The notes below the pieces were generated by a model. That model was not told where the DNA came from and did no database searches. It saw only the letters and a list, made by a program, of their open reading frames with translations. Position numbers and translations under genes: made by a program. From the NCBI GenBank assembly GCA_965645245.1, contig OZ287069.1:2728001-2792000 (forward strand): a stretch of DNA of 64,000 bases. The letters run 5' to 3'. This DNA comes from Massalongia carnosa. Lineage: Eukaryota. The first letter of the stretch is position 1. The number at the start of each line of letters is the position of its first letter. Below are positions 1 to 64,000 of this stretch, piece after piece.

Positions 1-735
1 TAGCTTACAGCATCGCAACTGAAGGACTAAAGAAGAGGGTTGTAGAAGAAGAAACAAAGCTCCATACGAGAAAACCATAGGACAACTGAAGTCAGCTGGA
101 CTAACAGGGTCTTCAGGTTGCTAGAGATGTGCGAGAATCTTTGCCAAGCCTAAATCGTGGCGGACATAGACACCAAGGTCCACAGTGGACTTTAAGGTGA
201 GGGATAAGCGGACTCAAAATGGAGTCATAGATAGGCAAGCCAATCCATGGCTAGTGACTCCATCAAAGAGGAGAGGGTTTCGAAGTTCGAAAGGGTGATG
301 ACTCCAAATAATGGGAATATGAAGATAATGCAATGTAACGATAAGCTTGCCCAATTCCCTAAGGCAACCAACGGCATATGAGAAGATCTATGCCCCAAGT
401 ATTGGGGTAATCGAGGCAAATTGGGAATTGACAAGCCACCGGGGCAAATTTTTATGCAAGATTTGACCGGGAACTGTGGTGCCCCCAGGCCAGTAGATTA
501 GCGTCGAGATTGGACTCGAGCTGCCAACACCGTACGCGCATTCCAAAATCCCAAGAATCTTAAGGCTTGACAAGCTCTTTGATGGAGCCCAGATTGAGGA
601 TGTTTAGCAGAGCAAATTCCAGAATCACCAGCAAAAGAAGCGGCAAAAGGTCCGTTGTACCGGGGAAGCAATCCCCCCTTAGGTTCATGCGATTTGGGTG
701 AAGTCCATGAGGAGATTAAATATCAACCACCACGT

Positions 736-2625
736 TCAGTATGATGCCATACGCCTTGACGGTAGTCGCCTCGAGTCCAGATGCCGATCAATTGAAATAT
801 CCATTCCCATCATTAAAGAGGAGCTGCACTGCCTGTTAGGAGCTGTGGGGCTGTCATCCATAGGCTGATTATGCTGCCCAAATGCAAATGTTTGCGCTCG
901 GCTTAGCTTCGCGCGTTGTTGCTTGATCCTTCCTAGACCACGCTCGCAAGCATTGGCGTGTTCCTTTGCAGCCATGGCGACGTAATCCTGCGGGAAGCAG
1001 CGAAATCTATGATGCATGAAGAAACCATTGTAGCCGCCGTCGAGAATGTATACTTCGGGGTAAGTTAACGACGGATAACGATGAGCATTTGCAGCACGAT
1101 CCTTGTGACGGACAAATTTTGCCCTGCATAGATTGTTAGCAAGGTCCAAATGAACAAGATTTGAACCATTACATGATCGGGGCTCGATGAGCCGAATACT
1201 CGCAATGAAATATGAGCAAGGTCTTCTCAGCTTGTGGGGTCTCGAACAGCTGGTTGGCTAATTCGTCTTTATTATTGACATTGATAGCACCTTCAATATG
1301 ACCTCCTTTATACTCGTATTCAAAACGGCAATCTACTATGATTGAATGCTCAAAGCATTGATCATACTTACCATCTAGTACCTCGATTATGGTGTCCTTC
1401 GTGATTCGCGGTAAGCTCTCGTCCTCGGAGATGAAATGTGGAAGTTGTAATCGAGGTGCATCATCAGTGTCCATAATGGAATCCAGCACGCTCGTAGAGC
1501 TAATATTAACTTTCTCCTGCTTCAAAAAATCACCTGGGTTCTCAAACATGCTGAGCGAGCGTCGAAACTGTTTCCGGGGTCTCTGACTTGGCATAGACGG
1601 CTTTCTAACGTGTCCAACAATTGGGGATCCGCTGCTGCGGTGATGTCCGTTTATGCCGGAGAATGGCTGTTTCATCCTCGGGGGTCCCATGGTTAACGGT
1701 AATGATGAATTGGCGTTCTCCTGCGGCGGTGAAGAGGTAAAGCATTCGTCAGAAGACATCAAGGAAGGAGTGGGTAATGAAGGTCCATTCCCAAATTTAA
1801 AAGAGGGCAAAACGTTTTCTGCTCGTACATTCCTTAGAGGCGCTGATGCTGTTGAGCTTACCCTATTCCGTGAAAATGAGGGTCTCACTAGGGTTGATCG
1901 CTTGCGCCTAGAAGGAGAATTAACTTGCGTTCATGGCCCAAGCTTTCGTTCGCTTACTCAAAAAAAATGGGATGCCTGCCAGCTTCTTTTGAGATTTCCT
2001 GGTTAACGTCTTGAAGGGATGAAACAAGATCCTCTATCGGCGTTTCTTCCGGTGATAGAGGCACCAATTGAATCTGGGCCACGACGAATGGTGCTTTATG
2101 TGGCAAAGGGGATATATCCATCAAGTCGTTACCAGGCCCTGGAGAGGATGACGGAATTGGGGGTGTAGTCACGCATTCTATCCCATTGTAAGCCGTTGTC
2201 TCCAAGGTGGGAGTGCATGTGACTGGCTTACCTCGACCGGTGATTGTCCCAAAAAGATTTTGTGAGAAAAGGGATCTTCGGGGTGTAGGAAGTCCAGGGC
2301 TAGGATTATCAAAGTTAATAAATGCAAGTACCATCCAATGTAGCTGAGAGACATACCTCTGATCAATGTGAAAATTTTGGGACAAGTCTGCTGCCAGGGT
2401 GGTTGTAGGTGACGATCCTCTTACAGGCTTCAAGCTAAAGTAGTCTAATGGTGCTTTGCTCATGCTGAGATCCTTGAAGTTGAAGCTGCTTGGCCCAAAG
2501 CTGTTTTTTTCCCTACACCGTCCTCCATAATTGGGATATGAAATGGGTATATCGTTTCGGCAGCCCCATTGACCAAAAGGAAGTGAAGCAGGCTGCATAG
2601 CAGCCAATGGCGAGGACCGTTCCAT
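736..2625 (-). CDS. cdc25: M-phase inducer phosphatase (Cdc25/Mih1/NimT), 5 exons: 2625-2357, 2299-2232, 2177-1958, 1907-1173, 1123-736
   Basis: Rhodanese-type Cdc25 domain with [20 protein letters not shown] and catalytic [10 protein letters not shown] (HCx5R), then [15 protein letters not shown] introns join the ORF-track pieces in frame. Confidence 0.95.
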
Positions 2626-5039
2626 TCTTTATTGATCAAGGAGAATACACTTTCGTTGTAGCCGTATGAGACACTATGTCATCCGAGGGACCACTACGAC
2701 CGAAAAGAGCAATTGGTAATGGTCAAAGTTGGGTTTGAAGTCGTCCAAGATCTAGCGAGGGGCTGCAGGTTAATCCTCGTAAGGGATGCAGATTCTGGAT
2801 AAGTAATTGACCGTGATCTTTTAAGCTGCAATACCTAAATCATGATGAAGTGGAAGAATGAGGAATTGAAGGTGCTGGATAATGTAATTTATCCTTAGGG
2901 AAAGGGTTGGGCGAAGTCGACATTCAACAAATGTGACTTGTCCTACTTTAGACGACCTGAGCCGACGGGGGAGGAAAGACCGTCGAGAATGTGAAGATGT
3001 CGAGAAGGATAGAGAGGAAGGTGAAGGTGAAGGTGAAAGTGATGAAGAAGTAGAAAGCACTAAGCTCGTGAGTGAAGAAAGACGGCTTGAAGCTTGAAAA
3101 ACGCCCTTGGTAGTCGTCTAAGCAACGTTGGTGGGATGCATAAGTGTGGATATTCAATCGGTACCCAGGGATTTTACCGCTTACAGCAGCTGAGCAGCAG
3201 CCAGCAACCAACATCCAGCAAATTAATGATGAACGGCTACCTATCCCATCTCGGCTCCACGTTGTTTTCATTATGCAGGAACTCATTGTCACTGTCTTCA
3301 TCTACGAATGACACCGCAAAGACGCAGCCCACACCGCGCCGTTATGATGTAATTGTGTTTAACCCTTTCCAGGCCAACAATGCTGGAGATATGAGACAGC
3401 GGGGGAACTCGATAAGAACATCAGGTTTTCCCCCAAGAGCGTGCCAGCACATATGGCGGCTTTCTAGCGGCTAGAGAGCTCCTTTGGGAAGGCTGATACA
3501 CCCGGATCAGGTTTTCTACGCAGTGATTGGGAGATGAGGTGGGATAAGGTGCTTCGTTTAGGGCTGTCCTATCCGGCAGAGGTCGGCGTAGCGATGGAGA
3601 TTGGCCTGGGCCATCCCTCCTCTAATATCAAACATGCGGCACGCAAGCCCATGCTGTCTGATTGGCCCGTTTGTAAGTACACGCCCTTTTGTGCCATCTG
3701 ATCTATGCTTGCATCTCATCGTTCAATCCTTGCTGTTTTGCTAGTTGGTCTTCGAGTCCTTAGCCTCGGAGGGGGGGAACGCGAGCTGGAAGAACTCCAG
3801 CTGAAGTCAAAGAAACGATCCGTTTGGGGATGTGAAAATGCACCGAGTTCTCTCGAAAAAGATAATTTTCGAGTATGTTTCCCATGCTCTGAGAAAGGAT
3901 GAATGCCCATGGTCATGGCCCTCCTCTTCAAGTGTGGACGGAGCTGCACGAGCGTATTGATGTGGGTGATGCTGCACAGCTAACCCAGAATCCACCCTCA
4001 AATTAAGCATCGTCATACGGTCACGCAATCTACCTTGCACTCCGCCTGTTGACACCAGAACTGGAATAGTCCCACAGAAGCAATACCGTCCTTTGACAAC
4101 CCCTCCATCCATTCCTAGACCGTAAACACTTCGGTTGCTGGGTTACATACGCGCCAATTCGGTCCTCGGCATTCCCATTTGACTGTGAAAGCGCCGGCCA
4201 AGATCAGGCATCTCCGAAGGATGCTTAGCCGGTAGCTTGTACCCTGTTACATACATCTGCGCTGTGTTTTTGGCCTTGCATCCCGTGCTCAGCTTACTCA
4301 GGACCGTATTCGGTGTTATCGTAGAGAATGCTTAAGACTTGAGGCTCAAAGCGATATTCATGCTTGTTGCTCAATATATCAAAGAAGAGAATCATGAATA
4401 CAGAGTAGTTCCGTTACTCAATTAACCTAAAGATAACCCATCAGTAGCAATGATAGCAATGGTGATACCAGAAGTCATTGTTGTGCCAAAAGCCGCAGGT
4501 AAACAAAACATATGCCCGGACGCGTAGAAAGCGCGCGTGTCATGTGACAGTTTACCCCCGATCCGGAGCAATTAGGAACCGCGGGTGGATTAGTGTGTTT
4601 TAGATCTTCCGAGTTCTCCCGGCCGCGCGGGTGGCTGCGATCCGATTTTCTTGAACTTTTCAACGGTGCCGATGCTTGTGAATGAGGTAATGCTACAGAG
4701 TACTTTCTTTGGAATCAAGTCACAAAACCAACAGATGAAGTGGAAGGGACCAAGGAATAACTAAACGCGGCGGTGGAGTCAGTACTCTAGGAAAAGCTTC
4801 CAGGAACATGAGTTACCTGACGAACGATAGCTATTAGAAAAAGGGTCCAGGATTATAACTTAGAGGCTTATGAAAGTTATGGCCACAAGCATAGTACCCT
4901 GTACGGAGTAGGTAGTCTGCTATGTGAATTATGCTACCCCGTACAATGACACAAGCAGCTGTAGAATGGAATGCACGATGAATAATTTAAACAAAGCCGC
5001 TACAACTTCCCATCACCATATACCCAATACCTACTGCAG

Positions 5040-5594
5040 CTACTCTGAAAGAAAGCCCTGCCTCTGCCAGTATTGCTTCTCTTCCTCTTCCTCCAAACCT
5101 GGATGATAAGGGCAGACCCACACGGGGGGTCCGTTCACGCCTCTTGTATTAGTCCACCCAACTTCCGCCAAGGTTTTCTGCAAATTATCGTCGCCCAGCT
5201 TGAAGGTCTGGACCTCTAACCATGTACGGCCATCAACCAGCAACTTACACTCTGTAATACCCCTAGCTCCGCTTCCACCCATTTCTCGGATGAGATCTTC
5301 CACTTTCTTGCTGGTGGCAGCCACGCAGGTTGTATATACTATAGCCTCATCACGGTCCCGGCCCGTAAATCTGTCTCGGTGGGGTCTGACACCATTCCCT
5401 ATGAATTTGATAGTGACATATTTGATTTCTGGTGGTGATGGATGGAAAATTTGCGTAAAGAGCGCTCGGATAGGGGATGTGGGAAGGAGTATGAAGGGAG
5501 GAAGTAGTGGAACCCCATGATTTGGAGGTAACCCATCGGGTGTTAGAAAATGAAGCCGCCCATCTTGATCAAAGTATGTTGGAGGAGCCGACAT
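5040..5594 (-). CDS. Hypothetical fungal protein (~184 aa from ATG at 5594)
   Basis: Uninterrupted ORF starting MSAPPTYFDQ with a globular-looking C-terminal half (GITECKLLVDGRTW...TLAEVGWTNTRG...PPVWV). Function not recognised. Confidence 0.55.
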   Translation of the reverse strand: MSAPPTYFDQDGRLHFLTPDGLPPNHGVPLLPPFILLPTSPIRALFTQIFHPSPPEIKYVTIKFIGNGVRPHRDRFTGRDRDEAIVYTTCVAATSKKVEDLIREMGGSGARGITECKLLVDGRTWLEVQTFKLGDDNLQKTLAEVGWTNTRGVNGPPVWVCPYHPGLEEEEEKQYWQRQGFLSE

Positions 5595-6477
5595 TGTGAA
5601 TGTAGTTCCTAGATCGAGGATAGGCAGGATTTGACGTAAGATACTTCGCGGAGTCGCACCTGCGAAAACGCAAGCAGCAGAATGCTCGATCTGGGAATGT
5701 GATGGAGAATTTTCTCTTTGGTGCACTTGAGAGTGGATAAATTACTTGAGAGAAAGAACGGAATTTGAAGGGAGAATCACTCCTTTTATTTGTAAACATC
5801 CAAAATAATAATAATCGAACACTCATCCTGTACAGGTAAACCTCCGAGTCAAGAGTACGAATCATCAAATTAATATAAGCAAGGTGGCTATATAGAAGCA
5901 ATGAATCATCAGTGTAGGATCTGGAATGACTGCCTGTCCGTATTTGACCAAGAAATTTTATGAATACTCACAATGCGACAACAAAAATAAATACATCAAA
6001 TGATGTTCCAGCTAGAAAAGTAAACGGAAATCTCATTGACACCAATACGCAAATCCTCCATTCTAACAAAGAAAAAGAAAGAATTTATCAATCGGCCAAG
6101 ATATTCTATTCTATTAGGCCTAAAGCTTACGACATATCAAAGCCAAGCAATATTCTAGTGGCGTTTCTTCTGTCAGTCGGCAGCAAGTACAATAACGCTG
6201 TATTCACTTCTGTTTGAGCACAACAAGACTGCCCTCGTCAAGGGTTTAATTATAGCAGCCTTTCATTCGTCGACAAGCGTATATCTTGACATCACGGATC
6301 TAAAGGCTGTTGCAGCCCCAGTTGCTGGTGCTACTCCGGGGGTATGCGGTAGGCAGATACATCAACAGCTCAGACCTGTCTCCGTTTCTCCTTTGGCTAG
6401 ATGTCAATGATGGTAGGTCCTCGCCACCAATTAGCTGAGAGTTCTGCCCCCTTCGAAACCTTCGGTAAGAGCGAAAG

Positions 6478-6525
6478 CGAAAATTTTTTAATTTGGGAAA
6501 CCTCAATCCAAATTATTTTAAAAAA
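6478..6525 (+). promoter_or_regulatory. AT-rich RRPE-like tract upstream of POL5
   Basis: CGAAAATTTTTT at 6478 and a further A/T run ~200 bp upstream of a ribosome-biogenesis gene. Resembles yeast RRPE (TGAAAAWTTTT); function is inferred. Confidence 0.3.
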
Positions 6526-6696
6526 ATTTTTAAATCAGGGAAATATTAGAATGAGAAATACCTCACCTGCGAAATCTGTATAATTGGCGTTTAATACAGG
6601 ACTGCGCTAAGCATAAATGGTAAGATACGATTATGGTCAAAGCTTGATCTAAAATTTGGAACTCCATATCTTACCTTTCACTACACTCTTATCAGC

Positions 6697-9600
6697 ATGT
6701 CTCGAAAAAGGAAAAGGGAAACGTTCCCAGTGAACACAGAATTGGTCGAGATATATGAAAACTTAGCGAACCCAGATGAGGAAATAAGATTCAGAGCTGC
6801 GCAGGGATTGCTCCTGAAGGTCTCCTCGAATGCCGGTTTTACGGATGAACAGCTTAATGAAATATTAAGGAGACTGGTCAGAGGACTTTGTAGCGGCCGC
6901 AAAGCTGCTCGACTGGGGTTCTCCATAGCCCTCACTGAGTTTTTGATCCAGCTCCAGGATTTCGATACGAGATCTCTACAGACACCCATTACGATCAGTG
7001 AAGTCATTGAGGTCCTGAAAAAGCAGACTCAAATTAGTGGCAGTGTTTCTGGTCAGGTCTGATGACGCGATCTAAAGCCGGCAATATGGTCTTTAGCTGA
7101 TATATCAAATACGTAGGAAGAACGAGACCATCATTTTGGACGTCTTTTTGGAGCAGAGGCTGTGATTAAATCAGCTAGTTTATTCAAAGCCAGCGTAGAC
7201 ATTCACTATTGGTCAGAGGTGCTGGATTTGATATTAGATCTAGCAAAGAGGAAACACTGGCTACGAGAAGAGTGCGGATGGATCGTGTGCAATACAATCG
7301 AAAGTCTAGGCAGAGACGGTTACGATTACAGGTATACTCAAATAGTTATTGACAAATATCACGCCAATGGCCTCACAAAAACACCTGAAGGTATCGCTTT
7401 ATGGTTAGTGAGTCAGTCAAACTTCCCTCAAGTTAAATTCCCCCCCGGGACCTGGCAGAACGAGAATCCCCTACATCGAAAAGATAGAGCAAAATTGGCA
7501 GCAATTCTCAAGGATGCATTATCTGATATAGCCGATCATGATGGCGACAGCTCAAAAGGTCCGCAAAAAGGCAATTGGATCTACAAATTGCACTTTGCAT
7601 GGGAAAAGGTGCTAACCCATATCTTATCATCATGCAATGGGATTTCTAAGGAGGGTTCGAAGGATCTGAACTTAGCAGAGTTTTGGGATGAGTGCGTAGA
7701 CAGTAGGTTAACTGTGGTTTTTTTAAACTGTATCTTGCTGAGCAACACATAGAGAGCCTTTTCGCTTCTTCGTCTTCAGAAGAACGGAAGTACTGGGGAT
7801 TCTTGCTCTTTCAACGAGCGGTCTGCATTATCCCAGTACCTTTGTTCTCGCTCATTTTCAGCACTAATTTGACACGATGTCTTTTGAATCAACTTGCTTC
7901 GCCGAAACGATATCTTCATCGCATTGCAGAGAAATCTGCGAAAGCCATTTTCCGCAGGGTGCAAACAGACCCGGTTCTAGCGGTAACAGGCCTGGAATGC
8001 TTCTTAAGCTCACTGCATGGGCAGATCAATTTTGATCCGATGTCAAAAAGTAAGATAATAGAGAAAATGCTTCCGTTAGTAAAGGATGAGTACTTGAGGG
8101 ATTTGGTAAAAGTTTTTCGAGCTATAATCTTCGAGCCTGGTACCCAGGACCAGAGAACAGCTACGTTCAAGAGGCAATACATAGCTGATCAGCTGAGCAA
8201 TCTTGTGCGGTCAAGGCATACGCAACATGACAGTATATCTACCCACTCGGACACTTCCATGGGTATTCAAGGAATTTTATCACTGTTCATAAACTTTGCA
8301 TACTTCATTCCAATGGCGGATCTTGAACCTTCGGTACCTTTAGCCCATCCCCCTATCTCTGATGCCTCACGAAAGATGTTCAGATCCAGAATATATTCTT
8401 GTCTAACGCATCTCATATCGAAATCTGCTAACCCCCCGTTCTTTGCTTATCATGTGGTCTCTACGATCCGAATGAAGGAGGAACTTAACGAGGGCTATGT
8501 TATAGCGATAGACGCATATGAAACAGTTGAACCGACCGTCCAAGAGGCTTGGAAGGTACTGACAAAGATTCATCTCAAGGAAGAGCTATCAAATACGGCC
8601 AAGAAGCCCCTTCTGTCTGCCTTCAAACTACTATATTCGTTGACAATACTCCAAGTGTACAACTTCGATGCTGATGCCGTTAACCTACTCCAAGAACTTA
8701 AGGAGTGTTATGGAACCCTGGTCAAACATAAGAATAATAACAAGGCGCAAGGATATTCAGACATTTTAGTCGAGATAATACTAAGTCTCGTCGCGAAGCC
8801 ATCACTGCTATTTCGACTTCTAGGCCAGCAAGTGTTTTCTGCCTTCGTATCCAAAATTAGCAGAATTGGTTTAGAGTCTATGGTCAAGGTTCGTACTGTC
8901 TATGTTATCAGAGAATAGGTAATGACTGTTGCAGGTGCTAACGACAGAGGAGAATATCTCTGGGCAGAATGAGATGTTTGATTGTATTGGTGACGATGAT
9001 GACGGCGGTGAAACTTCTGACACTGAAGAAATCCACATGACTGATGTTACAGCTATTAGTGCGCCAGCCAGACATAATAGCAATGCAGGCCATGATCCAG
9101 ATACTGAGGATGGCTCGTTTAGCGAAACAGGGAACGATGAGAGTGACTTAGACTGTGCTGATGTGGAGTTGGCAGCATTTGATGCAAAGCTTGCTATAGC
9201 CCTCGGGATACGAGCCACAGCTCATACAAACGACGACGAATCTACCGATGAAGATATGAATGATGAGCAGATGGAGGCTCTTGACCAGCATTTAGAGAAA
9301 GTGTTTCGGGAAAGGAAGAAGGTAACCTCGAAAAAGTTACAGCGGAAGGAAGCTAAAGAGAACATCTTAAATTTCAAAAATAGAGTCTTGGATCTTCTCG
9401 AGATCTTCATCAAGCAGCAGCCTAATAGTGTGCTGGCTTTGGATCTTCTTGTACCGGTTCTTACAGTGATACGAACAACGAAGAGTCCTTTAGTATCAGG
9501 CAAAGCCTGTGATTTGATGCGAAAGTACAGCAATCTTTGCAAAGGCAAGAACTTGCCAGGTTCCGTTGACAAAGCCACAATTTTCAGATTACTCGTGGAG

Positions 9601-9828
9601 GTACACAATCAAGCTACGAAACAAGGATCCAACGCTTATACCAGCTCGTGTAGTCAAGCCAGTCTGCTACTCGTCAGGATTCTTGCTTCTCAAGATAGAG
9701 AAAACCTGCGTCGAGTCCTGTCTGTTTACAGTGCAACACAAGAACGAGCTCTTTTCGATCCAAAGTGCAAAGTTAAGACTTCTTTTTTCTCTGACTGGCT
9801 TAACTTTTGTTCTTCTAACATCAAGTAA
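6697..9828 (+). CDS. POL5: DNA polymerase phi / Pol5 (MYBBP1A-like, rRNA biogenesis), 4 exons: 6697-7056, 7117-7702, 7753-8888, 8935-9828
   Basis: Motifs LRRLVRGLCSGRKAARLGF, QEERDHHFGRLFG, KHWLREECGW, SEERKYWGF, acidic DEDMNDEQM..LD and FKNRVLDLL. Canonical introns restore the frame. Confidence 0.93.
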
Positions 9829-10057
9829 GAATGTGTAGCATTCACTAGTTTAACAAGCCGTCAACTATTATTTGGTGAATGATTCTGTGTTCGTTCGCTT
9901 GAACGTGTCAAAAGTGTATAATGAGGACAATTTGTACTATAGAAACACCCCTAAGCTTGCTCTAGAAGAGCTCATTTCAGTTTTACCTCGTACACTTGTC
10001 AAATCTTCCTGACGCGCCAATTTTGCAACCAACTCTCGAAAGCATAGAGTCTTCAAG

Positions 10058-10662
10058 ATGGCAAACCCAAGCGCTGGTCGAGTTGCAGTTGAGGGTATCA
10101 AACCTGAAGATGGCCTGTAGAAATATTCAATTTTCAGTGTGATTAGTCCGTTTTGCTAATGATTCACGCAAGCTCGGGGGAAAGGTCTCTGTCCTGGTGG
10201 TAGTTGGGCCTGTTGACCAATCGAAATCGTGGGTGTTGCCTCACAGCTTTAGTGTACACCGCTCATCTTTCTTTGCAAGCGCTTTGAACGGCCCATTATA
10301 GAAGGGAGAATGAAAAAGGTCTCATTTCGAGAGGACGACCCTGCGATATTTGAGCTGTTTGTCAAATGGCTTTATGTGGGCATGGACTTTGGCCCGGACG
10401 GTAACGAGTCTGCTTTGATCTATGCAAAGGATGGGTGTTGGGGGACAAACCCGGATGCGACAACTTCAAGAACACACTCATGTATCGTATAGGTTCTTAC
10501 TCTAAGACTTACTATCTGCTTGGATATATTATGGATTATACCTATGCAAATACCCCATCAGGATCCAAACTCAAAGGATGGGCGGTGTGGCAACTCTTCT
10601 GTGACTCAGCCGAGGGCAGATTTTACCAGAAGAAAGGAGAATGGGTTAGGTTGATGAAATAG
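10058..10662 (+). pseudogene. Degenerate BTB/POZ-domain protein gene
   Basis: BTB-like segments VLVVVG..., SSFFASALNG, (F)IEGRMKKVSFREDDPAIFELFVKWLY and WVLGDK...FKNTLM lie in different frames (frameshifts near 10297 and 10430, stop at 10660). Confidence 0.7.
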
Positions 10663-10751
10663 AATCAGGATTTATGTGAGAGCTGTGTTTCGCGGTCAGC
10701 GTGCACAGGCAAAGCGCAAGTTTTCCACAATCCTTGAATGAGGTTTACAAT

Positions 10752-12156
10752 GATGATGTATTCATACTCCGATATGACACCGGCCGTAGGCCGGCCTATG
10801 CGGGCAAAGCTATCTAAGTTATGTTACATGGAAAACCTTTCACAGGTGTAAAAACCATATCCCTTGATACCCGTCCGATGTGACTACGGGTCGACGTCGG
10901 GCGGGAGACGCAGTGCAAAAGACGTGTGGGAACTGTAATGCCTTGTGAAAAGAGAAGAAAGAAAGAAAGGTTCAACTATTGTTGATTTTACAATAATGTT
11001 GATGCTAGTGAGAATTGATTCAATAAGCCTGTTTTCATTAGCCAAGCAGTTAGTATCTTCAGAGTTTTTGATGATTTGGTCAGCTGCTGATAGTCGCTCG
11101 TGCCGGCGGCGCGAAACATCTGTTCTCTATTGTCAATAAGTCTGCAGAACATGATTACATGTTCTGGAGTTTGTCTGTGCCAGCCACATGAGCAGGCCGG
11201 TGAGGTGACGGAGGGCACCCGTTGCTTGTAGAGGAAGTCAGCTAACCCGATCTTGCCAGTGCGGATTTGTGTTGTTAGAGCGCTTTCTGCCTTTTTTAGC
11301 TGCGTGTGTATTTTCAGCCGTTTTTTGCTCAGTGGGACTGATTGTGCTATGGAGGGTTCGATGACGCGATTTTGATATGCGCACCACGAGTCGTTCCAGA
11401 CCTTCATTTGTCGTGCTTTGATTGTTTGCATCTGCTTGTGTCGGGCCGTTGCCGCAACGGTAGCTTCGCGGTGCCACGCCAGGTAGACTTCGAACCATGG
11501 TGGGTGTGCCTTTGGTGGTTGAACTATTTTTGAGTCGATCAGTAGGCTTTTGGCCCAGATGTGTTTCAGCTCTCCCGGGGTGGGCTTTTGAAGTCGTTTG
11601 CGACCTGCCTTGCCTCGAAGTTTGTCAGCTATTTTGTTGCATGCGGAGGAGATGATCTTCAATTGGCCTCCGGCTCGGAGCTGGTGCCTTGCCTGTGCTT
11701 GTAGCATGTCGAGATGCGTGTCTATGGGCGCTATGAAGGTCTCTGCTTCTAGTACTGAGATGGGAGTGGCTTTAAAGGCACCGGCTATGGTGCGAAGGCA
11801 ATTGTTTTGCATGACGGAGAGCTTGCTCGTTGACGTTTTTGACTTTTTGACTTCTTTGGGCATGTGCCATACGGTTGACCCATATGTCATGGCCGGACGC
11901 ACCACGGCACTGTAAACTTGCCTTGCCTTGGCGAAGGTGGCACCCCAGGTTGATGTGGAAATTTTTGTCAATGCCATGGATTGTTTGACCATTTTCTCTT
12001 GCGTTTTGCGAACGTGCGGTCCCCATTTCAATTTGGTGTCGATTTGTAGGCCCAATACTCTGATGTCCGTTTTTGGTTCAATTTCGGTGCTAGCAATATT
12101 GATGGATGCAGTCATGTTGAATCTTTTGGGATTTCTGGACAAGCGTATGAGTTGAT
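10752..12156 (-). mobile_element. 5'-truncated Tad1-like non-LTR retrotransposon (LINE): ORF2 C-terminus (10988-12156) plus 3' UTR
   Basis: ORF homologous to the C-terminus of the LINE at 13870-17331 (IRVLGLQIDTKLKW, VVRPAMTYGS, CSCG..HVIMFC zinc knuckle). 9-bp TSD GTTTACAAT at 10743-10751 and 12157-12165; short CATC-type tail. Confidence 0.93.
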
Positions 12157-12549
12157 GTTTACAATAGTAGGCCTAAGCAAATTCTAAAGCTTGGAAAGAC
12201 CACACTGCCCCATTGAACCAAAAAGCCAGATTCCTCCTCGACCGGGAGTTAAGTAACATTGATACTAACCTTTCTCCAACCGAACGAAAAGTGCTATCTA
12301 TCCTTACTTTCCTTTAGAAATGATTGCTGCTACAAGATACGTGATCGACCCTGGCGATACCTTCAAAAACAAGATACAACGGAATTGACAATGGATGACC
12401 TTTGAGAACCTTCATGCCGAAACTAACGATCAGAATCCTTTACCGCACACCGCCGACCAGCAATGCCAGCCAGCAGCCAGCATCCAGGAATAGAACCTGA
12501 GGCCCGGTAAGCATCACCAAACATGCGGCAACCAAAAACCAAACCATTG

Positions 12550-12678
12550 CCTCAGTACCTCAGACGTGCGTGGCTCTATGAGCCGGCTAAGCCCCTCCGG
12601 GTTAGCGGCCCTTTAGCTGACTACGCATGCTACGGGCGGCACGTCTGAGCGCAAAACTCTGTATTTTTGTCAGATCCG
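12550..12678 (+). repeat. Left terminal inverted repeat of the helicase element
   Basis: CCTCAGTACCTCAGACGTGCGTGG...GGGTTAGCG (12550-12607) is the exact reverse complement of 19000-19057, and 12639-12659 is the exact reverse complement of 18952-18972. Confidence 0.92.
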
Positions 12679-13108
12679 GCTTATTTTGGTGGCGCGCTCA
12701 TACTAATTTCTTGCTTAATCTCAAAAATCATCAAGAATCAAGTTGACGGCGGAATCAACAACGCGCAACGACATTTCATAAATTATGTAGTAATAGAAAT
12801 GATGCTTTGATATACATTCTATCGATTAATCAATATTTTAATTACATATCGATGCAGAATTGAATCGCAATATCGATCTCGCGACGAGGACTCGACTTTG
12901 ACTCGAAATCTCGACACTACCACAGCAGACTCAACGGGTCACTAGCTCCAGTTTTTCATTGTCGGCGCTTCTGATCATTAATCTGATCCTCCGAGCGTTG
13001 TTTTCGAAAGCCTAAAATCGTTGAATGTGATGAACCTGCTTGATGTGCGTTTTACGGGCTAAGAATCCAACTCGCGAATCGTCGAATATCGCTCGCAAAC
13101 ACATCTAA

Positions 13109-16100
13109 ATGGACGATCCTATAGCGTCGATAGCTCGCGAGCAGGTGACGACCGTGATTTTAAGTAAATTCGGCTTTTCGCCAAAGAAAGAGCAAGTTGA
13201 TGCTATCATGACTTTGGCACACGATCAAAAGGATCTGATATTTATCGCCAAGACTGACTTTGGAAAGAGTATTATCTTTCAAGCTATGCCGTTAATGTTC
13301 TCTTGTATTAAGATCGCTTTAATTATCATGCCTCTCAAGACCTTAGAAGCTCAACAGTGCAAGAAATTGAGCGTTACCGAGGGATGCAAGCATTTCGTGT
13401 TGGACGGTGATAGTAATAATTCTTCTAATTTAAAGTTAATTCGTGAAAACAATTATACGCATGGTGTGTATTCAAATTATCATTGAGATAAATATAAAAA
13501 CTTACTCGTTAATATGAATAGTTTTTACTAGCCCAGAGATAGCGACGTCAAAGTTGTTTAATCAGGAGGTTCTGAGGCATCCAAGTTTCTTCTTGAATTT
13601 ATGTCTTTTAGCTCTTGATGAGATACACCTTGTATCCGAATGGCGAGATTTCCGGCCCGAATAATTCAATCTCGGTGTGCTTCGTACACGATTACCAGAC
13701 GGTATTCCTTTTCTGGGTGCGTCTGCAACGCTGGATCCAAAAACCCTAGAGAGCGTTAAAGATCGCTGTGACTTTGATAACGAAAGTACTGTTATTCAAA
13801 CAGTGCTTGATCGTCCAGAGATATACATACAGATAAGCAGTTTACAGAGGCCTATGAACAGCATGATCGTCAGAAACGACCGAGAACCATGGCGGAGCAC
13901 GCACGCCCCGACCACTCTTAGCTCTCACCAAAGCGGATTCCACCTTCTATATCGCCCCGGCGGCGACACACGCGTATGCTTCTACGTCAACGAGAAAATC
14001 GACCCGGAAAGCTGGGAAGTAGAATTCCCAACCGCAGACCTATGCACGTTGAAATTGAACGTGAGCACCGACGGTGTTACGAGAACGTTGCACATTCATA
14101 ACGTGTATAACCCGTCCCCGTCTTCTTATTCATCCACAGACAGCCCCTCCACGCTCCCGGCTGTTCGTCAGCAACTCGCCGCAGATGCACAGCACGTCCT
14201 CCTCGGCGATTTCAACCTTCACCATCCATTTTGGAACGGAGTCACAAGGCCAACGCAACACGCAGCCGCGGACCAACTACTGGATATAGTAGAAGAATTC
14301 GATCTCTCACTTACACTGCCCAAAGGGACCGTTACATGGGAGGCTCGGAACTCTTTTAGCACCATAGACCTAGTATTTATGTCGGAATTCCTGACGGAAA
14401 GACTAGAACACTGCATGTCGAGACCGGAAATGAACCAATCCTCTGATCACATCCCGATTTCCACCCGCATTCTTCTCGGTAGTGAACAGCTAACGCAAGT
14501 CAAGCGCAGAGCATGGAAACTGCTGAACATGGAGAAACTGAGAGAGGCAGAAAGCAACGCCCCGCCCGTCACCCACCCCCGCTCCGCCGAGGAAATTGAC
14601 CAGTACGCTCAGACAATCCAAGAGTATCTTCAGAAAATCATAGCCGCCTCCGTCCCCTGGGCCAGACCCAGCGAATACGCGAAACCTTTTTGGAACGAAG
14701 AATGCAATCGCGCCATCCGTGAGACTCGCAAATTGCGCCGTTCCTGGTCGTCATCGCGTCACATGGACGACTGGAAAGCGTACATGAAGTCCAACGACAA
14801 GAAGCAAAAGATAATCCGAAAAGCAAAAATGCTCTCATTCCGCAAAGAGATCAGTGCAGTCACCGAGTCGCCGCTGGGCATATGGAAGCTGGCAAGATGG
14901 GCAAAAGATAGAAGCCAGAAGCCCCGCGAGATACCGAAAATGCCGCCACTGAGGCACGGAGGGCAGACGGCGGAGACGTTCGAAGAAAAAGCGGAAATGC
15001 TGAAAGCCAAGTTCTTTCCCCCACCACCGCCGGCGGACCTGAGCGACATACCTGGGTCATTCTACCCCGCTGCCGCGGATTGTCCCATGATGATCACAAA
15101 GAACGAAGTGATCGCAAACATACAATGCCTCAAGTCCGACAAGGCTCCGGGTCCTGACGGGATCACCAACAAAATCCTCAAGGCATGCTCTACAAAGCTA
15201 GCAGAATTGCTAACCCCTTTATTTCAGGCGTGCGTCACGCAAGCGTATCATCCTCGCGAGTTCAAAAGAGCGAACACGATAACGCTCAAAAAACCGGGAA
15301 AGAAAGACAACACCAGCCCAAAGGCATATCGGCCCATAGCTCTCCTGAACACAATGGGTAAAGTTCTAGAAGCGGTCATCGCAAAGAAAATCACCCACAT
15401 AGCGGAACAGCATCGGCTCTTGCCCGACACGCAAATGGGTGCTCGGCGAGGGCGATCCACCGAGTCCGCACTCGAGCTTCTCACAGAACAGGTATACACC
15501 GTATGGGGACAAGGCAACGACAAGGTGGCAACCCTACTCAGCATGGATGTGGCAGGTGCGTTTGACACGGTGTCTCACCGTAGGCTAATACACAATCTAC
15601 GGAAAAGGAAAATTCCGAAATGGATCACAGACTGGACAGCAAGCTTTCTGGAGAATAGGAAAACCACATTAGCAATAAATCGGCGAGCAACCGGGGAGTT
15701 CGCAGTGCGCACGGGCATTCCTCAAGGCTCGCCCATTTCCCCTATTCTGTATCTGTTCTACAACGCGGACCTATTAGAGATATGCCAGAGACCCGGCACG
15801 AACACGAGTGCGCTGGGATTCGTAGACGACGTAAACGTGTTGGCATACGGTAAAAGCACGGAAGAAAATTGCAGAACTCTTGAAAGAATTCACAGGAAAT
15901 GCGAATTGTGGGCGACACGGCATGGCTCCGTATTTGCACCGGATAAATATGAACTCATTCATTTGTCAAGAAATCCAAAGAAATTCAACATGACGGCCAC
16001 TATTCAAATTGAAACCAATCTGATTGAACCAAAAACGGACATAAGAGTACTGGGCCTACAAATCGACACAAAACTAAAATGGGGAGCTCATATACGGAAG

Positions 16101-18766
16101 ACGCAGGAAAAGATGACGTCGCAGTCGCTAGCGCTCACAAAAATCTCGGCATCCACCTGGGGAGCATCCTTCGCAAAGGCCCGGCAGGTCTACACCTCCG
16201 TCGTCCGCCCGGCAATGACATACGGAAGCGCCGTGTGGCACACGCCCAAGGAAATCAAGAAAAACAAGGCCACGATGTCCAAACTCAGTGTCATGCAGAA
16301 CAAATGCCTACGCACTGTGGCAGGAGCGTTTAAAGCAACACCCGTCGAGGTTCTCGAAGCGGAAACTTTCATCGCCCCTATGGAGCTACACTTGGATCAT
16401 CTGCAGATGAAAGCAAGATACCGCCTACGGGCCTCAGGGCAAGCGAAACTGATCACCACTGCCTGCAGCACAATAGCGAACAAGCTACGAGGCAAGGCAG
16501 GACGCAAAAGAATACAACGCCCCACCCTAGGAGATTTAAAACACGAATGGGCCAGCAAGATGCTAAACAACGAAGCCCCAGCCGCAATACCGCCGCCGCC
16601 CCGACCCTGGTCAGGACCCGACCCTGTCCGTCTCGAGAAATACATCACGGCACGCCGAATTATCGGAAAGCACGCAAAGACCATTACAGTACGAATCAAG
16701 GAGCGTTGGGAGACCAGGTGGAAGGCGTATCAGGACCGCGTTCCCTACCCAACAGAGGCACAGCTCGGACCACTCAACAGAACTAGATTGAAGATTCATG
16801 ACAACTTGATGAAGGCGGAAAGCGCGCTAACCACGCAAATCCGCACTGAGAAAATAGGTTTGGCAAACTTCCTGTTCAATCGTCGGGTTCCGGGAGCTAT
16901 GACTCCAGCTTGCTCGTGTGGCTGGCAGAAACAGACTGCCAAACACATCATATTACACTGCAGACTAATCGAAGGCAGATATGAGCTGCTCAGACAATTG
17001 GGCACCCACGACTACCGGACGATTACGCGTTCGTCGAAAATGCTGAAAAAGCTAACTGCATGGATAATAAAAGCAAACTTGTTAACACAGTTCTCACTAG
17101 CATCGCAAATGTTATACGAGATATAACTTCTCATTTTCGTCAAGGATTCTAAAGAAAAACGATCACAGAGAGCAGCCTGTTGCCAGCGAGGCTCCGGAGG
17201 TAGTGCGTAGTCTACGGGGTTTTTATTCCCAAGAAGGGTTTTCCTTGTATGATAAACATAGACAGCCCGCATGGGCCGGCCTTCGGCCGGTGTCATATCG
17301 GAATAAGAATAAATCAATCAATCAATCAATCAACAGCATGATCGATCTTCAACATCTTTTACCAACACGGGCTGAGAGCCCTTTTGATATTCCGAAAACG
17401 ATTATCTTCATGAATTCAATTTCATCTATCAAAAAGGCGTGTGCGCTAATGAAAGTATGGATGAATCAATTGTCCTATCCAATTGAGGCCGCTAGTTGGA
17501 TCGCGCCTTTCTTTTCCGACATGGCCACCCAAGACAAAGAAAGGATTGCGGCTCGCTTCGAAATGCCCTCGGATCAATGTAAATTTCCTCGAATCCTGAT
17601 CGCAACGGATGCATACGGGCTTGGTATTGATAATGCAGACGTTATGAGAGTTACGCAATGGTTGCTACCCTCGTCAATGGCGAAGCTATATCAACGTTTA
17701 GGTCGTGCTATGCGTTGCGGTCGAGGACAGGCGCATTTTACTCTTTTGCATCCTTCTTGGTGCATAGGTCCAAGAAGCGGATCAAAAATGGACGAACAGG
17801 ACGGATCTGATGACGCGGGAATCGAGATTGAATCCAAGGCCAGTAAACGCTGCATCAATCAAAAGGATGCTGATCGGCGACGAGATATGCCACCGGGTCT
17901 TTAGGAGATAATCAATGTGCCTTCAGATGATTGCGTTCGAGGTATTGGCTTGAATTTCTTCAATGATAAAGTGTATCCAACGTCGGCCTATGTTAAGCCG
18001 CAACCTTGCTGTTCAATTTGCGATCCAAGTTTTCAGACATCAACATCCGCCAATGAGATGTTAAATAGAACGGCCGAGCGTGACTCGTCTAGGCGGCCTT
18101 GGTTCACCCTTAAACTTCGAGAATGGAGGGAGGCCAAGGCGCAGGAAAAGTTCCCAAATTCACATATGCGATACTTCCCATCATTGATAATGCCCGATGA
18201 GGTACTGAATTCTTTGACCACTTGGGCGGATCAGATTGTGGACGAGCCCACCATGCGGCGATGGATTGGTAACACATGGGCTGGTATTAGGGCCTACGGC
18301 ACCGAGCTTTTAGAAATTTTAAAGCGGGGTCAAGCGATGAGATTATGTAGACGAGGGAGACATGTTCGAGGAATGGAAACGACACAACGACATAAAGCGA
18401 AAACGATTACCCAGCCTAACATGCAACTCCGCCAGTATTGAATTTGAGGAACGGAGGAAAAACTGGATGATCAAACAAGGATGTATGTCGAGAAAGGTTT
18501 TTAATAAGCGAAATGCGGTCAAGAAGAAAGTCTCGAAGGAAAGCGAGAGCACGGAGCCATCGGGCGAGAATCCTGCGCCTGATCACAATATCTCCGATGC
18601 GGCGCTCGTTGTTGACAATGTTGATGCTCTTAAATCATCGATGAAGGCATCAAAGACCAAAAAAGCGCCTCCAGATCCTATGGAAGCGTTGTCGCTGAAT
18701 GTACCCATGGCCCTTCCTCCGACACGATCTAGACAAGAAAGAAAGTGCCCCGTCCGCTACCTCTGA
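13109..18766 (+). pseudogene. RecQ-family SF2 helicase pseudogene interrupted by a LINE (intron 13464-13521)
   Basis: Motifs AKTDFGKS (Walker A with G>D), IMPLKTL, FTSPE, LDEIH..EWRDFRP, SATL, DRPEI | LINE | KTIIF, ILIATDAYGLGID, QRLGRAMR, C..R...CCSICDP and an HRDC-like tail. Stops at 13662-13664 and 17902-17904; frameshift near 18340. Confidence 0.9.
13870..17331 (+). mobile_element. Tad1-like LINE, 5'-truncated at the start of ORF2 (APE endonuclease + reverse transcriptase + CCHC), ORF open to 17126
   Basis: EPW, HNVYNP, GDFNLHHPFW, STIDLVF, SDHIPI (APE); KAPGPDG, YRPIALLN, DVAGAFD, GIPQGSPISP, FVDD (RT); CSCG..H...HC. (AATC)5 tail at 17312-17331; 13-bp TSD AACAGCATGATCG at 13857-13869 and 17332-17344. 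Confidence 0.96.
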
Positions 18767-18932
18767 CACTGTAAAGCCGCGCGGCGCGGATTTACATGAC
18801 TAGGCTTTTTATAGCCTGACAGTGGTTATAACACATGATTATCCATCTTGAGAGGTGCGTTGTTGGTATAAAATACAGTCTCTGGTAAACTAATACGACC
18901 CTAATCATTGTATTAAATCCAATTTTATTACG

Positions 18933-19057
18933 CGGATTTGGCCGTAATTTTGAGTTTTGCGCTCAGACGTGCTATCGCACTGATGCTAGTCAGCAGCGAC
19001 GCTAACCCGGAGGGGCTTAGCCGGCTCATAGAGCCACGCACGTCTGAGGTACTGAGG
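18933..19057 (-). repeat. Right terminal inverted repeat of the helicase element
   Basis: Reverse complement of 12550-12678, perfect over the outer 58 bp. Confidence 0.92.
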
Positions 19058-19729
19058 GGGCCACTACTCTGCTCTCCTAAATCTAATCACCAAAGCCCGC
19101 GATGGCAGAACTATCAAACAGGTTAGGTGCCTACCCACTCAACCTTATAGGAAGGAAGAAAAGATGAGAGAGGAAAAGGAAAGGTGCACTGCTCACATAG
19201 GATTAATCCCTAATCTAGGTGGGGTTTTCCGTCATCATGCAGATAGAGAACGAGGAAGAGAATGAGTGAGCAAGACGGGTTACCTTTTTGGATGGATGGA
19301 GGGAAGGGGGTGGGAGGGAAACCCCCATTTTACTAGGGATGGATGAACTACTGATTATGAAAATGATGATGTGATAACTCCCTGCTTGCCGTAGAACGAA
19401 AGCAGCAAGGGGGAGCAAAGGGTAAAAGGGTGAGGCTAGGGAAGGGAGGGGGCTGAGTAGGATTGTGAACGTTCTCCATAAGGTTATTCTTATATGCAGA
19501 AATGGGAAAGAGCGGAAAGGCGGTGGGTGGAGGGACGTAAATTGATGTCATGTCCCTAGGGCGAGAGATAACTCGGAACAGGCATGGTTCTTGAAGCAAC
19601 CAAACCAATCTATCGAGCAAATCTTCCCTCAGCAAATCCAGCCCGAATCCATAAACAAACGCTCATGCTCCTAAGCCCCATTCTCTTTTCCGCAATAGGT
19701 AGCCAACGATGGCCTATCCCCACAACCTC

Positions 19730-19766
19730 CCTCAGCGCCTCAGCGCCTCAGCGCCTCAGCGCCTCA
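19730..19766. repeat. Tandem repeat (CCTCAGCG)4.6
   Basis: Read directly; overlaps the stop codon of the peptidase gene. Confidence 0.9.
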
Positions 19767-20665
19767 CACCCCTTCGCCACCGTTCGCCGATTGTTCATCT
19801 CCCCAACCAAAGCCGCAATCAACGCGACCGCCACCTTTCTTCCCCTCTCCACATCCTCCTCCCCGACATCGCCGGGCACATGTAAGAACATGACGGGGCG
19901 ACGCGCGCCGGTGCTCGGGTCACGCCGCCAGTACTCGACGAGGGACGTGTAGTAGATGAAATCGCACAGGTAGTGGCCCGCGTCGGTGGAGGTGCGAACG
20001 TCCTCGTTCTGGGGGATAGCGTCAGTATGGACTGGGATTTTTTAGGTTAAACGGGGGTGAAGAAAGGTAATATGTAGGAAGAAGCGTAATGAAGGATAAT
20101 TAATGCAATGGCGCACCGGAAGACCTGCTTTCCATCTCCGCCAGACATCTTCTATCACAAATTCGGGGTGCAACGTCTTCGGTGCATCATACTTTCTCCT
20201 CCAGAACGTGTCGCCATCCAAAGTCTCTCCATACACGTCCTCTCTTGTGTACCCGTCTTGATGCGCACAAGTCTCCAACGCGAAGTGTTTCCGTCCCGGC
20301 GCCATGCCAATGTGCAGCACCATGTCAAAATTCGGGCCTAGCTTCTGCTGTCGATCTTTCGTGGATGTGGGGAAAAGGAGCTTCGGGATGGTTTCTCGAA
20401 TGGTTTCATAGGCAACTGTGACTGGTTCGGGGTGGGTGTGGATGTGGATAGGTGGAAGGCTGGGGACACGGTGTTTCGTTGGAAGGCTGCTGGCGATCAG
20501 GTAGGAAGGGTTTACATGATTTTCTCCAAAGGGCTAGAATGTGATCAGCCATTTCTGATAGTTATAGCCATTCCTTGGATTGAAGAGGGAGCGCACGCCA
20601 AAGCCGGTAACGAAAACATTCACCTCTCTGCTATCGTCATCATCGCCTCGATCGAGCGAGCCCAT
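19748..20665 (-). CDS. Pyroglutamyl-peptidase I (peptidase C15), 3 exons: 20665-20597, 20533-20117, 20008-19748
   Basis: VFVTGFG|PF..NPS, VLHIGMA, LETCAH (Glu), DAGHYLCDFIYY (Cys) and FLHVP (His), assembled across GT-AG introns. Confidence 0.9.
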
Positions 20666-22268
20666 GGCGCAAGGATTGTCGTGATGGGTTGGTTCTTCAA
20701 GTATGAAGGGCGAAGAAGTGGATGAGGGAGGGGCATAAGTAACTTTTTGAATGCCCCTCGATTGACTTCTTACCTTCAAAATCAAAGAACTAGAGGCAAG
20801 TTTTGGAAATTTCCCATTTATGCAGGTTGCGTGATTTCAAAGAATCCTCGCAGAAGAAAATTCAAAACAGGCATCATACCTTGCTAGTCTATGCTGACTT
20901 TCAACACCATCCAATATTTGCCGTCGCTCATCGCCAAGTTTGTGGATTTGCTTTTGTGACGACTAAACCATGAACAGTGCACAACAACATGACCGTTTGA
21001 TAGCTAAAAGATGTAATCGCCCCATTCAGGACCCAAGGTCAAAAATGGCTCAAGGTGCTAACGAACGACGGAAGCGGCTCTGCTTATTTTGGTCATTCCT
21101 GTTCTGAAGACTTGTCTCAGGCCATTGGTTATTTGAGACTTTGGACAAAGTAGGTCTGCCTAATGACTAGGTTGAAAGATCTTTCTGGTCTTAGCAGGAA
21201 CAACCCAATTTTGAATACCGGTTCAGATAGTTTGAAATGGCCCTGCCTAGCCCGTGGTAACTTATAAGAAAAACTTCCATCGAAGCAGTGTTCTTTTGAT
21301 GACCCGTTCTCCTCATCGAGTGGCTTTGGCTTCCCTTCTGTGTGTACTCCATAAAACCTCTCGTTTCACCAAGACTCCGAGTTTTAGTCGCACAAAGGTT
21401 ATTGGAATCCGCTCTTCCTTCCCATTTTATCCCATTCTGCTCCAACATACTGGGTCCGGCAAATTTAAGCCCTTCAGTCTCAAGTGGTCAGCCAACAGCC
21501 GCGAGATTTGCCAATACGGGAGGATTTATACAGGCTGCTTTAACTCTTGGGTTAAGCTGGAGAAAACATGCTTCCAGAACAAATGAGTCATGAAGAATGC
21601 CAGAGTATCATAGAAGGAGAACCCTTTCTCACAAACGCATGAACTTTTTTAGGATTGCTTCAACCTAGAAACACTCGTTACTCTTGCAATAATCACTGGG
21701 TGTTGATTAGAGAGTTTTTCAAATGTTGAGGAATGATTGAGAATGGCGGAACGGGACCAGCGTTCATCGAACGAGAGCCTTTAGTGTCTGAGTAGGTTGC
21801 ACTTCTAGGTAGCAATGAACATGCGAATGCCAAAGCCTGTTTAGCACGAAGTAGAACTACTGCAAGAAGACCAAATAGGAAGCATTGGTGCTTTAGATTT
21901 GTGATTGGAATCAATGACTAGAGCCAGACGCGAAGAATGACCACAAAAAACGGAGTAGGTACTCTGCGTTGCACCGAGAAAACCGAGGCACAAGGCCGCA
22001 ATCAAGGCCTGGGTTTGGGCACCAATGAGTTCAATGCATGCGGATTATGCAGGAAAATCTCTCGAACTGAGTTAGTTTGTACGCAAGTGTTGAAATAGCA
22101 ATACACGAGTGGGCGTTTAGGAGTGCCATTTCTTTAGCAGCACTGAAACGATTTCCGTCACACGGGCAGCAAGAGGTCGGCAAGCGACCCTGTCTTTGCA
22201 GAAAGTCTCTGAGGGAAAGAGGAAAGGGGGAAGGGAAAAGAGTATGAAGACTAGGCGGGAGGATTATG

Positions 22269-22308
22269 ACGCGTAACTATTTCCAACGAACGCGTTTGAC
22301 GAACGCGT
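22269..22308. promoter_or_regulatory. Cluster of three ACGCGT (MCB-like) boxes
   Basis: ACGCGT at 22269, 22290 and 22303, with a fourth at 23007. Confidence 0.55.
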
Positions 22309-22360
22309 CAAAGCAGAAGACGCTAGTGGGTTTCCGGCGCGTGAGTTTCTGATCCCAACC

Positions 22361-23115
22361 AACTGGTCTCAACTGGTCTAACTGGTCTCAAGAGGCCTCC
22401 AAGAGGCCTCCAAGAGGCCTTTAAGAGATCTACAGAGGGCAAACGGGTCAACAAAGGTCGCCGGACGGATGCATCAAATGAAATGTGAATTTGGCGAAAG
22501 GTCTCTCCCTAATTGCCGGAGCTTCTCTTCTTGACCACTCGTATCGTACTTCACTCCAAGAGATCCCTTCAACCCTTCAACCCTTCAACCCTTCAACCCT
22601 TCACAACCTTCAAGGACTCTTTACCCAAACCTAAACCTGAACCTGAACCTGAGCCTGAACCTGAACCTAAACCTGAACTCGAGCTCGAGCTCAGACTTTG
22701 AGCTTGAAGGTAACGTTGCAGCAGTGCGGTGTAACATCTGGCCTGAGTAGTAGTTAACTACCAATTGCTGGTGCAAGTCCCAGTTTTTGCATCATTCTCA
22801 CTGCACGCCTCCTGGACGCTACTCTGGCCTTCTCGGCATAGGAGAAAGATACGCTCCCTCCTCCGCAACGAAGTTCGAGGCGAAAAAGCCACCCTGCAAA
22901 TCTTCACGGGAAGTTTGCTCAGTGGTCGAGTGAATACGGAAGACGACCGCCCGTGTCGATCATCCCCGTCCGTCTTGCTTCATCCTCTTAACCGTTTGAG
23001 ACGTTGACGCGTCTTTTACTGCTTTAGTTAGCTTAGCCGCATTCAACCACCCCCCAACGCCTTGACGCGCTACTGTCAACTTTCGCTTGCTCTTGCTCTT
23101 GCTCTTGCTCTTGCT
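22361..23115. repeat. Cluster of different short tandem repeats upstream of the 649-aa gene
   Basis: (AACTGGTCT[C])3 at 22361, (AAGAGGCCTCC)~3 at 22390, (CCCTTCAA)~5 at 22565, (CCTRAA)-like hexamers x~9 at 22624-22680, (CTTGCT)5 at 23086. Confidence 0.85.
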
Positions 23116-23810
23116 CCTGCACCTCTCTCCTCTTCTCGGCCTCTCACTCGTGTCTGTCTTGACTTCTCCGACTTTGTCTCACCTGCTCCTATCTATTATT
23201 GGCCCGCAATCATCAGCGCCGCTTTCGAAAGCATCACGGCTTTCGCGAGTCTCGAATGTCGATGCAGTAGCCGGATCCGTCCCACGGTACTTTGCTTTCG
23301 CTCCTTCTTACACTCGCTCACACTCCTTTCCCTGCTGGCTGGCTCGAATCTCTGACGTGATCGCAACATCCCAACCACCCGCTGAATGCTTTTCCACAGC
23401 AATAGAACCAAATTCAAATAGCTTCCACCTGCCGCGCGCGACGCTTTGGAGGTAGTGAACTCAATAAGTCCGCTGGAAGAGTCAGTCGACAACTACCGAG
23501 GTACTCCGCGTCACATCATCCATCCATCCTTCTACGTCGATCACTCGTCTGTTTCGAACCATTGTCTCTATCGCTACCGGCTTCCAGCTGTACCATTGCG
23601 CCCGAGATTGAGGTGCTCCCCGATCATTACGCAGTCAAGTTCTCGAGCTCTGATCTTCTCTTCATTGAAGCGGTGCTTCGTCTGATCCAGGCTTTGAGCT
23701 CACCAACTTGATATACGAGACATTTTTGGATACCGGAGTCTCACTGTGTGCACGGGCTTTGGTGGTGCTTCCTGTAGCATCCCGATTGCTCGGTCACGAA
23801 AGAAACAACA

Positions 23811-25760
23811 ATGCCTCGGGCACGCCCCCAGCTATCCATTACTCTCCCACGAAACTTTACCTTCCACTATACAGAAGGTGAGGAGCCCAAGACGCCGGAG
23901 CAGGAGACGCTGGAGCAGGAAACGCCAGCGCTGGTACCGCGGTCTCCTCAAGCATATCGAATAAAGCGACGAAGTCGCCCTAGTATCTCTTCTATTACAT
24001 ACATTCGTCGCCCGGAGGATTTCGCATCCAATGATATCCCTGTTCCAACCATAGAGACGCCAGAACTGGTCGAAACATCCCGGCCGCTATTTCAGCAGCA
24101 TCACACCGAACCAGCCGAAGGCTTTCTTGCTCCGATGCCAACGCGTCGTTATATGACTGCTCCCCGGACCCCTTCAGCCCAGCGAAGCCCTTTCCTCCAT
24201 GACGCTTGGGGGCCGTCTAATACGAAAACCCCGGGAGAAAGCATCAGTCGTCCACTTTCGGCGTGCTCACTTCTTTCGGATTCATCCGATGATTCTAGCG
24301 ATAGTCTGTCATCGTATCCATCAATGGGTGGAAGTTGCACGAGTCCGGAAAGCGACGCGCCAGATCCGTTCGTTTTACCGTCAGTCCACAAAGGTCATGG
24401 AAAAGAAGAGAGAAGGCAAACGCCAAGACTGGTCATGAAAGTTCAAGTTCCGAAAATCCAAGTACGCTGGACGTCTGATATGGATCGACATCTATGGGGG
24501 GCATATCTGGTTTATCTCCAAGATCCTACCGTCACGCCATTCAAGATGCTTCCGGGGGTAGCACCACCCCTTGGGGTTTGTCATCGTGTGGCTCGCGAAG
24601 CTCGAAGAAGTTGGCGGGGGGCGAGAATAGCGCCCTGTAAGTCTTCTGGGGGGGGTTCCCCTGATACCATTAAAGCAAGCCGTAGTGGCAGCAATACCCC
24701 AACCGGTTTGATTACCGCCAAGCCATCTTCTTGGCCAAAGTCGGGAGCTGCTACTCGCCGGAGGCTACGAGAACTGTGTAAAAAGAAACCAACAATTGCG
24801 CCACATTACCAACGCCTTCTTCAAGCGCGGAGCCCATCCCCAGAATCATCAAGCTCTTGCTCGGAACCTTCTTCGCTGATCGGATCAAGTCCTTTCAGGC
24901 CTCAGGCTCATGACAGTGCCTTTAAAACTCGTGATATTCAGCTTTCATTGACCACCAGCACGGCGACTAGTATGCAGCCGGATGGACCACTTGCTCGCCT
25001 TGCTTCGCACAATGCAGCTGGCCCACCAGCTGATCGGGACTGGTTCAACGATCCAATAGTACCTTGGGCATCTCCAACTACTATTCCCTCGGATATCGGT
25101 CTTGGGGTTGGTTGTATAGACGAATCAATGGAGACTCCTCAATTGGGTTCTCCGTTCGGCTATCATACTTGGGGTCCAAGCCGTTCTCGACAACATACGC
25201 GCCCAACTACCTCAAGAGCTCAGTCGGATGCCGTGGCCGTTAATGGCCCCTCGCTTAGATCGCCAGTTCGGCTGCATGATACTTTTCCCTACCCCAGCGC
25301 CCTCAAACGTCGTGCCCAGCACCAGCTAGAAGATGAACTTAGCCCTGGGGGTTCCAACATGCGAAAGAACCCACTGGAAGATCTCTTCGGAGGTCCTGCT
25401 GAAAGTCGCCATCGCCGTGTCCGAAGCCGTGGGTTTAGCCTAGGAGATGTCAACAGCAACGGTGGCCGTTTGGAAAGCTTGTTCACTCCACCTTCCACCT
25501 ACGATGAGATGAGTAGCCCTGAATTTACCGCCGTGGCATTCAATTCGGGAACTGCCGAACCTCCCTCTATATCCAACACTGTTCGGCGCTTAGGCTCTCC
25601 ATTTGCTGGCGTAAGTTCCCGACCACCTCGTCGCTCCCCTCGGCATATGGCATCTGCTAGCCTCTCTGCGTACAATCCCAGCAATTTCTCCTCCATTGAC
25701 CAAACCCTTGGTCAAGCCAACCACAATGACGAAATGTGGAAGATCCTTCTAGGATCATAA
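23811..25760 (+). CDS. Ser/Pro-rich hypothetical protein, 649 aa, single exon
   Basis: Long ORF with an ordered-looking core WTSDMDRHLWGAYLVYLQDPTVTPFK...PPLGVCHRVAREARRSW and many SP/TP sites. Function unknown. Confidence 0.85.
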   Translation: MPRARPQLSITLPRNFTFHYTEGEEPKTPEQETLEQETPALVPRSPQAYRIKRRSRPSISSITYIRRPEDFASNDIPVPTIETPELVETSRPLFQQHHTEPAEGFLAPMPTRRYMTAPRTPSAQRSPFLHDAWGPSNTKTPGESISRPLSACSLLSDSSDDSSDSLSSYPSMGGSCTSPESDAPDPFVLPSVHKGHGKEERRQTPRLVMKVQVPKIQVRWTSDMDRHLWGAYLVYLQDPTVTPFKMLPGVAPPLGVCHRVAREARRSWRGARIAPCKSSGGGSPDTIKASRSGSNTPTGLITAKPSSWPKSGAATRRRLRELCKKKPTIAPHYQRLLQARSPSPESSSSCSEPSSLIGSSPFRPQAHDSAFKTRDIQLSLTTSTATSMQPDGPLARLASHNAAGPPADRDWFNDPIVPWASPTTIPSDIGLGVGCIDESMETPQLGSPFGYHTWGPSRSRQHTRPTTSRAQSDAVAVNGPSLRSPVRLHDTFPYPSALKRRAQHQLEDELSPGGSNMRKNPLEDLFGGPAESRHRRVRSRGFSLGDVNSNGGRLESLFTPPSTYDEMSSPEFTAVAFNSGTAEPPSISNTVRRLGSPFAGVSSRPPRRSPRHMASASLSAYNPSNFSSIDQTLGQANHNDEMWKILLGS

Positions 25761-26816
25761 ATTCTGATTACCCATGCGCCATTCTCACGCATTTACGACG
25801 GTGTAAGCAGGACTTTGCTAGGATCATTGGGGGAATACGGAGGTTGGAGCTCTTCGCATATAAAAGCCCGTTATCGATATTCATCCTGCGTCAGCTCAAA
25901 GTTTAACGGATTTTATTTCAGGCATCCTTCAGCTGGAGCCACATTTTTTTCCTTCACGGCTTTTTACGAACGATGATGCATCTTCAACTTTACTTTCTTA
26001 CACATCTTTTTCACACTAGACAGCTTTCTCTGGAATACCTTACTTCCCCACCCCACTGTATTTTCAACAAAGCCTAAAGTCAACAAGAAGATAAGAGCTA
26101 CATCCAACCTTTTACTTTCGTGACAAAATTAAGGGGTTCATTTAGCGGCGGTTGACGGACTGGTACTTCTTTTTCTTTCTTTCCACCTTTTTTCTTCTTC
26201 TCCTTCATGAAGTAGCATCACGACCGGGAAGGGTTTTACTGAAGAAATGATTGATAGATAAAAAAGACCCCACTCATGAGTACGTAGCCAACGTGTGCGT
26301 TGTTTGGCGCGTGGGGTTGGAAAGTAATTTCGATGACCAGATTCATGATTATCTTTCTATTGGATAGGGAATGGGACGGGGCTAGAGAGGGAAGCAAAGC
26401 CGGAGCTCCGGTGCTGGTTAGGTATTTACTTTAATTAGCAGAAAGGCATTCTTGCCTTGCCCTCCCACCCTCGCCATATACGGGGCTCGACCGACAATGA
26501 ACGAGTCTCGTTTTTTTCACCTGGCGGTGATTCCGAGTTCAACCTTGGCGCAATTCACGTTCGGGAAAGGAACTGGTTGGTCATACCTTATACCTACCTA
26601 TTTTGAGGACGGACGGATGAACGTGCTTGACTGACAAACCGGGTAACAATGCATTCATTCCGCTTTCCATTGGTGTATGTAGTGTAGTAACTCGTCCACC
26701 CTAAGACAACTAGCTCCTCTTTTTTCCAAATGAACCCGTCCCTATCCCCCCAAACCAAACGCCCCTGGTCCAATCACCGTCCCAGTCCCAAACCCCATCC
26801 CATAAATCCACTCATC

Positions 26817-29800
26817 TCATCTCCCCCTCCCTCCCCGAACCCTCTCCTCCAACCTCCTTAACCCAGCCTTCACCCCCTTCCTGCCCGCCTCCCTCTCCAG
26901 CCAGGCCTCCATAGCCTCCCGACACGCCCTCAACGTGCGCGAAATCGGCATGCGGCCGTGTTCCTCGCCGGACACGTGCGCGGCTGGGTTGAGCAGCGCG
27001 TCGAACAAGGGAGCCCAGAGGTCGGTTTGCCAGTAACGTTTGAGCGGCTCTTTAATCTTCCATTTCCGCGCGCGAGCGGGGAGGCTCATTTCCGGCCCGG
27101 CTCCGGCTGCCGCAGCGGCAGCTTCCGCGTTGGGATCTTGGGTGATGGTGGAGGAATTGTTGCCGCTGTTGGTAATGGGGGCGACGTCGACCGCCATGTC
27201 CTCGATGTACTTGCCAAAGAGCAGGCTGTGCGCCACGCCCGCCACGCCCCAATAATCGACCTGCCAGGTCCAGGGCCGCATCTCACGCATCTCGGCGCAG
27301 TCAGCCTTGCCTGTTTTCCAGTCGGCGATGAAGCGCACCCCGGGCTCGAAGCACCGGAGGTCGATGCCGCGGCCGAAGTCGATGAGGCAGAGCCCCTTGT
27401 GCGCCCAGCCGCCCGCGCCCGTGGCGTGATATTCGGGGTCCCAAGGGTCGGGCCCGGTCGGGCCGAGGCGCACAAGGCAGTTATCGGCTTTAAGGTCACC
27501 GTGCAGGATGCCGACCGCGTGCATGGATTCGACGGTGCGGAGGAGCTCCACGGTAAAGAACATTGCAATGGCTTCGTCAAGGACGCCAGCAGGGTCTGGC
27601 TTGGCGAGGTTGACCAGGTTGAGCAGCGTTCCTTGGTCGAGATATTGTTCAAATAGGTAACCTTCATCGGCGAAGAGGTGGAGCTCGTGCGGGACGAGGA
27701 GGGAGAGTATCGGGGATCGCTGCGAGACTGATGGAGGAAGGTTGGGGAGGCGTGAGTGCAGAGTGGACATTATATAAAACTCCCAGGCGGTCGGGGGGTG
27801 TTCGCATTTTAGGGCTAAGTGACGAGGTTGTGGTGCTTGTTCTTGTTGGATATGAGGGCGAAGGTTAGGATCAGTTTCTTGTTGGACAAGATAGACAGGG
27901 GCGAAGGCACCCTTGCCCAGCTCCCGCTTAACGGTGTAGGTACTACTAGATGAAATGGGAAATTCTAGACTCGGGGGTAGGCAAATGTTGGTGTTTGTCT
28001 TATCAGTGCCGCCTTTTGCTGCCTTGGAAAGGGCTTTGACGAACTTTCGGATCTCGGGGCCTTTGTTGAAGGTTTGAGGTCTGTGGTCGAAGAAGCTGGT
28101 ATAGGATGAAAGTGGTGGCTCTAGGTTATCTAAGATAAAGTTTCGGATCGATTCGTCAACGGGGTTGCACTGGATATCTTTGATGATTGGTTCAGCAGGT
28201 TTTTTTGGCTTGACTTTCTGGTTAACAGGGCCAGATTTGCCTGATAGACTTTTTGAGTTTGGAGATTTGGGAGCTTTGAGGCAGTTCGCATTAGCATCGT
28301 TGACGATCTCTTGAAAGGGACTGCCCAAAAGCTCATGATGAGTCTCTAGGATCCCCAATCTATCACCTCTCGAACGCGAAGGGGTTTTTGAGCTGAAGCA
28401 ATCTTTGTCCTCCTGAATGGTCATGATTCCTATCGATGATTCCGTCTTCTCTACAATAGGGGTCATAAAGGGAAGTCTATTTTGCATCGTTTGAGAGGGA
28501 TCCCAGAAGGGACCATTTGGGGCCTCGTAGTCCTTCGGAGGTAACGGGATGAACTTGTTTCGAAACGATGCATTCCCAGGGTCTGGGGACACCGGTGTTA
28601 CGACGTCTTCATCCTTTGGCCAACTTATGGTGGCGTTGTCTCGAAGGACGACGAATCCTTGCTCGATGGCTTGGACGCCGTCGTCGCGCTCTGTAGCATT
28701 GTCCAGATCAAGTTTGGGAACATGCTTGCTTGCCGTGAAGTCGGACCACGGACTCCCACTCACATTGTCCGCCTCCTCTTGAATGACCGTATTTCTCGCA
28801 TCAGGTTCTTCATCTCCAAACTCACTTGGTCCAGATATCCTTCCAGTACCAGTACTTTCCCCGGCGCTTGTGTAGTCGTCGTCATCATAGTCACTCTCTC
28901 CTGCGCTTTCGGGCTGGTTTGATTGGAGACCAATATTTCTTAAAGGCTGATTGAAGATGTCCAGGATATCGTTGGTTGCAGCTTTGGTATGCAGGGTCAT
29001 AGTCGGCTCCGCAGAATTCTTTCTCCTTAGTTTGGGGCCAGTAGGTGATTCCAAATTGGTCTTGACTATAACCTTGTAAGCACATATCTAGAAACATGAC
29101 ATGTAGAAATACTTGTTTGAGCCTCTGCCTTCACCTCTCTTATTTTCATCTTTTTAGGTCGCTCGTTCTTTTGTGACCGGGACTCTTCGTCCACAACTTC
29201 AATATGCACTCCAGATACTTTATTCAAATCAGGACTTTGTTCGCCGCCTGGTACCAGCACATATTCAGCAGACTTGCTCGATGCGATTGACACCACATTT
29301 TGGTCTTGCTTCTGGAGTTGCGGATCCTCAAAGTCGTCATGGTCTTTTTCAATCGCCCAACTCTTGTCAGCCCACCCTCGGGCCTTTGCCCTTAATTCTT
29401 CAAAGCTCATTTCTTCATTAGGGTCATCGGGATTAGGATAAACAGCTTCAAGGTTCACGAAGACGCGTTCCAATTTCCCCGTTCTTGGATTTGTGATCTG
29501 TTGCTGGTTTGCATATCTTGATTGTTCTATCTGGTTTACAGCTGGTACCTGTGCAGTTGGCTAAAAGAGAAAAAACGCCAAATGCCAGTAATTAGCCCTA
29601 TGATCGTAAATATAGAAACGACGGTGCGTGAAGTTATTTGCGTACCTCATCCTTGAAGATCTTCATCTTTGGCGGTGCAACGGATTTCTTCCCTGCTTTC
29701 AATGTCTCTCCGGCCCAAGGCCTTGCTTCCATCACATTTTCCTTCTTCCTCTCGGCGATTGAGCCAATATTCTCCCAGCCCTTCGAAGTCTCGCCATGTG

Positions 29801-30641
29801 GTGCTCGCATATCTGACGACGAAGCATCTGCATCGCTAAAGATTGCTAGTTTCTGTCGCCCTCCCCGAGAGGTCGAAGAGCTGCTGATGGCCAAGGAAGT
29901 TCTTTGCGCTTGAGGATCTGCAGGCCTGGGTGTAGACAGCGCGAAAGGATCTACTTTCGCAACCAAAGCTGGCCGCATAGCGGGCAAAGCTGGTGAAGAT
30001 GGTTCATCTCCGTTCTGGACTCGCTGCTCGAATCGATTCTGAAACTCACCGAACTTTCGCACTAGGCGTTCGGCTGGTCGAGCTTCTCGGTCTATACCAA
30101 GTTTGTATACCTCATCCGCTTGCAACCATCTCCCAGCGCCTTCAAGCCATGCGGCAAATTCTTCGTAGAACAATGCTAGACCTTCCCCGATGTTGTGTCT
30201 CGCCAAGTATGCAAAGGTCTCTCTGGGAGCATCCGAGAAGAGACGAATGTAGGTAAGCCATAGCTTGAGGTACCGAGGATCATTCTTGTAGTGTGGTGCG
30301 GATTGAAAGGCTTTTGTAGCACGCTCGAGTAATGGCCTTAGTTGTGACTCTGGAGTTGCCTGTGCCGACGGATAGGCGCTCAAAGTCCATTTGACATAGC
30401 GGTCGTAAATGTCCAGCGGGTCGTCGGAATCAGAGATAGCGATGATCTCTAACTCGTATTCCTGTCGAGTTACATCGTTGAGGTTTCGTGTATCTCCCGG
30501 AGTGGGTGTGGATGAGAGTAGTGACGGAGGCGCAAAAGTCGAGGCCAGTGCCTTTGCAGATCGTCCTCCAGGGAGCGACTGGATATTTTCTTTGTGCTCT
30601 TCGATGATGTCGAAGTTGATTAGGTCCTCCATCGCCGACAT
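26817..30641 (-). CDS. BUB1: Spindle checkpoint kinase Bub1/BubR1 (SldA), 3 exons: 30641-29646, 29560-29113, 29065-26817
   Basis: N-terminal KEN box (KENIQSLPGGRS), Mad3/Bub1 TPR domain (DDPLDIYDRY, YKNDPRYLKLW), GLEBS motif (EEMSFEELRA) and kinase (ELGKGAFAPVY, HGDLKADN, IDFGRGID). Confidence 0.96.
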
Positions 30642-30813
30642 GTGGAATCACGAATCGATCAAAAAGACAGGCACAGCAAGCATCTCGGATTATAATTCCG
30701 CTGTTGGATGCCCTCAAAACAAATATGGTTTGTTGTTGCTCTCGTTGACTGGGCAATCATAACCTATTTTTAGAGTTTTGTTTTGGCAAATATCATAAGG
30801 ATATTTAGGTATG

Positions 30814-32139
30814 CACGCGGGTGACAAAATAAATTGCAACGTGTAAGCGAATTTACCCCCCTTTTTTATTCAAATTTTCATCTCATCATCAACCATCATC
30901 TGCATAGCTGATAAAATTCATCTAAATTACATGAGATCAATAACCAGTCATCGCCCCCTTTGCATCTTTCACCTCTTTCAATCTTTTGGGCATGGATAAC
31001 ACCCTTTCATTGATAAATTCCTGACTGACTCGAGCCCATCCCTCCCTAACCAGCTGCTCCAAACTTGCATCGTCCCAATGAGGAAATTTACGAACATGCT
31101 GCTTTGCGGGCTGCCAGCAATTTTCAATGGGAGCTAGATCAGGAGATGAAGAACAATTGAAATAGTGCTCTAAATCGTGATCTAACTTCCACTTTTTGAC
31201 CGCGTTTCGTCTCTTGCCCGTGCCATGACCAGAGTCTCCATCTTCTTCAAGTACGAAGTCATCTCCATGCTCCAACCAGGGCTTGACGACGGGATCAAGA
31301 ATAGCGTCAATATACACCTGATGAGTCATTTTTCCATTGCTATTGCTGGGCACATCGTAGAAGTAGATATCCGACTTGAAATTGTAACCAACTGCTGCCC
31401 AGCAGTGCTTTCTTTTACGATCTTTCTCAGGTGGTGCATCACGATGCTGAATACAATCCCAACGATATCTTGTTCCGGGCTTACGAATGATTCGTAACTG
31501 TCCTTCAGGCCCGTAGCCAAAATGAATCTCATCGCTGAATCGTACGCGATGCCAGTCTTCGGACCGAGGATATTTATTTAACATAACTGTAGCAAATTCT
31601 TCTCTTCTTTCTTCTGATGCCATTGCCAGCCACCCTTTGACACAGGCTAGACATTTGTGATAATTCAAGGCAGCTGTAAGAGTTCTCTTCATTGTACGTC
31701 CCATCACGTCGGCCCCAATCTCCAGTGCTAAAGCATCCCATGTGTAGCGTTTCCTTCCAATTGTAGATCTTGATCCTGCAGAATGTGATCTGCCTCCTTC
31801 AGCTGATCATCACTAATCTTTCGCTTTCGACCCCGAGTCTCAACGAGAGAAGAATTGTGACGTGTGCGAGAAGAAGCTCCGCTTTTGATGATGTTATAGC
31901 CCGCGCGCTCGGCCACGCCAAATTCCTGAAAAATGGCCCGTGGATCGAATGGAATTGCATGTGAGATGAGAAATTTGATAAGCTCCTTGAACTTTGGCCT
32001 TTGTGGGAGTATCATAATGAGGCTTTTTGGGTCGAGACATTGATGATGAGATAAAAAGTTGAAAAAAAGGAGGGTGTTTTGATGGGGCATTCAGGGGTAA
32101 ATTCGCTTACACGTTGCAATTTATTTTGTCACCCGCGTG
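30814..32139 (-). mobile_element. Tc1/IS630-type DNA transposon, 1326 bp, with 46-bp TIRs and a 5-bp flanking direct repeat GTATG
   Basis: Perfect TIRs at 30814-30859 and 32094-32139; GTATG at 30809-30813 and 32140-32144. Confidence 0.95.
30937..32040 (-). pseudogene. DDE (Tc1-like, DD38E spacing) transposase with two frameshifts
   Basis: ATG at 32040 (MSRPKKPHYDTPTKAKVQGA), +1 frameshift near 31974, GRKRKIS, -1 frameshift near 31750, then WHRVRFSDE, HCWAAVG, LEEDGDSGH and SPDLAPIENCW. Confidence 0.9.
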
Positions 32140-32362
32140 GTATGAACAACGATCTATGTCTAGCAAACAGAATTTCGTCCCAAGAGCAAGATTGAAATTT
32201 ATTGAAGAAGCACAATTCCGCAAGTCCTAACAAAATCCCTAAACGAACATCTCGAACTAGAGCTAGTGTTCTCGTAATTGGGAAGTCCAATTTAGCAATA
32301 GAAGCTACAGCTGCCGAACAGTACCGAGCTCTGAAGAATTAATATCAATTGACCAATGCCAA

Positions 32363-34244
32363 ATGCAATCCAGAAAACGGACGAGGGCCGCTACCAAAAT
32401 TGCTTTGGACTCCCTGATATCAGAGACGAGGAAAAATCATCTCAAGGTTAAAGCCGAGGTGGAAGATCTAGCAGAAAAAAATACGGTGGAACTCATTGCC
32501 AATGGCACTTCACCAGACCTAATAAGGGATATAGTTGCTACAAGCGAGAATAATCTCGAGTTAGGTCCTGAGTCCAAGAAACGTCGAAGGACGAGGGTTG
32601 AGCTTTCAAAAGAGAGCGATCTAAACGAGCAGCCCTCATATCTGATTGACTCGAAGCAAACACAAAAGGATATTAAGGTCAGTGCAGAGGACCATAAACC
32701 TAAACCTAGCCCGCGAAAAAGGAGGCTTGTGGAAAGCACGTTCAATGAGGGAGAAGACACCAAAGAAGGCGAAGACTGTTCAGAAAAGCCCAAACGCAAA
32801 AGAAAAACCAAAGAGGAGAAAGAAGCCGAAGCGATGCCATTGGCAGCCCGCTCAGTTGGATTGCGCATGTTCGTTGGAGCCCATGTCAGCGCGGCCAAAG
32901 GTCTGTCTTCTGGTTGTTAAGATGGTTGAAATGAGTGTATACAAGCCATATAAGAGAAACTAAAGAAACGATCACGATCTAGGAGTGCATAATGCTGTCA
33001 CTAACTGCGTGCATATTGGGTAATCATACAATTTTCTGCCCTTTCTCCACGCCCTCCTTATCCACTTTCTCTTGTTTGGCGCTAATTCGTTCATCCAGCG
33101 GAAACGCGTTCGCCCTTTTTACCAAATCGCAGCGCAAATGGGAGAGCCCGCCTTTACAAGAGGATCATAAGGCCCAGTTTAGGGCACTGGCTGCGGAGCA
33201 TAAGTACGACGCTACAAGGTATGTCATTAGTTAATCATGGATGCCGTATCGAAGAAGCTGACAATCCCCCTAAAGTCACATCCTGCCTCACGGCTCCTAC
33301 CTTGTGAATCTTGCCCAGGAAGACCCCACCAGAGCTGCACAAGCCTATACCGCTTTCCTCGAGGACCTCCACCGATGCGAAGCGCTCGGCATTAAACTCT
33401 ACAACTTCCAGTCAGCCCCCAACCCCTTTTTCTGCCTCCCGTACATTTTCCAGCTTCTCATTCTCCAACACTAACCCTCTCATTTACCTGCAGCCCTGGT
33501 GCCACCGGCGGCTTCCCCCGCTCCGACGCCATTGCTCGGATAGCGACCCACCTAAACGCCGCCCACGCCGCCACTAAAACCATCATCCCCCTCCTCGAAA
33601 CCATGGCCGGTGGCGGCACCGTCGTGGGCGCAACCTTCGCCGACCTGCGTGATATCATTAACCTCGTGCGCGACAAGGCCCGCGTGGGCGTCTGCCTCGA
33701 CACTTGCCACGTCTTCGCTGCCGGCTACGACTTGCGTTCCTCCGCTGCATTTCGCGTCGTGCTTCACGCCTTCGACGACACGGTTGGGCTGCGCTACTTG
33801 AAAGCGCTGCATCTGAATGACTCCAAGACGCCCCTTGGAAGCCGGCGAGACCTGCATGCTAACATCGGCACGGGCTTCTTGGGCCTGCGCGCGTTCTGGA
33901 ACGTGATGAATGAGAGTTGCTTTGAGGGTTTGCCGATGGTCCTAGAGACGCCGATTGAGCGACCTACTGGCGGGCCGGGAGGGAAGATTGAGGAGGACAA
34001 AGGCGTTTGGGCTCGCGAGATTAAGTTGCTTGAGGGGTTGGTGGGGATGGATATCCAGGGGGAGGAGTTTCGTGAGCTGGAGATGAAGTTGGCGGATGAA
34101 GGGGCGGCAGAGAGGGCGAAGCATTTAGAGCAATTTGAGCGGAAGACGGAGAAGGAGAGGAGGGCTGGGGAGAAGGGGAAACGGACGAAGAAGAGGAAGA
34201 AGAGGGAAGGGAAGGAGAAGAGTGAGAGTGAGGGCAGTTGCTAA
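32363..34244 (+). CDS. APN1: AP endonuclease 1 (endonuclease IV family), 5 exons: 32363-32900, 32983-33019, 33099-33218, 33276-33410, 33494-34244
   Basis: GAHVSAAKGV, GNAFALF.KSQRKW, LPHGSYLVNLA, YNFHPG, LETMAG, CLDTCH.FAAGYD, HLNDSK, DLHANIG and LETP. Confidence 0.96.
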
Positions 34245-34583
34245 GTCTGTTTATAGTTGTTACATGATACCCGCAATTTTCAGGGATCATTCCGTCTATC
34301 AGGAACTCGGGCGAGGGAAAATGAACCCCCTCTCAAAGTCTTTCACATTCCTCTCACAATCCCCCACAGTTCTCAGACCTACATACACACCCTGAGAAAA
34401 ATTGCATCATATAAAATCAATCTGAAGCCCACCCAGATTGATGGTATCACATGATGATTCTCGAAACTGCCGCAAATCCACCTTTCGCTATTCACAAGGA
34501 CAGGAGATCCAACTCCCGAGAACCCCTTCCGCCTCCACCAACCATGCTTTTCCCATCCCAGGCCCATTGCCGAGACATAAGTT

Positions 34584-35554
34584 TCAGCCTCCCTTCCTTG
34601 GCCCACCTGCGGGTACTGCGGGCATGGCAGGAACGGCGGGAACGACCTTGTTTGACCGCTCGGCCAGTCGCTTGCGCTCGTTTTCCAACTAATGTTGATG
34701 ATGCAGATATGTCAGTGTTTCTGATGCACTGCTACCGCTCCTAGTCAAGGAGAACAAAATAGAGAGGGAAACGAGTAGAGCTGTGGTAAAGGGAATAGAA
34801 CGGTTCGAAGCTTCCTCCAATGACTCACCACTTTCTTTACCCGCGTCAATACGCCCGCTTGCTGCCCAGCCCCATCCCTGCAGTCTTCGCTCCTGTACGG
34901 ACTTGAAATAACCACGGCATCTAAAACTACAATGCTCGTTCCATCCCAGCGCGTTGGCAACGTCCGGCTCAATGCGTTGAAGATCTCTTGGTCATCCTTG
35001 CTAACAGATTTATTCTTGCGGGCAGCAGCTTCCTGAAGACGAGTCACTGCGGCAGCGGCACGGGATTGATAGTAGGCTGTAGGGAGAGGGGAGAGGGGTG
35101 GGTTCGCAGTGGTGAAGGGTGCGGGGGCGGAGACGCCTGGGGCAGAGAGGATGGCAAAGGATTGGATGGTTGAGATGGGGATAATATGATGTGTTGGGTT
35201 TGGGGTAGCGATGGCAATAGCGACGAGGTTGGTGAAGGGGCAAGCGGTGAAGACAGTGCCTTCAAGGATAGGGTGCGCCGGGATATTAGTCGTTAGACGA
35301 ATGCTAAGGAGGAGGTTAGTCAAGCTACAAGTCCGAGTGATTTAATGGTAAGATTCTTCGGCGCCAATCAACATATGTTTTCATGCTCATGAAAAGATGC
35401 AGAAAGTGTTTGGACGAAAAATGAATTGAAAAACGTACCGCGCGCCGATGACTCCAGCCAGCGCAGTCTCCAATGAGACCATTCCCGCAGGACCACTGCT
35501 CGGCATTGCAATGGGGGCCTTCCCCCCTGCGTTTTGACGTTTCGCGTCCGCCAT
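34584..35554 (-). CDS. LSM12: Lsm12-like protein (Lsm domain + anticodon-binding AD domain), 3 exons: 35554-35439, 35303-34829, 34688-34584
   Basis: IGARIRLTT..LEGTVFTACP, then VSKDDQEIFNALSRTLPTRW..IVVLDAVVISSPY..LTRVKKV|LENER. Confidence 0.85.
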
Positions 35555-36271
35555 CCTCGCACTTGGATGCTCTGGCCAAACACTCGTTTCCTTCACAATC
35601 AAGAACTCATCTAAGATTAGGTGTCGCGATCCGTATAGAGGCAGATACCCACCATAAAAGTCGATGATCAAAAGGAGTGACAAGAATTAAAAGGACGAAG
35701 AGATTTGTGAACAAGGAGCGTCAACTAGGCTCCTCTCTCCTCTCTCTCGCCTCTCCTTAAGAACTATGTCTATCGAAGTTGAAAGAGGCGTCAATAAGAA
35801 GAATGAAAAATGCCGTATGATGGATATATTGATTTATCGTAATACCGTATGATAATACCGTAACAGCCCCTACGGTGTTTTCTAGTTAATGAACCACGCA
35901 CGTTAGAATACGAGCCTTAACCAGCTGCCGCGGGCCGAACCTTAATATAGACATCTTTAATGCAGCAGATTGAACTGATCAATATCTATCTATCTATCCT
36001 ATGTTTTCTCACCCTAGATTGGGGTGCTATTTCATTGTTTTTTTGCCACATCCAACATATTATATATTCTTTCTTCTAGCTACCATAGTGTACAGAACAG
36101 TGCCAACTTACAATACTTCATAAACTTTGATGTCTGCGTGAGTGACCTTAGTCTTGAGAACGCCAACGAGGATTGTCCTGCCAACCCTCTTCTAATACAA
36201 GTTATCCTAAAAGTTGAAGCCCTGCAAGCCTCAAAATCATATATGCAGTCGTCTATCCCTTTTTACCCTCT

Positions 36272-38124
36272 TTAATGTCCTATTCTCGGCTGACCCGACT
36301 GCGGAATCTCCTGCTCTTTCAATGTTTCGGCACCATCAATGGTGTCCTGGACTTCTGCAGTTGACAGCATAGGTTCCCTTACCCTTCCGTCTTCCACGAG
36401 AACCTGTTCTACCTCTCCTCTCGCCTCCGCTCTCATTTTGGCGATCTTGATATAATTGTAAGCCGCGATGCTTGCAATCGTGACTAATAGGCCACTAACA
36501 TTGATAGGAGTCAATGGATCGTGGAAGACGATAGCTGCCGCAGAGATGGTAACCACTTCTTTGAAAATGCCACAGATGCTCAGAGTAACGACCGACGTTC
36601 GCTTCAGAAGAGCAAACTCAGAAGAGGTCATCAAAAAAGCGAGCACTCCGGGGAATAGAAGAATGCCAATTCCTTCTACAACCCCTTTCTCTGCTGTCAA
36701 TGATTTCAAGCCTTTGCCGAGGGGTACGAAGCCTTCCACAGGAATAGCAATAATCGCTAGGCTTAAGAACATAATAGGCGCAAGGAAAAATATACTGCTG
36801 AAAGGGTTGCTTGTTGCCGGATTTCGTAGGAGCAGGATCTGGGTAAGAGCCCAACGGAAGCCGGAGAAAAAAGCGGAGGATATTATTAGAACAAAGCCGA
36901 GCGCGTTGAATGCTGTCTCGCCAGCGACCATCATGACGACGCCCACAGTCATGGTCGCAATTATAAGAATTAACTTGAGGGAGGGGGTTTCAAGATGGAA
37001 GAGGAACGCAAAGAGTAGCACAAAGGCAAGAGCAGAGGATTTACACATAGCTAGCAAGGGGGACATAATTAGCGTAAATTTTTATATTAAAGGAAGACGG
37101 ATCCTACTGAAGAATGTGAGCGTTATGAATTTAAGGCTCATATTTCCAAGGCCAATATCTAAGCCTGTTGCAGCGCCACAAGGGCCAATCCGGGTGACGT
37201 AGAAAAGCCGAGTCATGAGAGGCTTTCCAGTTTGTATGGGATCTCTTCGGGCATGACTGTGGTTGTATGGATTGGATATACTGTCTGTTCGGGGTCGGAA
37301 CCGTGGTATAAAGAAAAGAACCATTGAAGCGAGGGAGAACTGCACCACCATGTGCATGCAGGTTGTGAAAAGGGGAAAATGGAAATCAAGGTGATCAGGC
37401 GAAAACATCCATTTGTTGTACTAATTTGTTGCATTAGTGGATACAGTTGATTAGAGTTCGCCTTTTAACTCACGATAGATATAGAGAGAGAGAAGAGGTA
37501 CCACGACGCAATAAGCAAGGCATTTATGAGTGAGGCTCGGAGTACACTTTTGCCTGCGAATTTTCCATCCTGCTTCAAATCCTCGCCAAGCCCAATAATT
37601 CTGTGATCCAACAAGGTGTTCCTCTTCCTGCTGCGCTTCCAATTTCTTTTATCTTTCTTCGTCAAACCGGCCTCTCCGTCATCAGTCAACCCATCATTTG
37701 ATGGGATAGGATGAAGCTCAACGTCTTCACTCGTTGAGCGGGAGGAGAACTCTGAACTGTCTCCTTCCGCAGAGGAATACGCCGCATTCGGATCGGACCC
37801 TTGGTGATCGCCCTTCAAACCCTTCAGCCGGCGTTGATAACGATACTTTCCACGTGCATTTCGGATGAAACTACTGCTCTCGTCTTCCCCAGTTAACAAG
37901 CCTCTTCTCCGTCTATATCCATCGGCGGAGCCGTCCATATCAGGGCTTGGAGGATGCACATGAGATGGTAGGCCGGTAGTGTCCTGACTGTTGAGACTGG
38001 ATCGAGACGAATTAGATAACGAAGAAAGGATGCTTATTGTAGGCAACGGAAAGCGATTGGTTGATTGAGTAGAGCTTTGTTCACGCTCAGGCTCGTTTTC
38101 ATAGGAATTATTAGTGGTGTCCAT
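36272..38124 (-). CDS. Triose-phosphate-translocator-family / nucleotide-sugar transporter (SLC35C2/Ymd8-like), 3 exons: 38124-37474, 37420-37108, 37050-36272
   Basis: WYLFSLSISI|YNKWMF, FPLFTT.MH, ATGLDIGLGNMSL, MCKSS, SGFRWALTQILL and VVTLSICGIFKE; many transmembrane segments. Confidence 0.92.
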
Positions 38125-38570
38125 CGAAAACTAATGAAGGCTTAGGGGTTCCGGGCCAACGATCGGAAACGAGGCCACTCAGCGATCTCATTCAGATCGC
38201 CTCTTCACATATCTTCGGTAGACGTGAAGATTATCGGTAAGCTGAGAATGAGTCGTCATTGCAGAAATCGGCCTTTGCTGTGGGTGCGCTCTCTCCTAAA
38301 TTATCTGATGAACTGGAGCAGTCGTTCATGTAAAGAGAGGTTCAACCGACCTTGCAGGGTTCTTTCTCGCACGTGCGTTGCTTACAGAGCAACTAAAGCT
38401 CGTTTAGTATTTCGTAGATGTAAACTATTCTACCCCCTAAAAATACTCTCAACACTGAGCGTGAACTGTTTTACTTTTGATATATAATCATTCGCATAAA
38501 GCACGTTGCTGCAGCGTTGACATAGAATGTGCACCAATCCTTTGAGCTTCTCGTAAACCATTCCTGCACC

Positions 38571-40447
38571 TTATGCTTGATATGTTGATGCCGACACATC
38601 ACCGCCCCTTCCTGTCCAGTTTACATGATGATTTTTCCCCTCAGGGTACTTATCATTAGCATATTCTGGCTTGATTCTGAATGTATGAGCACCAAAGTAA
38701 TCTCTTTGGGCCTGTAGGAGATTTGCTGGAAGGTCTTTTGTCCTGTACCCATCATAAAAGCTGAGCGCGGTGCTGAAAGCTGGGGTAGGAATACCCCATA
38801 GAGCGCCTTTGCTAACAATATCCCTCCAGCCTGGTTGAGCCTTGTGAATAGCCTTGTTAAAGAAGTCATCAAACAGCAGGTTTTCCAGATCCGGGTTTTT
38901 GCGATATGCAGCTGTGATGTCTTTGAGGAAGACTGAGCGAATGATGCATCCACCACGCCACATTAAAGCGATAGAAGGCTTGTTGAGTTTCCAGCGGTAC
39001 ACCTTTGCAGCCTACAAACCGAGTTAAATGGTACTAGGCTTGATCCACGTGGAAACGACTTACATTTTGTATCAACATGAAGCCTTGGCAGTAGGAGATG
39101 ATTTTTGAAGCATATAGGGCTTGTTCCAGGTTATCGATGAATTCTTTCTTATTTCCAGAGAACTCCGGTTTGGGACCGTCAAGCAGTCCAGCTGCACGGC
39201 CGCGCTCTTCTTTGATCGAGCTCAAGCATCTAGCGAAAACAGCCTCCCCGATCAGCGTTACCGGCATGCCAAGATCAAGAGCGTTAATCGCGGTCCATTT
39301 GCCGGTGCCTTTTTGGCCGGCAGAGTCGAGAATCTTCTCTACTACTGGTGTTCCATCGTCATCATTAAAGTTGAGAACGTCTCTAGTAATTTCGATGAGG
39401 AACGAATCAAGAACGCCCTTGTTCCACTTGTCGAAGACCTCAGCTATCGTTTTTACATCAAGTCCTAGACCACGTTTCAAAATATCGTATGCCTTGAGGA
39501 AAAGGTTAGTCAATCAAGGCTCTCGCTATATTATTGATCCGATTGGAGTTCCCCCTACCTCACAGATCAACTGCATATCACCATATTCAATTCCGTTATG
39601 CACCATTTTGACGTAGTGTCCTGCCCCCTCGTCACCAACCCAGTCGCAGCAGGGTTCTCCATCGCTCTTAGCGGCAATGGACTGGAATATGTCCTTAATA
39701 TATGGCCATGCCTCCTCGTTACCACCAGGCATGAGGCTAGGTCCAAGGCGAGCCCCCTCCTCTCCGCCCGAGACGCCTGTACCGACAAAGCGAATTCCCT
39801 TGCTACTGAGGTCTTTGGTTCGACGGTTTGTGTCAGGATAATGCGAGTTTCCGCCATCAATAATGATATCTCCCTTTTCCAAGAACGGAAGCAGGGCAAA
39901 GATGAAATCATCAACGGGGCGTCCTGCCATAACAAGCAGCATAACTCGTCGTGGTTTTTTTAACTTTGAGACTAGCTCCTGTATTGAATGGGCGCCAACA
40001 ATATTTTGATTCCCTTTTCCAATGCCTCAGCTTTCTTCTTTATTTCACAGGGATTTTGTTGGATATTCACAGACCTTTGGCCTCATTTGCAAGAAAACGG
40101 TCAACCTTTTCCACAGTACGATTGAAAACCGCGACGACAAATTTATGATCTGCCGCATTCAATATCAAATTCTGGCCCATTACGGCCAGGCCGATAAGGC
40201 CGAAATCAGCTCTAGGGTTGATCCGCGCTGGTCCGCCGACATTAATGCCGGCAAGACGGGCGCTGTAGTTAGTCCATTGATCTAATCAGAAAAATCATAC
40301 AGACTTGACAACACGAGTAAACTTAGTTTGACATGCCGGAGCTTTGTTGGTTCCCGCGACCAAAGAGGCGGCCGCGGTCTCAGTAAGGGAACAGCGGGGT
40401 AGCACAGATTGAAAAGGAATAAGAACTTACATTGCCTCGCTAGACAT
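38571..40447 (-). CDS. GND1: 6-phosphogluconate dehydrogenase (decarboxylating), exons 40447-40431, 40211 (or 40262)-40075, 40013-39559, 39492-39064, 39011-38571
   Basis: [64 protein letters not shown] and [11 protein letters not shown]. Confidence 0.97.
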
Positions 40448-40890
40448 TGTAGATGTTGTTCGATGAGGAAAATGTTAGAGTCAATGCCCAAGGCCGGACA
40501 ATCTAAACGAGCTGAGATGTCTGTTTTTTATTTTGATAATGACAATAGAGAAGTCAGACAGTGCCATAAAGATCAGAGGGAAAAAGGCTCATCCATCGCG
40601 GGGCATCGGTGCTTAGTCATTCGTGCTAGCAACGTGTCGGGCCGACTTAATTCCAGATCGTGATTCCCTCGCTCAACAAATTCAACCTTCAACTCAATAA
40701 GTACACCACATCCGTAGCTAATTGTTGATGTTATATCATTGCACGCTATACAAAGTAGTTATTTCTCCTATAACCGCGAAGAGCTGCAGTTCAACCTCCG
40801 CGGTGTATTTCTTCCAACCCACTGCGTTGCAGTGACGCGAGGTACGTGTCTTGTCACACTCAGATAGACCTTGTTGCGCAGCAATTCATC

Positions 40891-42171
40891 ATGTCCTACC
40901 CGCCACCTCCAGGTCTCAAAGAGCAACAAGCCCTTTCATCCTCATCAACCCCTCAACCACACTCTTCGCTTCCACCTCGTCCTCCTCCACCTGCTGGGCC
41001 ACCTCCATCATTCAAGCAGGCATTTACCCCCCCCCCAACCTTCACGTCCGGCGCCCCAGGGACAAGGAATTATGAAGGCACGCCGAAAGAGGGAGTTTTT
41101 AAAAACCTCGGTGGCTACGGCGGTGGCTTTACTGCCTTCCAACCACGCTCGGTCGCTGCAGCAAACCAGCCTTTCCGCACCCACAGTCCTGTAGTATCAG
41201 CAGCTCCCGCCCCTCCAACGGGGTTCTCGGCACCTCAAACAACATACACAAATGGCGCTTATCAAGCTCAACCTAGCTATCAACAACCTCTAATAACATC
41301 TCACTACCCTAAACCTCCTCTGGAAGACCACGCCTTCGCCGAACCCACCCCGCCCCAAATTCGCAATCCCTTTCCCCTCCCGGGCCAAGATCCGAGCGGC
41401 CTCGCGGGCCGTAACCGTGGCCTAGGCCATGGCCAAGAACCTCTTGACCCCGAAATGGAAGCCCAAATCGCGCAATGGCAAAGTGCCTACGCGGCTAAAG
41501 ACTCGGACGCATCCTCCCGCGCCCCATCTCGCTCATTTACTAAGTTCGGCGAAGGCGGTGGCACTACCGGACTCGGCGGCGTTGGCACGGGCGCCAATTC
41601 CGGTCCCCTAGGCCTCCGACCAGATACCACAGGCCCCGCCATGAGCACTTCGGCCATCACCTCGGCCGCCAACGCCGACACCGGCGTCGCGGCGGTCATA
41701 ACGGGCGCTGATGGCAAGCAGAAAACGGTAGTGCGCAGTGGTGGAGGTCAAACATGGCAGGATCCTTCATTGTTGGAGTGGGACCCTGCGCACTTCCGAC
41801 TCTTCGTTGGCAACCTGGCGGGCGAAGTAACGGATGAGTCACTGCTCAAGGCATTTGCGAAGTTCCCCTCGGTGCACAAGGCGCGTGTGGTGCGCGACAA
41901 GCGAACCACCAAGAGCAAAGGCTACGGCTTTGTCAGCTTCGTTGACGGTGAGGAGTATTTCCAGGCGGCGCGGGATATGCAGGGTAAGTATATTGGGAGC
42001 CATCCCGTGCTGCTCCGGAAATCGACCACAGAGATTAGGCCTACAGTACCGCAGGATCGGAAAAAGGGAAAGGGCGGGAAGGGAGGGGCACATGGGGGTG
42101 GGGGGAAAGGGAGTGGAGGGGTTCAGAAGAAGCAAGGGAAGACGAAAGGAGGGTTGAAGGTTTTAGGATGA
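40891..42171 (+). CDS. RBM42: RRM RNA-binding protein, RBM42-like
   Basis: Pro-rich N-terminus, then VRSGGGQTWQDPSLLEWDPAHFRLFVGNLAGEVTD...KSKGYGFVSF...GKYIGSHPVLLRKS. Confidence 0.88.
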   Translation: MSYPPPPGLKEQQALSSSSTPQPHSSLPPRPPPPAGPPPSFKQAFTPPPTFTSGAPGTRNYEGTPKEGVFKNLGGYGGGFTAFQPRSVAAANQPFRTHSPVVSAAPAPPTGFSAPQTTYTNGAYQAQPSYQQPLITSHYPKPPLEDHAFAEPTPPQIRNPFPLPGQDPSGLAGRNRGLGHGQEPLDPEMEAQIAQWQSAYAAKDSDASSRAPSRSFTKFGEGGGTTGLGGVGTGANSGPLGLRPDTTGPAMSTSAITSAANADTGVAAVITGADGKQKTVVRSGGGQTWQDPSLLEWDPAHFRLFVGNLAGEVTDESLLKAFAKFPSVHKARVVRDKRTTKSKGYGFVSFVDGEEYFQAARDMQGKYIGSHPVLLRKSTTEIRPTVPQDRKKGKGGKGGAHGGGGKGSGGVQKKQGKTKGGLKVLG

Positions 42172-42754
42172 TGGAGAGTTGGGCGGCAGGGTTGTGGTTT
42201 AACTGTTTTTCCCCTAGGTTTCCTCCGAAAGGAGTTGTAAGGTTGGAAAGAAAGAAATTCTAGTAGAGGACAATTTCTACAAAGCTTTTCAACCCCTCCA
42301 TAACGTATTGACGACGATGGAAAAGAAACATGATGATTTGCCCATGTTCTAAAGGATGATCTAGCTCATTTGAGACTCACGAATCATTTATTCCACCTAC
42401 AACTAGAAGGGGGGGAACCATCAGCCAGATCTCGAACGAAAGCAAAAGGGCGCGCTAAATGAATCACATAATCAGGTGGACAACATTCAACCAAAACCTT
42501 CACGCTCGTCGGAGCGTTTCATTCCCATGGCGACAACCCACTACTTCTCAAAAAGGGTCATCCGTTCAAAATACCTACCTTATCCTCTCAGTCACCGCTC
42601 CCGAAAAGATCCGCAAAAGTCCCAGATAGCCCCACGCTATATTCAATGATGCTCCTGCATGCCCCATTTCTTGTCATTTTCTTCTTCGTGGTGGAAGAAG
42701 AAGAGCTTCGCCTTTACTCTCTCCCTTATCATCTACCCGTTCAGCTCTCGTGCA

Positions 42755-45565
42755 TTAAGCCACATAACGATACGCCGGCCGCTCGACATCCTCGACGCGT
42801 TCGAGATATTCTCGCTCAATTAGGCTTTCAATGCGCTTCTTCACCATATTTACATCCGGGAGGAAGCGGGCCGTAAGTTGCTGAATGACTTCTGTGATAA
42901 GATTCGGGTGAGAGAGTTCTTTACGTTGCCTAAGAAGAACAAGGCATGCTTAGCATTTTGTATCATTTCTCCTCATACGTATGGAAAGGATACTACGGCA
43001 CGGCAACTTACTTCATGATTCGTACAATCGCGGCTTCGATCGTCCCGCCTCTGGTATCATTGTTTTTCTTCTCCGTCTCCTTTCGTTCGTCCAGGTCCTC
43101 AACCTTGTTCCCACTGGTCACAACGCCAATTTTGATTCGCTGGAATTGACTAAAAAAGCTCTCGTTGAAAAGAAATCTGTCATCATTCCTGACATCCTTG
43201 CTCATTGGCTCCTTGATCAGGATCCGTGTTTTCGGCGCCACAGCCAGAGATTGAAGGTTCCGCGTTAGCTCATTGAAAGGAATATTTGTTTTCGCCTGAA
43301 TCTCTTCGCACGTATACGACCTGCCATGAGGAAGATCATTGAATAGCAATAAAATAACCATAGCGTAGGTAGAGACGTTAAGCTCCCTGGTCTTTTTGCC
43401 TTTCATCTCCTGAAAGTGAGCACGGAGATCTGCTGTGCCCATGTTCGCCTGCCACGTGAGCTGCCGACCGCTGTGCTTATCTAGGTAGAATTTCTCGAAC
43501 CCTTGCTTGATTCTGTCAATCTGAGGCGGAAAGATGCAAGTAGGTCTAGTTTCCCCATCTCTATATGACGGGGTCATAGTTTCTAGCGGCCACATTGTGC
43601 TTGTCAATACATTGACTTCTAATTCGGCTCTCTTCGGATCTGGATCACCCAATCGGGTAACATGCTTCTTATAGTTGGAGCTCAAATCCTCGGAAACAGC
43701 AACGTCTTTGAACATAGCTTCGATCTTCTGAGTAAAAGTATTTCCAACCGTCATCTTCATCTTTGAAATCATTTGTCGCTCGGCATCCATGCTGACGGAT
43801 CGCTTCATGAGTAAGCGTCGTGAGAGATGTTTCTTGTAATATCGTTCAAACATGTCCTTGTCTTGAACGTACCGCAACAGAATGATACCTTTGTCTAGCA
43901 ACGCATCAACCTCATACTCAGTCTTGCCCTTCACACCCTTCTTCATATTCTCGTCAAAGAAGAGCGATAAAAATTCCGAGCTTCTGGTGAATGCATTGAT
44001 GAAATCCGTGAAACTTCGTGAGAACGCAGTCTGTAGGCCTTGATCAGACTGGAATGCGATGGCCAGCACGTTATCATATTTTTCCTTTAGCTGGAGCACA
44101 TCATCAACCCATTTGATCGCTGCGACTGTCTGTTGGCTAATTGGCTTATCAGCAGGAGCTTTACTTTCTCCTTCGCCTTTGTCTTCAGTTGGCTTTGCGG
44201 GCGGAGCGGCGGGAATGCTACTCGCAGCATTGTTGATCTCATTTCCCAACTCAACAATGCGCTGAGATACTGCTTGTTTCAACTCCTCCTTTTTAGGATC
44301 TACTCTTGATATCAGGTCATATATCATCTCCAGCTCATTCAGTCGATCATTATCGAGCATGTATTTGACCCCACTCCCTTCCAGAGCTATCACTTCTCGT
44401 ATATTTTTCTTAATGAACTGATTTTCAACAACAGCTTTGATCTTTGGTAAAGTGAGCATTGATAACGTTGATCTGCAGCGATCCTGCTCCTCGTTTGCCC
44501 TTTTTTTGGCATGCCTGCAGAAGGTGCCAGCATTCGCTTCTGCAAGTATTGATGCGCCTTCAGATTGATAGAAGGCTTCGCTTGCAGCGAGGTATGCTGG
44601 CTCAAAGCTGGTGAGATATAACTTTGTAGCCTCATCGTCTCCAGTTTCGTAGAGGCCTTCTAGCATGTATATGCACGACCGAATGAGAGACGTGTCGATG
44701 AAATCTCCTTCTCGTTCCATCCGAATCTGATCTAGTATTACTGAGTTTAACACCATAGCAATTGTCGCATCACTGTGGGACGGGATTACTGCTCGGAGAA
44801 CGAAGTCACGGAACTGGCCCATTGAGGCGATAAACAGGGAAGGTTTTCGATTATCTTCACAGTAGACTCGTTCCTGCGTTCATCCCCTCCCATAAGCTGC
44901 AAATCCATGAAAACTCCTCAATCCTTATGAAACATACTTGCAGCACTTACCATATACATCAGCACATCTGCTGTCATGTTCATGCATAGAACGTGATCTT
45001 CCCAAGCTTGTTTGAGAGCTCTCAGCAGCATTTCCCCGGCCATTCTCTTCTCAATCGCTGTCGTCTTATCCGCCGTGCCATAATTGACTAAAAGGCTTGT
45101 AGAGAGCAATTCCAGTATCCGAGGCCGTACGGTGTTATCAAGCCAGTCTTCTTCAAACGCTTTAACTCTGTTATAGAGCGGCTCACCCTTCTTCTTTAAC
45201 ACGAGCTTATAGGCGTTACGATAAAGCTCTTCAAAAGAGAGCCTCGATGCGTTCTTCGTGTGTATTTCGCGCAGTGAGGATGCGAGGATCGTCCACATGG
45301 ACTCAAAATCAACGGCGTCATTGCCCCCTAGATTCTTTGAACAACGAGCGTAGGATTTAGCGAGTATTGCAGCACAGCCGATCAAAAATTGGATATGGAG
45401 CGTCAACCATGAAGATTCTAAGCGGCCACAGTGATACGTTGCGTATAGCACGTGTATGGTGTAGAGCGGGGGATTCGAAGCACACGCTTAGGACGAACAC
45501 TTCAGGACTTCACTCACTCGTCTTGGAGGTCTGATCTTTCCCCGTCCCCGTCCAGAAATCATCAT
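42755..45565 (-). CDS. CUL3: Cullin-3, 4 exons: 45565-45518, 45334-44951, 44873-43012, 42929-42755
   Basis: LSFEELYRNAYKLVLKK, DVLMYM|ERVY, DKDMFERYYKKHLSRRLL, neddylation region IEAAIVRIMKQRK and KKRIESLIEREYLER. Confidence 0.96.
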
Positions 45566-46020
45566 GGGCGGTCTAGCGCCTTTCACTATCCTGCCGTTTC
45601 GCATTCATATGTTGGTACTAATCTAAGAAAAGCAACGTCTAGCTACTCCAGTAAAGCTTGGAGCGCTATGGTAGCCGTGCTCACTAGCTGGCAGAAAGCT
45701 TACAAAGTTCAAGCAAAATGAAACTTAGAAAGGGGATGTAACGTAGTTACAAAGTAGGCACATGCAAACTTCAAAGGCAGGAATGGGTTTGAGCGTGTAC
45801 TCGGGAGGTCGCTTGCGGTTAGAATGTTGAAAGTGAAGCAGCTGCAGAAGGCCGTTCCTAGCGGGCCATAACAAATAAGAGCCGCAACCTTAAATCCCAT
45901 GCTTAAAGTTTTTCTTTTTTACATCCCGAGTATCCTCAACCCGTCGATTGATGCTGGACGCAACAACCAAGGCTTTTCTTTCAAAGCAAAGTAGTTGGAA
46001 ACAGAAAAAACCGATTCCTC

Positions 46021-46843
46021 ATGAAGACTTTCCAACCGTTGAGGCTCCTCAGCCGCCAGTTACGCCTCTCTCCCTCGTGCTCCTCCAGCCTCTGCTCCTC
46101 CAACGCCCCTTCCCTCCGCCGCCCTCCTTTCGCCCTCATTCTACAGGCGCCCGCCCTCCCCTTTCAATCTCGACAAAACTCTACAACATCTAACCCACCC
46201 GTCGACCCTCCAAAACTAAACTACTTTGCCTCTCAGCCGTCTAACAATGAATCGTCTCCGAAGCCCTCAAAGCCGGAGCCCTTCATGAGTTTTATTGCTG
46301 GAACCAATACACGGCCGGAATACCAAATCACCTTTACCTGCAAACCCTGCAAGCATCGTTCCTCACACTCGATGTCAAAGCACGGCTTCCACAACGGCAC
46401 CGTGTTGATCACGTGCCCGCAGTGCAAGAACCGTCATGTCATCAGCGATCATTTGAAGGCTCGTTTCCCTCTTTTGTCTCCTCTCCTCTCCTGTTCGTCC
46501 GTCCCAATCGTCGGCAACCGAGATATAGCTCTTGTCAAACACAACAAACCATCGCCCAATCCACCAACTACCCATCGTCACGCCCCTTTCCCTTTATCTC
46601 CAACCAACCCCCCAAAACCTGGCCGCGCTAACGCATGCCAAACCGCAGATCTTCGCCGATCTCTCCTTCACTGTCGAAGACCTTATGCGGGACAAGGGCG
46701 AGCTCGTCAAGCGCGGCAGCATCACCGAGAAAGGTGACGTTGAGTTCTGGACCGATGAGAGCGAGCAGCGGCCAAAGACGGTGCAGGACAGCCGTCGGCT
46801 ATTGCCGAAGAACTATATACGCGACGATTTGAGTCTTGATTGA
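46021..46843 (+). CDS. ZIM17: Mitochondrial DNL zinc-finger protein Zim17/Tim15, 2 exons: 46021-46458, 46649-46843
   Basis: Presequence-like N-terminus, then [47 protein letters not shown]. Confidence 0.9.
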
Positions 46844-47154
46844 TGAATTGTGGGGGTCGAAGAGGGTGGGGGGTTGTATAATTATAGTGTGAAATGTATG
46901 ATTTCGGATGAATGCCGCCGCGATGCGAGATGGTTGAGATAAGGTGAAGGGGGATGATAGCTGCGTCTAGGCATAGGTCTAAGTTTATCTTAGAGCTGTT
47001 TGTGAAACCTTGGCAAATACAACCCCGCTTCATGCTCATTCGCCGGGTTGTTCCCCTTTCATTATTTCAATATCAACTAACCCCCTATATCATTCCCTTT
47101 ACCCAATGAAACCTGCATGCACCTATTCCTCCATTACACTCCCTTCCCCCCACC

Positions 47155-50100
47155 CTACCACCCCCTCCTCCGACCTCTTTCCTCTCCCCCCCTCTCCTTT
47201 CTCCTCTCCCGCTTCCTCTCCCCCTTCTTTCTCTTTTCCTTCTCCCTTCGCTCCGGCTCCGCCACCGCCCCAATCCTTCGCTTAGCCTTCCTCCCCTCCC
47301 TCCGCTCCTTTACCCCCTCCCTCACCCTTGCTAACAACCTTACATACTCCGTCGTTCCCATCCGCTTCTGCAGCAGCGCCATTGTCTCCGCGCTATTCGA
47401 AACGAGCGCCTTGTACGTGGCTGTGAATGCATCATCCGTAGAGAAAGGGGCTGCAATGGCCGAGTCAGTGAGATTGTGGAGCGGCAGGAGGACAGTTTGG
47501 AGATGTGGCGTGAGGATACGAAGCGGAATATGGGTGCAGAGGGCAGTGAGCAGGACGAGAGATGCCTTTAAAGGGATCAAGGACAAGGCACGGGTAGTTA
47601 GCGGCCCTTTTCGGATAAGAGCGGAGGCGCGTTCGATGACGAAGGCGAGAGCTGTTTTTCCGCTAGAGGGCTCTGAGGTCTCGTCTTCGGAATCGTCGGC
47701 ATCGTCGTCAAGAAGTTCGTTCTCGATTTGCTGTTCCGTTGGCTGCCACAATAGGGACGTCTTACCCATGATCCTGCCGAGGAAAATCAAGATCCGCACG
47801 CTTTGGTTAGCAAGTTCTTCGCTGACGTCGGTGACTTGCAGGGAAGCTAGTAGGACGCTTGCGATCCCTACTATCTCATCCCCTCTTAGCCACAAGCCGC
47901 CTGATCCCTGAAGGGGCAATGCCAGTTCTTCGGCGTCAGCGTTCTTCCTGGCGAAATCGGCGTAATAGGCCCCGAGTAAGTTGGCGGCGGAAAGCTTTAC
48001 CCAGGCGTGGGGGAACGAGAGAATTTGGCGGATACTGGCCCATACAGGCGCAAATTTGGATGTGAAGGCTGAATTCGAATATAGCTGGGTGATCTTTGTA
48101 AATGTTTGGAGAGCAAAGTACAGTAACTCCCACTCAGCGTTTTCTGAGCCGGCAAGATTACCTTTAAGGATTTGGGCAATATGTGAATGTAGAAAGGGCA
48201 ACTCTTTCTCACTTTTCTTCGGGTCTACATTAAGATAAAGGTTATGTAGCTGGAGTGCAGCCCTGACAAGAAGAGGCTGTTCGGATTGGTCAAGCCAAGT
48301 GCGAAGGAGTGTCAAGAATGATTTGGTCCTTTTAGCGTCAGCTCGTTCGAAAGACGTCTTCAATAATACACCGGCCATTTCCCGACATGTGGCAGACTCA
48401 TCGTTAACCATGACCATGACTAGTGGAACCATGAAAGATTCAATGATGTCCTGAATCATATCCTCGCCCACTTTCAAGAACAGTAGATGGATTACCTCCA
48501 TTACTGATTGGCGGCCCTCTTGATGCTTGTAGTCTAGATTACGGATTAGAAAACTCAATTGCTTGGAAAAGCGTGCTTTCCCTTGTGGATACTCCATGAG
48601 AAACTGAAAGTATACGCCTCGAGCCAAGTCACGGGCACCTCTTGTTTGATTGGTTACCATGATGGTTGTAACTGCATCGAGTACTTCGTAGACTTCTGCA
48701 ATTACAACCTTGCGCGCCATGACAGCCTTCAGGAAATTGAAAACCACACCTTGGCGATCGGGCTGTTCCAAATCTGGTATAAGACGCTTCAGAAGATACG
48801 CCAGGTCTGTTTCCTTGATCTCCTTCCCTCTCCGTTCCCGAAGTATCGCGGATACTAGTTTCAGAGCTGCTTGCGTAAGTTCAGAATTTGTTGAGACTGA
48901 AGCTTTGAAGATCTTCACGCACGCAGCAAGATAATTGCCAGCATTTTCATCAATCTCTTTGACAGGAACCTTGATGATTGTTGCGAGCAGACGGAGCGCG
49001 GATATTTGAACTTCGTCACAGGATTCAGTTATAGCGTCACTGATGATAGGTATGAACCCCGATATATTCGCGGGTATTCGAAGGTTGTCATATTTGCCAA
49101 GCACGGATCGGAGCACATCCAGGGAGAACCGAACAAGCTTATAGCGGTATGAAGAAGTGCTTCCACCTGTTGTAGATTTACTAGCTCCTTTTGAGTTCAC
49201 AAGAAATCTTTTGTTCCGGTGGTCATCACGAGAGGTTCTTTCCTTGAACGAGCCTCCATCCTGGTAAACCTCTCGAATGATCTCATGGCAAAAGACCAGG
49301 ACTTGCCGATCTTGCATAGCTTCATTTTGTAGTAAACCAACTGTAACTCGCCTAAAAAGCTCATCTATCTTTTTTACCATTTTCAGATCCAGTTTTTCTT
49401 CTAGCAGAACCTGCAAAGGTCGAATCAGATGCACAAAGTTCTCTACCAAAACGGTCTTAGATATGAGTTCCATAGAGTCATAACTCTTGCTACTTTTTAC
49501 TTCTTTCATTTTACTAATGTATTCTTCGGCATCTTTTTCCAACCCGGTAGCTCCAAATATATCATCCATAATTATCGAGACAATCTGGGGCAGGCAGTAA
49601 TCTGAATCCCCAACCTTGAAGATCGGCGCTATGGCGACGAGTATGGAGTGTACTGTAAAAGATAAAACATGTAGCTGATAACCCCGAGCCAGTGCACTTC
49701 GCAACTCTTTCAGAACAAACCCAAAACATTGAGGGCCTATCAGAGTGGCGATTTCCACGAGCGTCTTTCTAGTCATGTCTCTGGACTCTTGAGATCGACT
49801 TCGCAGTATATTACACACATCTGTGAGCACAGCTGGTAAGAGATCTTTCATCCGATCAGACGGTAGAAGCATAAGTAGTTTAACCGTAGACACTGCCATA
49901 GGAACACGAAGACTAACAGTTGATTCGTCTTTGTCATGAAGATATTTTAATAGCAAAGGCAGCAGGTTATCTGCCAAATCCCCTGTAAGCTTCTCTGGCT
50001 TTGGTAGAGTAGCCGAGAGATTGCTTTGACAATATTCCAAAGACAACGATATGCCGTTAATAGCATTTTCTTCATTCGCTTCGCTTGTTCTAGTTTTCTT

Positions 50101-53100
50101 GACTTCAGCCGCTTGGCCCAATGTATCAATTATAACCCCAAGAAGCCTAATTATTGTCTTCTCAAGGTTGGGCTTGCTTAGAATGTAGCTGTTGTATCTT
50201 CTGAACATGGCTCTGAATTGAGACCATTCCAGAGATGAGGCGAGGGCCCCAATTGCTAGGATTGTCTCGGCAGCAAGATTATGTGCACTCTCGTCTTCAG
50301 CTTTATTGAAAATGAAATGCTCGATTAACGGCATGAAGAAGTGAGCAACGTTAACGCTGTGGAGATTGAATTGACGGGCTCCGTTGGCTAATCGGCGCAG
50401 GGCACGGAGCCGCCGATGCTGTTGTATATGAAGTACATTACCGAAGAATGACGCTTCCTCGTCCTCTATTACCAATAGCACATACATATCGTTAATCTCT
50501 TCCCATCCAGGGTTATGGCGGACAAGATGAGCCATAACACCTAAATACTCTGCACGAACCAGCTCGGAAGGTTCAAAGGCTCCTTTACGGATGGCTGGCA
50601 ATAAAATAAGTTTGACAAGAACAGATGCTCCGTCTCCTTCGTTAAACTTGTTTGTCTCGACGAAGCGCCGGAGAGCGAAAGATGCATTAGATCTAATTGC
50701 TAACTCTTCCGTGTCTTTAATGTAATATAACATGTTGTACAGAAGTGGTCGCCATTGTTTTGGCGAGAAATTCTGGTATTTCATTTCATTGACAGTGTTG
50801 AAAGCCTTCAGCCGCTCGTCAAAATCTGGCTCATCAAGCTTTCCTGGTAGGAACGAGTTTAGGCTTGTGCAAAGCCCTGCCACTTCTTCGAGCTCACTAT
50901 CTTTTGCAGCCAATACGGTTAAGACTTGTGACAACTTCCATCGATTGGTTTGGTCCTTGAAATATCCAAAAAGCGAGGAGATTGTACGGAAGATCCGATC
51001 CTGTAGATCATTGAGAGAATGGATGTGAGCCAATGGCAGAAAATTCTGGAGGATCTGTAATAGATCACCCTTAATCCGAGGATTAACTCGATGGGATGGT
51101 TGATCAAGAAGAAACGTTGATATCTCGAGAAGGTTCCCTGCTTGAGACGAACCTGTAACCCATGGAGCTAACGAGGAGACAAGCCCAATTGTAGAACCCA
51201 AAATCTCTTTGCTGGGACTTTTTCGAAGCAAACCACCCACCGGGCCTAGAATCATGTCCATATTCCGGCGCAGTACTTTTTGTACGATAACCTCTTCCTT
51301 TGAGGAGCCGTCCATTTCATATTCTCTAGCAGTAGATACGTTGCATAAATTGATAATTTTTTTCAAAATCTCCTCTAGAATATAGAGCTTAACTTCCTCT
51401 TTTGCTGAGGGAACGTCCAAACAGTCAACAACCCGACTCATTAGACTAGGATCGTAGTCTGCCAAAAAGGAAACAGTATCCAGTGATGAAGCCCATGTTG
51501 AGAAGAGCTGCAGTAGCCCCGAAACAGATTGGGCTGTTTCAACTGGAAGCCTCTGAAGTCGCGGACTTATTAGTTCTACGAATATCGTGGACATATACGG
51601 TTCCATTTCTTTGCTCGGGCAATGGCGGAATATTAAGGTGAGACACTGCATACCGACTTGTCGGACAGCCTTAAACAGGGACGTTTGGGAAGCCTCCCGA
51701 GCATCTAACTCTGTTTTGGTTAGTTCTCGTGTAGCCTTAATGAGGCAGTAGAGAAGCGCTTCCGTGATCTGTCTTGCATATGGCGCTATCTGGCCGCCAA
51801 GCGTTTCCAACATGTCCTTTGTCATATGGACGAATCCAACTTGTTTCCGAGCATTAAAGTGGCTTTGTGATACACGCCCTTCTGCCAAATGAAAATCCTG
51901 CAAAATGTCCAGGTTGGCCAGGGAGCCAAGAATTATTTGAATAAACTCGCCAAGATCTTTCTCTTTAAATCGAGACAAAGCTTCGAAAACAACTCTTCTT
52001 GTCACAGCTTGGCCTCTTTTCCCAGTGCCTACACCTTTCCCTGCAATTATTTTTCCATAAAGTATCCTTAGCAGAACAGGGACTAGATCTGGACGATGCT
52101 CAGCTCGAATTGCGTTATCATCGTGCAGGAATATTGAGATTTCTTCCCTGAACCTTGAATCATCCAACAAATTCATCAAGTTCTCCTGATATGGCTGGAT
52201 GCCTGGAATCTTCCAAGTAAAGATAGCCTTGAGAGCAAACCTCTGCATTTCAATGTCCCCATTCGCCAGCTGATTCCGCAAAGCATCAAATACTTCCAAT
52301 GATTGATATAACACCCTAGGATTAGTGAATGAGCAGAAAAGCTCAAGCATGGCTTTACGATTTTTATGAGGCAGTTTTTGATGTTCCATCGAGGCCTCTG
52401 GGTCCTTCAGTGATTCTCCTATCTCATCTCGCAAGTCGTGCACAGCCCAACGTAAGAATTGGGGTACAAGTTGACGTGAGTGTTTCTCAGCAATCCAAGG
52501 AATGCCTAAGAAGACCCGAAGAGCTAAGGCCGACGCTCCATCTACCTTTCGCGTCAATGGTTGATGACTTTGGGCGAATTTTTGGTTAATATGCTCGAAA
52601 GAGGCGTTCTTTTCCGATGCTATGGTCTCCAAGAGGTTTTCAACCCGTATAAGATTTGAGCATTGGAAGATAGTTAGAGGAAAGGCCTGAGTATGCTCTT
52701 GTTTCGACAAAGGAGTTTTTAGCGAAACATCTTGGGACTCTTCGAACCATCGGAATGCTATATCAGACACAACGGCCTCTCCGTATGTTGTATCAGATAT
52801 TTCCTTCAGAGCATTTATAGCATCATCCCAAACCTGCGCAAGTCTGTAAGTTAACAAACCAAAGCAGAAATTTGGAATAGCATCCTGAATCCAAGCATGG
52901 GACGAAGCTGATTCATAAAGGGAAGAGAGCTTCCGTATATGCATGGATACAGAACGACTTGACTGTAAGTCGAGCGGACTGTTTTCAATGGCCAAAGCTA
53001 CCGTGAGAATTTCTTTCTGCTCGTCATGGGTTTGTACGAGCAGATCTCTGAGAATCTGTAAGGAAAGGTTTCGAAGTATGTGATGAGAGGAACGCAAGTT

Positions 53101-54954
53101 TTTAATCAATACGTTAACCACTGATTCTATGACGTTGCCTGCTAATTCATGGTGATTTGCCTCCACGGAGAAATGAACTGCTTCAAGATACATTGGTAGA
53201 GTTCCGTATTGACTTGCAAGACTTAATATCTGAGGCAATGTATCAGATAGCCCAAACCCAACATGAGAAGAGTATTGTAAATAGGACTTTAAACCATGTC
53301 CGATAGAAAATTTCATCCTCCAGTCATTACTGAATGGCGATTGAACACTTTTTTGGATTAAATCACCTAAACTCCCTATGACTTGATTTATGGTTGATGC
53401 AGCCATTGACATGCAATTGAAGCTTTCAAGGTAAGCGCTGCAGAGCGTAACAAGATTGTTGTCAGTTTGTACTTCTTTGAAAGTCTTTACAATATGCTGT
53501 TGCCACGCATTTGGGCAGATAAGTTTCTTATCTTGGGTCTCCCCAAGTACTTTAGGCAAAGATAAGAGCAGCTCGAACTCATCTTCCTTCCAATGCGAAA
53601 GAACGAACTTAGAGAAATAGGGAAGAAGTAGATACTGGAAGCGATCTTGATCTAAGTCACAAAAGAAATTACAAAACGGTACGAAATATCTGATATTCTG
53701 GTCGGATGCAATCGTGTTCATGATTGAACGAACTTTAGGGATGACTATTTCTAACGGAGCCGCCTGGATGATTGCTGCTGCCGCATAGAAGACTTGTGGG
53801 ATGTTTCTACTCGTAGACTCTTTGTATTGCTCAAGCAAGGCTGCTAAAGCGTCGAAAACTGGTAGCCAGTCATGAATCCTCGTAGCTTTTCTCACCGTAA
53901 TGATGATGAACAGTAAACGCCCGTAAATTGAGACACTACTGTTGCCCCACTCTGTACTTCGTTTCCGAATGTCTTCGTAGACGACGTCTAAGATTGGTGA
54001 GAAGTTTGCTGCATCTGTATGGTGGACTAAAGCAACGGTAACTCCTAAAAGGACAGACTCTATTGTTGGCGTCGGAGAATCACCTCTGTCCAGAATCCGT
54101 TCCAACAAGCAGCGATAAAGATATGCTCCTGACGAGTGTAGTCGCCTATCAATGCCCTTGATAGATTCAACAATAAGAGTCATCACACCATGTTGGTAGA
54201 GATGGCATCTCTGTATTTGCTCTGCTGTCGAGACTAGATCGTCCAAGATGTAGCTAATTATGAGATCCAACGGCTTTGGATTCTTGGGATACAGCAAGGC
54301 AGCTTTCCTAAGAAGAAAAGACATGGCCTCAGCGGCGAATCTCGTAGTATAAAGTTTCTGCGGCTCTCGACCTAGCAACGGAGCCATGGTGGTGTACAAA
54401 GGTCTCAAATCTGGCAGTAGTAAGCGTGACAAATACTTGAAAAGCCATGCCAAACATGAGAAGCTCCACTCAATAACCTGAACGTCAGTATGCTTTGCAG
54501 CCACAGAAGCCACGACCGCAACAGCTTTTGCAAAGTGGCTCTCGAATCTGATGCCAAGGTCATGCGCAAATCTTGCTAACAGATCCAATAGTGGCTCCAA
54601 AGACAAGGGATCCCGTTTCTCAATGTAGGTAATCAGAATGGCCATTATATCTTGTTGGTAATGAAGAATCTGGGGCAAGCTCTGGCAAAGCGGCTCCGCC
54701 TCGTGAAGAAACACGGCGAAGTTTTCCGAAAGGTTGAGATCCCTCCATCGTTCCAGGCCTGCTTGTAAAAATGAGGTTGTAGATGCAATATCATTTGCTT
54801 CTATGTCGGTACGACGCACTCTGCGAATTGGATCAATATTGAGCTTTGCAATACGTTGATTGAAAGACTCGAATCGATGCTTCCTTGTTGATATAGTGCC
54901 TTTCTTTATCATCTTTATCGGCCTCTCCATCCTTCCGGCCAACGGGCCTGCCAT
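47155..54954 (-). CDS. UTP20: U3 snoRNP/SSU processome HEAT-repeat protein Utp20, single exon (~2600 aa)
   Basis: HRFESFNQRIAKLNIDP, LDEPDFDERL, HIQQHRRLRAL, LARGYQLHVLSFTVH, YISKMKEVK and a basic C-terminus. Confidence 0.96.
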   Translation of the reverse strand: MAGPLAGRMERPIKMIKKGTISTRKHRFESFNQRIAKLNIDPIRRVRRTDIEANDIASTTSFLQAGLERWRDLNLSENFAVFLHEAEPLCQSLPQILHYQQDIMAILITYIEKRDPLSLEPLLDLLARFAHDLGIRFESHFAKAVAVVASVAAKHTDVQVIEWSFSCLAWLFKYLSRLLLPDLRPLYTTMAPLLGREPQKLYTTRFAAEAMSFLLRKAALLYPKNPKPLDLIISYILDDLVSTAEQIQRCHLYQHGVMTLIVESIKGIDRRLHSSGAYLYRCLLERILDRGDSPTPTIESVLLGVTVALVHHTDAANFSPILDVVYEDIRKRSTEWGNSSVSIYGRLLFIIITVRKATRIHDWLPVFDALAALLEQYKESTSRNIPQVFYAAAAIIQAAPLEIVIPKVRSIMNTIASDQNIRYFVPFCNFFCDLDQDRFQYLLLPYFSKFVLSHWKEDEFELLLSLPKVLGETQDKKLICPNAWQQHIVKTFKEVQTDNNLVTLCSAYLESFNCMSMAASTINQVIGSLGDLIQKSVQSPFSNDWRMKFSIGHGLKSYLQYSSHVGFGLSDTLPQILSLASQYGTLPMYLEAVHFSVEANHHELAGNVIESVVNVLIKNLRSSHHILRNLSLQILRDLLVQTHDEQKEILTVALAIENSPLDLQSSRSVSMHIRKLSSLYESASSHAWIQDAIPNFCFGLLTYRLAQVWDDAINALKEISDTTYGEAVVSDIAFRWFEESQDVSLKTPLSKQEHTQAFPLTIFQCSNLIRVENLLETIASEKNASFEHINQKFAQSHQPLTRKVDGASALALRVFLGIPWIAEKHSRQLVPQFLRWAVHDLRDEIGESLKDPEASMEHQKLPHKNRKAMLELFCSFTNPRVLYQSLEVFDALRNQLANGDIEMQRFALKAIFTWKIPGIQPYQENLMNLLDDSRFREEISIFLHDDNAIRAEHRPDLVPVLLRILYGKIIAGKGVGTGKRGQAVTRRVVFEALSRFKEKDLGEFIQIILGSLANLDILQDFHLAEGRVSQSHFNARKQVGFVHMTKDMLETLGGQIAPYARQITEALLYCLIKATRELTKTELDAREASQTSLFKAVRQVGMQCLTLIFRHCPSKEMEPYMSTIFVELISPRLQRLPVETAQSVSGLLQLFSTWASSLDTVSFLADYDPSLMSRVVDCLDVPSAKEEVKLYILEEILKKIINLCNVSTAREYEMDGSSKEEVIVQKVLRRNMDMILGPVGGLLRKSPSKEILGSTIGLVSSLAPWVTGSSQAGNLLEISTFLLDQPSHRVNPRIKGDLLQILQNFLPLAHIHSLNDLQDRIFRTISSLFGYFKDQTNRWKLSQVLTVLAAKDSELEEVAGLCTSLNSFLPGKLDEPDFDERLKAFNTVNEMKYQNFSPKQWRPLLYNMLYYIKDTEELAIRSNASFALRRFVETNKFNEGDGASVLVKLILLPAIRKGAFEPSELVRAEYLGVMAHLVRHNPGWEEINDMYVLLVIEDEEASFFGNVLHIQQHRRLRALRRLANGARQFNLHSVNVAHFFMPLIEHFIFNKAEDESAHNLAAETILAIGALASSLEWSQFRAMFRRYNSYILSKPNLEKTIIRLLGVIIDTLGQAAEVKKTRTSEANEENAINGISLSLEYCQSNLSATLPKPEKLTGDLADNLLPLLLKYLHDKDESTVSLRVPMAVSTVKLLMLLPSDRMKDLLPAVLTDVCNILRSRSQESRDMTRKTLVEIATLIGPQCFGFVLKELRSALARGYQLHVLSFTVHSILVAIAPIFKVGDSDYCLPQIVSIIMDDIFGATGLEKDAEEYISKMKEVKSSKSYDSMELISKTVLVENFVHLIRPLQVLLEEKLDLKMVKKIDELFRRVTVGLLQNEAMQDRQVLVFCHEIIREVYQDGGSFKERTSRDDHRNKRFLVNSKGASKSTTGGSTSSYRYKLVRFSLDVLRSVLGKYDNLRIPANISGFIPIISDAITESCDEVQISALRLLATIIKVPVKEIDENAGNYLAACVKIFKASVSTNSELTQAALKLVSAILRERRGKEIKETDLAYLLKRLIPDLEQPDRQGVVFNFLKAVMARKVVIAEVYEVLDAVTTIMVTNQTRGARDLARGVYFQFLMEYPQGKARFSKQLSFLIRNLDYKHQEGRQSVMEVIHLLFLKVGEDMIQDIIESFMVPLVMVMVNDESATCREMAGVLLKTSFERADAKRTKSFLTLLRTWLDQSEQPLLVRAALQLHNLYLNVDPKKSEKELPFLHSHIAQILKGNLAGSENAEWELLYFALQTFTKITQLYSNSAFTSKFAPVWASIRQILSFPHAWVKLSAANLLGAYYADFARKNADAEELALPLQGSGGLWLRGDEIVGIASVLLASLQVTDVSEELANQSVRILIFLGRIMGKTSLLWQPTEQQIENELLDDDADDSEDETSEPSSGKTALAFVIERASALIRKGPLTTRALSLIPLKASLVLLTALCTHIPLRILTPHLQTVLLPLHNLTDSAIAAPFSTDDAFTATYKALVSNSAETMALLQKRMGTTEYVRLLARVREGVKERREGRKAKRRIGAVAEPERREKEKRKKGERKRERRKERGGEERGRRRGW

Positions 54955-55016
54955 ATAATGCAACTGCGAAGATATTAGGTGCTCCTAGAAACATGTGCAA
55001 AATGAAAGATTGTCAG

Positions 55017-55024
55017 GTCACGTG
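55017..55024. promoter_or_regulatory. GTCACGTG E-box ~60 bp upstream of the UTP20 start
   Basis: Motif read directly; matches the bHLH (Cbf1-type) consensus. Function is inferred. Confidence 0.3.
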
Positions 55025-55985
55025 TGTTTCATTGTAAGTTAGTATTGATCTCTGATTAGTTACCTTAAGGGCGGTTGGGGGTTTTCGGACATGGTCATGG
55101 AATGGTCTCAAGATCCCGGACATGTCTTCGCTAAAATGGGTACACCGGCAGGTTCCCGGTTTGAATGTTTTTTTGAGCGCTTTCCTGATTGAGATGACTC
55201 AACATTGTCCTACACGTGTAAGATAGCTTAAAATTCTGCTTGTGTCTGATGAGAAATATCTGCGGATAATATAGAGTCTGAAATCATTTTGAAAATATTA
55301 TAGTCTTGAAAAGGATATATCTTAGTGAACATTCATATTGGTATGAACAGTGCTTGCAGTAAAAAAGCATCTGGCAATGATTTGGAGATCGTCTCAGTTT
55401 TGACAAGATCTCAAGACCTTCAAGCTCGTGTTCCGGATAAAACGATCAGAAAACAATCTTATAAAAGATATCACGTTCATGCAACCTCGTTACAGCTGAG
55501 TTGTATTCGGGTTCACATGATGTATTCGCCCAGTTGATGGTTAGAGAAACAAGTTATTGATTTAGTGACAGCTTCTAATCTACAGCTCTATGAATGCTAT
55601 CATCCTCATGCCATGTTTCTCGTTCTCGTTGCTGTCTCGCACGATCTAGTCTTGAATCACTCCATCGAGTCCTTCCCGTACCTCCTCTCACAACATATAT
55701 GAAACTGATGAAACAAGGCAGACAAGAGACGTGCCTTGAGGATCTGAAGAATAAGACTGTTAGCTTGAATTGCAATATGCACAGAGAACATAACGTACCA
55801 AGTGCCTATGTAGAAGATAGGGTAGCCTAACGCAACAAATAAATTAGTCTCGGTCCTTTCATACAAGTTTGAATGCGAGAGATCAATCACCAAATTTATG
55901 ATGGAGAGTGTCAGCAAAACTCAGCTGTTCTGACCTGACAAACCCTTCTCGCCTGAGGAGATTCCAGAGGAGACTTCTAAGACTG

Positions 55986-56037
55986 CCTTCTCGGGGGCGT
56001 CCTTCTCGGAGGCGTCCTTCTCGGAAACGGCCTTCTC
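55986..56037. repeat. 15-bp tandem repeat (CCTTCTCGGRGGCGT)~3.5
   Basis: Read directly; translates as EKAVS/EKDAS/EKDAP on the minus strand. Confidence 0.8.
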
Positions 56038-56126
56038 CAATAAAGCCTGCTTTGGCATGACTCTAGGTTCTCTATCGTCTGTTAGCTGTAGTTGCATCAT
56101 CATCGTCAGCAGAATGAGAAGAACTC

Positions 56127-59100
56127 TTACAAAACTCCAGCAGCATTGAGTATGCTCAAACATTGCTTGACATGTTGTTCCTCCACCCGTAATTTAGCTT
56201 TGATGGCATTCGACACTTTGCTTGGTAATTTATCGTAAGTGACGTGAGGACTAATCCTCATATATTGCTGATCTTGACCGAACCGAGCATGAAAGAGCAG
56301 CCTCAACGCTCGATCAAGTACTTCGATGTCGTCCAAGTCCTCGACAGTGTAGATTCTTGTCGGTGACAAGCTCAACAAGTATCGTAAGTTTATTTCATCT
56401 TGATTGTATTGCTCCTGCTCGATGGAAGTTAGTTTGCTGTAATTTTGTCTCAACTTCTTGGTCGTTATCGTCTCCAAAACAATATCTTTCAAGGCAGTTA
56501 TCTCATCTCCGTCTCCATCACTTTGAAAAGCATCATCATTATCATCCGATGTCACCTCGGATTCCTCGTCATCGTTCTCCTCTTCGTTCTCACTGTCCTT
56601 AAATGACGAGTCTTCCTCAAACTGATCTGAAAATTCTTCGTCCACATCTTCATTCATGGATGCTTTGCCCTTCAACTTACGGCGCTTACCTTGACCATAC
56701 TCTTGATAAACATCATCTTGCAGCATTGTATCCGCGAATCTGTCAGGTCTCAGACGTTTTCGGGGTGTAGGATTCGTGACTGTATCGAGATCAAGATCCA
56801 ATGGATCTTGCACCGTGATAGCTAATTTACCGCCGGTCTCCTCGTCAAACTCGACATTCATCGAGTTATTTGAATCCTCTGTGGGAAGAAAATTCTTTTC
56901 CTTCAGAATCTCGTGTCCTCTCTGACTCTCGTGTGCCTCTTTTACGTATTTGTTTGACTCATTTAACAAGTCAACTAGTAGGTTCTGCACCTCTGACGAG
57001 AAGGATCGAGTGGCTAAGTCCACCACGGCCTTGTCTGTTTGCTTGGAGTCTCGATATTGATCATGAGAATTCTTTGTTACAACTCGAACAACCAACACGG
57101 GTTCGGTTTGAGAAACCTGCATGAAAATGCACCGATTAGATTTTCGTACCGGTACGAAGAAAGGTCACGCTCTTTTCAGATAACATACCCGGATTACTCG
57201 AGACCAAGCTTGAATTTCTGACGGTGCATTGATTGCTGGCGTTGCCACTAAAACCCGACAACAACATCTATCCAGATTTACTCCTTGCGCCGACACCTGA
57301 TACATTATTATCAAAATCAGTAAGGAATCTTTAGGATCACTGAATCTTTTAACAAGATTCACGCGCTCTAAATCCGTCAATCCAGCGTGTAACACTTCGG
57401 TCTCCACGTATGCAAAATTACACACGCTATCCCAGAAAAAGGCGTTGAGTGGTACATCTTCTGTAATCAATAGCGTCCGTGGCTTGTCCGTAACGATATG
57501 AGGTAATACATAAGTATGAATTTGATATAGTATGGACTTCATGGTGGGAGAACCGTAGGTCAGAAATTTGAGTTTTTCCGAACCAGTAGTAACATCAGAG
57601 TCTCCTTCTCGTTTCACAAGATTAATGATATGATGAGCAGTCACGCCTTTTGCTCGAAATCGGTTGATATCGTTGACCAAGGTGTTATGGCCTAGTTTTC
57701 GAAGCATGCGGTCGAGTCTACTGAGAAGAAGGGAGGCACTGGCGAGAGTTAAATGTCGTAATGGTGCTATGATGTGTGGAAAATTATCGGCTCCAGCTTT
57801 CTTGATAGCTGTAATTTGTGGCTTGAACAAATTCCCTGCATCCATACATTAGCTTTTATTTGCTTCTCAGATTCATATTGATATGAAGAATAAGCTAACC
57901 GAGCGTGAGCTCTATGTACCCATTGGGACTCCGCTGCTTCTTCTTCTTGATAAGTGAGCTCAACGGTTCTAACTTCGTGGCTTGGGATCATGGAGCGCAT
58001 AGAAAACAGTTTCATGATCATTGATCTTCAGGATGGAGGCAGTGGAGCGGCGAATCATTATCAGCTCGTCCATGTAGTGATAATGTTTTGCAATAAGCTG
58101 CACATCTTGAGTGAGCAACAAAGCTTCGATTCTGTATGACAGTTAATAAATGACGAAAAAGAGGTCGAGATTCGATTGTGCATGCCTCTTAGGATCCATG
58201 ACGATACGTCGTTTAGAATCCGTTTCGGACAACGACTGAATCGCTTCAAAGCTATGATAGGACTCCGCCGCGTGCTGCATCAGCCATTCACTCGAAGTCG
58301 GATTCATCAATATGTCTTGTTTTACCCGTGGCCATAAGATTAATAAAGGTCCGAGTATGTCCTAACAGACTCCTTAGAGATCATCAGCCCTTTTCATATC
58401 AATATGAAAACATTACTAATGAATCGTTGATGACGGGTGTAGCGGTCAAAAACCAGTGTACCTCAGCCTCGAGCTGCTTGATACTAGCAAAGATCTTGGT
58501 GCCAGGATGTCGCAATTTGTGGCCCTCATCTAAAAGAACTGGTCCAAATACTCCTGTCCATTTAGAGTTAAAGGTTTTCTTTTCTCTTCCACTTTTGCTC
58601 AATTTCGTATGTACAGAAAGAGTTCGGCTCGCAAAAGTATCGTAAGACGAAAGTATTACGACCTGTGAAGCGGTTGGATTGCTTTGATCAAAAATGTACC
58701 GCAAATGAGGAGGCCAATTCATCAGCTTTCTGAGAGCTTCACGCATTGCTGTTGCTGAAACCCAATTGATAGCAAATTTAGCGTTAATGGGTCTGTCTCC
58801 ATATGCGATTATTAGTGTAAGGGTTGGGAACTGTATAATTTCTTCTTGGCATTGATGCAAGACAATTCCACTCGGAGCAATGCAGAGTGCCGGTCGATGC
58901 GCAGCTATGATGTTCACGTCTCTCTCTGTCATGCATCGCGCGTAATACGCCAGAAAAAGTAATGCTGTATAGGTTTTTCCAAACCCCATTGTGTCAACAA
59001 CTATTCCACCAAATGTTTGAATACTCTCTAGTTTTTTTGCTGCCTTGGCCAGTTCGGGATCATTGACGCGTCCCGAGTCGATAGGTATTCTCCCACATGA

Positions 59101-61154
59101 TCGCTGTAGCATGAAAACTGCTCCATTTATCTGACTGTCAAGAAAGGAGACTTTGCAGTCTCCGATGAGGGTACAAACACTTCTGTCAAGCAGCTGTGCT
59201 TGACCGTGCTTCGAAATGAACTTCATGCCGAGTATTATCTTGCAGATAGCAATAGGTGGACCGGTCTGTGATGCGCTGCCTGTAAAGGCGTTTTGAATGT
59301 CGAAATATCGGTTGAGATCATGAACGGAATCGGGCTTTTCAAGACATGTTAGAGACAACTTCAAACTGATATGAGATTGAATAAATACCTCAGCTGAGAG
59401 AAGCGCGGTCTCGCTATCAGTTTGAGCTTGTTGTAGCTTCTCTCGCACCTTTTTATTAAGCTTCAAGATACTATTATCTTTCAAAGCCTTCGGCATCTGA
59501 CCGCAGACTTTGTCCAGTACATGATGTTGCCAGCGTAGCAGACCTTCTTCGGTAAAAACATCAAAGTTTTCATGATATAGAAGCATTTCCGAGCGTTGCG
59601 TTGAGTCAAAATATGACTGCGGAATGGATTTTTTTCGAGCAATCGTGGATCCATCAGACAAAAATTGCCGCAGTTTATTGTGCAAAGACGGCGAATAGGA
59701 TCCTTCCATTAAGCTAGGGTCCATGTTTTCCGTGTCATTTTGCATTGGCATAGTGTCCTCGAGCGCTTGTGAAGTTTGTGACATCTTCTCGAAAGCTTCA
59801 TCAATAGATCGAGTGCTCACTGGATCGATCACAGATCTCACAGCTACATCGTTGTCTTCCGTCACCTGAATGTCTTTCAGAATTGCCAAGAGTGGTCCGT
59901 CATGCTCATAGTCAAAGTCTTCATGTTCCTCAATGACATGCAGAGTATAAGAGAATATGAACTCGTCCACATCCTTTTTGGCAAGAAATTCCTGGACCTC
60001 CGACCAGGAAGCTGCAGTAGAGGGTTGATTTAAGTCGTAGATCAACAACCCTCGTATCGGTATGACTGTATTTCCTACAGTAAGACTCATTGTCAAGAAG
60101 TCTACACGAAGCTGTTCAAAGTGAAGTTGTCGGCGCAGAGTATCTCGCCACATCTCACCCGTTGGATATGCACGTGGATCTCGCTCTACTTGCACATTGC
60201 TCTCGGGAAGGCGTAAACCATTGAACATGCTTGTCAAGCTTTGAACTGAATTTGGTCTTCTGCTGACGATTCAGATACAATATGAAGGATTTTCGTATCA
60301 ATTCGGTTGGCTCGACAGAAGCAATAGTAATAGAAAGATCATCTTGCGGCTCCTCAGGCCGCATCCAAGAGGGTATCATGTCAGCAGAGATCAAAGCGGA
60401 TGCGTATGGTGAACTTTTTGCATTGACGAATGTTTCCCTCCACTTTGTTGGCGCGAGGACACATTGCAGAGACTTCAAAATTGAGTTGGTTCGGCTATAC
60501 CTTTCTAACTCGTCTTCTTTGAAATTTTGCAAGAGACCCAGTTTGGGATACTGTATGACAGTGTCGTTGAACGCGGGAATCTTGATATTTGGTATGTTCA
60601 AACTTATAATTTTTTCAAATCGGTTTGAAGCCGCTCTGTGTCTTTCAACATCATAAGATCTAGTAGACGAAACCTCATCAATGGCTTCTGCGAGTCGAAA
60701 AAGTATGGCGGCATATAGATAGTCCCTGCTATCATTGTTTTGACGCCTGTTGGCCCTATCATCCTGATCTGTAATAGGATATTTTGAAAGAAGCTGACCT
60801 AAGTCAGCTGGAAAAGCATCTGACAGGTCAGGAAGATCTCGAAGAAGCGCCAGAGGAGTTTTGACACTTCTCTGTTGGCAGTTTTGATGATATGGAATAT
60901 ACCATTCCAGTATAACACTACTGAACCGAAACTTCCTATATTCGGCGACATCGCTGTATCCTAAATAAGCGGCTGTCTTTGGTTCATTCTTGAAAAACTT
61001 GGCATGAGTGTCCAAGTTCTCATTTGTCATCTTTTTATCTATATCCTTCTTTACCGCTCTCCTCGTTTTTCTAGGCGTGATCGGGATCGCCTGAAAAAAG
61101 GTAAGTTAAAAGCTTTAGATGAAGATATTATGAGGAATAAACATTTTCTTCCAT
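56127..61154 (-). pseudogene. SNF2-family helicase-like gene with introns and several frameshifts
   Basis: GGIVVDTMGFGKT (motif I), LCIAPS (Ia), ILSSYDTF, LLDEGHKLRH (II), WFLTATPVIN (III), MIRRS, QGVNLD (V), EIQAWSRVIR (VI) and an acidic tail. Frameshifts near 60240, 58005 and 57846. Confidence 0.8.
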
Positions 61155-61496
61155 GATGTGGATAAGTAGAGGCTGAAATCTGTGATAATGCAATGTGAGA
61201 TGAGGTTGTATCTCAAAATCAAGTCAGACGATCATACCAGTTTAAGAACTGATGATCGAGAAGAGATCGATAGTAGTACTCAGATTAAGAAGGAATGAGC
61301 AATAGGATTGAAAGAACAAACCAATGACGGATGGGAAGAAAGATAAAGATGAGAAAAAAGGTAAAGATGGATGAAAAGGTAAAGATGAAAAAGGGTAGAT
61401 GAAGTGAAATGAAGATCAACATGATGTTTGAGGCTAGTAGCGAAAGTGTTGTCCTAAATTCACGCGACATCAGTTCAGTCGTCATGACGATTTTTC

Positions 61497-64000
61497 TTAC
61501 AAAAAGTTGATTCCCCATGTACAATGTAACAAATCCATGTCTGATTCTTTGTTACTGCTTGAACTTATGGTCGGCATAGTATGTGAGGATACTGGCTCAT
61601 TGAGTGTACGATTGATAGGAACAATGTAGATCTTATCTGGATCAACAAAGAATAACGGGATTATTCTATCCGTGTTTGTCAGTTGAAAGATGCTTAAATT
61701 TAGGACCTCGTATTTATAGGAAGCCGTCTCTAGCAGTCGAATCCAAAGGAACACTCGCTGAATATCCTCAAATGGTAGACAGTGAGTATAAATTTGTCGA
61801 AGCTGAGCATATGTGCCAGAGCGGATTCGAAGAAAGTCGCCAATATGCAATGAGAAACGTTTGCCGGTTGACCTGACAGTAAAGGAGCATTTTTCATACC
61901 AGTACAAAGGCTTGTTTCCCCATTGGACGCAGTTAAGGCCATACTCGATCATAGCAGTCTGCATCAGTTGCCTAAATCGGAGCTCTGTAGAGTTGGTTAT
62001 TCTGATAGGAAGACCTTGATTTTGTGCATAGGAAGGTTTGAGCTTTCCCCGCACTGCAGATTTTAGATATGAGGGAGATTCTAATAGACAAGTATTTGTC
62101 GACTCCTGATCGTCTGTTTGTGAGCGATCCCCGTGGAATAATAGACTCTCAAGAAGAGCCGGGCAGTTCCGCTTCAAACGAATCATTTGCAGAGTGATCT
62201 CCAAATCGGTATGACGAAACGAGCCATTCAAAAGAGCGACAACAGTGAAGAGGATAGCGGCTTTCACTAAAAGCTGTCGCTCTGGCTTTCGATGATTTGT
62301 TGACAATACAGCTTGCTTAAAAAAGCGATGTTTGTCTTCTCCAAAGAGTACATTAACGTTCCACAGAACACCATACTCCTGCATGACTCTTTCGAAATGT
62401 ATACCGATATGAAAGTTTGGCAGCTTATTGGCTTCGCCATTCCGAGCAGTCATTGACGCAGAAAGTCCCATGTTGGTATCTGATGCAAGATTATCAACGG
62501 ACGCCTCTTCAAATGAAGTGTCCGTGTCACCATCAAGGAAGTTTATGGATGTTTCAGAAATCGATGCTCGTCTAGAACTGGAAGACAACCCTTCAGTGAC
62601 AAAATCACTTTTCTCGTTGTCTTTCTTCTTTCCTTGTCCTTTTGGATTTTGTGCTGCATTCATCAGACCTAAAAAATATTGTCGAGCATTGATGATTTGA
62701 CTGTGAAATTCTTGACGATCTTTAAGGGATAACTCGAAAGACGAGATTAACGTGTTACTCCATGCGAGTTTCCCAAAGCAAAACACTATCAAATCTTCAT
62801 CTGAAGCGCAATGGCGACATTCTTTAGGAAACTGGATTTTTAATCCATTTCGAAAAGGCTGTCGTACATGATGGTTTCTTAACCAAGAGCGAAGAAGTAG
62901 AGGTATTACGACTGAGGCACGAGCGCATTCGCTCATACTCCATGAGGCCATATGTATAGCCGGAGACTGTATTCGACCCCAGCCAGGTGGAAACGGAAAA
63001 CAGTGCAAGGCAGCTGTAAACTCTTCAGCAGCCCGTTTCGTGAGTATTTTCGTGTAAAGAAGAGGGTACAATCTTCGTACCAGTCCGTAATACTCGCTAT
63101 GAGCCGGATCCGGTGGACAACTCATGATAAGATCAAGCGCCGGGGTTAATGTCTGAAGCGCAGAAGATTCGAATTTGAGCCCATTTCGTGTAAGATATGC
63201 CAGTCTCTTTGTCTTTCGTTTTATTGCTAGGCTTTTTTTTCGTATAGCCAACACCTCATGATGATAACGACCATGAAGTAGAATATCCCGCTGCAAATCT
63301 CCTCGATTATGAAGGCCCGCATCACAAAAGCGACAACAATAGTTGGCACGAGGCCCAAGAAACCCTCCGGAGGCTTGCTGCTGCTTCATATCACCAAGAT
63401 ATGCTAGAATCGGGGCCCAAGCCGCTTGTTTCTGTCCATTGATTTCAAGAATGCAACCACGATCCATGTTTCCCAAACTGGTATGAAGACAGTTCATCAC
63501 ATCGTTAAAATCAGATCCGTGCGGGCCAAGAGCAATGGTGTAAGCATTAAAACTCTTTTGACGTTCCGAGGCGGGCAAGCCTGCTGGCATGGCATAAACA
63601 CCTGTGATGGAACGATACATGTTTCGATATAACCCGAAATCGTCGATGAAAATGACTAGAGGATATGACTGAACTCCTTTAATTAGCTGTGAGATTAGGT
63701 ACTCTCGACCAAAGACCTCCAATTCTAATTCCGCTCGAATCGGTGATGAAAGATTGATTGATCTAAGATCTCCTCGCGTGACATTGAATATCTGACGAAT
63801 TAAGACAGGCGTTGTAGACCGTAACTGATCATCCCTACAAACTGCAACATCGAAACGGCGAGCTAGAACATGCTCGGATAAGACATCTTGATCCGCGTCT
63901 TCTATCAAAAGCAACTGATCTTCGGGCCAGTCAAACGTGACTGGAACTGAATATTCGTCGACGTTCTTTCTACTTATCAAAGGACGAACCCTGACAAGAG
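61497..64000 (-). CDS. Putative DDE transposase of CMC (EnSpm/CACTA)/Plavaka type; N-terminus lies beyond the window
   Basis: Frame is open to the window edge. Ordered motifs FIDDFGLYRN, LGDMKQQ, CCRFC, PPDPAHSE, LPNFH...H and GEDKHRFFK resemble the CMC D-D-CxxC-H-E layout; possible BAH-like C-terminus. Confidence 0.6.
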   Translation of the reverse strand, partial: LVRVRPLISRKNVDEYSVPVTFDWPEDQLLLIEDADQDVLSEHVLARRFDVAVCRDDQLRSTTPVLIRQIFNVTRGDLRSINLSSPIRAELELEVFGREYLISQLIKGVQSYPLVIFIDDFGLYRNMYRSITGVYAMPAGLPASERQKSFNAYTIALGPHGSDFNDVMNCLHTSLGNMDRGCILEINGQKQAAWAPILAYLGDMKQQQASGGFLGPRANYCCRFCDAGLHNRGDLQRDILLHGRYHHEVLAIRKKSLAIKRKTKRLAYLTRNGLKFESSALQTLTPALDLIMSCPPDPAHSEYYGLVRRLYPLLYTKILTKRAAEEFTAALHCFPFPPGWGRIQSPAIHMASWSMSECARASVVIPLLLRSWLRNHHVRQPFRNGLKIQFPKECRHCASDEDLIVFCFGKLAWSNTLISSFELSLKDRQEFHSQIINARQYFLGLMNAAQNPKGQGKKKDNEKSDFVTEGLSSSSRRASISETSINFLDGDTDTSFEEASVDNLASDTNMGLSASMTARNGEANKLPNFHIGIHFERVMQEYGVLWNVNVLFGEDKHRFFKQAVLSTNHRKPERQLLVKAAILFTVVALLNGSFRHTDLEITLQMIRLKRNCPALLESLLFHGDRSQTDDQESTNTCLLESPSYLKSAVRGKLKPSYAQNQGLPIRITNSTELRFRQLMQTAMIEYGLNCVQWGNKPLYWYEKCSFTVRSTGKRFSLHIGDFLRIRSGTYAQLRQIYTHCLPFEDIQRVFLWIRLLETASYKYEVLNLSIFQLTNTDRIIPLFFVDPDKIYIVPINRTLNEPVSSHTMPTISSSSNKESDMDLLHCTWGINFL

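Follow-up and report, generated by a model that had tools for sequence, protein, structure and literature searches.

Within the 64-kb stretch of DNA analysed here (the window), an element bounded by terminal inverted repeats (TIRs) carries as its sole gene an intron-bearing, RecQ-like SF2 helicase, which is interrupted by a nested LINE. The features of this copy are as follows.

12547 to 12678, forward strand: left TIR; the family terminus TTGCCTCAGTACCTCAGACG begins at 12547, with an inner inverted GTCTGAG near +96
12679 to 13108, forward strand: subterminal non-coding DNA 5' of the helicase start, with no ORF that has a family match; presumed promoter and 5' UTR of the helicase
13109 to 13463, forward strand: helicase exon 1, of 118 codons and 1 nt, with motif I AKTDFGKS
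13464 to 13521, forward strand: intron of 58 nt, GT..AG, at the same position in relatives
13522 to 13869, forward strand: helicase exon 2, first part, with the end of the DEAD domain and the DEIH box
13870 to 17331, forward strand: nested LINE, carrying an endonuclease and reverse transcriptase ORF only
17332 to 18766, forward strand: helicase exon 2, second part, with Helicase_C, the four-Cys cluster and the C-terminal tail; stop codon at 18764–18766
18767 to 18932, forward strand: spacer, at the position of the convergent DUF6589 gene in relatives
18933 to 19057, reverse strand: right TIR

The arms of the terminal inverted repeat, 12550–12612 and 18995–19057, are 63 nt each and 97% complementary. 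The perfect 58-bp TIRs proposed by an earlier, sequence-only reading of the locus were confirmed at 12550–12607, while the imperfect extension covers about 113 nt at 88.5%, as against the ~130 bp noted before. A further inverted pair of 40 nt (80%) is found at 12639–12678 and 18933–18972. The two arms are the sole matches to the 47-nt TIR core in the 64 kb (shuffles, 0/100), and the exact 47-nt TIR had 0 matches in the metagenome contigs. Without the LINE the copy measures about 3.03 kb, which bears out the earlier estimate of ~3.0 kb. The three bases outside 19057 are GGG instead of the CAA of the family consensus, and the flanks hold no clear target-site duplication, the best match being 5/10. 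A mutated 9-bp duplication, AAACCATTG versus GGGCCACTA, was considered; it matches at 4/9 positions, with mismatches that are all transitions, and we rejected this unconvincing reading because the adjoining TIRs are 97–100% identical.

The pieces of the helicase match DEAD (2.7e-05 and 4.8e-05) and Helicase_C (9.3e-12), and these matches, together with the 58-nt intron, agree with the proposal that the only gene is an intron-bearing RecQ-type helicase. When relatives of the protein were compared with the PDB, chains of WRN, RecQ, RECQ4, RECQ5, RECQ1 and BLM were found at 1e-22 to 1e-12, and the relative L001 has its best PDB matches among RecQ-family chains. The best NCBIfam match of the relatives is recQ_fam, at 2e-36 and under its cut-off of 219.8 bits (L001, 125.7 bits; the window piece, 44.4 bits). 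Four cysteines at the zinc-binding position (C200, C225, C226 and C229) are invariant in 17 sequences. RecQ_Zn_bind and HRDC gave weak matches in distant relatives only, so that the zinc-binding and HRDC labels proposed earlier are no more than plausible for the helicase of the window copy. The G to D change in motif I was considered as a sign of an inactive helicase and rejected, as this position varies between G, S, D and N in 51 relatives.

The LINE ORF matches Exo_endo_phos_2 (1.5e-19) and RVT_1 (5.9e-31), its tail is (TCAA)n, and its insertion is marked by a 13-bp target duplication, AACAGCATGATCG, at 13857–13869 and 17332–17344. Excising the LINE in silico makes the helicase frame whole again, PMNSMIDLQHLL, in agreement with the homologues. 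The ORF has three other defects, namely an in-frame TAA at 13662–13664, an in-frame TAG at 17902–17904 and a frameshifting 4-nt insertion near 18344. Together with the LINE, these three lesions leave the window copy dead.

A tblastn search with DUF6589 proteins found no transposase remnant anywhere in the 64-kb window, in line with the earlier statement that the element has no room for a transposase. Related metagenome loci are organized as TIR, helicase, a convergent gene for a DUF6589 protein of ~850 aa, and TIR; complete two-gene elements are 5.08–6.19 kb long with TIRs of 18–127 bp. In 28 related loci the DNA continues for 3 kb or more past the helicase; of these, the convergent DUF6589 gene is full in 17, partial in 4 and absent from 7, and these seven comprise three element derivatives (L002, L035 and L046) and four distant helicases (24–30% identity). 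If the count is confined to the 24 element-type loci whose downstream DNA is long enough, DUF6589 is full in 17 and partial in 4. The second gene matches Pfam DUF6589 with E values of 8e-74 and 2e-72, and its product has conserved candidate catalytic residues, D261 (16/16 rows), D421 (14/15) and E647 (17/17). Judged by these residues and the position of the gene, the DUF6589 protein is probably the DDE transposase of the group. A profile search of the DUF6589 alignment (A2) against the PDB gave a chance-level match only (E 0.33), the Atlas neighbours of the protein were DUF6589 clusters only, with no named one beyond, and we found no literature linking DUF6589 to Academ.

The window copy and the two-gene relatives have the terminal motif TT(A/G)CCTCAG-N-CCTCAGAC in common, and the terminal columns are invariant in an alignment of 10 ends that includes both window ends. 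The pattern CCT[CT]AG-N2-6-CT[CT]AG has 49 matches in 502 kb of loci, as compared with 4.05 in shuffles, and 26 of 61 eligible loci have it 150–1500 nt upstream of the helicase. An inner inverted GTCTGAG at +69 to +96 is found in the window copy and in three relatives (L054, L062 and L063). In a scan of 75 offset and length combinations, over metagenome contigs that may fuse the flanks of different copies, target-site duplications were detected in 2 of 10 end pairs, L061 (8/8) and L054 (8/10), and the other seven end pairs of relatives matched at 5/8 or less; the direct repeat of L061 is perfect at 8 bp and 8/9 when taken as 9 bp.

A quick helicase tree (46 rows, 7 duplicates dropped) places the window copy together with L001 and L002 (SH-aLRT 90), a group whose sister clade bears the second gene (SH-aLRT 98). 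The 44-aa open tail of L001 aligns end to end, at 63% identity, with the exact C-terminus of the DUF6589 protein P0198 (E 2e-6, database-wide), which itself shares 35% identity with L009's second gene (2e-32). The grouping could have been read as an ancient helicase-only clade, which we rejected, since the L001 tail is the end of a DUF6589 gene. Judged by these alignments, the nearest sister family is one that holds both two-gene (L001) and transposase-less (L002–L005) copies. The latter lack the transposase gene and have different flanks, i.e. they occupy different sites; the helicase of L002 has stops and those of L003–L005 are partly lost. When the helicases of L001 and L002 are compared over 542 codons, with 20 skipped, dN/dS is 0.29, which shows selection on the helicase within the family, and this value is uninformative on transposase-less lineages because L001 is a two-gene element. 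Helicase-keeping, transposase-deleted copies are found in several families (L002–L005, L028/L029/L032, L033, L035 and L046), and L070 and L024 are other deletion forms.

As contigs from its sequencing runs show, the source organism has multiple copies of the family, roughly 10–40. In run X2 the helicase unitigs reach a depth of about 17,000 where the single-copy flank has about 450, and in run X1 they reach 200–295 where it has about 28; these depths are sums over overlapping contigs, the runs disagree, and the values are no guide to the proportions of element types. Position 17903 reads G, turning TAG into TGG, in the only covering contig of each run and in all such contigs of X4, and the 4 nt at 18344 are absent from contigs of all four runs (in X4, from about half of the depth). 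The commonest variant is thus free of two of the three ORF defects of the window copy, the TAG stop and the frameshift. Some contigs diverge from the window at 18804–18806 in both directions, and runs X2, X4 and X5 have loose ends of 59–232 nt at 18804 and 18806, which could mark the position of the second gene or, equally, another transposon inserted in some copies.

With a probability of roughly 0.72, we favour the explanation that the locus derives from an AcademH-like transposon by deletion of the transposase and was mobilised in trans, the copy being non-autonomous and by now dead. The complete form of the family would be a fungal cut-and-paste TIR transposon with a convergent RecQ-like helicase and a DUF6589 transposase. 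An internal deletion, in the window copy or in its immediate ancestor, would have taken the whole second gene, starting about 40 bp past the helicase stop and ending about 250 bp short of the right end, leaving both termini and the helicase untouched. From then on the copy could have moved only with transposase supplied in trans by a two-gene relative residing in its genome, an enzyme that would recognise the shared TT(A/G)CCTCAG-N-CCTCAGAC termini and the inner inverted GTCTGAG. Decay after insertion, by the LINE, the two stops, the frameshift and an outermost right triplet that is off consensus, would then have rendered it inert. We infer that a two-gene master is present in the source genome and that the helicase has a role in transposition. 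Of the two possibilities raised by the sequence-only reading, a clean deletion derivative is hence the favoured one: relatives with the same ends have a DUF6589 gene where this copy has ~230 bp, and the deletion is also indicated by the sister family, in which two-gene and transposase-less copies occur together. The window copy appears to be a deletion derivative of a fairly ordinary sort rather than a new two-part mobile system.

The alternative that survives best is a long-lived helicase-only lineage, in which an intact and selected helicase would be kept by a parasite or helper of two-gene elements, the reason for its retention being that the helicase raises its own mobilisation, e.g. by acting in cis on the donor. 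Several observations fit such a lineage. The source organism has multiple copies of the family, with two of the three defects missing from the commonest variant, and the deletion is clean, having spared the complete helicase with its conserved C-terminal SR..R..P.RY tail. Moreover, helicase-retaining, transposase-deleted copies recur across several families, and intact helicase-only copies, if they predominate, would be poorly explained by simple decay. We nevertheless think this lineage unlikely. The sister family has a two-gene member and there is therefore no old helicase-only clade, its transposase-less copies have helicases with stops (L002) or with parts lost (L003–L005), random deletion forms occur as well (L070 and L024), and the high-depth helicase contigs could come from helicase-only or from two-gene copies. 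That the amplified form in the source fungus is the helicase-only element, out-competing the two-gene masters that it needs and keeping its helicase because this enzyme acts preferentially on the element encoding it, we likewise regard as doubtful.

Still less probable is the other possibility raised earlier, a bipartite system in which helicase-only elements and transposase-only ones have their TIRs in common and assist one another in trans, the genome being without a two-gene master. The lack of a transposase in the 64-kb window and termini conserved enough for cross-mobilisation would permit such a system, for which no direct support was found: two-gene elements are standard in the group, the two genes reside in one element in 17 full and 4 partial cases among the 24 element-type loci, and both are together in the nearest family. 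Transposase-only elements were absent among loci selected by helicase similarity, which is weak evidence because of that very selection. Finally, although the best named relatives of the protein are cellular RecQ-family helicases, a host RecQ-family gene lying between chance inverted repeats, or captured by an unrelated TIR element, is hardly credible, as the helicase occurs in multiple copies in the source organism, has homologues within same-terminus TIR elements on many unrelated contigs, and is far under the RecQ family cut-off (125.7 bits for L001 against 219.8).

For the locus itself, the gain from the favoured explanation is mainly a correct annotation, as a helicase-bearing DNA transposon present here in a dead copy with its transposase deleted. 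More broadly, Pfam DUF6589, a family of unknown function, becomes the probable transposase of this group, and the end signature TT(A/G)CCTCAG-N-CCTCAGAC with the inner GTCTGAG may serve as a tool to find and bound elements in fungal genomes. If helicase-only copies were indeed amplified, they would offer a handle on the role of transposon-encoded RecQ helicases, and they would constitute the first DNA transposon lineage that carries an accessory enzyme only.

Among known systems, Helitrons have no TIRs and encode a Rep/HUH nuclease in fusion with a Pif1-type SF1 helicase. We rejected a Helitron for the present element, which has an SF2 RecQ-like helicase and long TIRs, and in which no Rep domain was found. 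The cellular RecQ helicases (WRN, RecQ, RECQ1/4/5 and BLM) share the helicase core and the Cys cluster at the zinc position with the window family, whose helicase, unlike them, is highly diverged, multi-copy, bounded by TIRs and paired with DUF6589 in relatives. KolobokH, in the available portion of its description, is a fungal DNA transposon lineage in which a RecQ helicase lies downstream from the transposase domain (PMC9587614). Relatives of the window copy differ in having two separate convergent genes, and the DUF6589 alignment A2 has, by eye, conserved His residues without C or D three residues earlier. KolobokH elements are expected to be flanked by TTAA; the window copy has no TTAA flanks.

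AcademH transposons are reportedly the subject of Kojima's 2020 paper in Mob DNA 11:15. Given its size, TIRs, separate helicase gene and the 8–10-bp duplication in two relatives, the AcademH label is plausible for the present group. The window copy resembles AcademH in its TIRs (58 nt perfect) and SF2 RecQ-like helicase gene, and so do the complete relatives in their length of 5.1–6.2 kb, whereas the window copy differs in having no transposase and no detectable duplication. Direct repeats of 8–10 bp flank two relatives. According to the sections available of two papers, AcademH elements are fungal TIR DNA transposons with a DEAD and Helicase_C helicase gene and a separate putative DDE transposase (PMC10045372; PMC10799480), and the first of these gives a target-site duplication of 9–10 bp (PMC10045372). 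Similarly, an excerpt on bivalve Academ elements gives a mean length of 5565 bp (PMC10294476), and an Academ element of Marasmius is listed at 6026 bp with a 9-bp duplication (PMC8290104, Suppl. Table S3, as far as available). The Marasmius termini given there are TAGTCC..., as opposed to TTRCCTCAG... in the present family, and one Marasmius terminus begins TAGTGTCCTCAG. The closest parallel in kind may be with the non-autonomous Academ elements of Marasmius oreades, which, in the same partial source, are transposase-less and parent-dependent and keep the ends of the parent (PMC8290104); those elements are 380–823 bp long and non-coding, whereas the window copy is 3.0 kb long and has kept a whole helicase gene.

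The element at 12550-19057 is, with a probability of roughly 0.7, a deletion derivative of a two-gene transposon. Its 63-nt TIR arms, at 12550-12612 and 18995-19057, show 97% complementarity, which is perfect over the first 58 nt, and extend imperfectly to ~113 nt at 88.5%; an additional inverted pair lies at 12639-12678 and 18933-18972 (80% complementary). Within the 64-kb window the 47-nt core of the TIR occurs in two places only, which are the two arms, while 0 of 100 shuffles contained a match; the arm comparison and the shuffle control thus establish as real the inverted repeat that the sequence-only reading had described as a perfect 58 nt enclosing ~3.0 kb. No clear target-site duplication was seen at the element (best match 5/10), and its outermost right triplet is GGG, the family consensus being CAA.

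Features of the window element
13109-13463: helicase exon 1
13464-13521: helicase intron, 58 nt, GT..AG
End of the intron to the stop at 18764-18766: helicase exon 2, interrupted by the LINE
13870-17331: nested LINE, with an endonuclease and reverse-transcriptase ORF and a (TCAA)n tail

The ORF of the nested LINE matches Exo_endo_phos_2 (1.5e-19) and RVT_1 (5.9e-31), and the 13-bp duplication AACAGCATGATCG is found on both sides of it (13857-13869 and 17332-17344). Without the LINE the element measures ~3.03 kb and the helicase reading PMNSMIDLQHLL is restored, matching homologues. Other breaks in the gene are a TAA at 13662-13664, a TAG at 17902-17904 and a 4-nt frame-shifting insertion near 18344. 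The description of this locus as a helicase-only TIR element is borne out, as the copy has one gene, which is broken, and lacks a transposase. A second fragment of the LINE's family, inverted and diverged, lies just upstream at 10754-12172 (70-73% complementary to the nested LINE over the ORF, 90% over a 52-nt 3' stretch). Further along the window, at 30814-32139, is a 1.33-kb Tc1/mariner-type transposon with 46-bp perfect TIRs, GTATG at either side and a minus-strand 289-aa ORF matching DDE_3 (4.3e-10).

The sole gene encodes an SF2 helicase, matched by pieces to DEAD (2.7e-05 and 4.8e-05) and Helicase_C (9.3e-12). Searching its C-terminal 368 residues against 1.84 billion representative proteins returned 771 matches at E ≤1e-3, 45 of which were at ≤1e-30, the best being 56% identical; the 150 homologues listed span 66-992 aa, and the named ones are fungal, including a Peltigera and a Mycena species. 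A Pfam scan of relatives found Helicase_C in 19/19 and a transposase family in 0/19. The RecQ-like label proved correct, since exon 2 of L001, a related metagenome locus in which it is intact (562 aa), matched the WRN, RecQ, RECQ4, RECQ5, RECQ1 and BLM chains at 1e-22 to 1e-12 and had recQ_fam as its best NCBIfam match (2e-36; 125.7 bits, under the 219.8 cut-off). The proposed zinc-binding Cys cluster is plausible, with four cysteines invariant in the alignment (n=17 sequences) and RecQ_Zn_bind matches that are weak and confined to distant relatives; the HRDC-like tail was not upheld, HRDC matches being equally weak and likewise confined.

Scanning metagenome contigs with the helicase alignment yielded 80 loci, among which L030 shows the two-gene architecture: 127-bp TIRs (99% identical) surround 5.08 kb holding the helicase on one strand and, 17 bp away, two adjacent ORFs (364 and 475 aa) that converge on it; the layout of L018 is the same. 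The second ORF is Pfam DUF6589 (8e-74), and tblastn across the locus set places a DUF6589 gene on the downstream side of the helicase. When counted in the 28 loci whose downstream DNA reaches 3 kb or more, this gene was full in 17, partial in 4 and absent in 7, the last comprising three element derivatives (L002, L035, L046) and four distant helicases (24-30% identity). Full-length models of 869-988 aa are present in a fungal MAG. The intron position of the DUF6589 gene differs by clade (L030, L018, L062, L065 and others), and so does the split of its ORF, which the L030 group has after ~364 aa and the L052/L062/L065 group after ~290 aa. Copies with a truncated transposase and a retained helicase are also seen in a family other than the sister family of the window element (L028/L029/L032 and L033).

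In an alignment of 29 rows, the DUF6589 protein has conserved acidic positions at D261 in YDNF (16/16 rows), D421 in GDxKT (14/15) and E647 (17/17). A PDB profile search with this alignment gave a chance-level match only, and Atlas matches to the protein were DUF6589 clusters only, mostly from Basidiomycota. Judged from its conserved residues and position, it is a putative DDE transposase of the two-gene elements.

The common start/end motif TT(A/G)CCTCAG-N2-4-(C)CTCAG(AC), counted as CCT[CT]AG-N2-6-CT[CT]AG, occurs 49 times in 502 kb of loci versus 4.05 in shuffles; 26 of 61 eligible loci have it upstream of the helicase at a distance of 150-1500 nt. TT(A/G)CCTCAG ends are found in the complete two-gene elements L054, L061, L062, L063, L064, L065 and L030, as well as in L003, a short derivative, and in the window element, and an inverted GTCTGAG lies 69-96 nt inward of each end in the window, L054, L062 and L063; the window element therefore has the end architecture of two-gene elements. 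Target duplications were compared at 10 end pairs, with 75 offset/length combinations each: in L061 an 8-bp direct repeat abuts the two termini without a mismatch, the flanking repeat of L054 matches at 8/10, and all others, window included, reach at most 5/8 to 5/10, in a comparison where metagenome contigs can merge the flanks of different copies. Target duplications are cited as 9-10 bp for AcademH (PMC10045372) and listed as 9 bp for Marasmius Academ elements (PMC8290104, Suppl. Table S3). At 49-100 of L036, two element termini stand head to head with 7 bp (GGTTCCA) between them, a configuration that two adjoining insertions or an excision-type junction may explain.

The window stretch is present in five public runs of the source organism, four of which were compared as contigs. 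Helicase unitigs have depths of ~17,000 in run X2 and 200-295 in run X1, single-copy flanks ~450 and ~28, and the helicase family is multi-copy, with very roughly 10-40 copies. Position 17903 is G in every covering contig (TAG to TGG), and the 4 nt at 18344 are absent from contigs in all four runs (in X4, from about half of the depth), so that most copies are open at two of the three ORF defects of the window helicase. Contigs of X2, X4 and X5 leave the window sequence at 18804 and 18806 (both directions), their loose parts measuring 59-232 nt; this junction lies ~40 bp past the helicase stop, a place that in two-gene relatives is taken up by the end of the convergent gene. A longer variant with both genes in the source genome fits this junction, and an unrelated insertion carried by some copies could also account for it. 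At 18840 an 8-nt insertion is found in about half of the summed depth; together with the 18804/18806 divergence, and over runs X1, X2, X4 and X5, it suggests that the right-hand region has two or more multi-copy variants. A single-copy-depth contig in X2 and X4 joins 12629 (inner left TIR) to 18968 (inner right TIR) and may come from a short derivative at another genomic site that consists of TIRs only.

A deletion derivative, one of the origins initially proposed, is favoured because two-gene relatives have common ends and the sister family has both forms. In a quick maximum-likelihood helicase tree (46 rows left after removal of 7 duplicates), the window groups with L001/L002 (SH-aLRT 90), next to a sister clade with the second gene (98). 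The right terminus of L002 lies ~440 bp past the helicase end, and no DUF6589 was found in the 5.7 kb that follow; next comes a hAT transposase gene (3378-5699, minus strand, 774-aa ORF, Dimer_Tnp_hAT 3.2e-12) of an unrelated neighbouring transposon. L003 and L004, at 99% identity to L002, have an extra internal deletion and occupy different sites from it. L001 is 89% identical to L002, with an intact helicase, and ~100 bp past its helicase stop an opposite-strand 44-aa frame, open at the contig edge, aligns over its whole length, at 63% identity, with the exact C-terminus of the DUF6589 protein P0198 (E 2e-6 against 5.8 billion proteins); P0198 and the second gene of L009 share 35% identity (2e-32). 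A two-gene form thus exists in the sister family, whose transposase-less members are derivatives that moved, and a helicase-only clade of the window and L001/L002 is rejected.

A selected, amplified helicase-only lineage is unlikely. The helicases of L001 and L002 have a dN/dS of 0.29 (from 542 codons, with 20 skipped); with L001 two-gene, this value shows that the family's helicase is under selection, and does not show it for transposase-less lineages. A bipartite system, in which helicase-only copies such as this one and transposase-only elements with common TIRs would complement each other in trans, is highly improbable and finds no support, L001 pairing its helicase with a DUF6589 tail.

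Within the sister family, a left terminus TTACCTCAGTTCCTCAGG from another family of the same group stands at position 54 of L003, where the 2.56-kb derivative (1054-3618) follows 1 kb downstream; this suggests one element nested in another. The interiors of L002 and L003 are 99% identical and their right subterminal sequences differ (2759-2866 and 3576-3618, respectively); the right end of L002 is a perfect 108-nt inverted copy of its left end, of which L003/L004 share about the last 20 nt only.

KolobokH, Helitrons and a cellular RecQ gene were rejected, as the window element does not have their defining features. Its closest known kind is AcademH, with which its helicase and TIRs agree, as does the size of complete relatives, and from which it differs in the absence of a transposase from this copy. 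Non-autonomous Academ derivatives have been reported from fungi before; those in the Methods and Suppl. Table S3 of PMC8290104 are short and non-coding, whereas the window element spans ~3.03 kb and carries a helicase gene.

Follow-up and report, generated by a model that had tools for sequence, protein, structure and literature searches.

A multi-copy, probable CMCT transposon of a lichen-associated fungus with a RAG1/Transib-like transposase, a predicted BAH-fold tail and a SNF2-family ATPase gene

Genes and features of the locus

The window, i.e., the whole stretch of 64,000 nucleotides analyzed here, ends in two tandem genes that both lie on the minus strand (Table 1); that they share one strand had already been stated in an earlier note made from the letters alone. 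The host of the element described below is a lichen-associated fungus.

The first gene runs past the window edge and is, therefore, 5'-truncated here; its complete relatives measure 1150–1190 aa. The uninterrupted frame of more than 830 codons claimed in the earlier note was recovered as 833 codons with no internal stop, and the ordered D, D, CxxC, H and E motifs noted in it were all found in that order: FIDDFG (nt 63633–63650, with D119), LGDMKQ (D203), CCRFCD (C222/C225), DPAHSE (H300), NFHIGIH (H530/H534) and FGEDKH (E554). D119, C222, H300 and E302 are invariant in our transposase alignment (58/58 sequences), and at least 90% of the 58 retain each of D203, C225, H530, H534 and E554. An AlphaFold model of the protein (mean pLDDT 85.1, pTM 0.86) yielded 43 Foldseek matches to the PDB at E ≤ 0.001 and, among the matches listed, all were RAG1 or BbRAGL. 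By VIA, the core (model residues 106–607) aligned with RAG1 (chain residues 587–1007) over 374 residues with a Z of 16.4 and an rmsd of 4.3, and lower scores were obtained for BbRAGL (ProtoRAG; Z 15.3), HzTransib (Z 13.9) and the P element transposase (Z 11.5). The modelled open reading frame thus has the DDE fold looked for, an RNase-H-type core of the RAG1/Transib kind. Its CxxC and HxxxH motifs occupy the positions of the RAG1 zinc ligands. In mouse RAG1, D708 and C727 are 19 residues apart and H942 and E962 are 20 apart; the corresponding acidic/Cys/His spacing in the window transposase is the same (19 and 20).

The possible BAH-like tail mentioned in the earlier note was supported by fold comparison. 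VIA matched residues 645–821 to BAH domains with Z of 8.4–10.1, including those of ZMET2 (Z 10.1, 125 residues aligned), ORC1 (Z 9.4), BAHCC1 (Z 8.9), DNMT1 (BAH1, Z 8.8) and TNRC18 (Z 8.6), and the Foldseek E-values of the BAH matches were 0.013–0.038. Such a tail was found in 17 of the 57 aligned relatives. BAH is the fold of several readers of histone marks. On the structural model, gene 1 is thus predicted to encode a DDE transposase of RAG1/Transib architecture with a BAH-fold domain fused at its C-terminus.

Gene 2 has five exons and, as predicted from its sequence, encodes a divergent ATPase of the SNF2 family with an acidic tail; its coding sequence comprises about 1570 codons. This length includes the stop and applies once three indels are restored; the start codon is uncertain because the likeness to relatives extends upstream to ~61069. 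Pfam SNF2-rel_dom matches with 58 bits (cutoff 24.9), and the ATPase motifs I, II, III and VI are present with both arginines included (GFGKT, DEGH, TATP, QAWSRVIR), while the N-terminal half, some 650 residues, is family-specific. The acidic tail contains 26 D/E in 49 residues. The SNF2-like gene with helicase motifs and an acidic tail that had been described is thus real, although its description has to be corrected with four introns and three frame-breaking indels, and its distance from the transposase stop is 391–466 nt, measured to the SNF2 frame or to its ATG, rather than the ~340 bp given previously.

Table 1. Positions in the window of the repeated element, its genes and their parts.
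Feature	Position	Strand	Details
In-window part of repeated element	55057–64000	minus	3' (left) end at 55054–55061; 5' end beyond the window
Terminal non-coding region	55057–56126	minus	1.07 kb, downstream of SNF2 stop; 15-nt x3.5 tandem repeat at 55986–56037
Transposase ORF	61497–63998	minus	833 codons; stop codon 61497–61499
Predicted RAG1/Transib-like DDE catalytic core	62178–63683	minus	aa 106–607; D119, D203, E554, C222-x2-C225, H530-x3-H534
Predicted C-terminal BAH-fold domain	61536–62066	minus	aa 645–821 of transposase
Spacer, transposase stop to first ATG of SNF2 frame	61031–61496	minus	18-nt x3.5 tandem repeat at 61330–61392
Predicted SNF2-family ATPase gene	56127–61030	minus	five exons; tblastn with P0100, P0102, P0108, P0112, sequence reading, Pfam, motifs
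SNF2 exons	61030–58417, 58361–58186, 58131–57900, 57835–57189, 57116–56127	minus
SNF2 intron 1	58362–58416	minus	55 nt, GTAATG...TTAG
SNF2 intron 2	58132–58185	minus	54 nt, GC...AG in window copy; contains in-frame stop
SNF2 intron 3	57836–57899	minus	64 nt, GTTAGC...GCAG; sequence reading and frame arithmetic
SNF2 intron 4	57117–57188	minus	72 nt, GTATGT...CTAAT...CAG; contains in-frame stop
SNF2 acidic tract	56502–56648	minus	26 D/E in 49 residues
Lesion 1	60220–60221	minus	17 nt missing relative to other copies; frame -1 to -2
Lesion 2	58003–58006	minus	one additional T in T run; frame -3 to -1
Lesion 3	57815–57824	minus	35-nt deletion between two copies of 10-nt direct repeat

Decay of the SNF2 gene

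Three indels disrupt the SNF2 gene in the window, and the frame is preserved in other copies. At lesion 1, where the frame break is also visible in the tblastn alignments, the sole covering contig in the public runs X1 (315.6/315.6 of the depth) and X3 (34.6/34.6) carries the extra 17 nt. Lesion 2 is 1 nt shorter in X1 (270.3/270.3), X3 (30.3/30.3), X6 (2.1/2.1) and part of X4 (3038.7/8238.7), most of the X4 depth at 58003 having the frame-breaking form of the window. At lesion 3, the contigs of X1, X3 and X6 contain 25 additional letters and a second copy of 57815–57824, a stretch whose in-frame reading aligns by eye with the corresponding segment of P0102. At all three sites, the sole contigs of X1 and X3 keep the frame. 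Of 17 coding variants, a small selected sample derived from 40 of the 431 variant places, 7 are synonymous and 10 non-synonymous, including one stop, a pattern that gives no clear sign of constraint. No RIP signature was found (indices 0.63 and 1.31).

The repeat unit

Both genes and the 1-kb tail belong together in a single repeat unit, of which there are roughly ten or more nearly identical copies. In the public runs, contigs across 55061–64000 have 10–17 times the depth of the single-copy flank (a ratio of depths that is not a copy count), the terminal non-coding region being as deep as both genes. For X1, the flank contig (record 1; depth 26.2) ceases to match at 55056 and the element contigs over both genes reach 253–457; for X3, the element contigs have depths of 25.8–60.8 against ~3 for the flank. 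Loose ends occur at 55054, 55057 and 55061 (X1, X3, X4), beyond which the flanks are discordant (agreement 0.48–0.58). The left boundary, known to ±4 nt, lies ~100 nt upstream of the start codon of UTP20 (Pfam 661 bits), a single-copy neighbor. Clustering at ≥90% identity placed 27 members with the transposase, the 15 listed lying on contigs of 10 different sizes, and 18 with the SNF2 protein (15 listed); five of the seven ENA contig sizes listed for the latter recur in the transposase list, so that these are largely the same Mb-size contigs. Both genes are thus multi-copy with matching depth and a common boundary, as expected for an element, but the start at 56127 given in the earlier note has to be moved ~1.07 kb further left. 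The opposite end of the element falls beyond the window, within which no TIR or TSD is visible.

Co-occurrence of the two genes

The same pair recurs in a second organism. Its transposase homologs P0095 and P0003 (1153 aa, 52–53% identity) come from two contigs, 10339 and 25045 nt long, and its SNF2 fragments P0103 and P0269 (221 aa aligned at 67% identity) come from contigs of these same two sizes; the match in size is indirect evidence of co-occurrence. Conversely, in none of 54 metagenome loci with a transposase relative (28–50% identity), 8 of which extend at least 6 kb downstream of the transposase match, did tblastn (E ≤ 1e-5) detect a SNF2-family gene; the two genes are, therefore, paired in a sub-lineage only. 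The SNF2 relatives in other Pezizomycotina form clusters of 1–2 members and are possibly ordinary host genes.

Comparison with known transposons

RAG1, ProtoRAG (BbRAGL) and Transib are the best structural matches to the window transposase over its whole catalytic region, although sequence identity is just 9–10%. Unlike RAG1, the window element has no RAG2-like partner; its second gene encodes the SNF2 ATPase. The PHD finger of RAG2 is a chromatin reader, whereas in the window element chromatin would be read by the fused BAH domain. EnSpm/CACTA elements share the two-gene CMC-type layout with both genes on one strand. The second gene of CACTA codes for a TnpA-type end-binding protein and not, as here, for a SNF2-family ATPase, and CACTA termini were not seen in the window element.

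The likeness to Plavaka is only distant. The window transposase itself has no Pfam match at E ≤ 1; PF18759 is touched by 10 of the 40 family members scanned, and 2 of the 40 pass its cutoff. Of the earlier label “CMC/Plavaka-like,” the assignment to the CMCT-clade DDE transposases stands, and Plavaka is reduced to a distant resemblance. Accessory genes acting on DNA or chromatin marks are likewise known from Plavaka elements, a group with PlavakaA/B in Agaricomycotina and giant Plavaka in red algae: fungal Plavaka/CMCT elements carry TET/JBP genes (PMC12730594), and the red-algal elements carry the PAG1-3 genes (bioRxiv 10.1101/2025.02.11.637652). Among the accessory products known from red algae are a methylase/SET and a 2OG-oxygenase protein. 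The window element differs in residing in an ascomycete, in its SNF2 accessory gene, in the BAH-fold tail of its transposase, and in its visible terminus, which begins with TA, unlike the CA..TG, TGT..ACA and CATCA..TGATG ends described in CMCT and Plavaka elements. In the one paper retrieved in which both terms occur, SNF2 is not connected with Plavaka. Another DNA transposon group with a SNF2 helicase as non-transposase protein may be “Inton” and “Enton,” which are said to encode one in a single sentence citing a meeting report (excerpt of PMC3627910); our literature search found no description of these elements. More generally, mobile elements recruit chromatin readers and remodelers, as in chromodomain integrases and in fusions with PHD, Chromo, SNF2_N or SET; in a survey that found 823 fusion gene models, SNF2_N ranked third after PHD and Chromo (bioRxiv 10.1101/2021.11.30.470311). 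In contrast to such single gene models, the ATPase of the window is a separate intron-bearing gene, and only a reader-type fold is fused to the RAG1-like transposase.

Nature of the element and possible role of its SNF2 ATPase

The fold, copy-number and co-occurrence data support the main reading of the earlier note, a transposon that carries its own remodeler-like ATPase. We consider it highly probable that one composite transposon carries both genes, and 55057–64000 probably represents most of one autonomous-type cut-and-paste CMCT (CACTA/Mirage/Chapaev/Transib) transposon with two tandem minus-strand genes, only distantly Plavaka-like. A RAG1-like transposase fused to a histone-reader-type domain, together with a gene for a remodeler-type ATPase, is an unusual pairing, which suggests that the element handles chromatin itself. 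The transposase would excise and insert the element through DDE chemistry, and its BAH domain may tether it to nucleosomes with a particular mark. We tentatively propose a role of the SNF2 protein in the life cycle of the element: using ATP, it could shift or remove nucleosomes or other proteins, either at the ends of the element or at the target; alternatively, it could counter host silencing or assist in repairing the gap left by excision. Broken copies, that of the window among them, might depend on intact ones acting in trans.

Instead, the SNF2 gene may be passive cargo, a host gene recently captured by a transposon sub-lineage and without a role in transposition or escape from silencing. 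The distant transposase relatives that lack it (0/54 loci), the apparently low copy number of its relatives in other fungi, the broken window copy with the mostly frame-breaking X4 form at 58003, and the 7 synonymous versus 10 non-synonymous listed variants all agree with this. However, the pairing is kept in a second organism in which the transposase has diverged to 52–53% while the SNF2 fragment still shows 67% identity, the sole contigs of X1 and X3 at the three lesion sites keep the frame, the catalytic motifs are intact, and the transposase's own chromatin-reader fold fits a chromatin-directed life style. Passive cargo seems rather unlikely to us.

Returning to the composite transposon, it is very unlikely that the two genes ride as cargo in, or form part of, something larger, either a Starship with a DUF3435 tyrosine recombinase, as the earlier note offered as an alternative, or a larger composite transposon with more upstream genes. 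The 5' side of the unit, including the transposase N-terminus, does lie beyond 64000, but the repeat stops at 55054–55061, right beside the housekeeping gene UTP20, none of the 16 other window ORFs of at least 250 aa matches a tyrosine recombinase, and the unit has a DDE transposase of its own with conserved catalytic residues; the Starship alternative is thus not supported. Slightly less likely still is a Plavaka-like transposon that happens to lie beside a host SNF2 gene in a segmentally duplicated stretch. A single boundary is seen, and neither TIR nor TSD is visible. However, the about ten or more copies are spread over many Mb-size contigs, their flanks differ beyond one sharp boundary, the depth over the tail is similar to that over the two genes, the adjoining UTP20 is single-copy, and two contigs of a second organism contain the same gene pair.

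Transposase and Predicted BAH Tail

The element is a repeated unit on the minus strand that contains two genes, a transposase ORF and a five-exon gene for an SNF2-family ATPase. Relatives of the transposase at 50-57% identity have 1150-1190 aa and, therefore, ~320-360 of its N-terminal codons lie beyond the window; residue numbers refer to the part inside it. In an alignment of 58 sequences D119, D203, C222, C225, H300, E302, H530, H534, and E554 are each invariant or at least 90% conserved, and both C222-x2-C225 and H530-x3-H534, conserved to at least 90% in the same 58 sequences, are situated between D203 and E554. The AlphaFold model built from this alignment (mean pLDDT 85.1, pTM 0.86) gave 43 PDB matches at E ≤ 0.001 with Foldseek, and those listed were all RAG1 or the amphioxus RAG1-like transposase (BbRAGL). 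With VIA-align the model was superposed on RAG1 with a Z of 16.4 (rmsd 4.3, 374 residues; model 106-607 vs. chain 587-1007), on BbRAGL with 15.3, on HzTransib with 13.9, and on the P element transposase with 11.5. The suggestion of the earlier note that this ORF encodes a DDE transposase of the CMC type is borne out by the RAG1/Transib-like fold and the conserved D119, D203, and E554, and the window transposase is predicted to possess the RNase-H-fold DDE core of the CMCT clade (CACTA/EnSpm-Mirage-Chapaev-Transib, including Plavaka). D203 and C222 lie 19 residues apart and H534 and E554 20 residues apart, the same distances as for D708-C727 and H942-E962 of mouse RAG1.

Positions of the element, its genes and introns, and its left neighbour in the window
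Feature	Position	Strand	Description	Basis
Element (repeat unit), part inside the window	55057-64000	minus		
Transposase ORF	61497-63998	minus	833 codons, stop-free, runs off window edge	ORF reading
SNF2 gene	56127-61030	minus	five exons	
SNF2 intron 1	58416-58362	minus	55 nt	DNA reading
SNF2 intron 2	58185-58132	minus	54 nt, GC-AG in window copy	DNA reading
SNF2 intron 3	57899-57836	minus	64 nt	DNA reading
SNF2 intron 4	57188-57117	minus	72 nt	DNA reading
UTP20	47155-54954		left neighbour of element	Pfam, 661 bits

The narrower label "Plavaka-like" describes a distant likeness at most. The Plavaka family of Pfam (PF18759) was matched by 10 of the 40 members scanned (the window protein and 39 relatives), two of which passed its gathering cutoff of 26.3 bits (P0025, 29.3 bits; P0057, 26.7 bits), but the window transposase had no Pfam match, even at E ≤ 1. 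No other transposase family was matched by Pfam among these 40 members. The nearest named relative comes from the lichen fungus Lasallia pustulata, and one of the sequencing runs containing the element stretch is labelled lichen metagenome.

A possible BAH-like tail had also been proposed, and the model agrees with it: residues 645-821 match the BAH domains of ZMET2, ORC1, BAHCC1, DNMT1, and TNRC18 at Z 8.4-10.1 (97-125 residues aligned) and are thus predicted to adopt the BAH beta-barrel fold; Pfam gave no BAH match in the transposase. The tail was found in 17 of the 57 aligned relatives, and eight of its aromatic positions are kept in at least 15 of these 17. Since ORC1, DNMT1, ZMET2, BAHCC1, and TNRC18 bind methylated histone tails via this fold (PDB entry titles), the tail may anchor the transposase on marked nucleosomes.

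The SNF2 Gene and Its Decay in the Window Copy

The spacer between the transposase stop and the SNF2 gene measures 391 nt to the opening of the frame and 466 nt to the first ATG (61030), which replaces the ~340 bp estimated in the earlier note. Four full-length SNF2 relatives show collinear similarity in tblastn from ~61069 to 56136, with two frame changes and in-frame stops within the long final match. Apart from the four introns, there are three frame breaks that introns do not explain, at 60220, in the T run 58003-58006, and at 57815-57824. Four public runs (X1, X3, X4, and X6) were aligned to 54500-64000 at a likeness of at least 85%. Contigs of other copies have +17 nt, -1 nt, and +35 nt, respectively, at the three breaks; the sole contig of X1 and X3 at each site keeps the frame, X6 has the frame-keeping form at two sites, and X4 has both forms at 58003, with the frame kept in 3038.7 of 8238.7 depth. 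The 35-nt stretch, read in frame, aligns with the corresponding segment of the SNF2 relative P0102, and after correction of the three breaks the exons comprise 877 (exon 1) and 693 (exons 2-5) codons, i.e., 1570 including the stop. The SNF2 gene is therefore decayed in the window copy, where three indels break its frame and not all element genes are intact, and open in the family form. The GC at the start of intron 2 (58185) represents either a GC-AG intron or an additional lesion.

The reading of this gene as SNF2-like with helicase motifs and an acidic tail is confirmed. Pfam SNF2-rel_dom (PF00176) is matched by pieces of the gene at 58 bits (cutoff 24.9), motifs I (GFGKT), II (DEGH), III (TATP), and VI (QAWSRVIR-VSQ) are present, and an acidic tract holds 26 D/E among 49 residues. 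Helicase_C reaches 20 bits in the window piece against a cutoff of 23.5 and is above the cutoff in the relatives P0112 and P0212. The equivalents of R1193, R1196, and Q1199 of motif VI are invariant in 10 full-length relatives, and the 17 coding variants listed for the gene, a sample too small and selected to serve as a test of selection, are divided into 7 synonymous and 10 non-synonymous ones. It is plausible, rather than probable, that the SNF2 gene serves the element at all; that it is passive cargo of the transposon seems rather unlikely to us.

Low-depth contigs of X6, a run whose label names a third organism, cover 55158-58076 and have ~98.5% identity to the 3' half of the SNF2 gene. 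They carry adapter-like letters at both ends and retain introns 3 and 4; they may be either DNA or unspliced RNA, and no evidence of expression is taken from them.

The SNF2 family is narrow (583 of 1.84 billion representatives at E ≤ 0.001), and its named members all belong to the Pezizomycotina (Pseudogymnoascus, Blastenia, Peltula, Diplodia, Phyllosticta, Zasmidium, Elasticomyces, and Didymosphaeria). The best PDB sequence match is RAD5 (1.7e-13), over a short stretch only, lobe 1 of the relative P0099 matches SRCAP, ALC1, Mot1, ISWI, and INO80 at Z 16-18, values that are tied across subfamilies, and Pfam found no RING or HIRAN domain in the family proteins scanned. No named subfamily (Rad5/16, Rad54, Snf2, ISWI, etc.) stands out. 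In the N-terminal half of P0099 the model has a pLDDT >90 over about 1-225 and 245-380; the ATPase lobe filled its structure comparison, and a protein atlas gave no usable match for residues 1-400. A further relative, P0100 (2330 aa) of the lichen fungus Blastenia crenularia, combines an OTT_1508-like deaminase domain (aa 321-391, 35 bits) with the SNF2 family domain, which may be a real fusion or the result of a gene model that merged neighbouring genes.

The Repeat Unit and Its Left Boundary

In X1, a flank contig of 34,079 nt (depth 26.2) matches the window until 55056 and then continues with 3,435 nt unlike the window, which may represent an empty site in another sample. Contigs of X1 across the SNF2 gene, spacer, and transposase have depths of 253.7-456.6, and in X3 element contigs reach 25.8-60.8 at a flank depth of ~3, although copies cannot be counted from contig depth. 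Loose ends occur before 55054, 55057, or 55061 in X1, X3, and X4, and their consensus agreement is only 0.48-0.58; hence, the flanks differ between copies. The end of the X1 flank match, together with these loose ends and their discordant flanks, therefore places the left end of the element at 55054-55061. It reads TAGTTACC..., with the exact first base placed only within this interval, and the 1.07-kb tail that follows the SNF2 stop is part of the repeat unit. The element thus ends ~100 nt upstream of the point where UTP20, an essential gene present in a single copy, has its start codon (54954-55061).

CMCT elements are delimited by 5'-CA..TG-3' termini (in Plavaka TGT..ACA or CATCA..TGATG) with a 2-5 bp TSD; at the visible end, the one end that lies in the window, no CA..TG, TGT..ACA, or CATCA..TGATG start was found. 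Neither self-blastn nor tblastn detected a second element copy inside the window, and the repeat search of 55000-64000 gave, apart from two small tandem repeats, only short pairs of the kind expected by chance. The tandem repeats, 15 nt x3.5 in the tail (55986-56037) and 18 nt x3.5 between the two genes (61330-61392), could be binding sites.

The alternative of Starship cargo, also raised in the earlier note, is not supported by the sequence up to the window edge at 64000: the 64-kb window has 16 further ORFs of at least 250 aa, no match to a DUF3435 tyrosine-recombinase "captain" was found in any of them, and the repeat stops at single-copy UTP20. It is very unlikely that the pair is part of a larger element.

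In agreement with the depths, the 97%-identical (at least 90%) cluster of the transposase has 27 members, and the 15 listed are on contigs of 10 sizes, nine of which are Mb-size; that of the SNF2 protein has 18 members (15 listed), and five of the seven ENA contig sizes among those listed recur among the transposase members listed. For one boundary, several nearly identical copies are thus seen to share an end and to differ in the sequence beyond it. A transposon that happens to lie beside a duplicated host SNF2 gene is very improbable. With RIP indices of 0.63 and 1.31, the element equals its flanks and, by the usual thresholds, bears no RIP signature; it is young and many-copied.

Occurrence of the Gene Pair Elsewhere

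Whether the two genes co-occur elsewhere, as the earlier note envisaged, received a divided answer. In a second organism, the transposase relatives P0095 and P0003 (1153 aa, 52-53% identity) are located on a 10,339-nt JGI and a 25,045-nt NCBI contig, and the SNF2 fragments P0103 and P0269 (67% identity over 221 aa) on contigs also of 10,339 and 25,045 nt. Because of these matching sizes, we take the pair to be present on the same two contigs. In contrast, and speaking against a general link, an SNF2-family gene was found in none of the 54 metagenome loci of distant transposase relatives (28-50% identity; tblastn, E ≤ 1e-5), eight of which extend at least 6 kb downstream of the transposase match. 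In the flanks of these relatives, Pfam (35 of 48 ORFs of at least 220 aa) showed housekeeping genes or further transposons but no accessory gene that recurs. An inverted-repeat search in seven of the loci gave no convincing termini, and no relatives were found in genome-contig and viral-contig collections.

Interpretation and Significance

We consider it very likely that this is a composite CMCT-clade transposon of the cut-and-paste type, equipped with an SNF2 gene and with a transposase fused to a BAH fold. Any DNA transposon has to excise and integrate within chromatin and to evade silencing, and to our knowledge few carry tools for chromatin access or escape from silencing. The SNF2 motor could make chromatin accessible at the element ends or targets, counteract silencing, or help in gap repair. 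A more far-reaching and speculative reading, which we hold to be rather unlikely, is that of a transposon self-sufficient in chromatin access: a RAG1-type DDE recombinase would read a histone mark via its fused BAH domain, and its own SNF2 motor would move nucleosomes (or silencing proteins) aside or shift them at the ends or targets. In the vertebrate RAG1/RAG2 system this problem is solved by the PHD finger of RAG2; the BAH fold fused to the transposase itself would be an independent solution. The SNF2 family, apparently also fused to an OTT_1508-type deaminase in another lichen fungus, might then be a recurrent weapon or shield in the conflict between transposons and fungal genome defence.

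The composite transposon pairs a RAG1-like transposase and a histone-reader fold with a travelling remodeller-type ATPase, and offers a natural comparison for how RAG-type recombinases gained chromatin reading. As it is young, many-copied, and without a RIP signature, it is directly testable whether insertion of a cut-and-paste element is steered by a reader domain, and whether an element-borne SNF2 motor helps transposition or opposes silencing. To the known cargo of Plavaka-like/CMCT elements, which comprises modifiers of DNA and histones (TET/JBP, SET, methylase), it would add a remodeller driven by ATP.

Plavaka/CMCT elements have been reported to carry TET/JBP genes (PMC12730594) and methylase/SET and oxygenase genes (bioRxiv 10.1101/2025.02.11.637652), and the general capture of chromatin domains, SNF2_N included, by transposons has also been described (bioRxiv 10.1101/2021.11.30.470311). 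A literature search gave no further description of the "Inton"/"Enton" transposons, said to encode an SNF2 helicase, and no link of Plavaka with SNF2; where both are named, the SNF2 is unrelated to the elements. A BAH-fused transposase was not found by title or abstract. Within the literature searched the architecture of the element is not described, while the supplements of the two bioRxiv papers may list such fusions. Among the matches listed for fungal DNA transposons encoding SNF2, those that seemed relevant were the sentence on "Inton"/"Enton" in a paper on Fanzor and a repeat family of Stagonospora nodorum, described as a Rad5/SNF2-like helicase cluster, which may be a related SNF2-bearing repeat.

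Other Genes in the Window

Besides a LINE-like and a Tc1/mariner-type ORF, the remainder of the window contains housekeeping genes. The LINE-like ORF (1153 aa, reverse transcriptase and endonuclease) is followed by a 267-aa Helicase_C ORF (13665-17904), and the Tc1/mariner-type DDE_3 ORF (30937-31806, minus strand) adjoins a Mad3/BUB1 ORF, the two together spanning 29634-31806. A DNA polymerase phi (Pol5-like) gene is split into ORFs at 7707-8918 and 8926-9828, with a single stop or a short intron between them.
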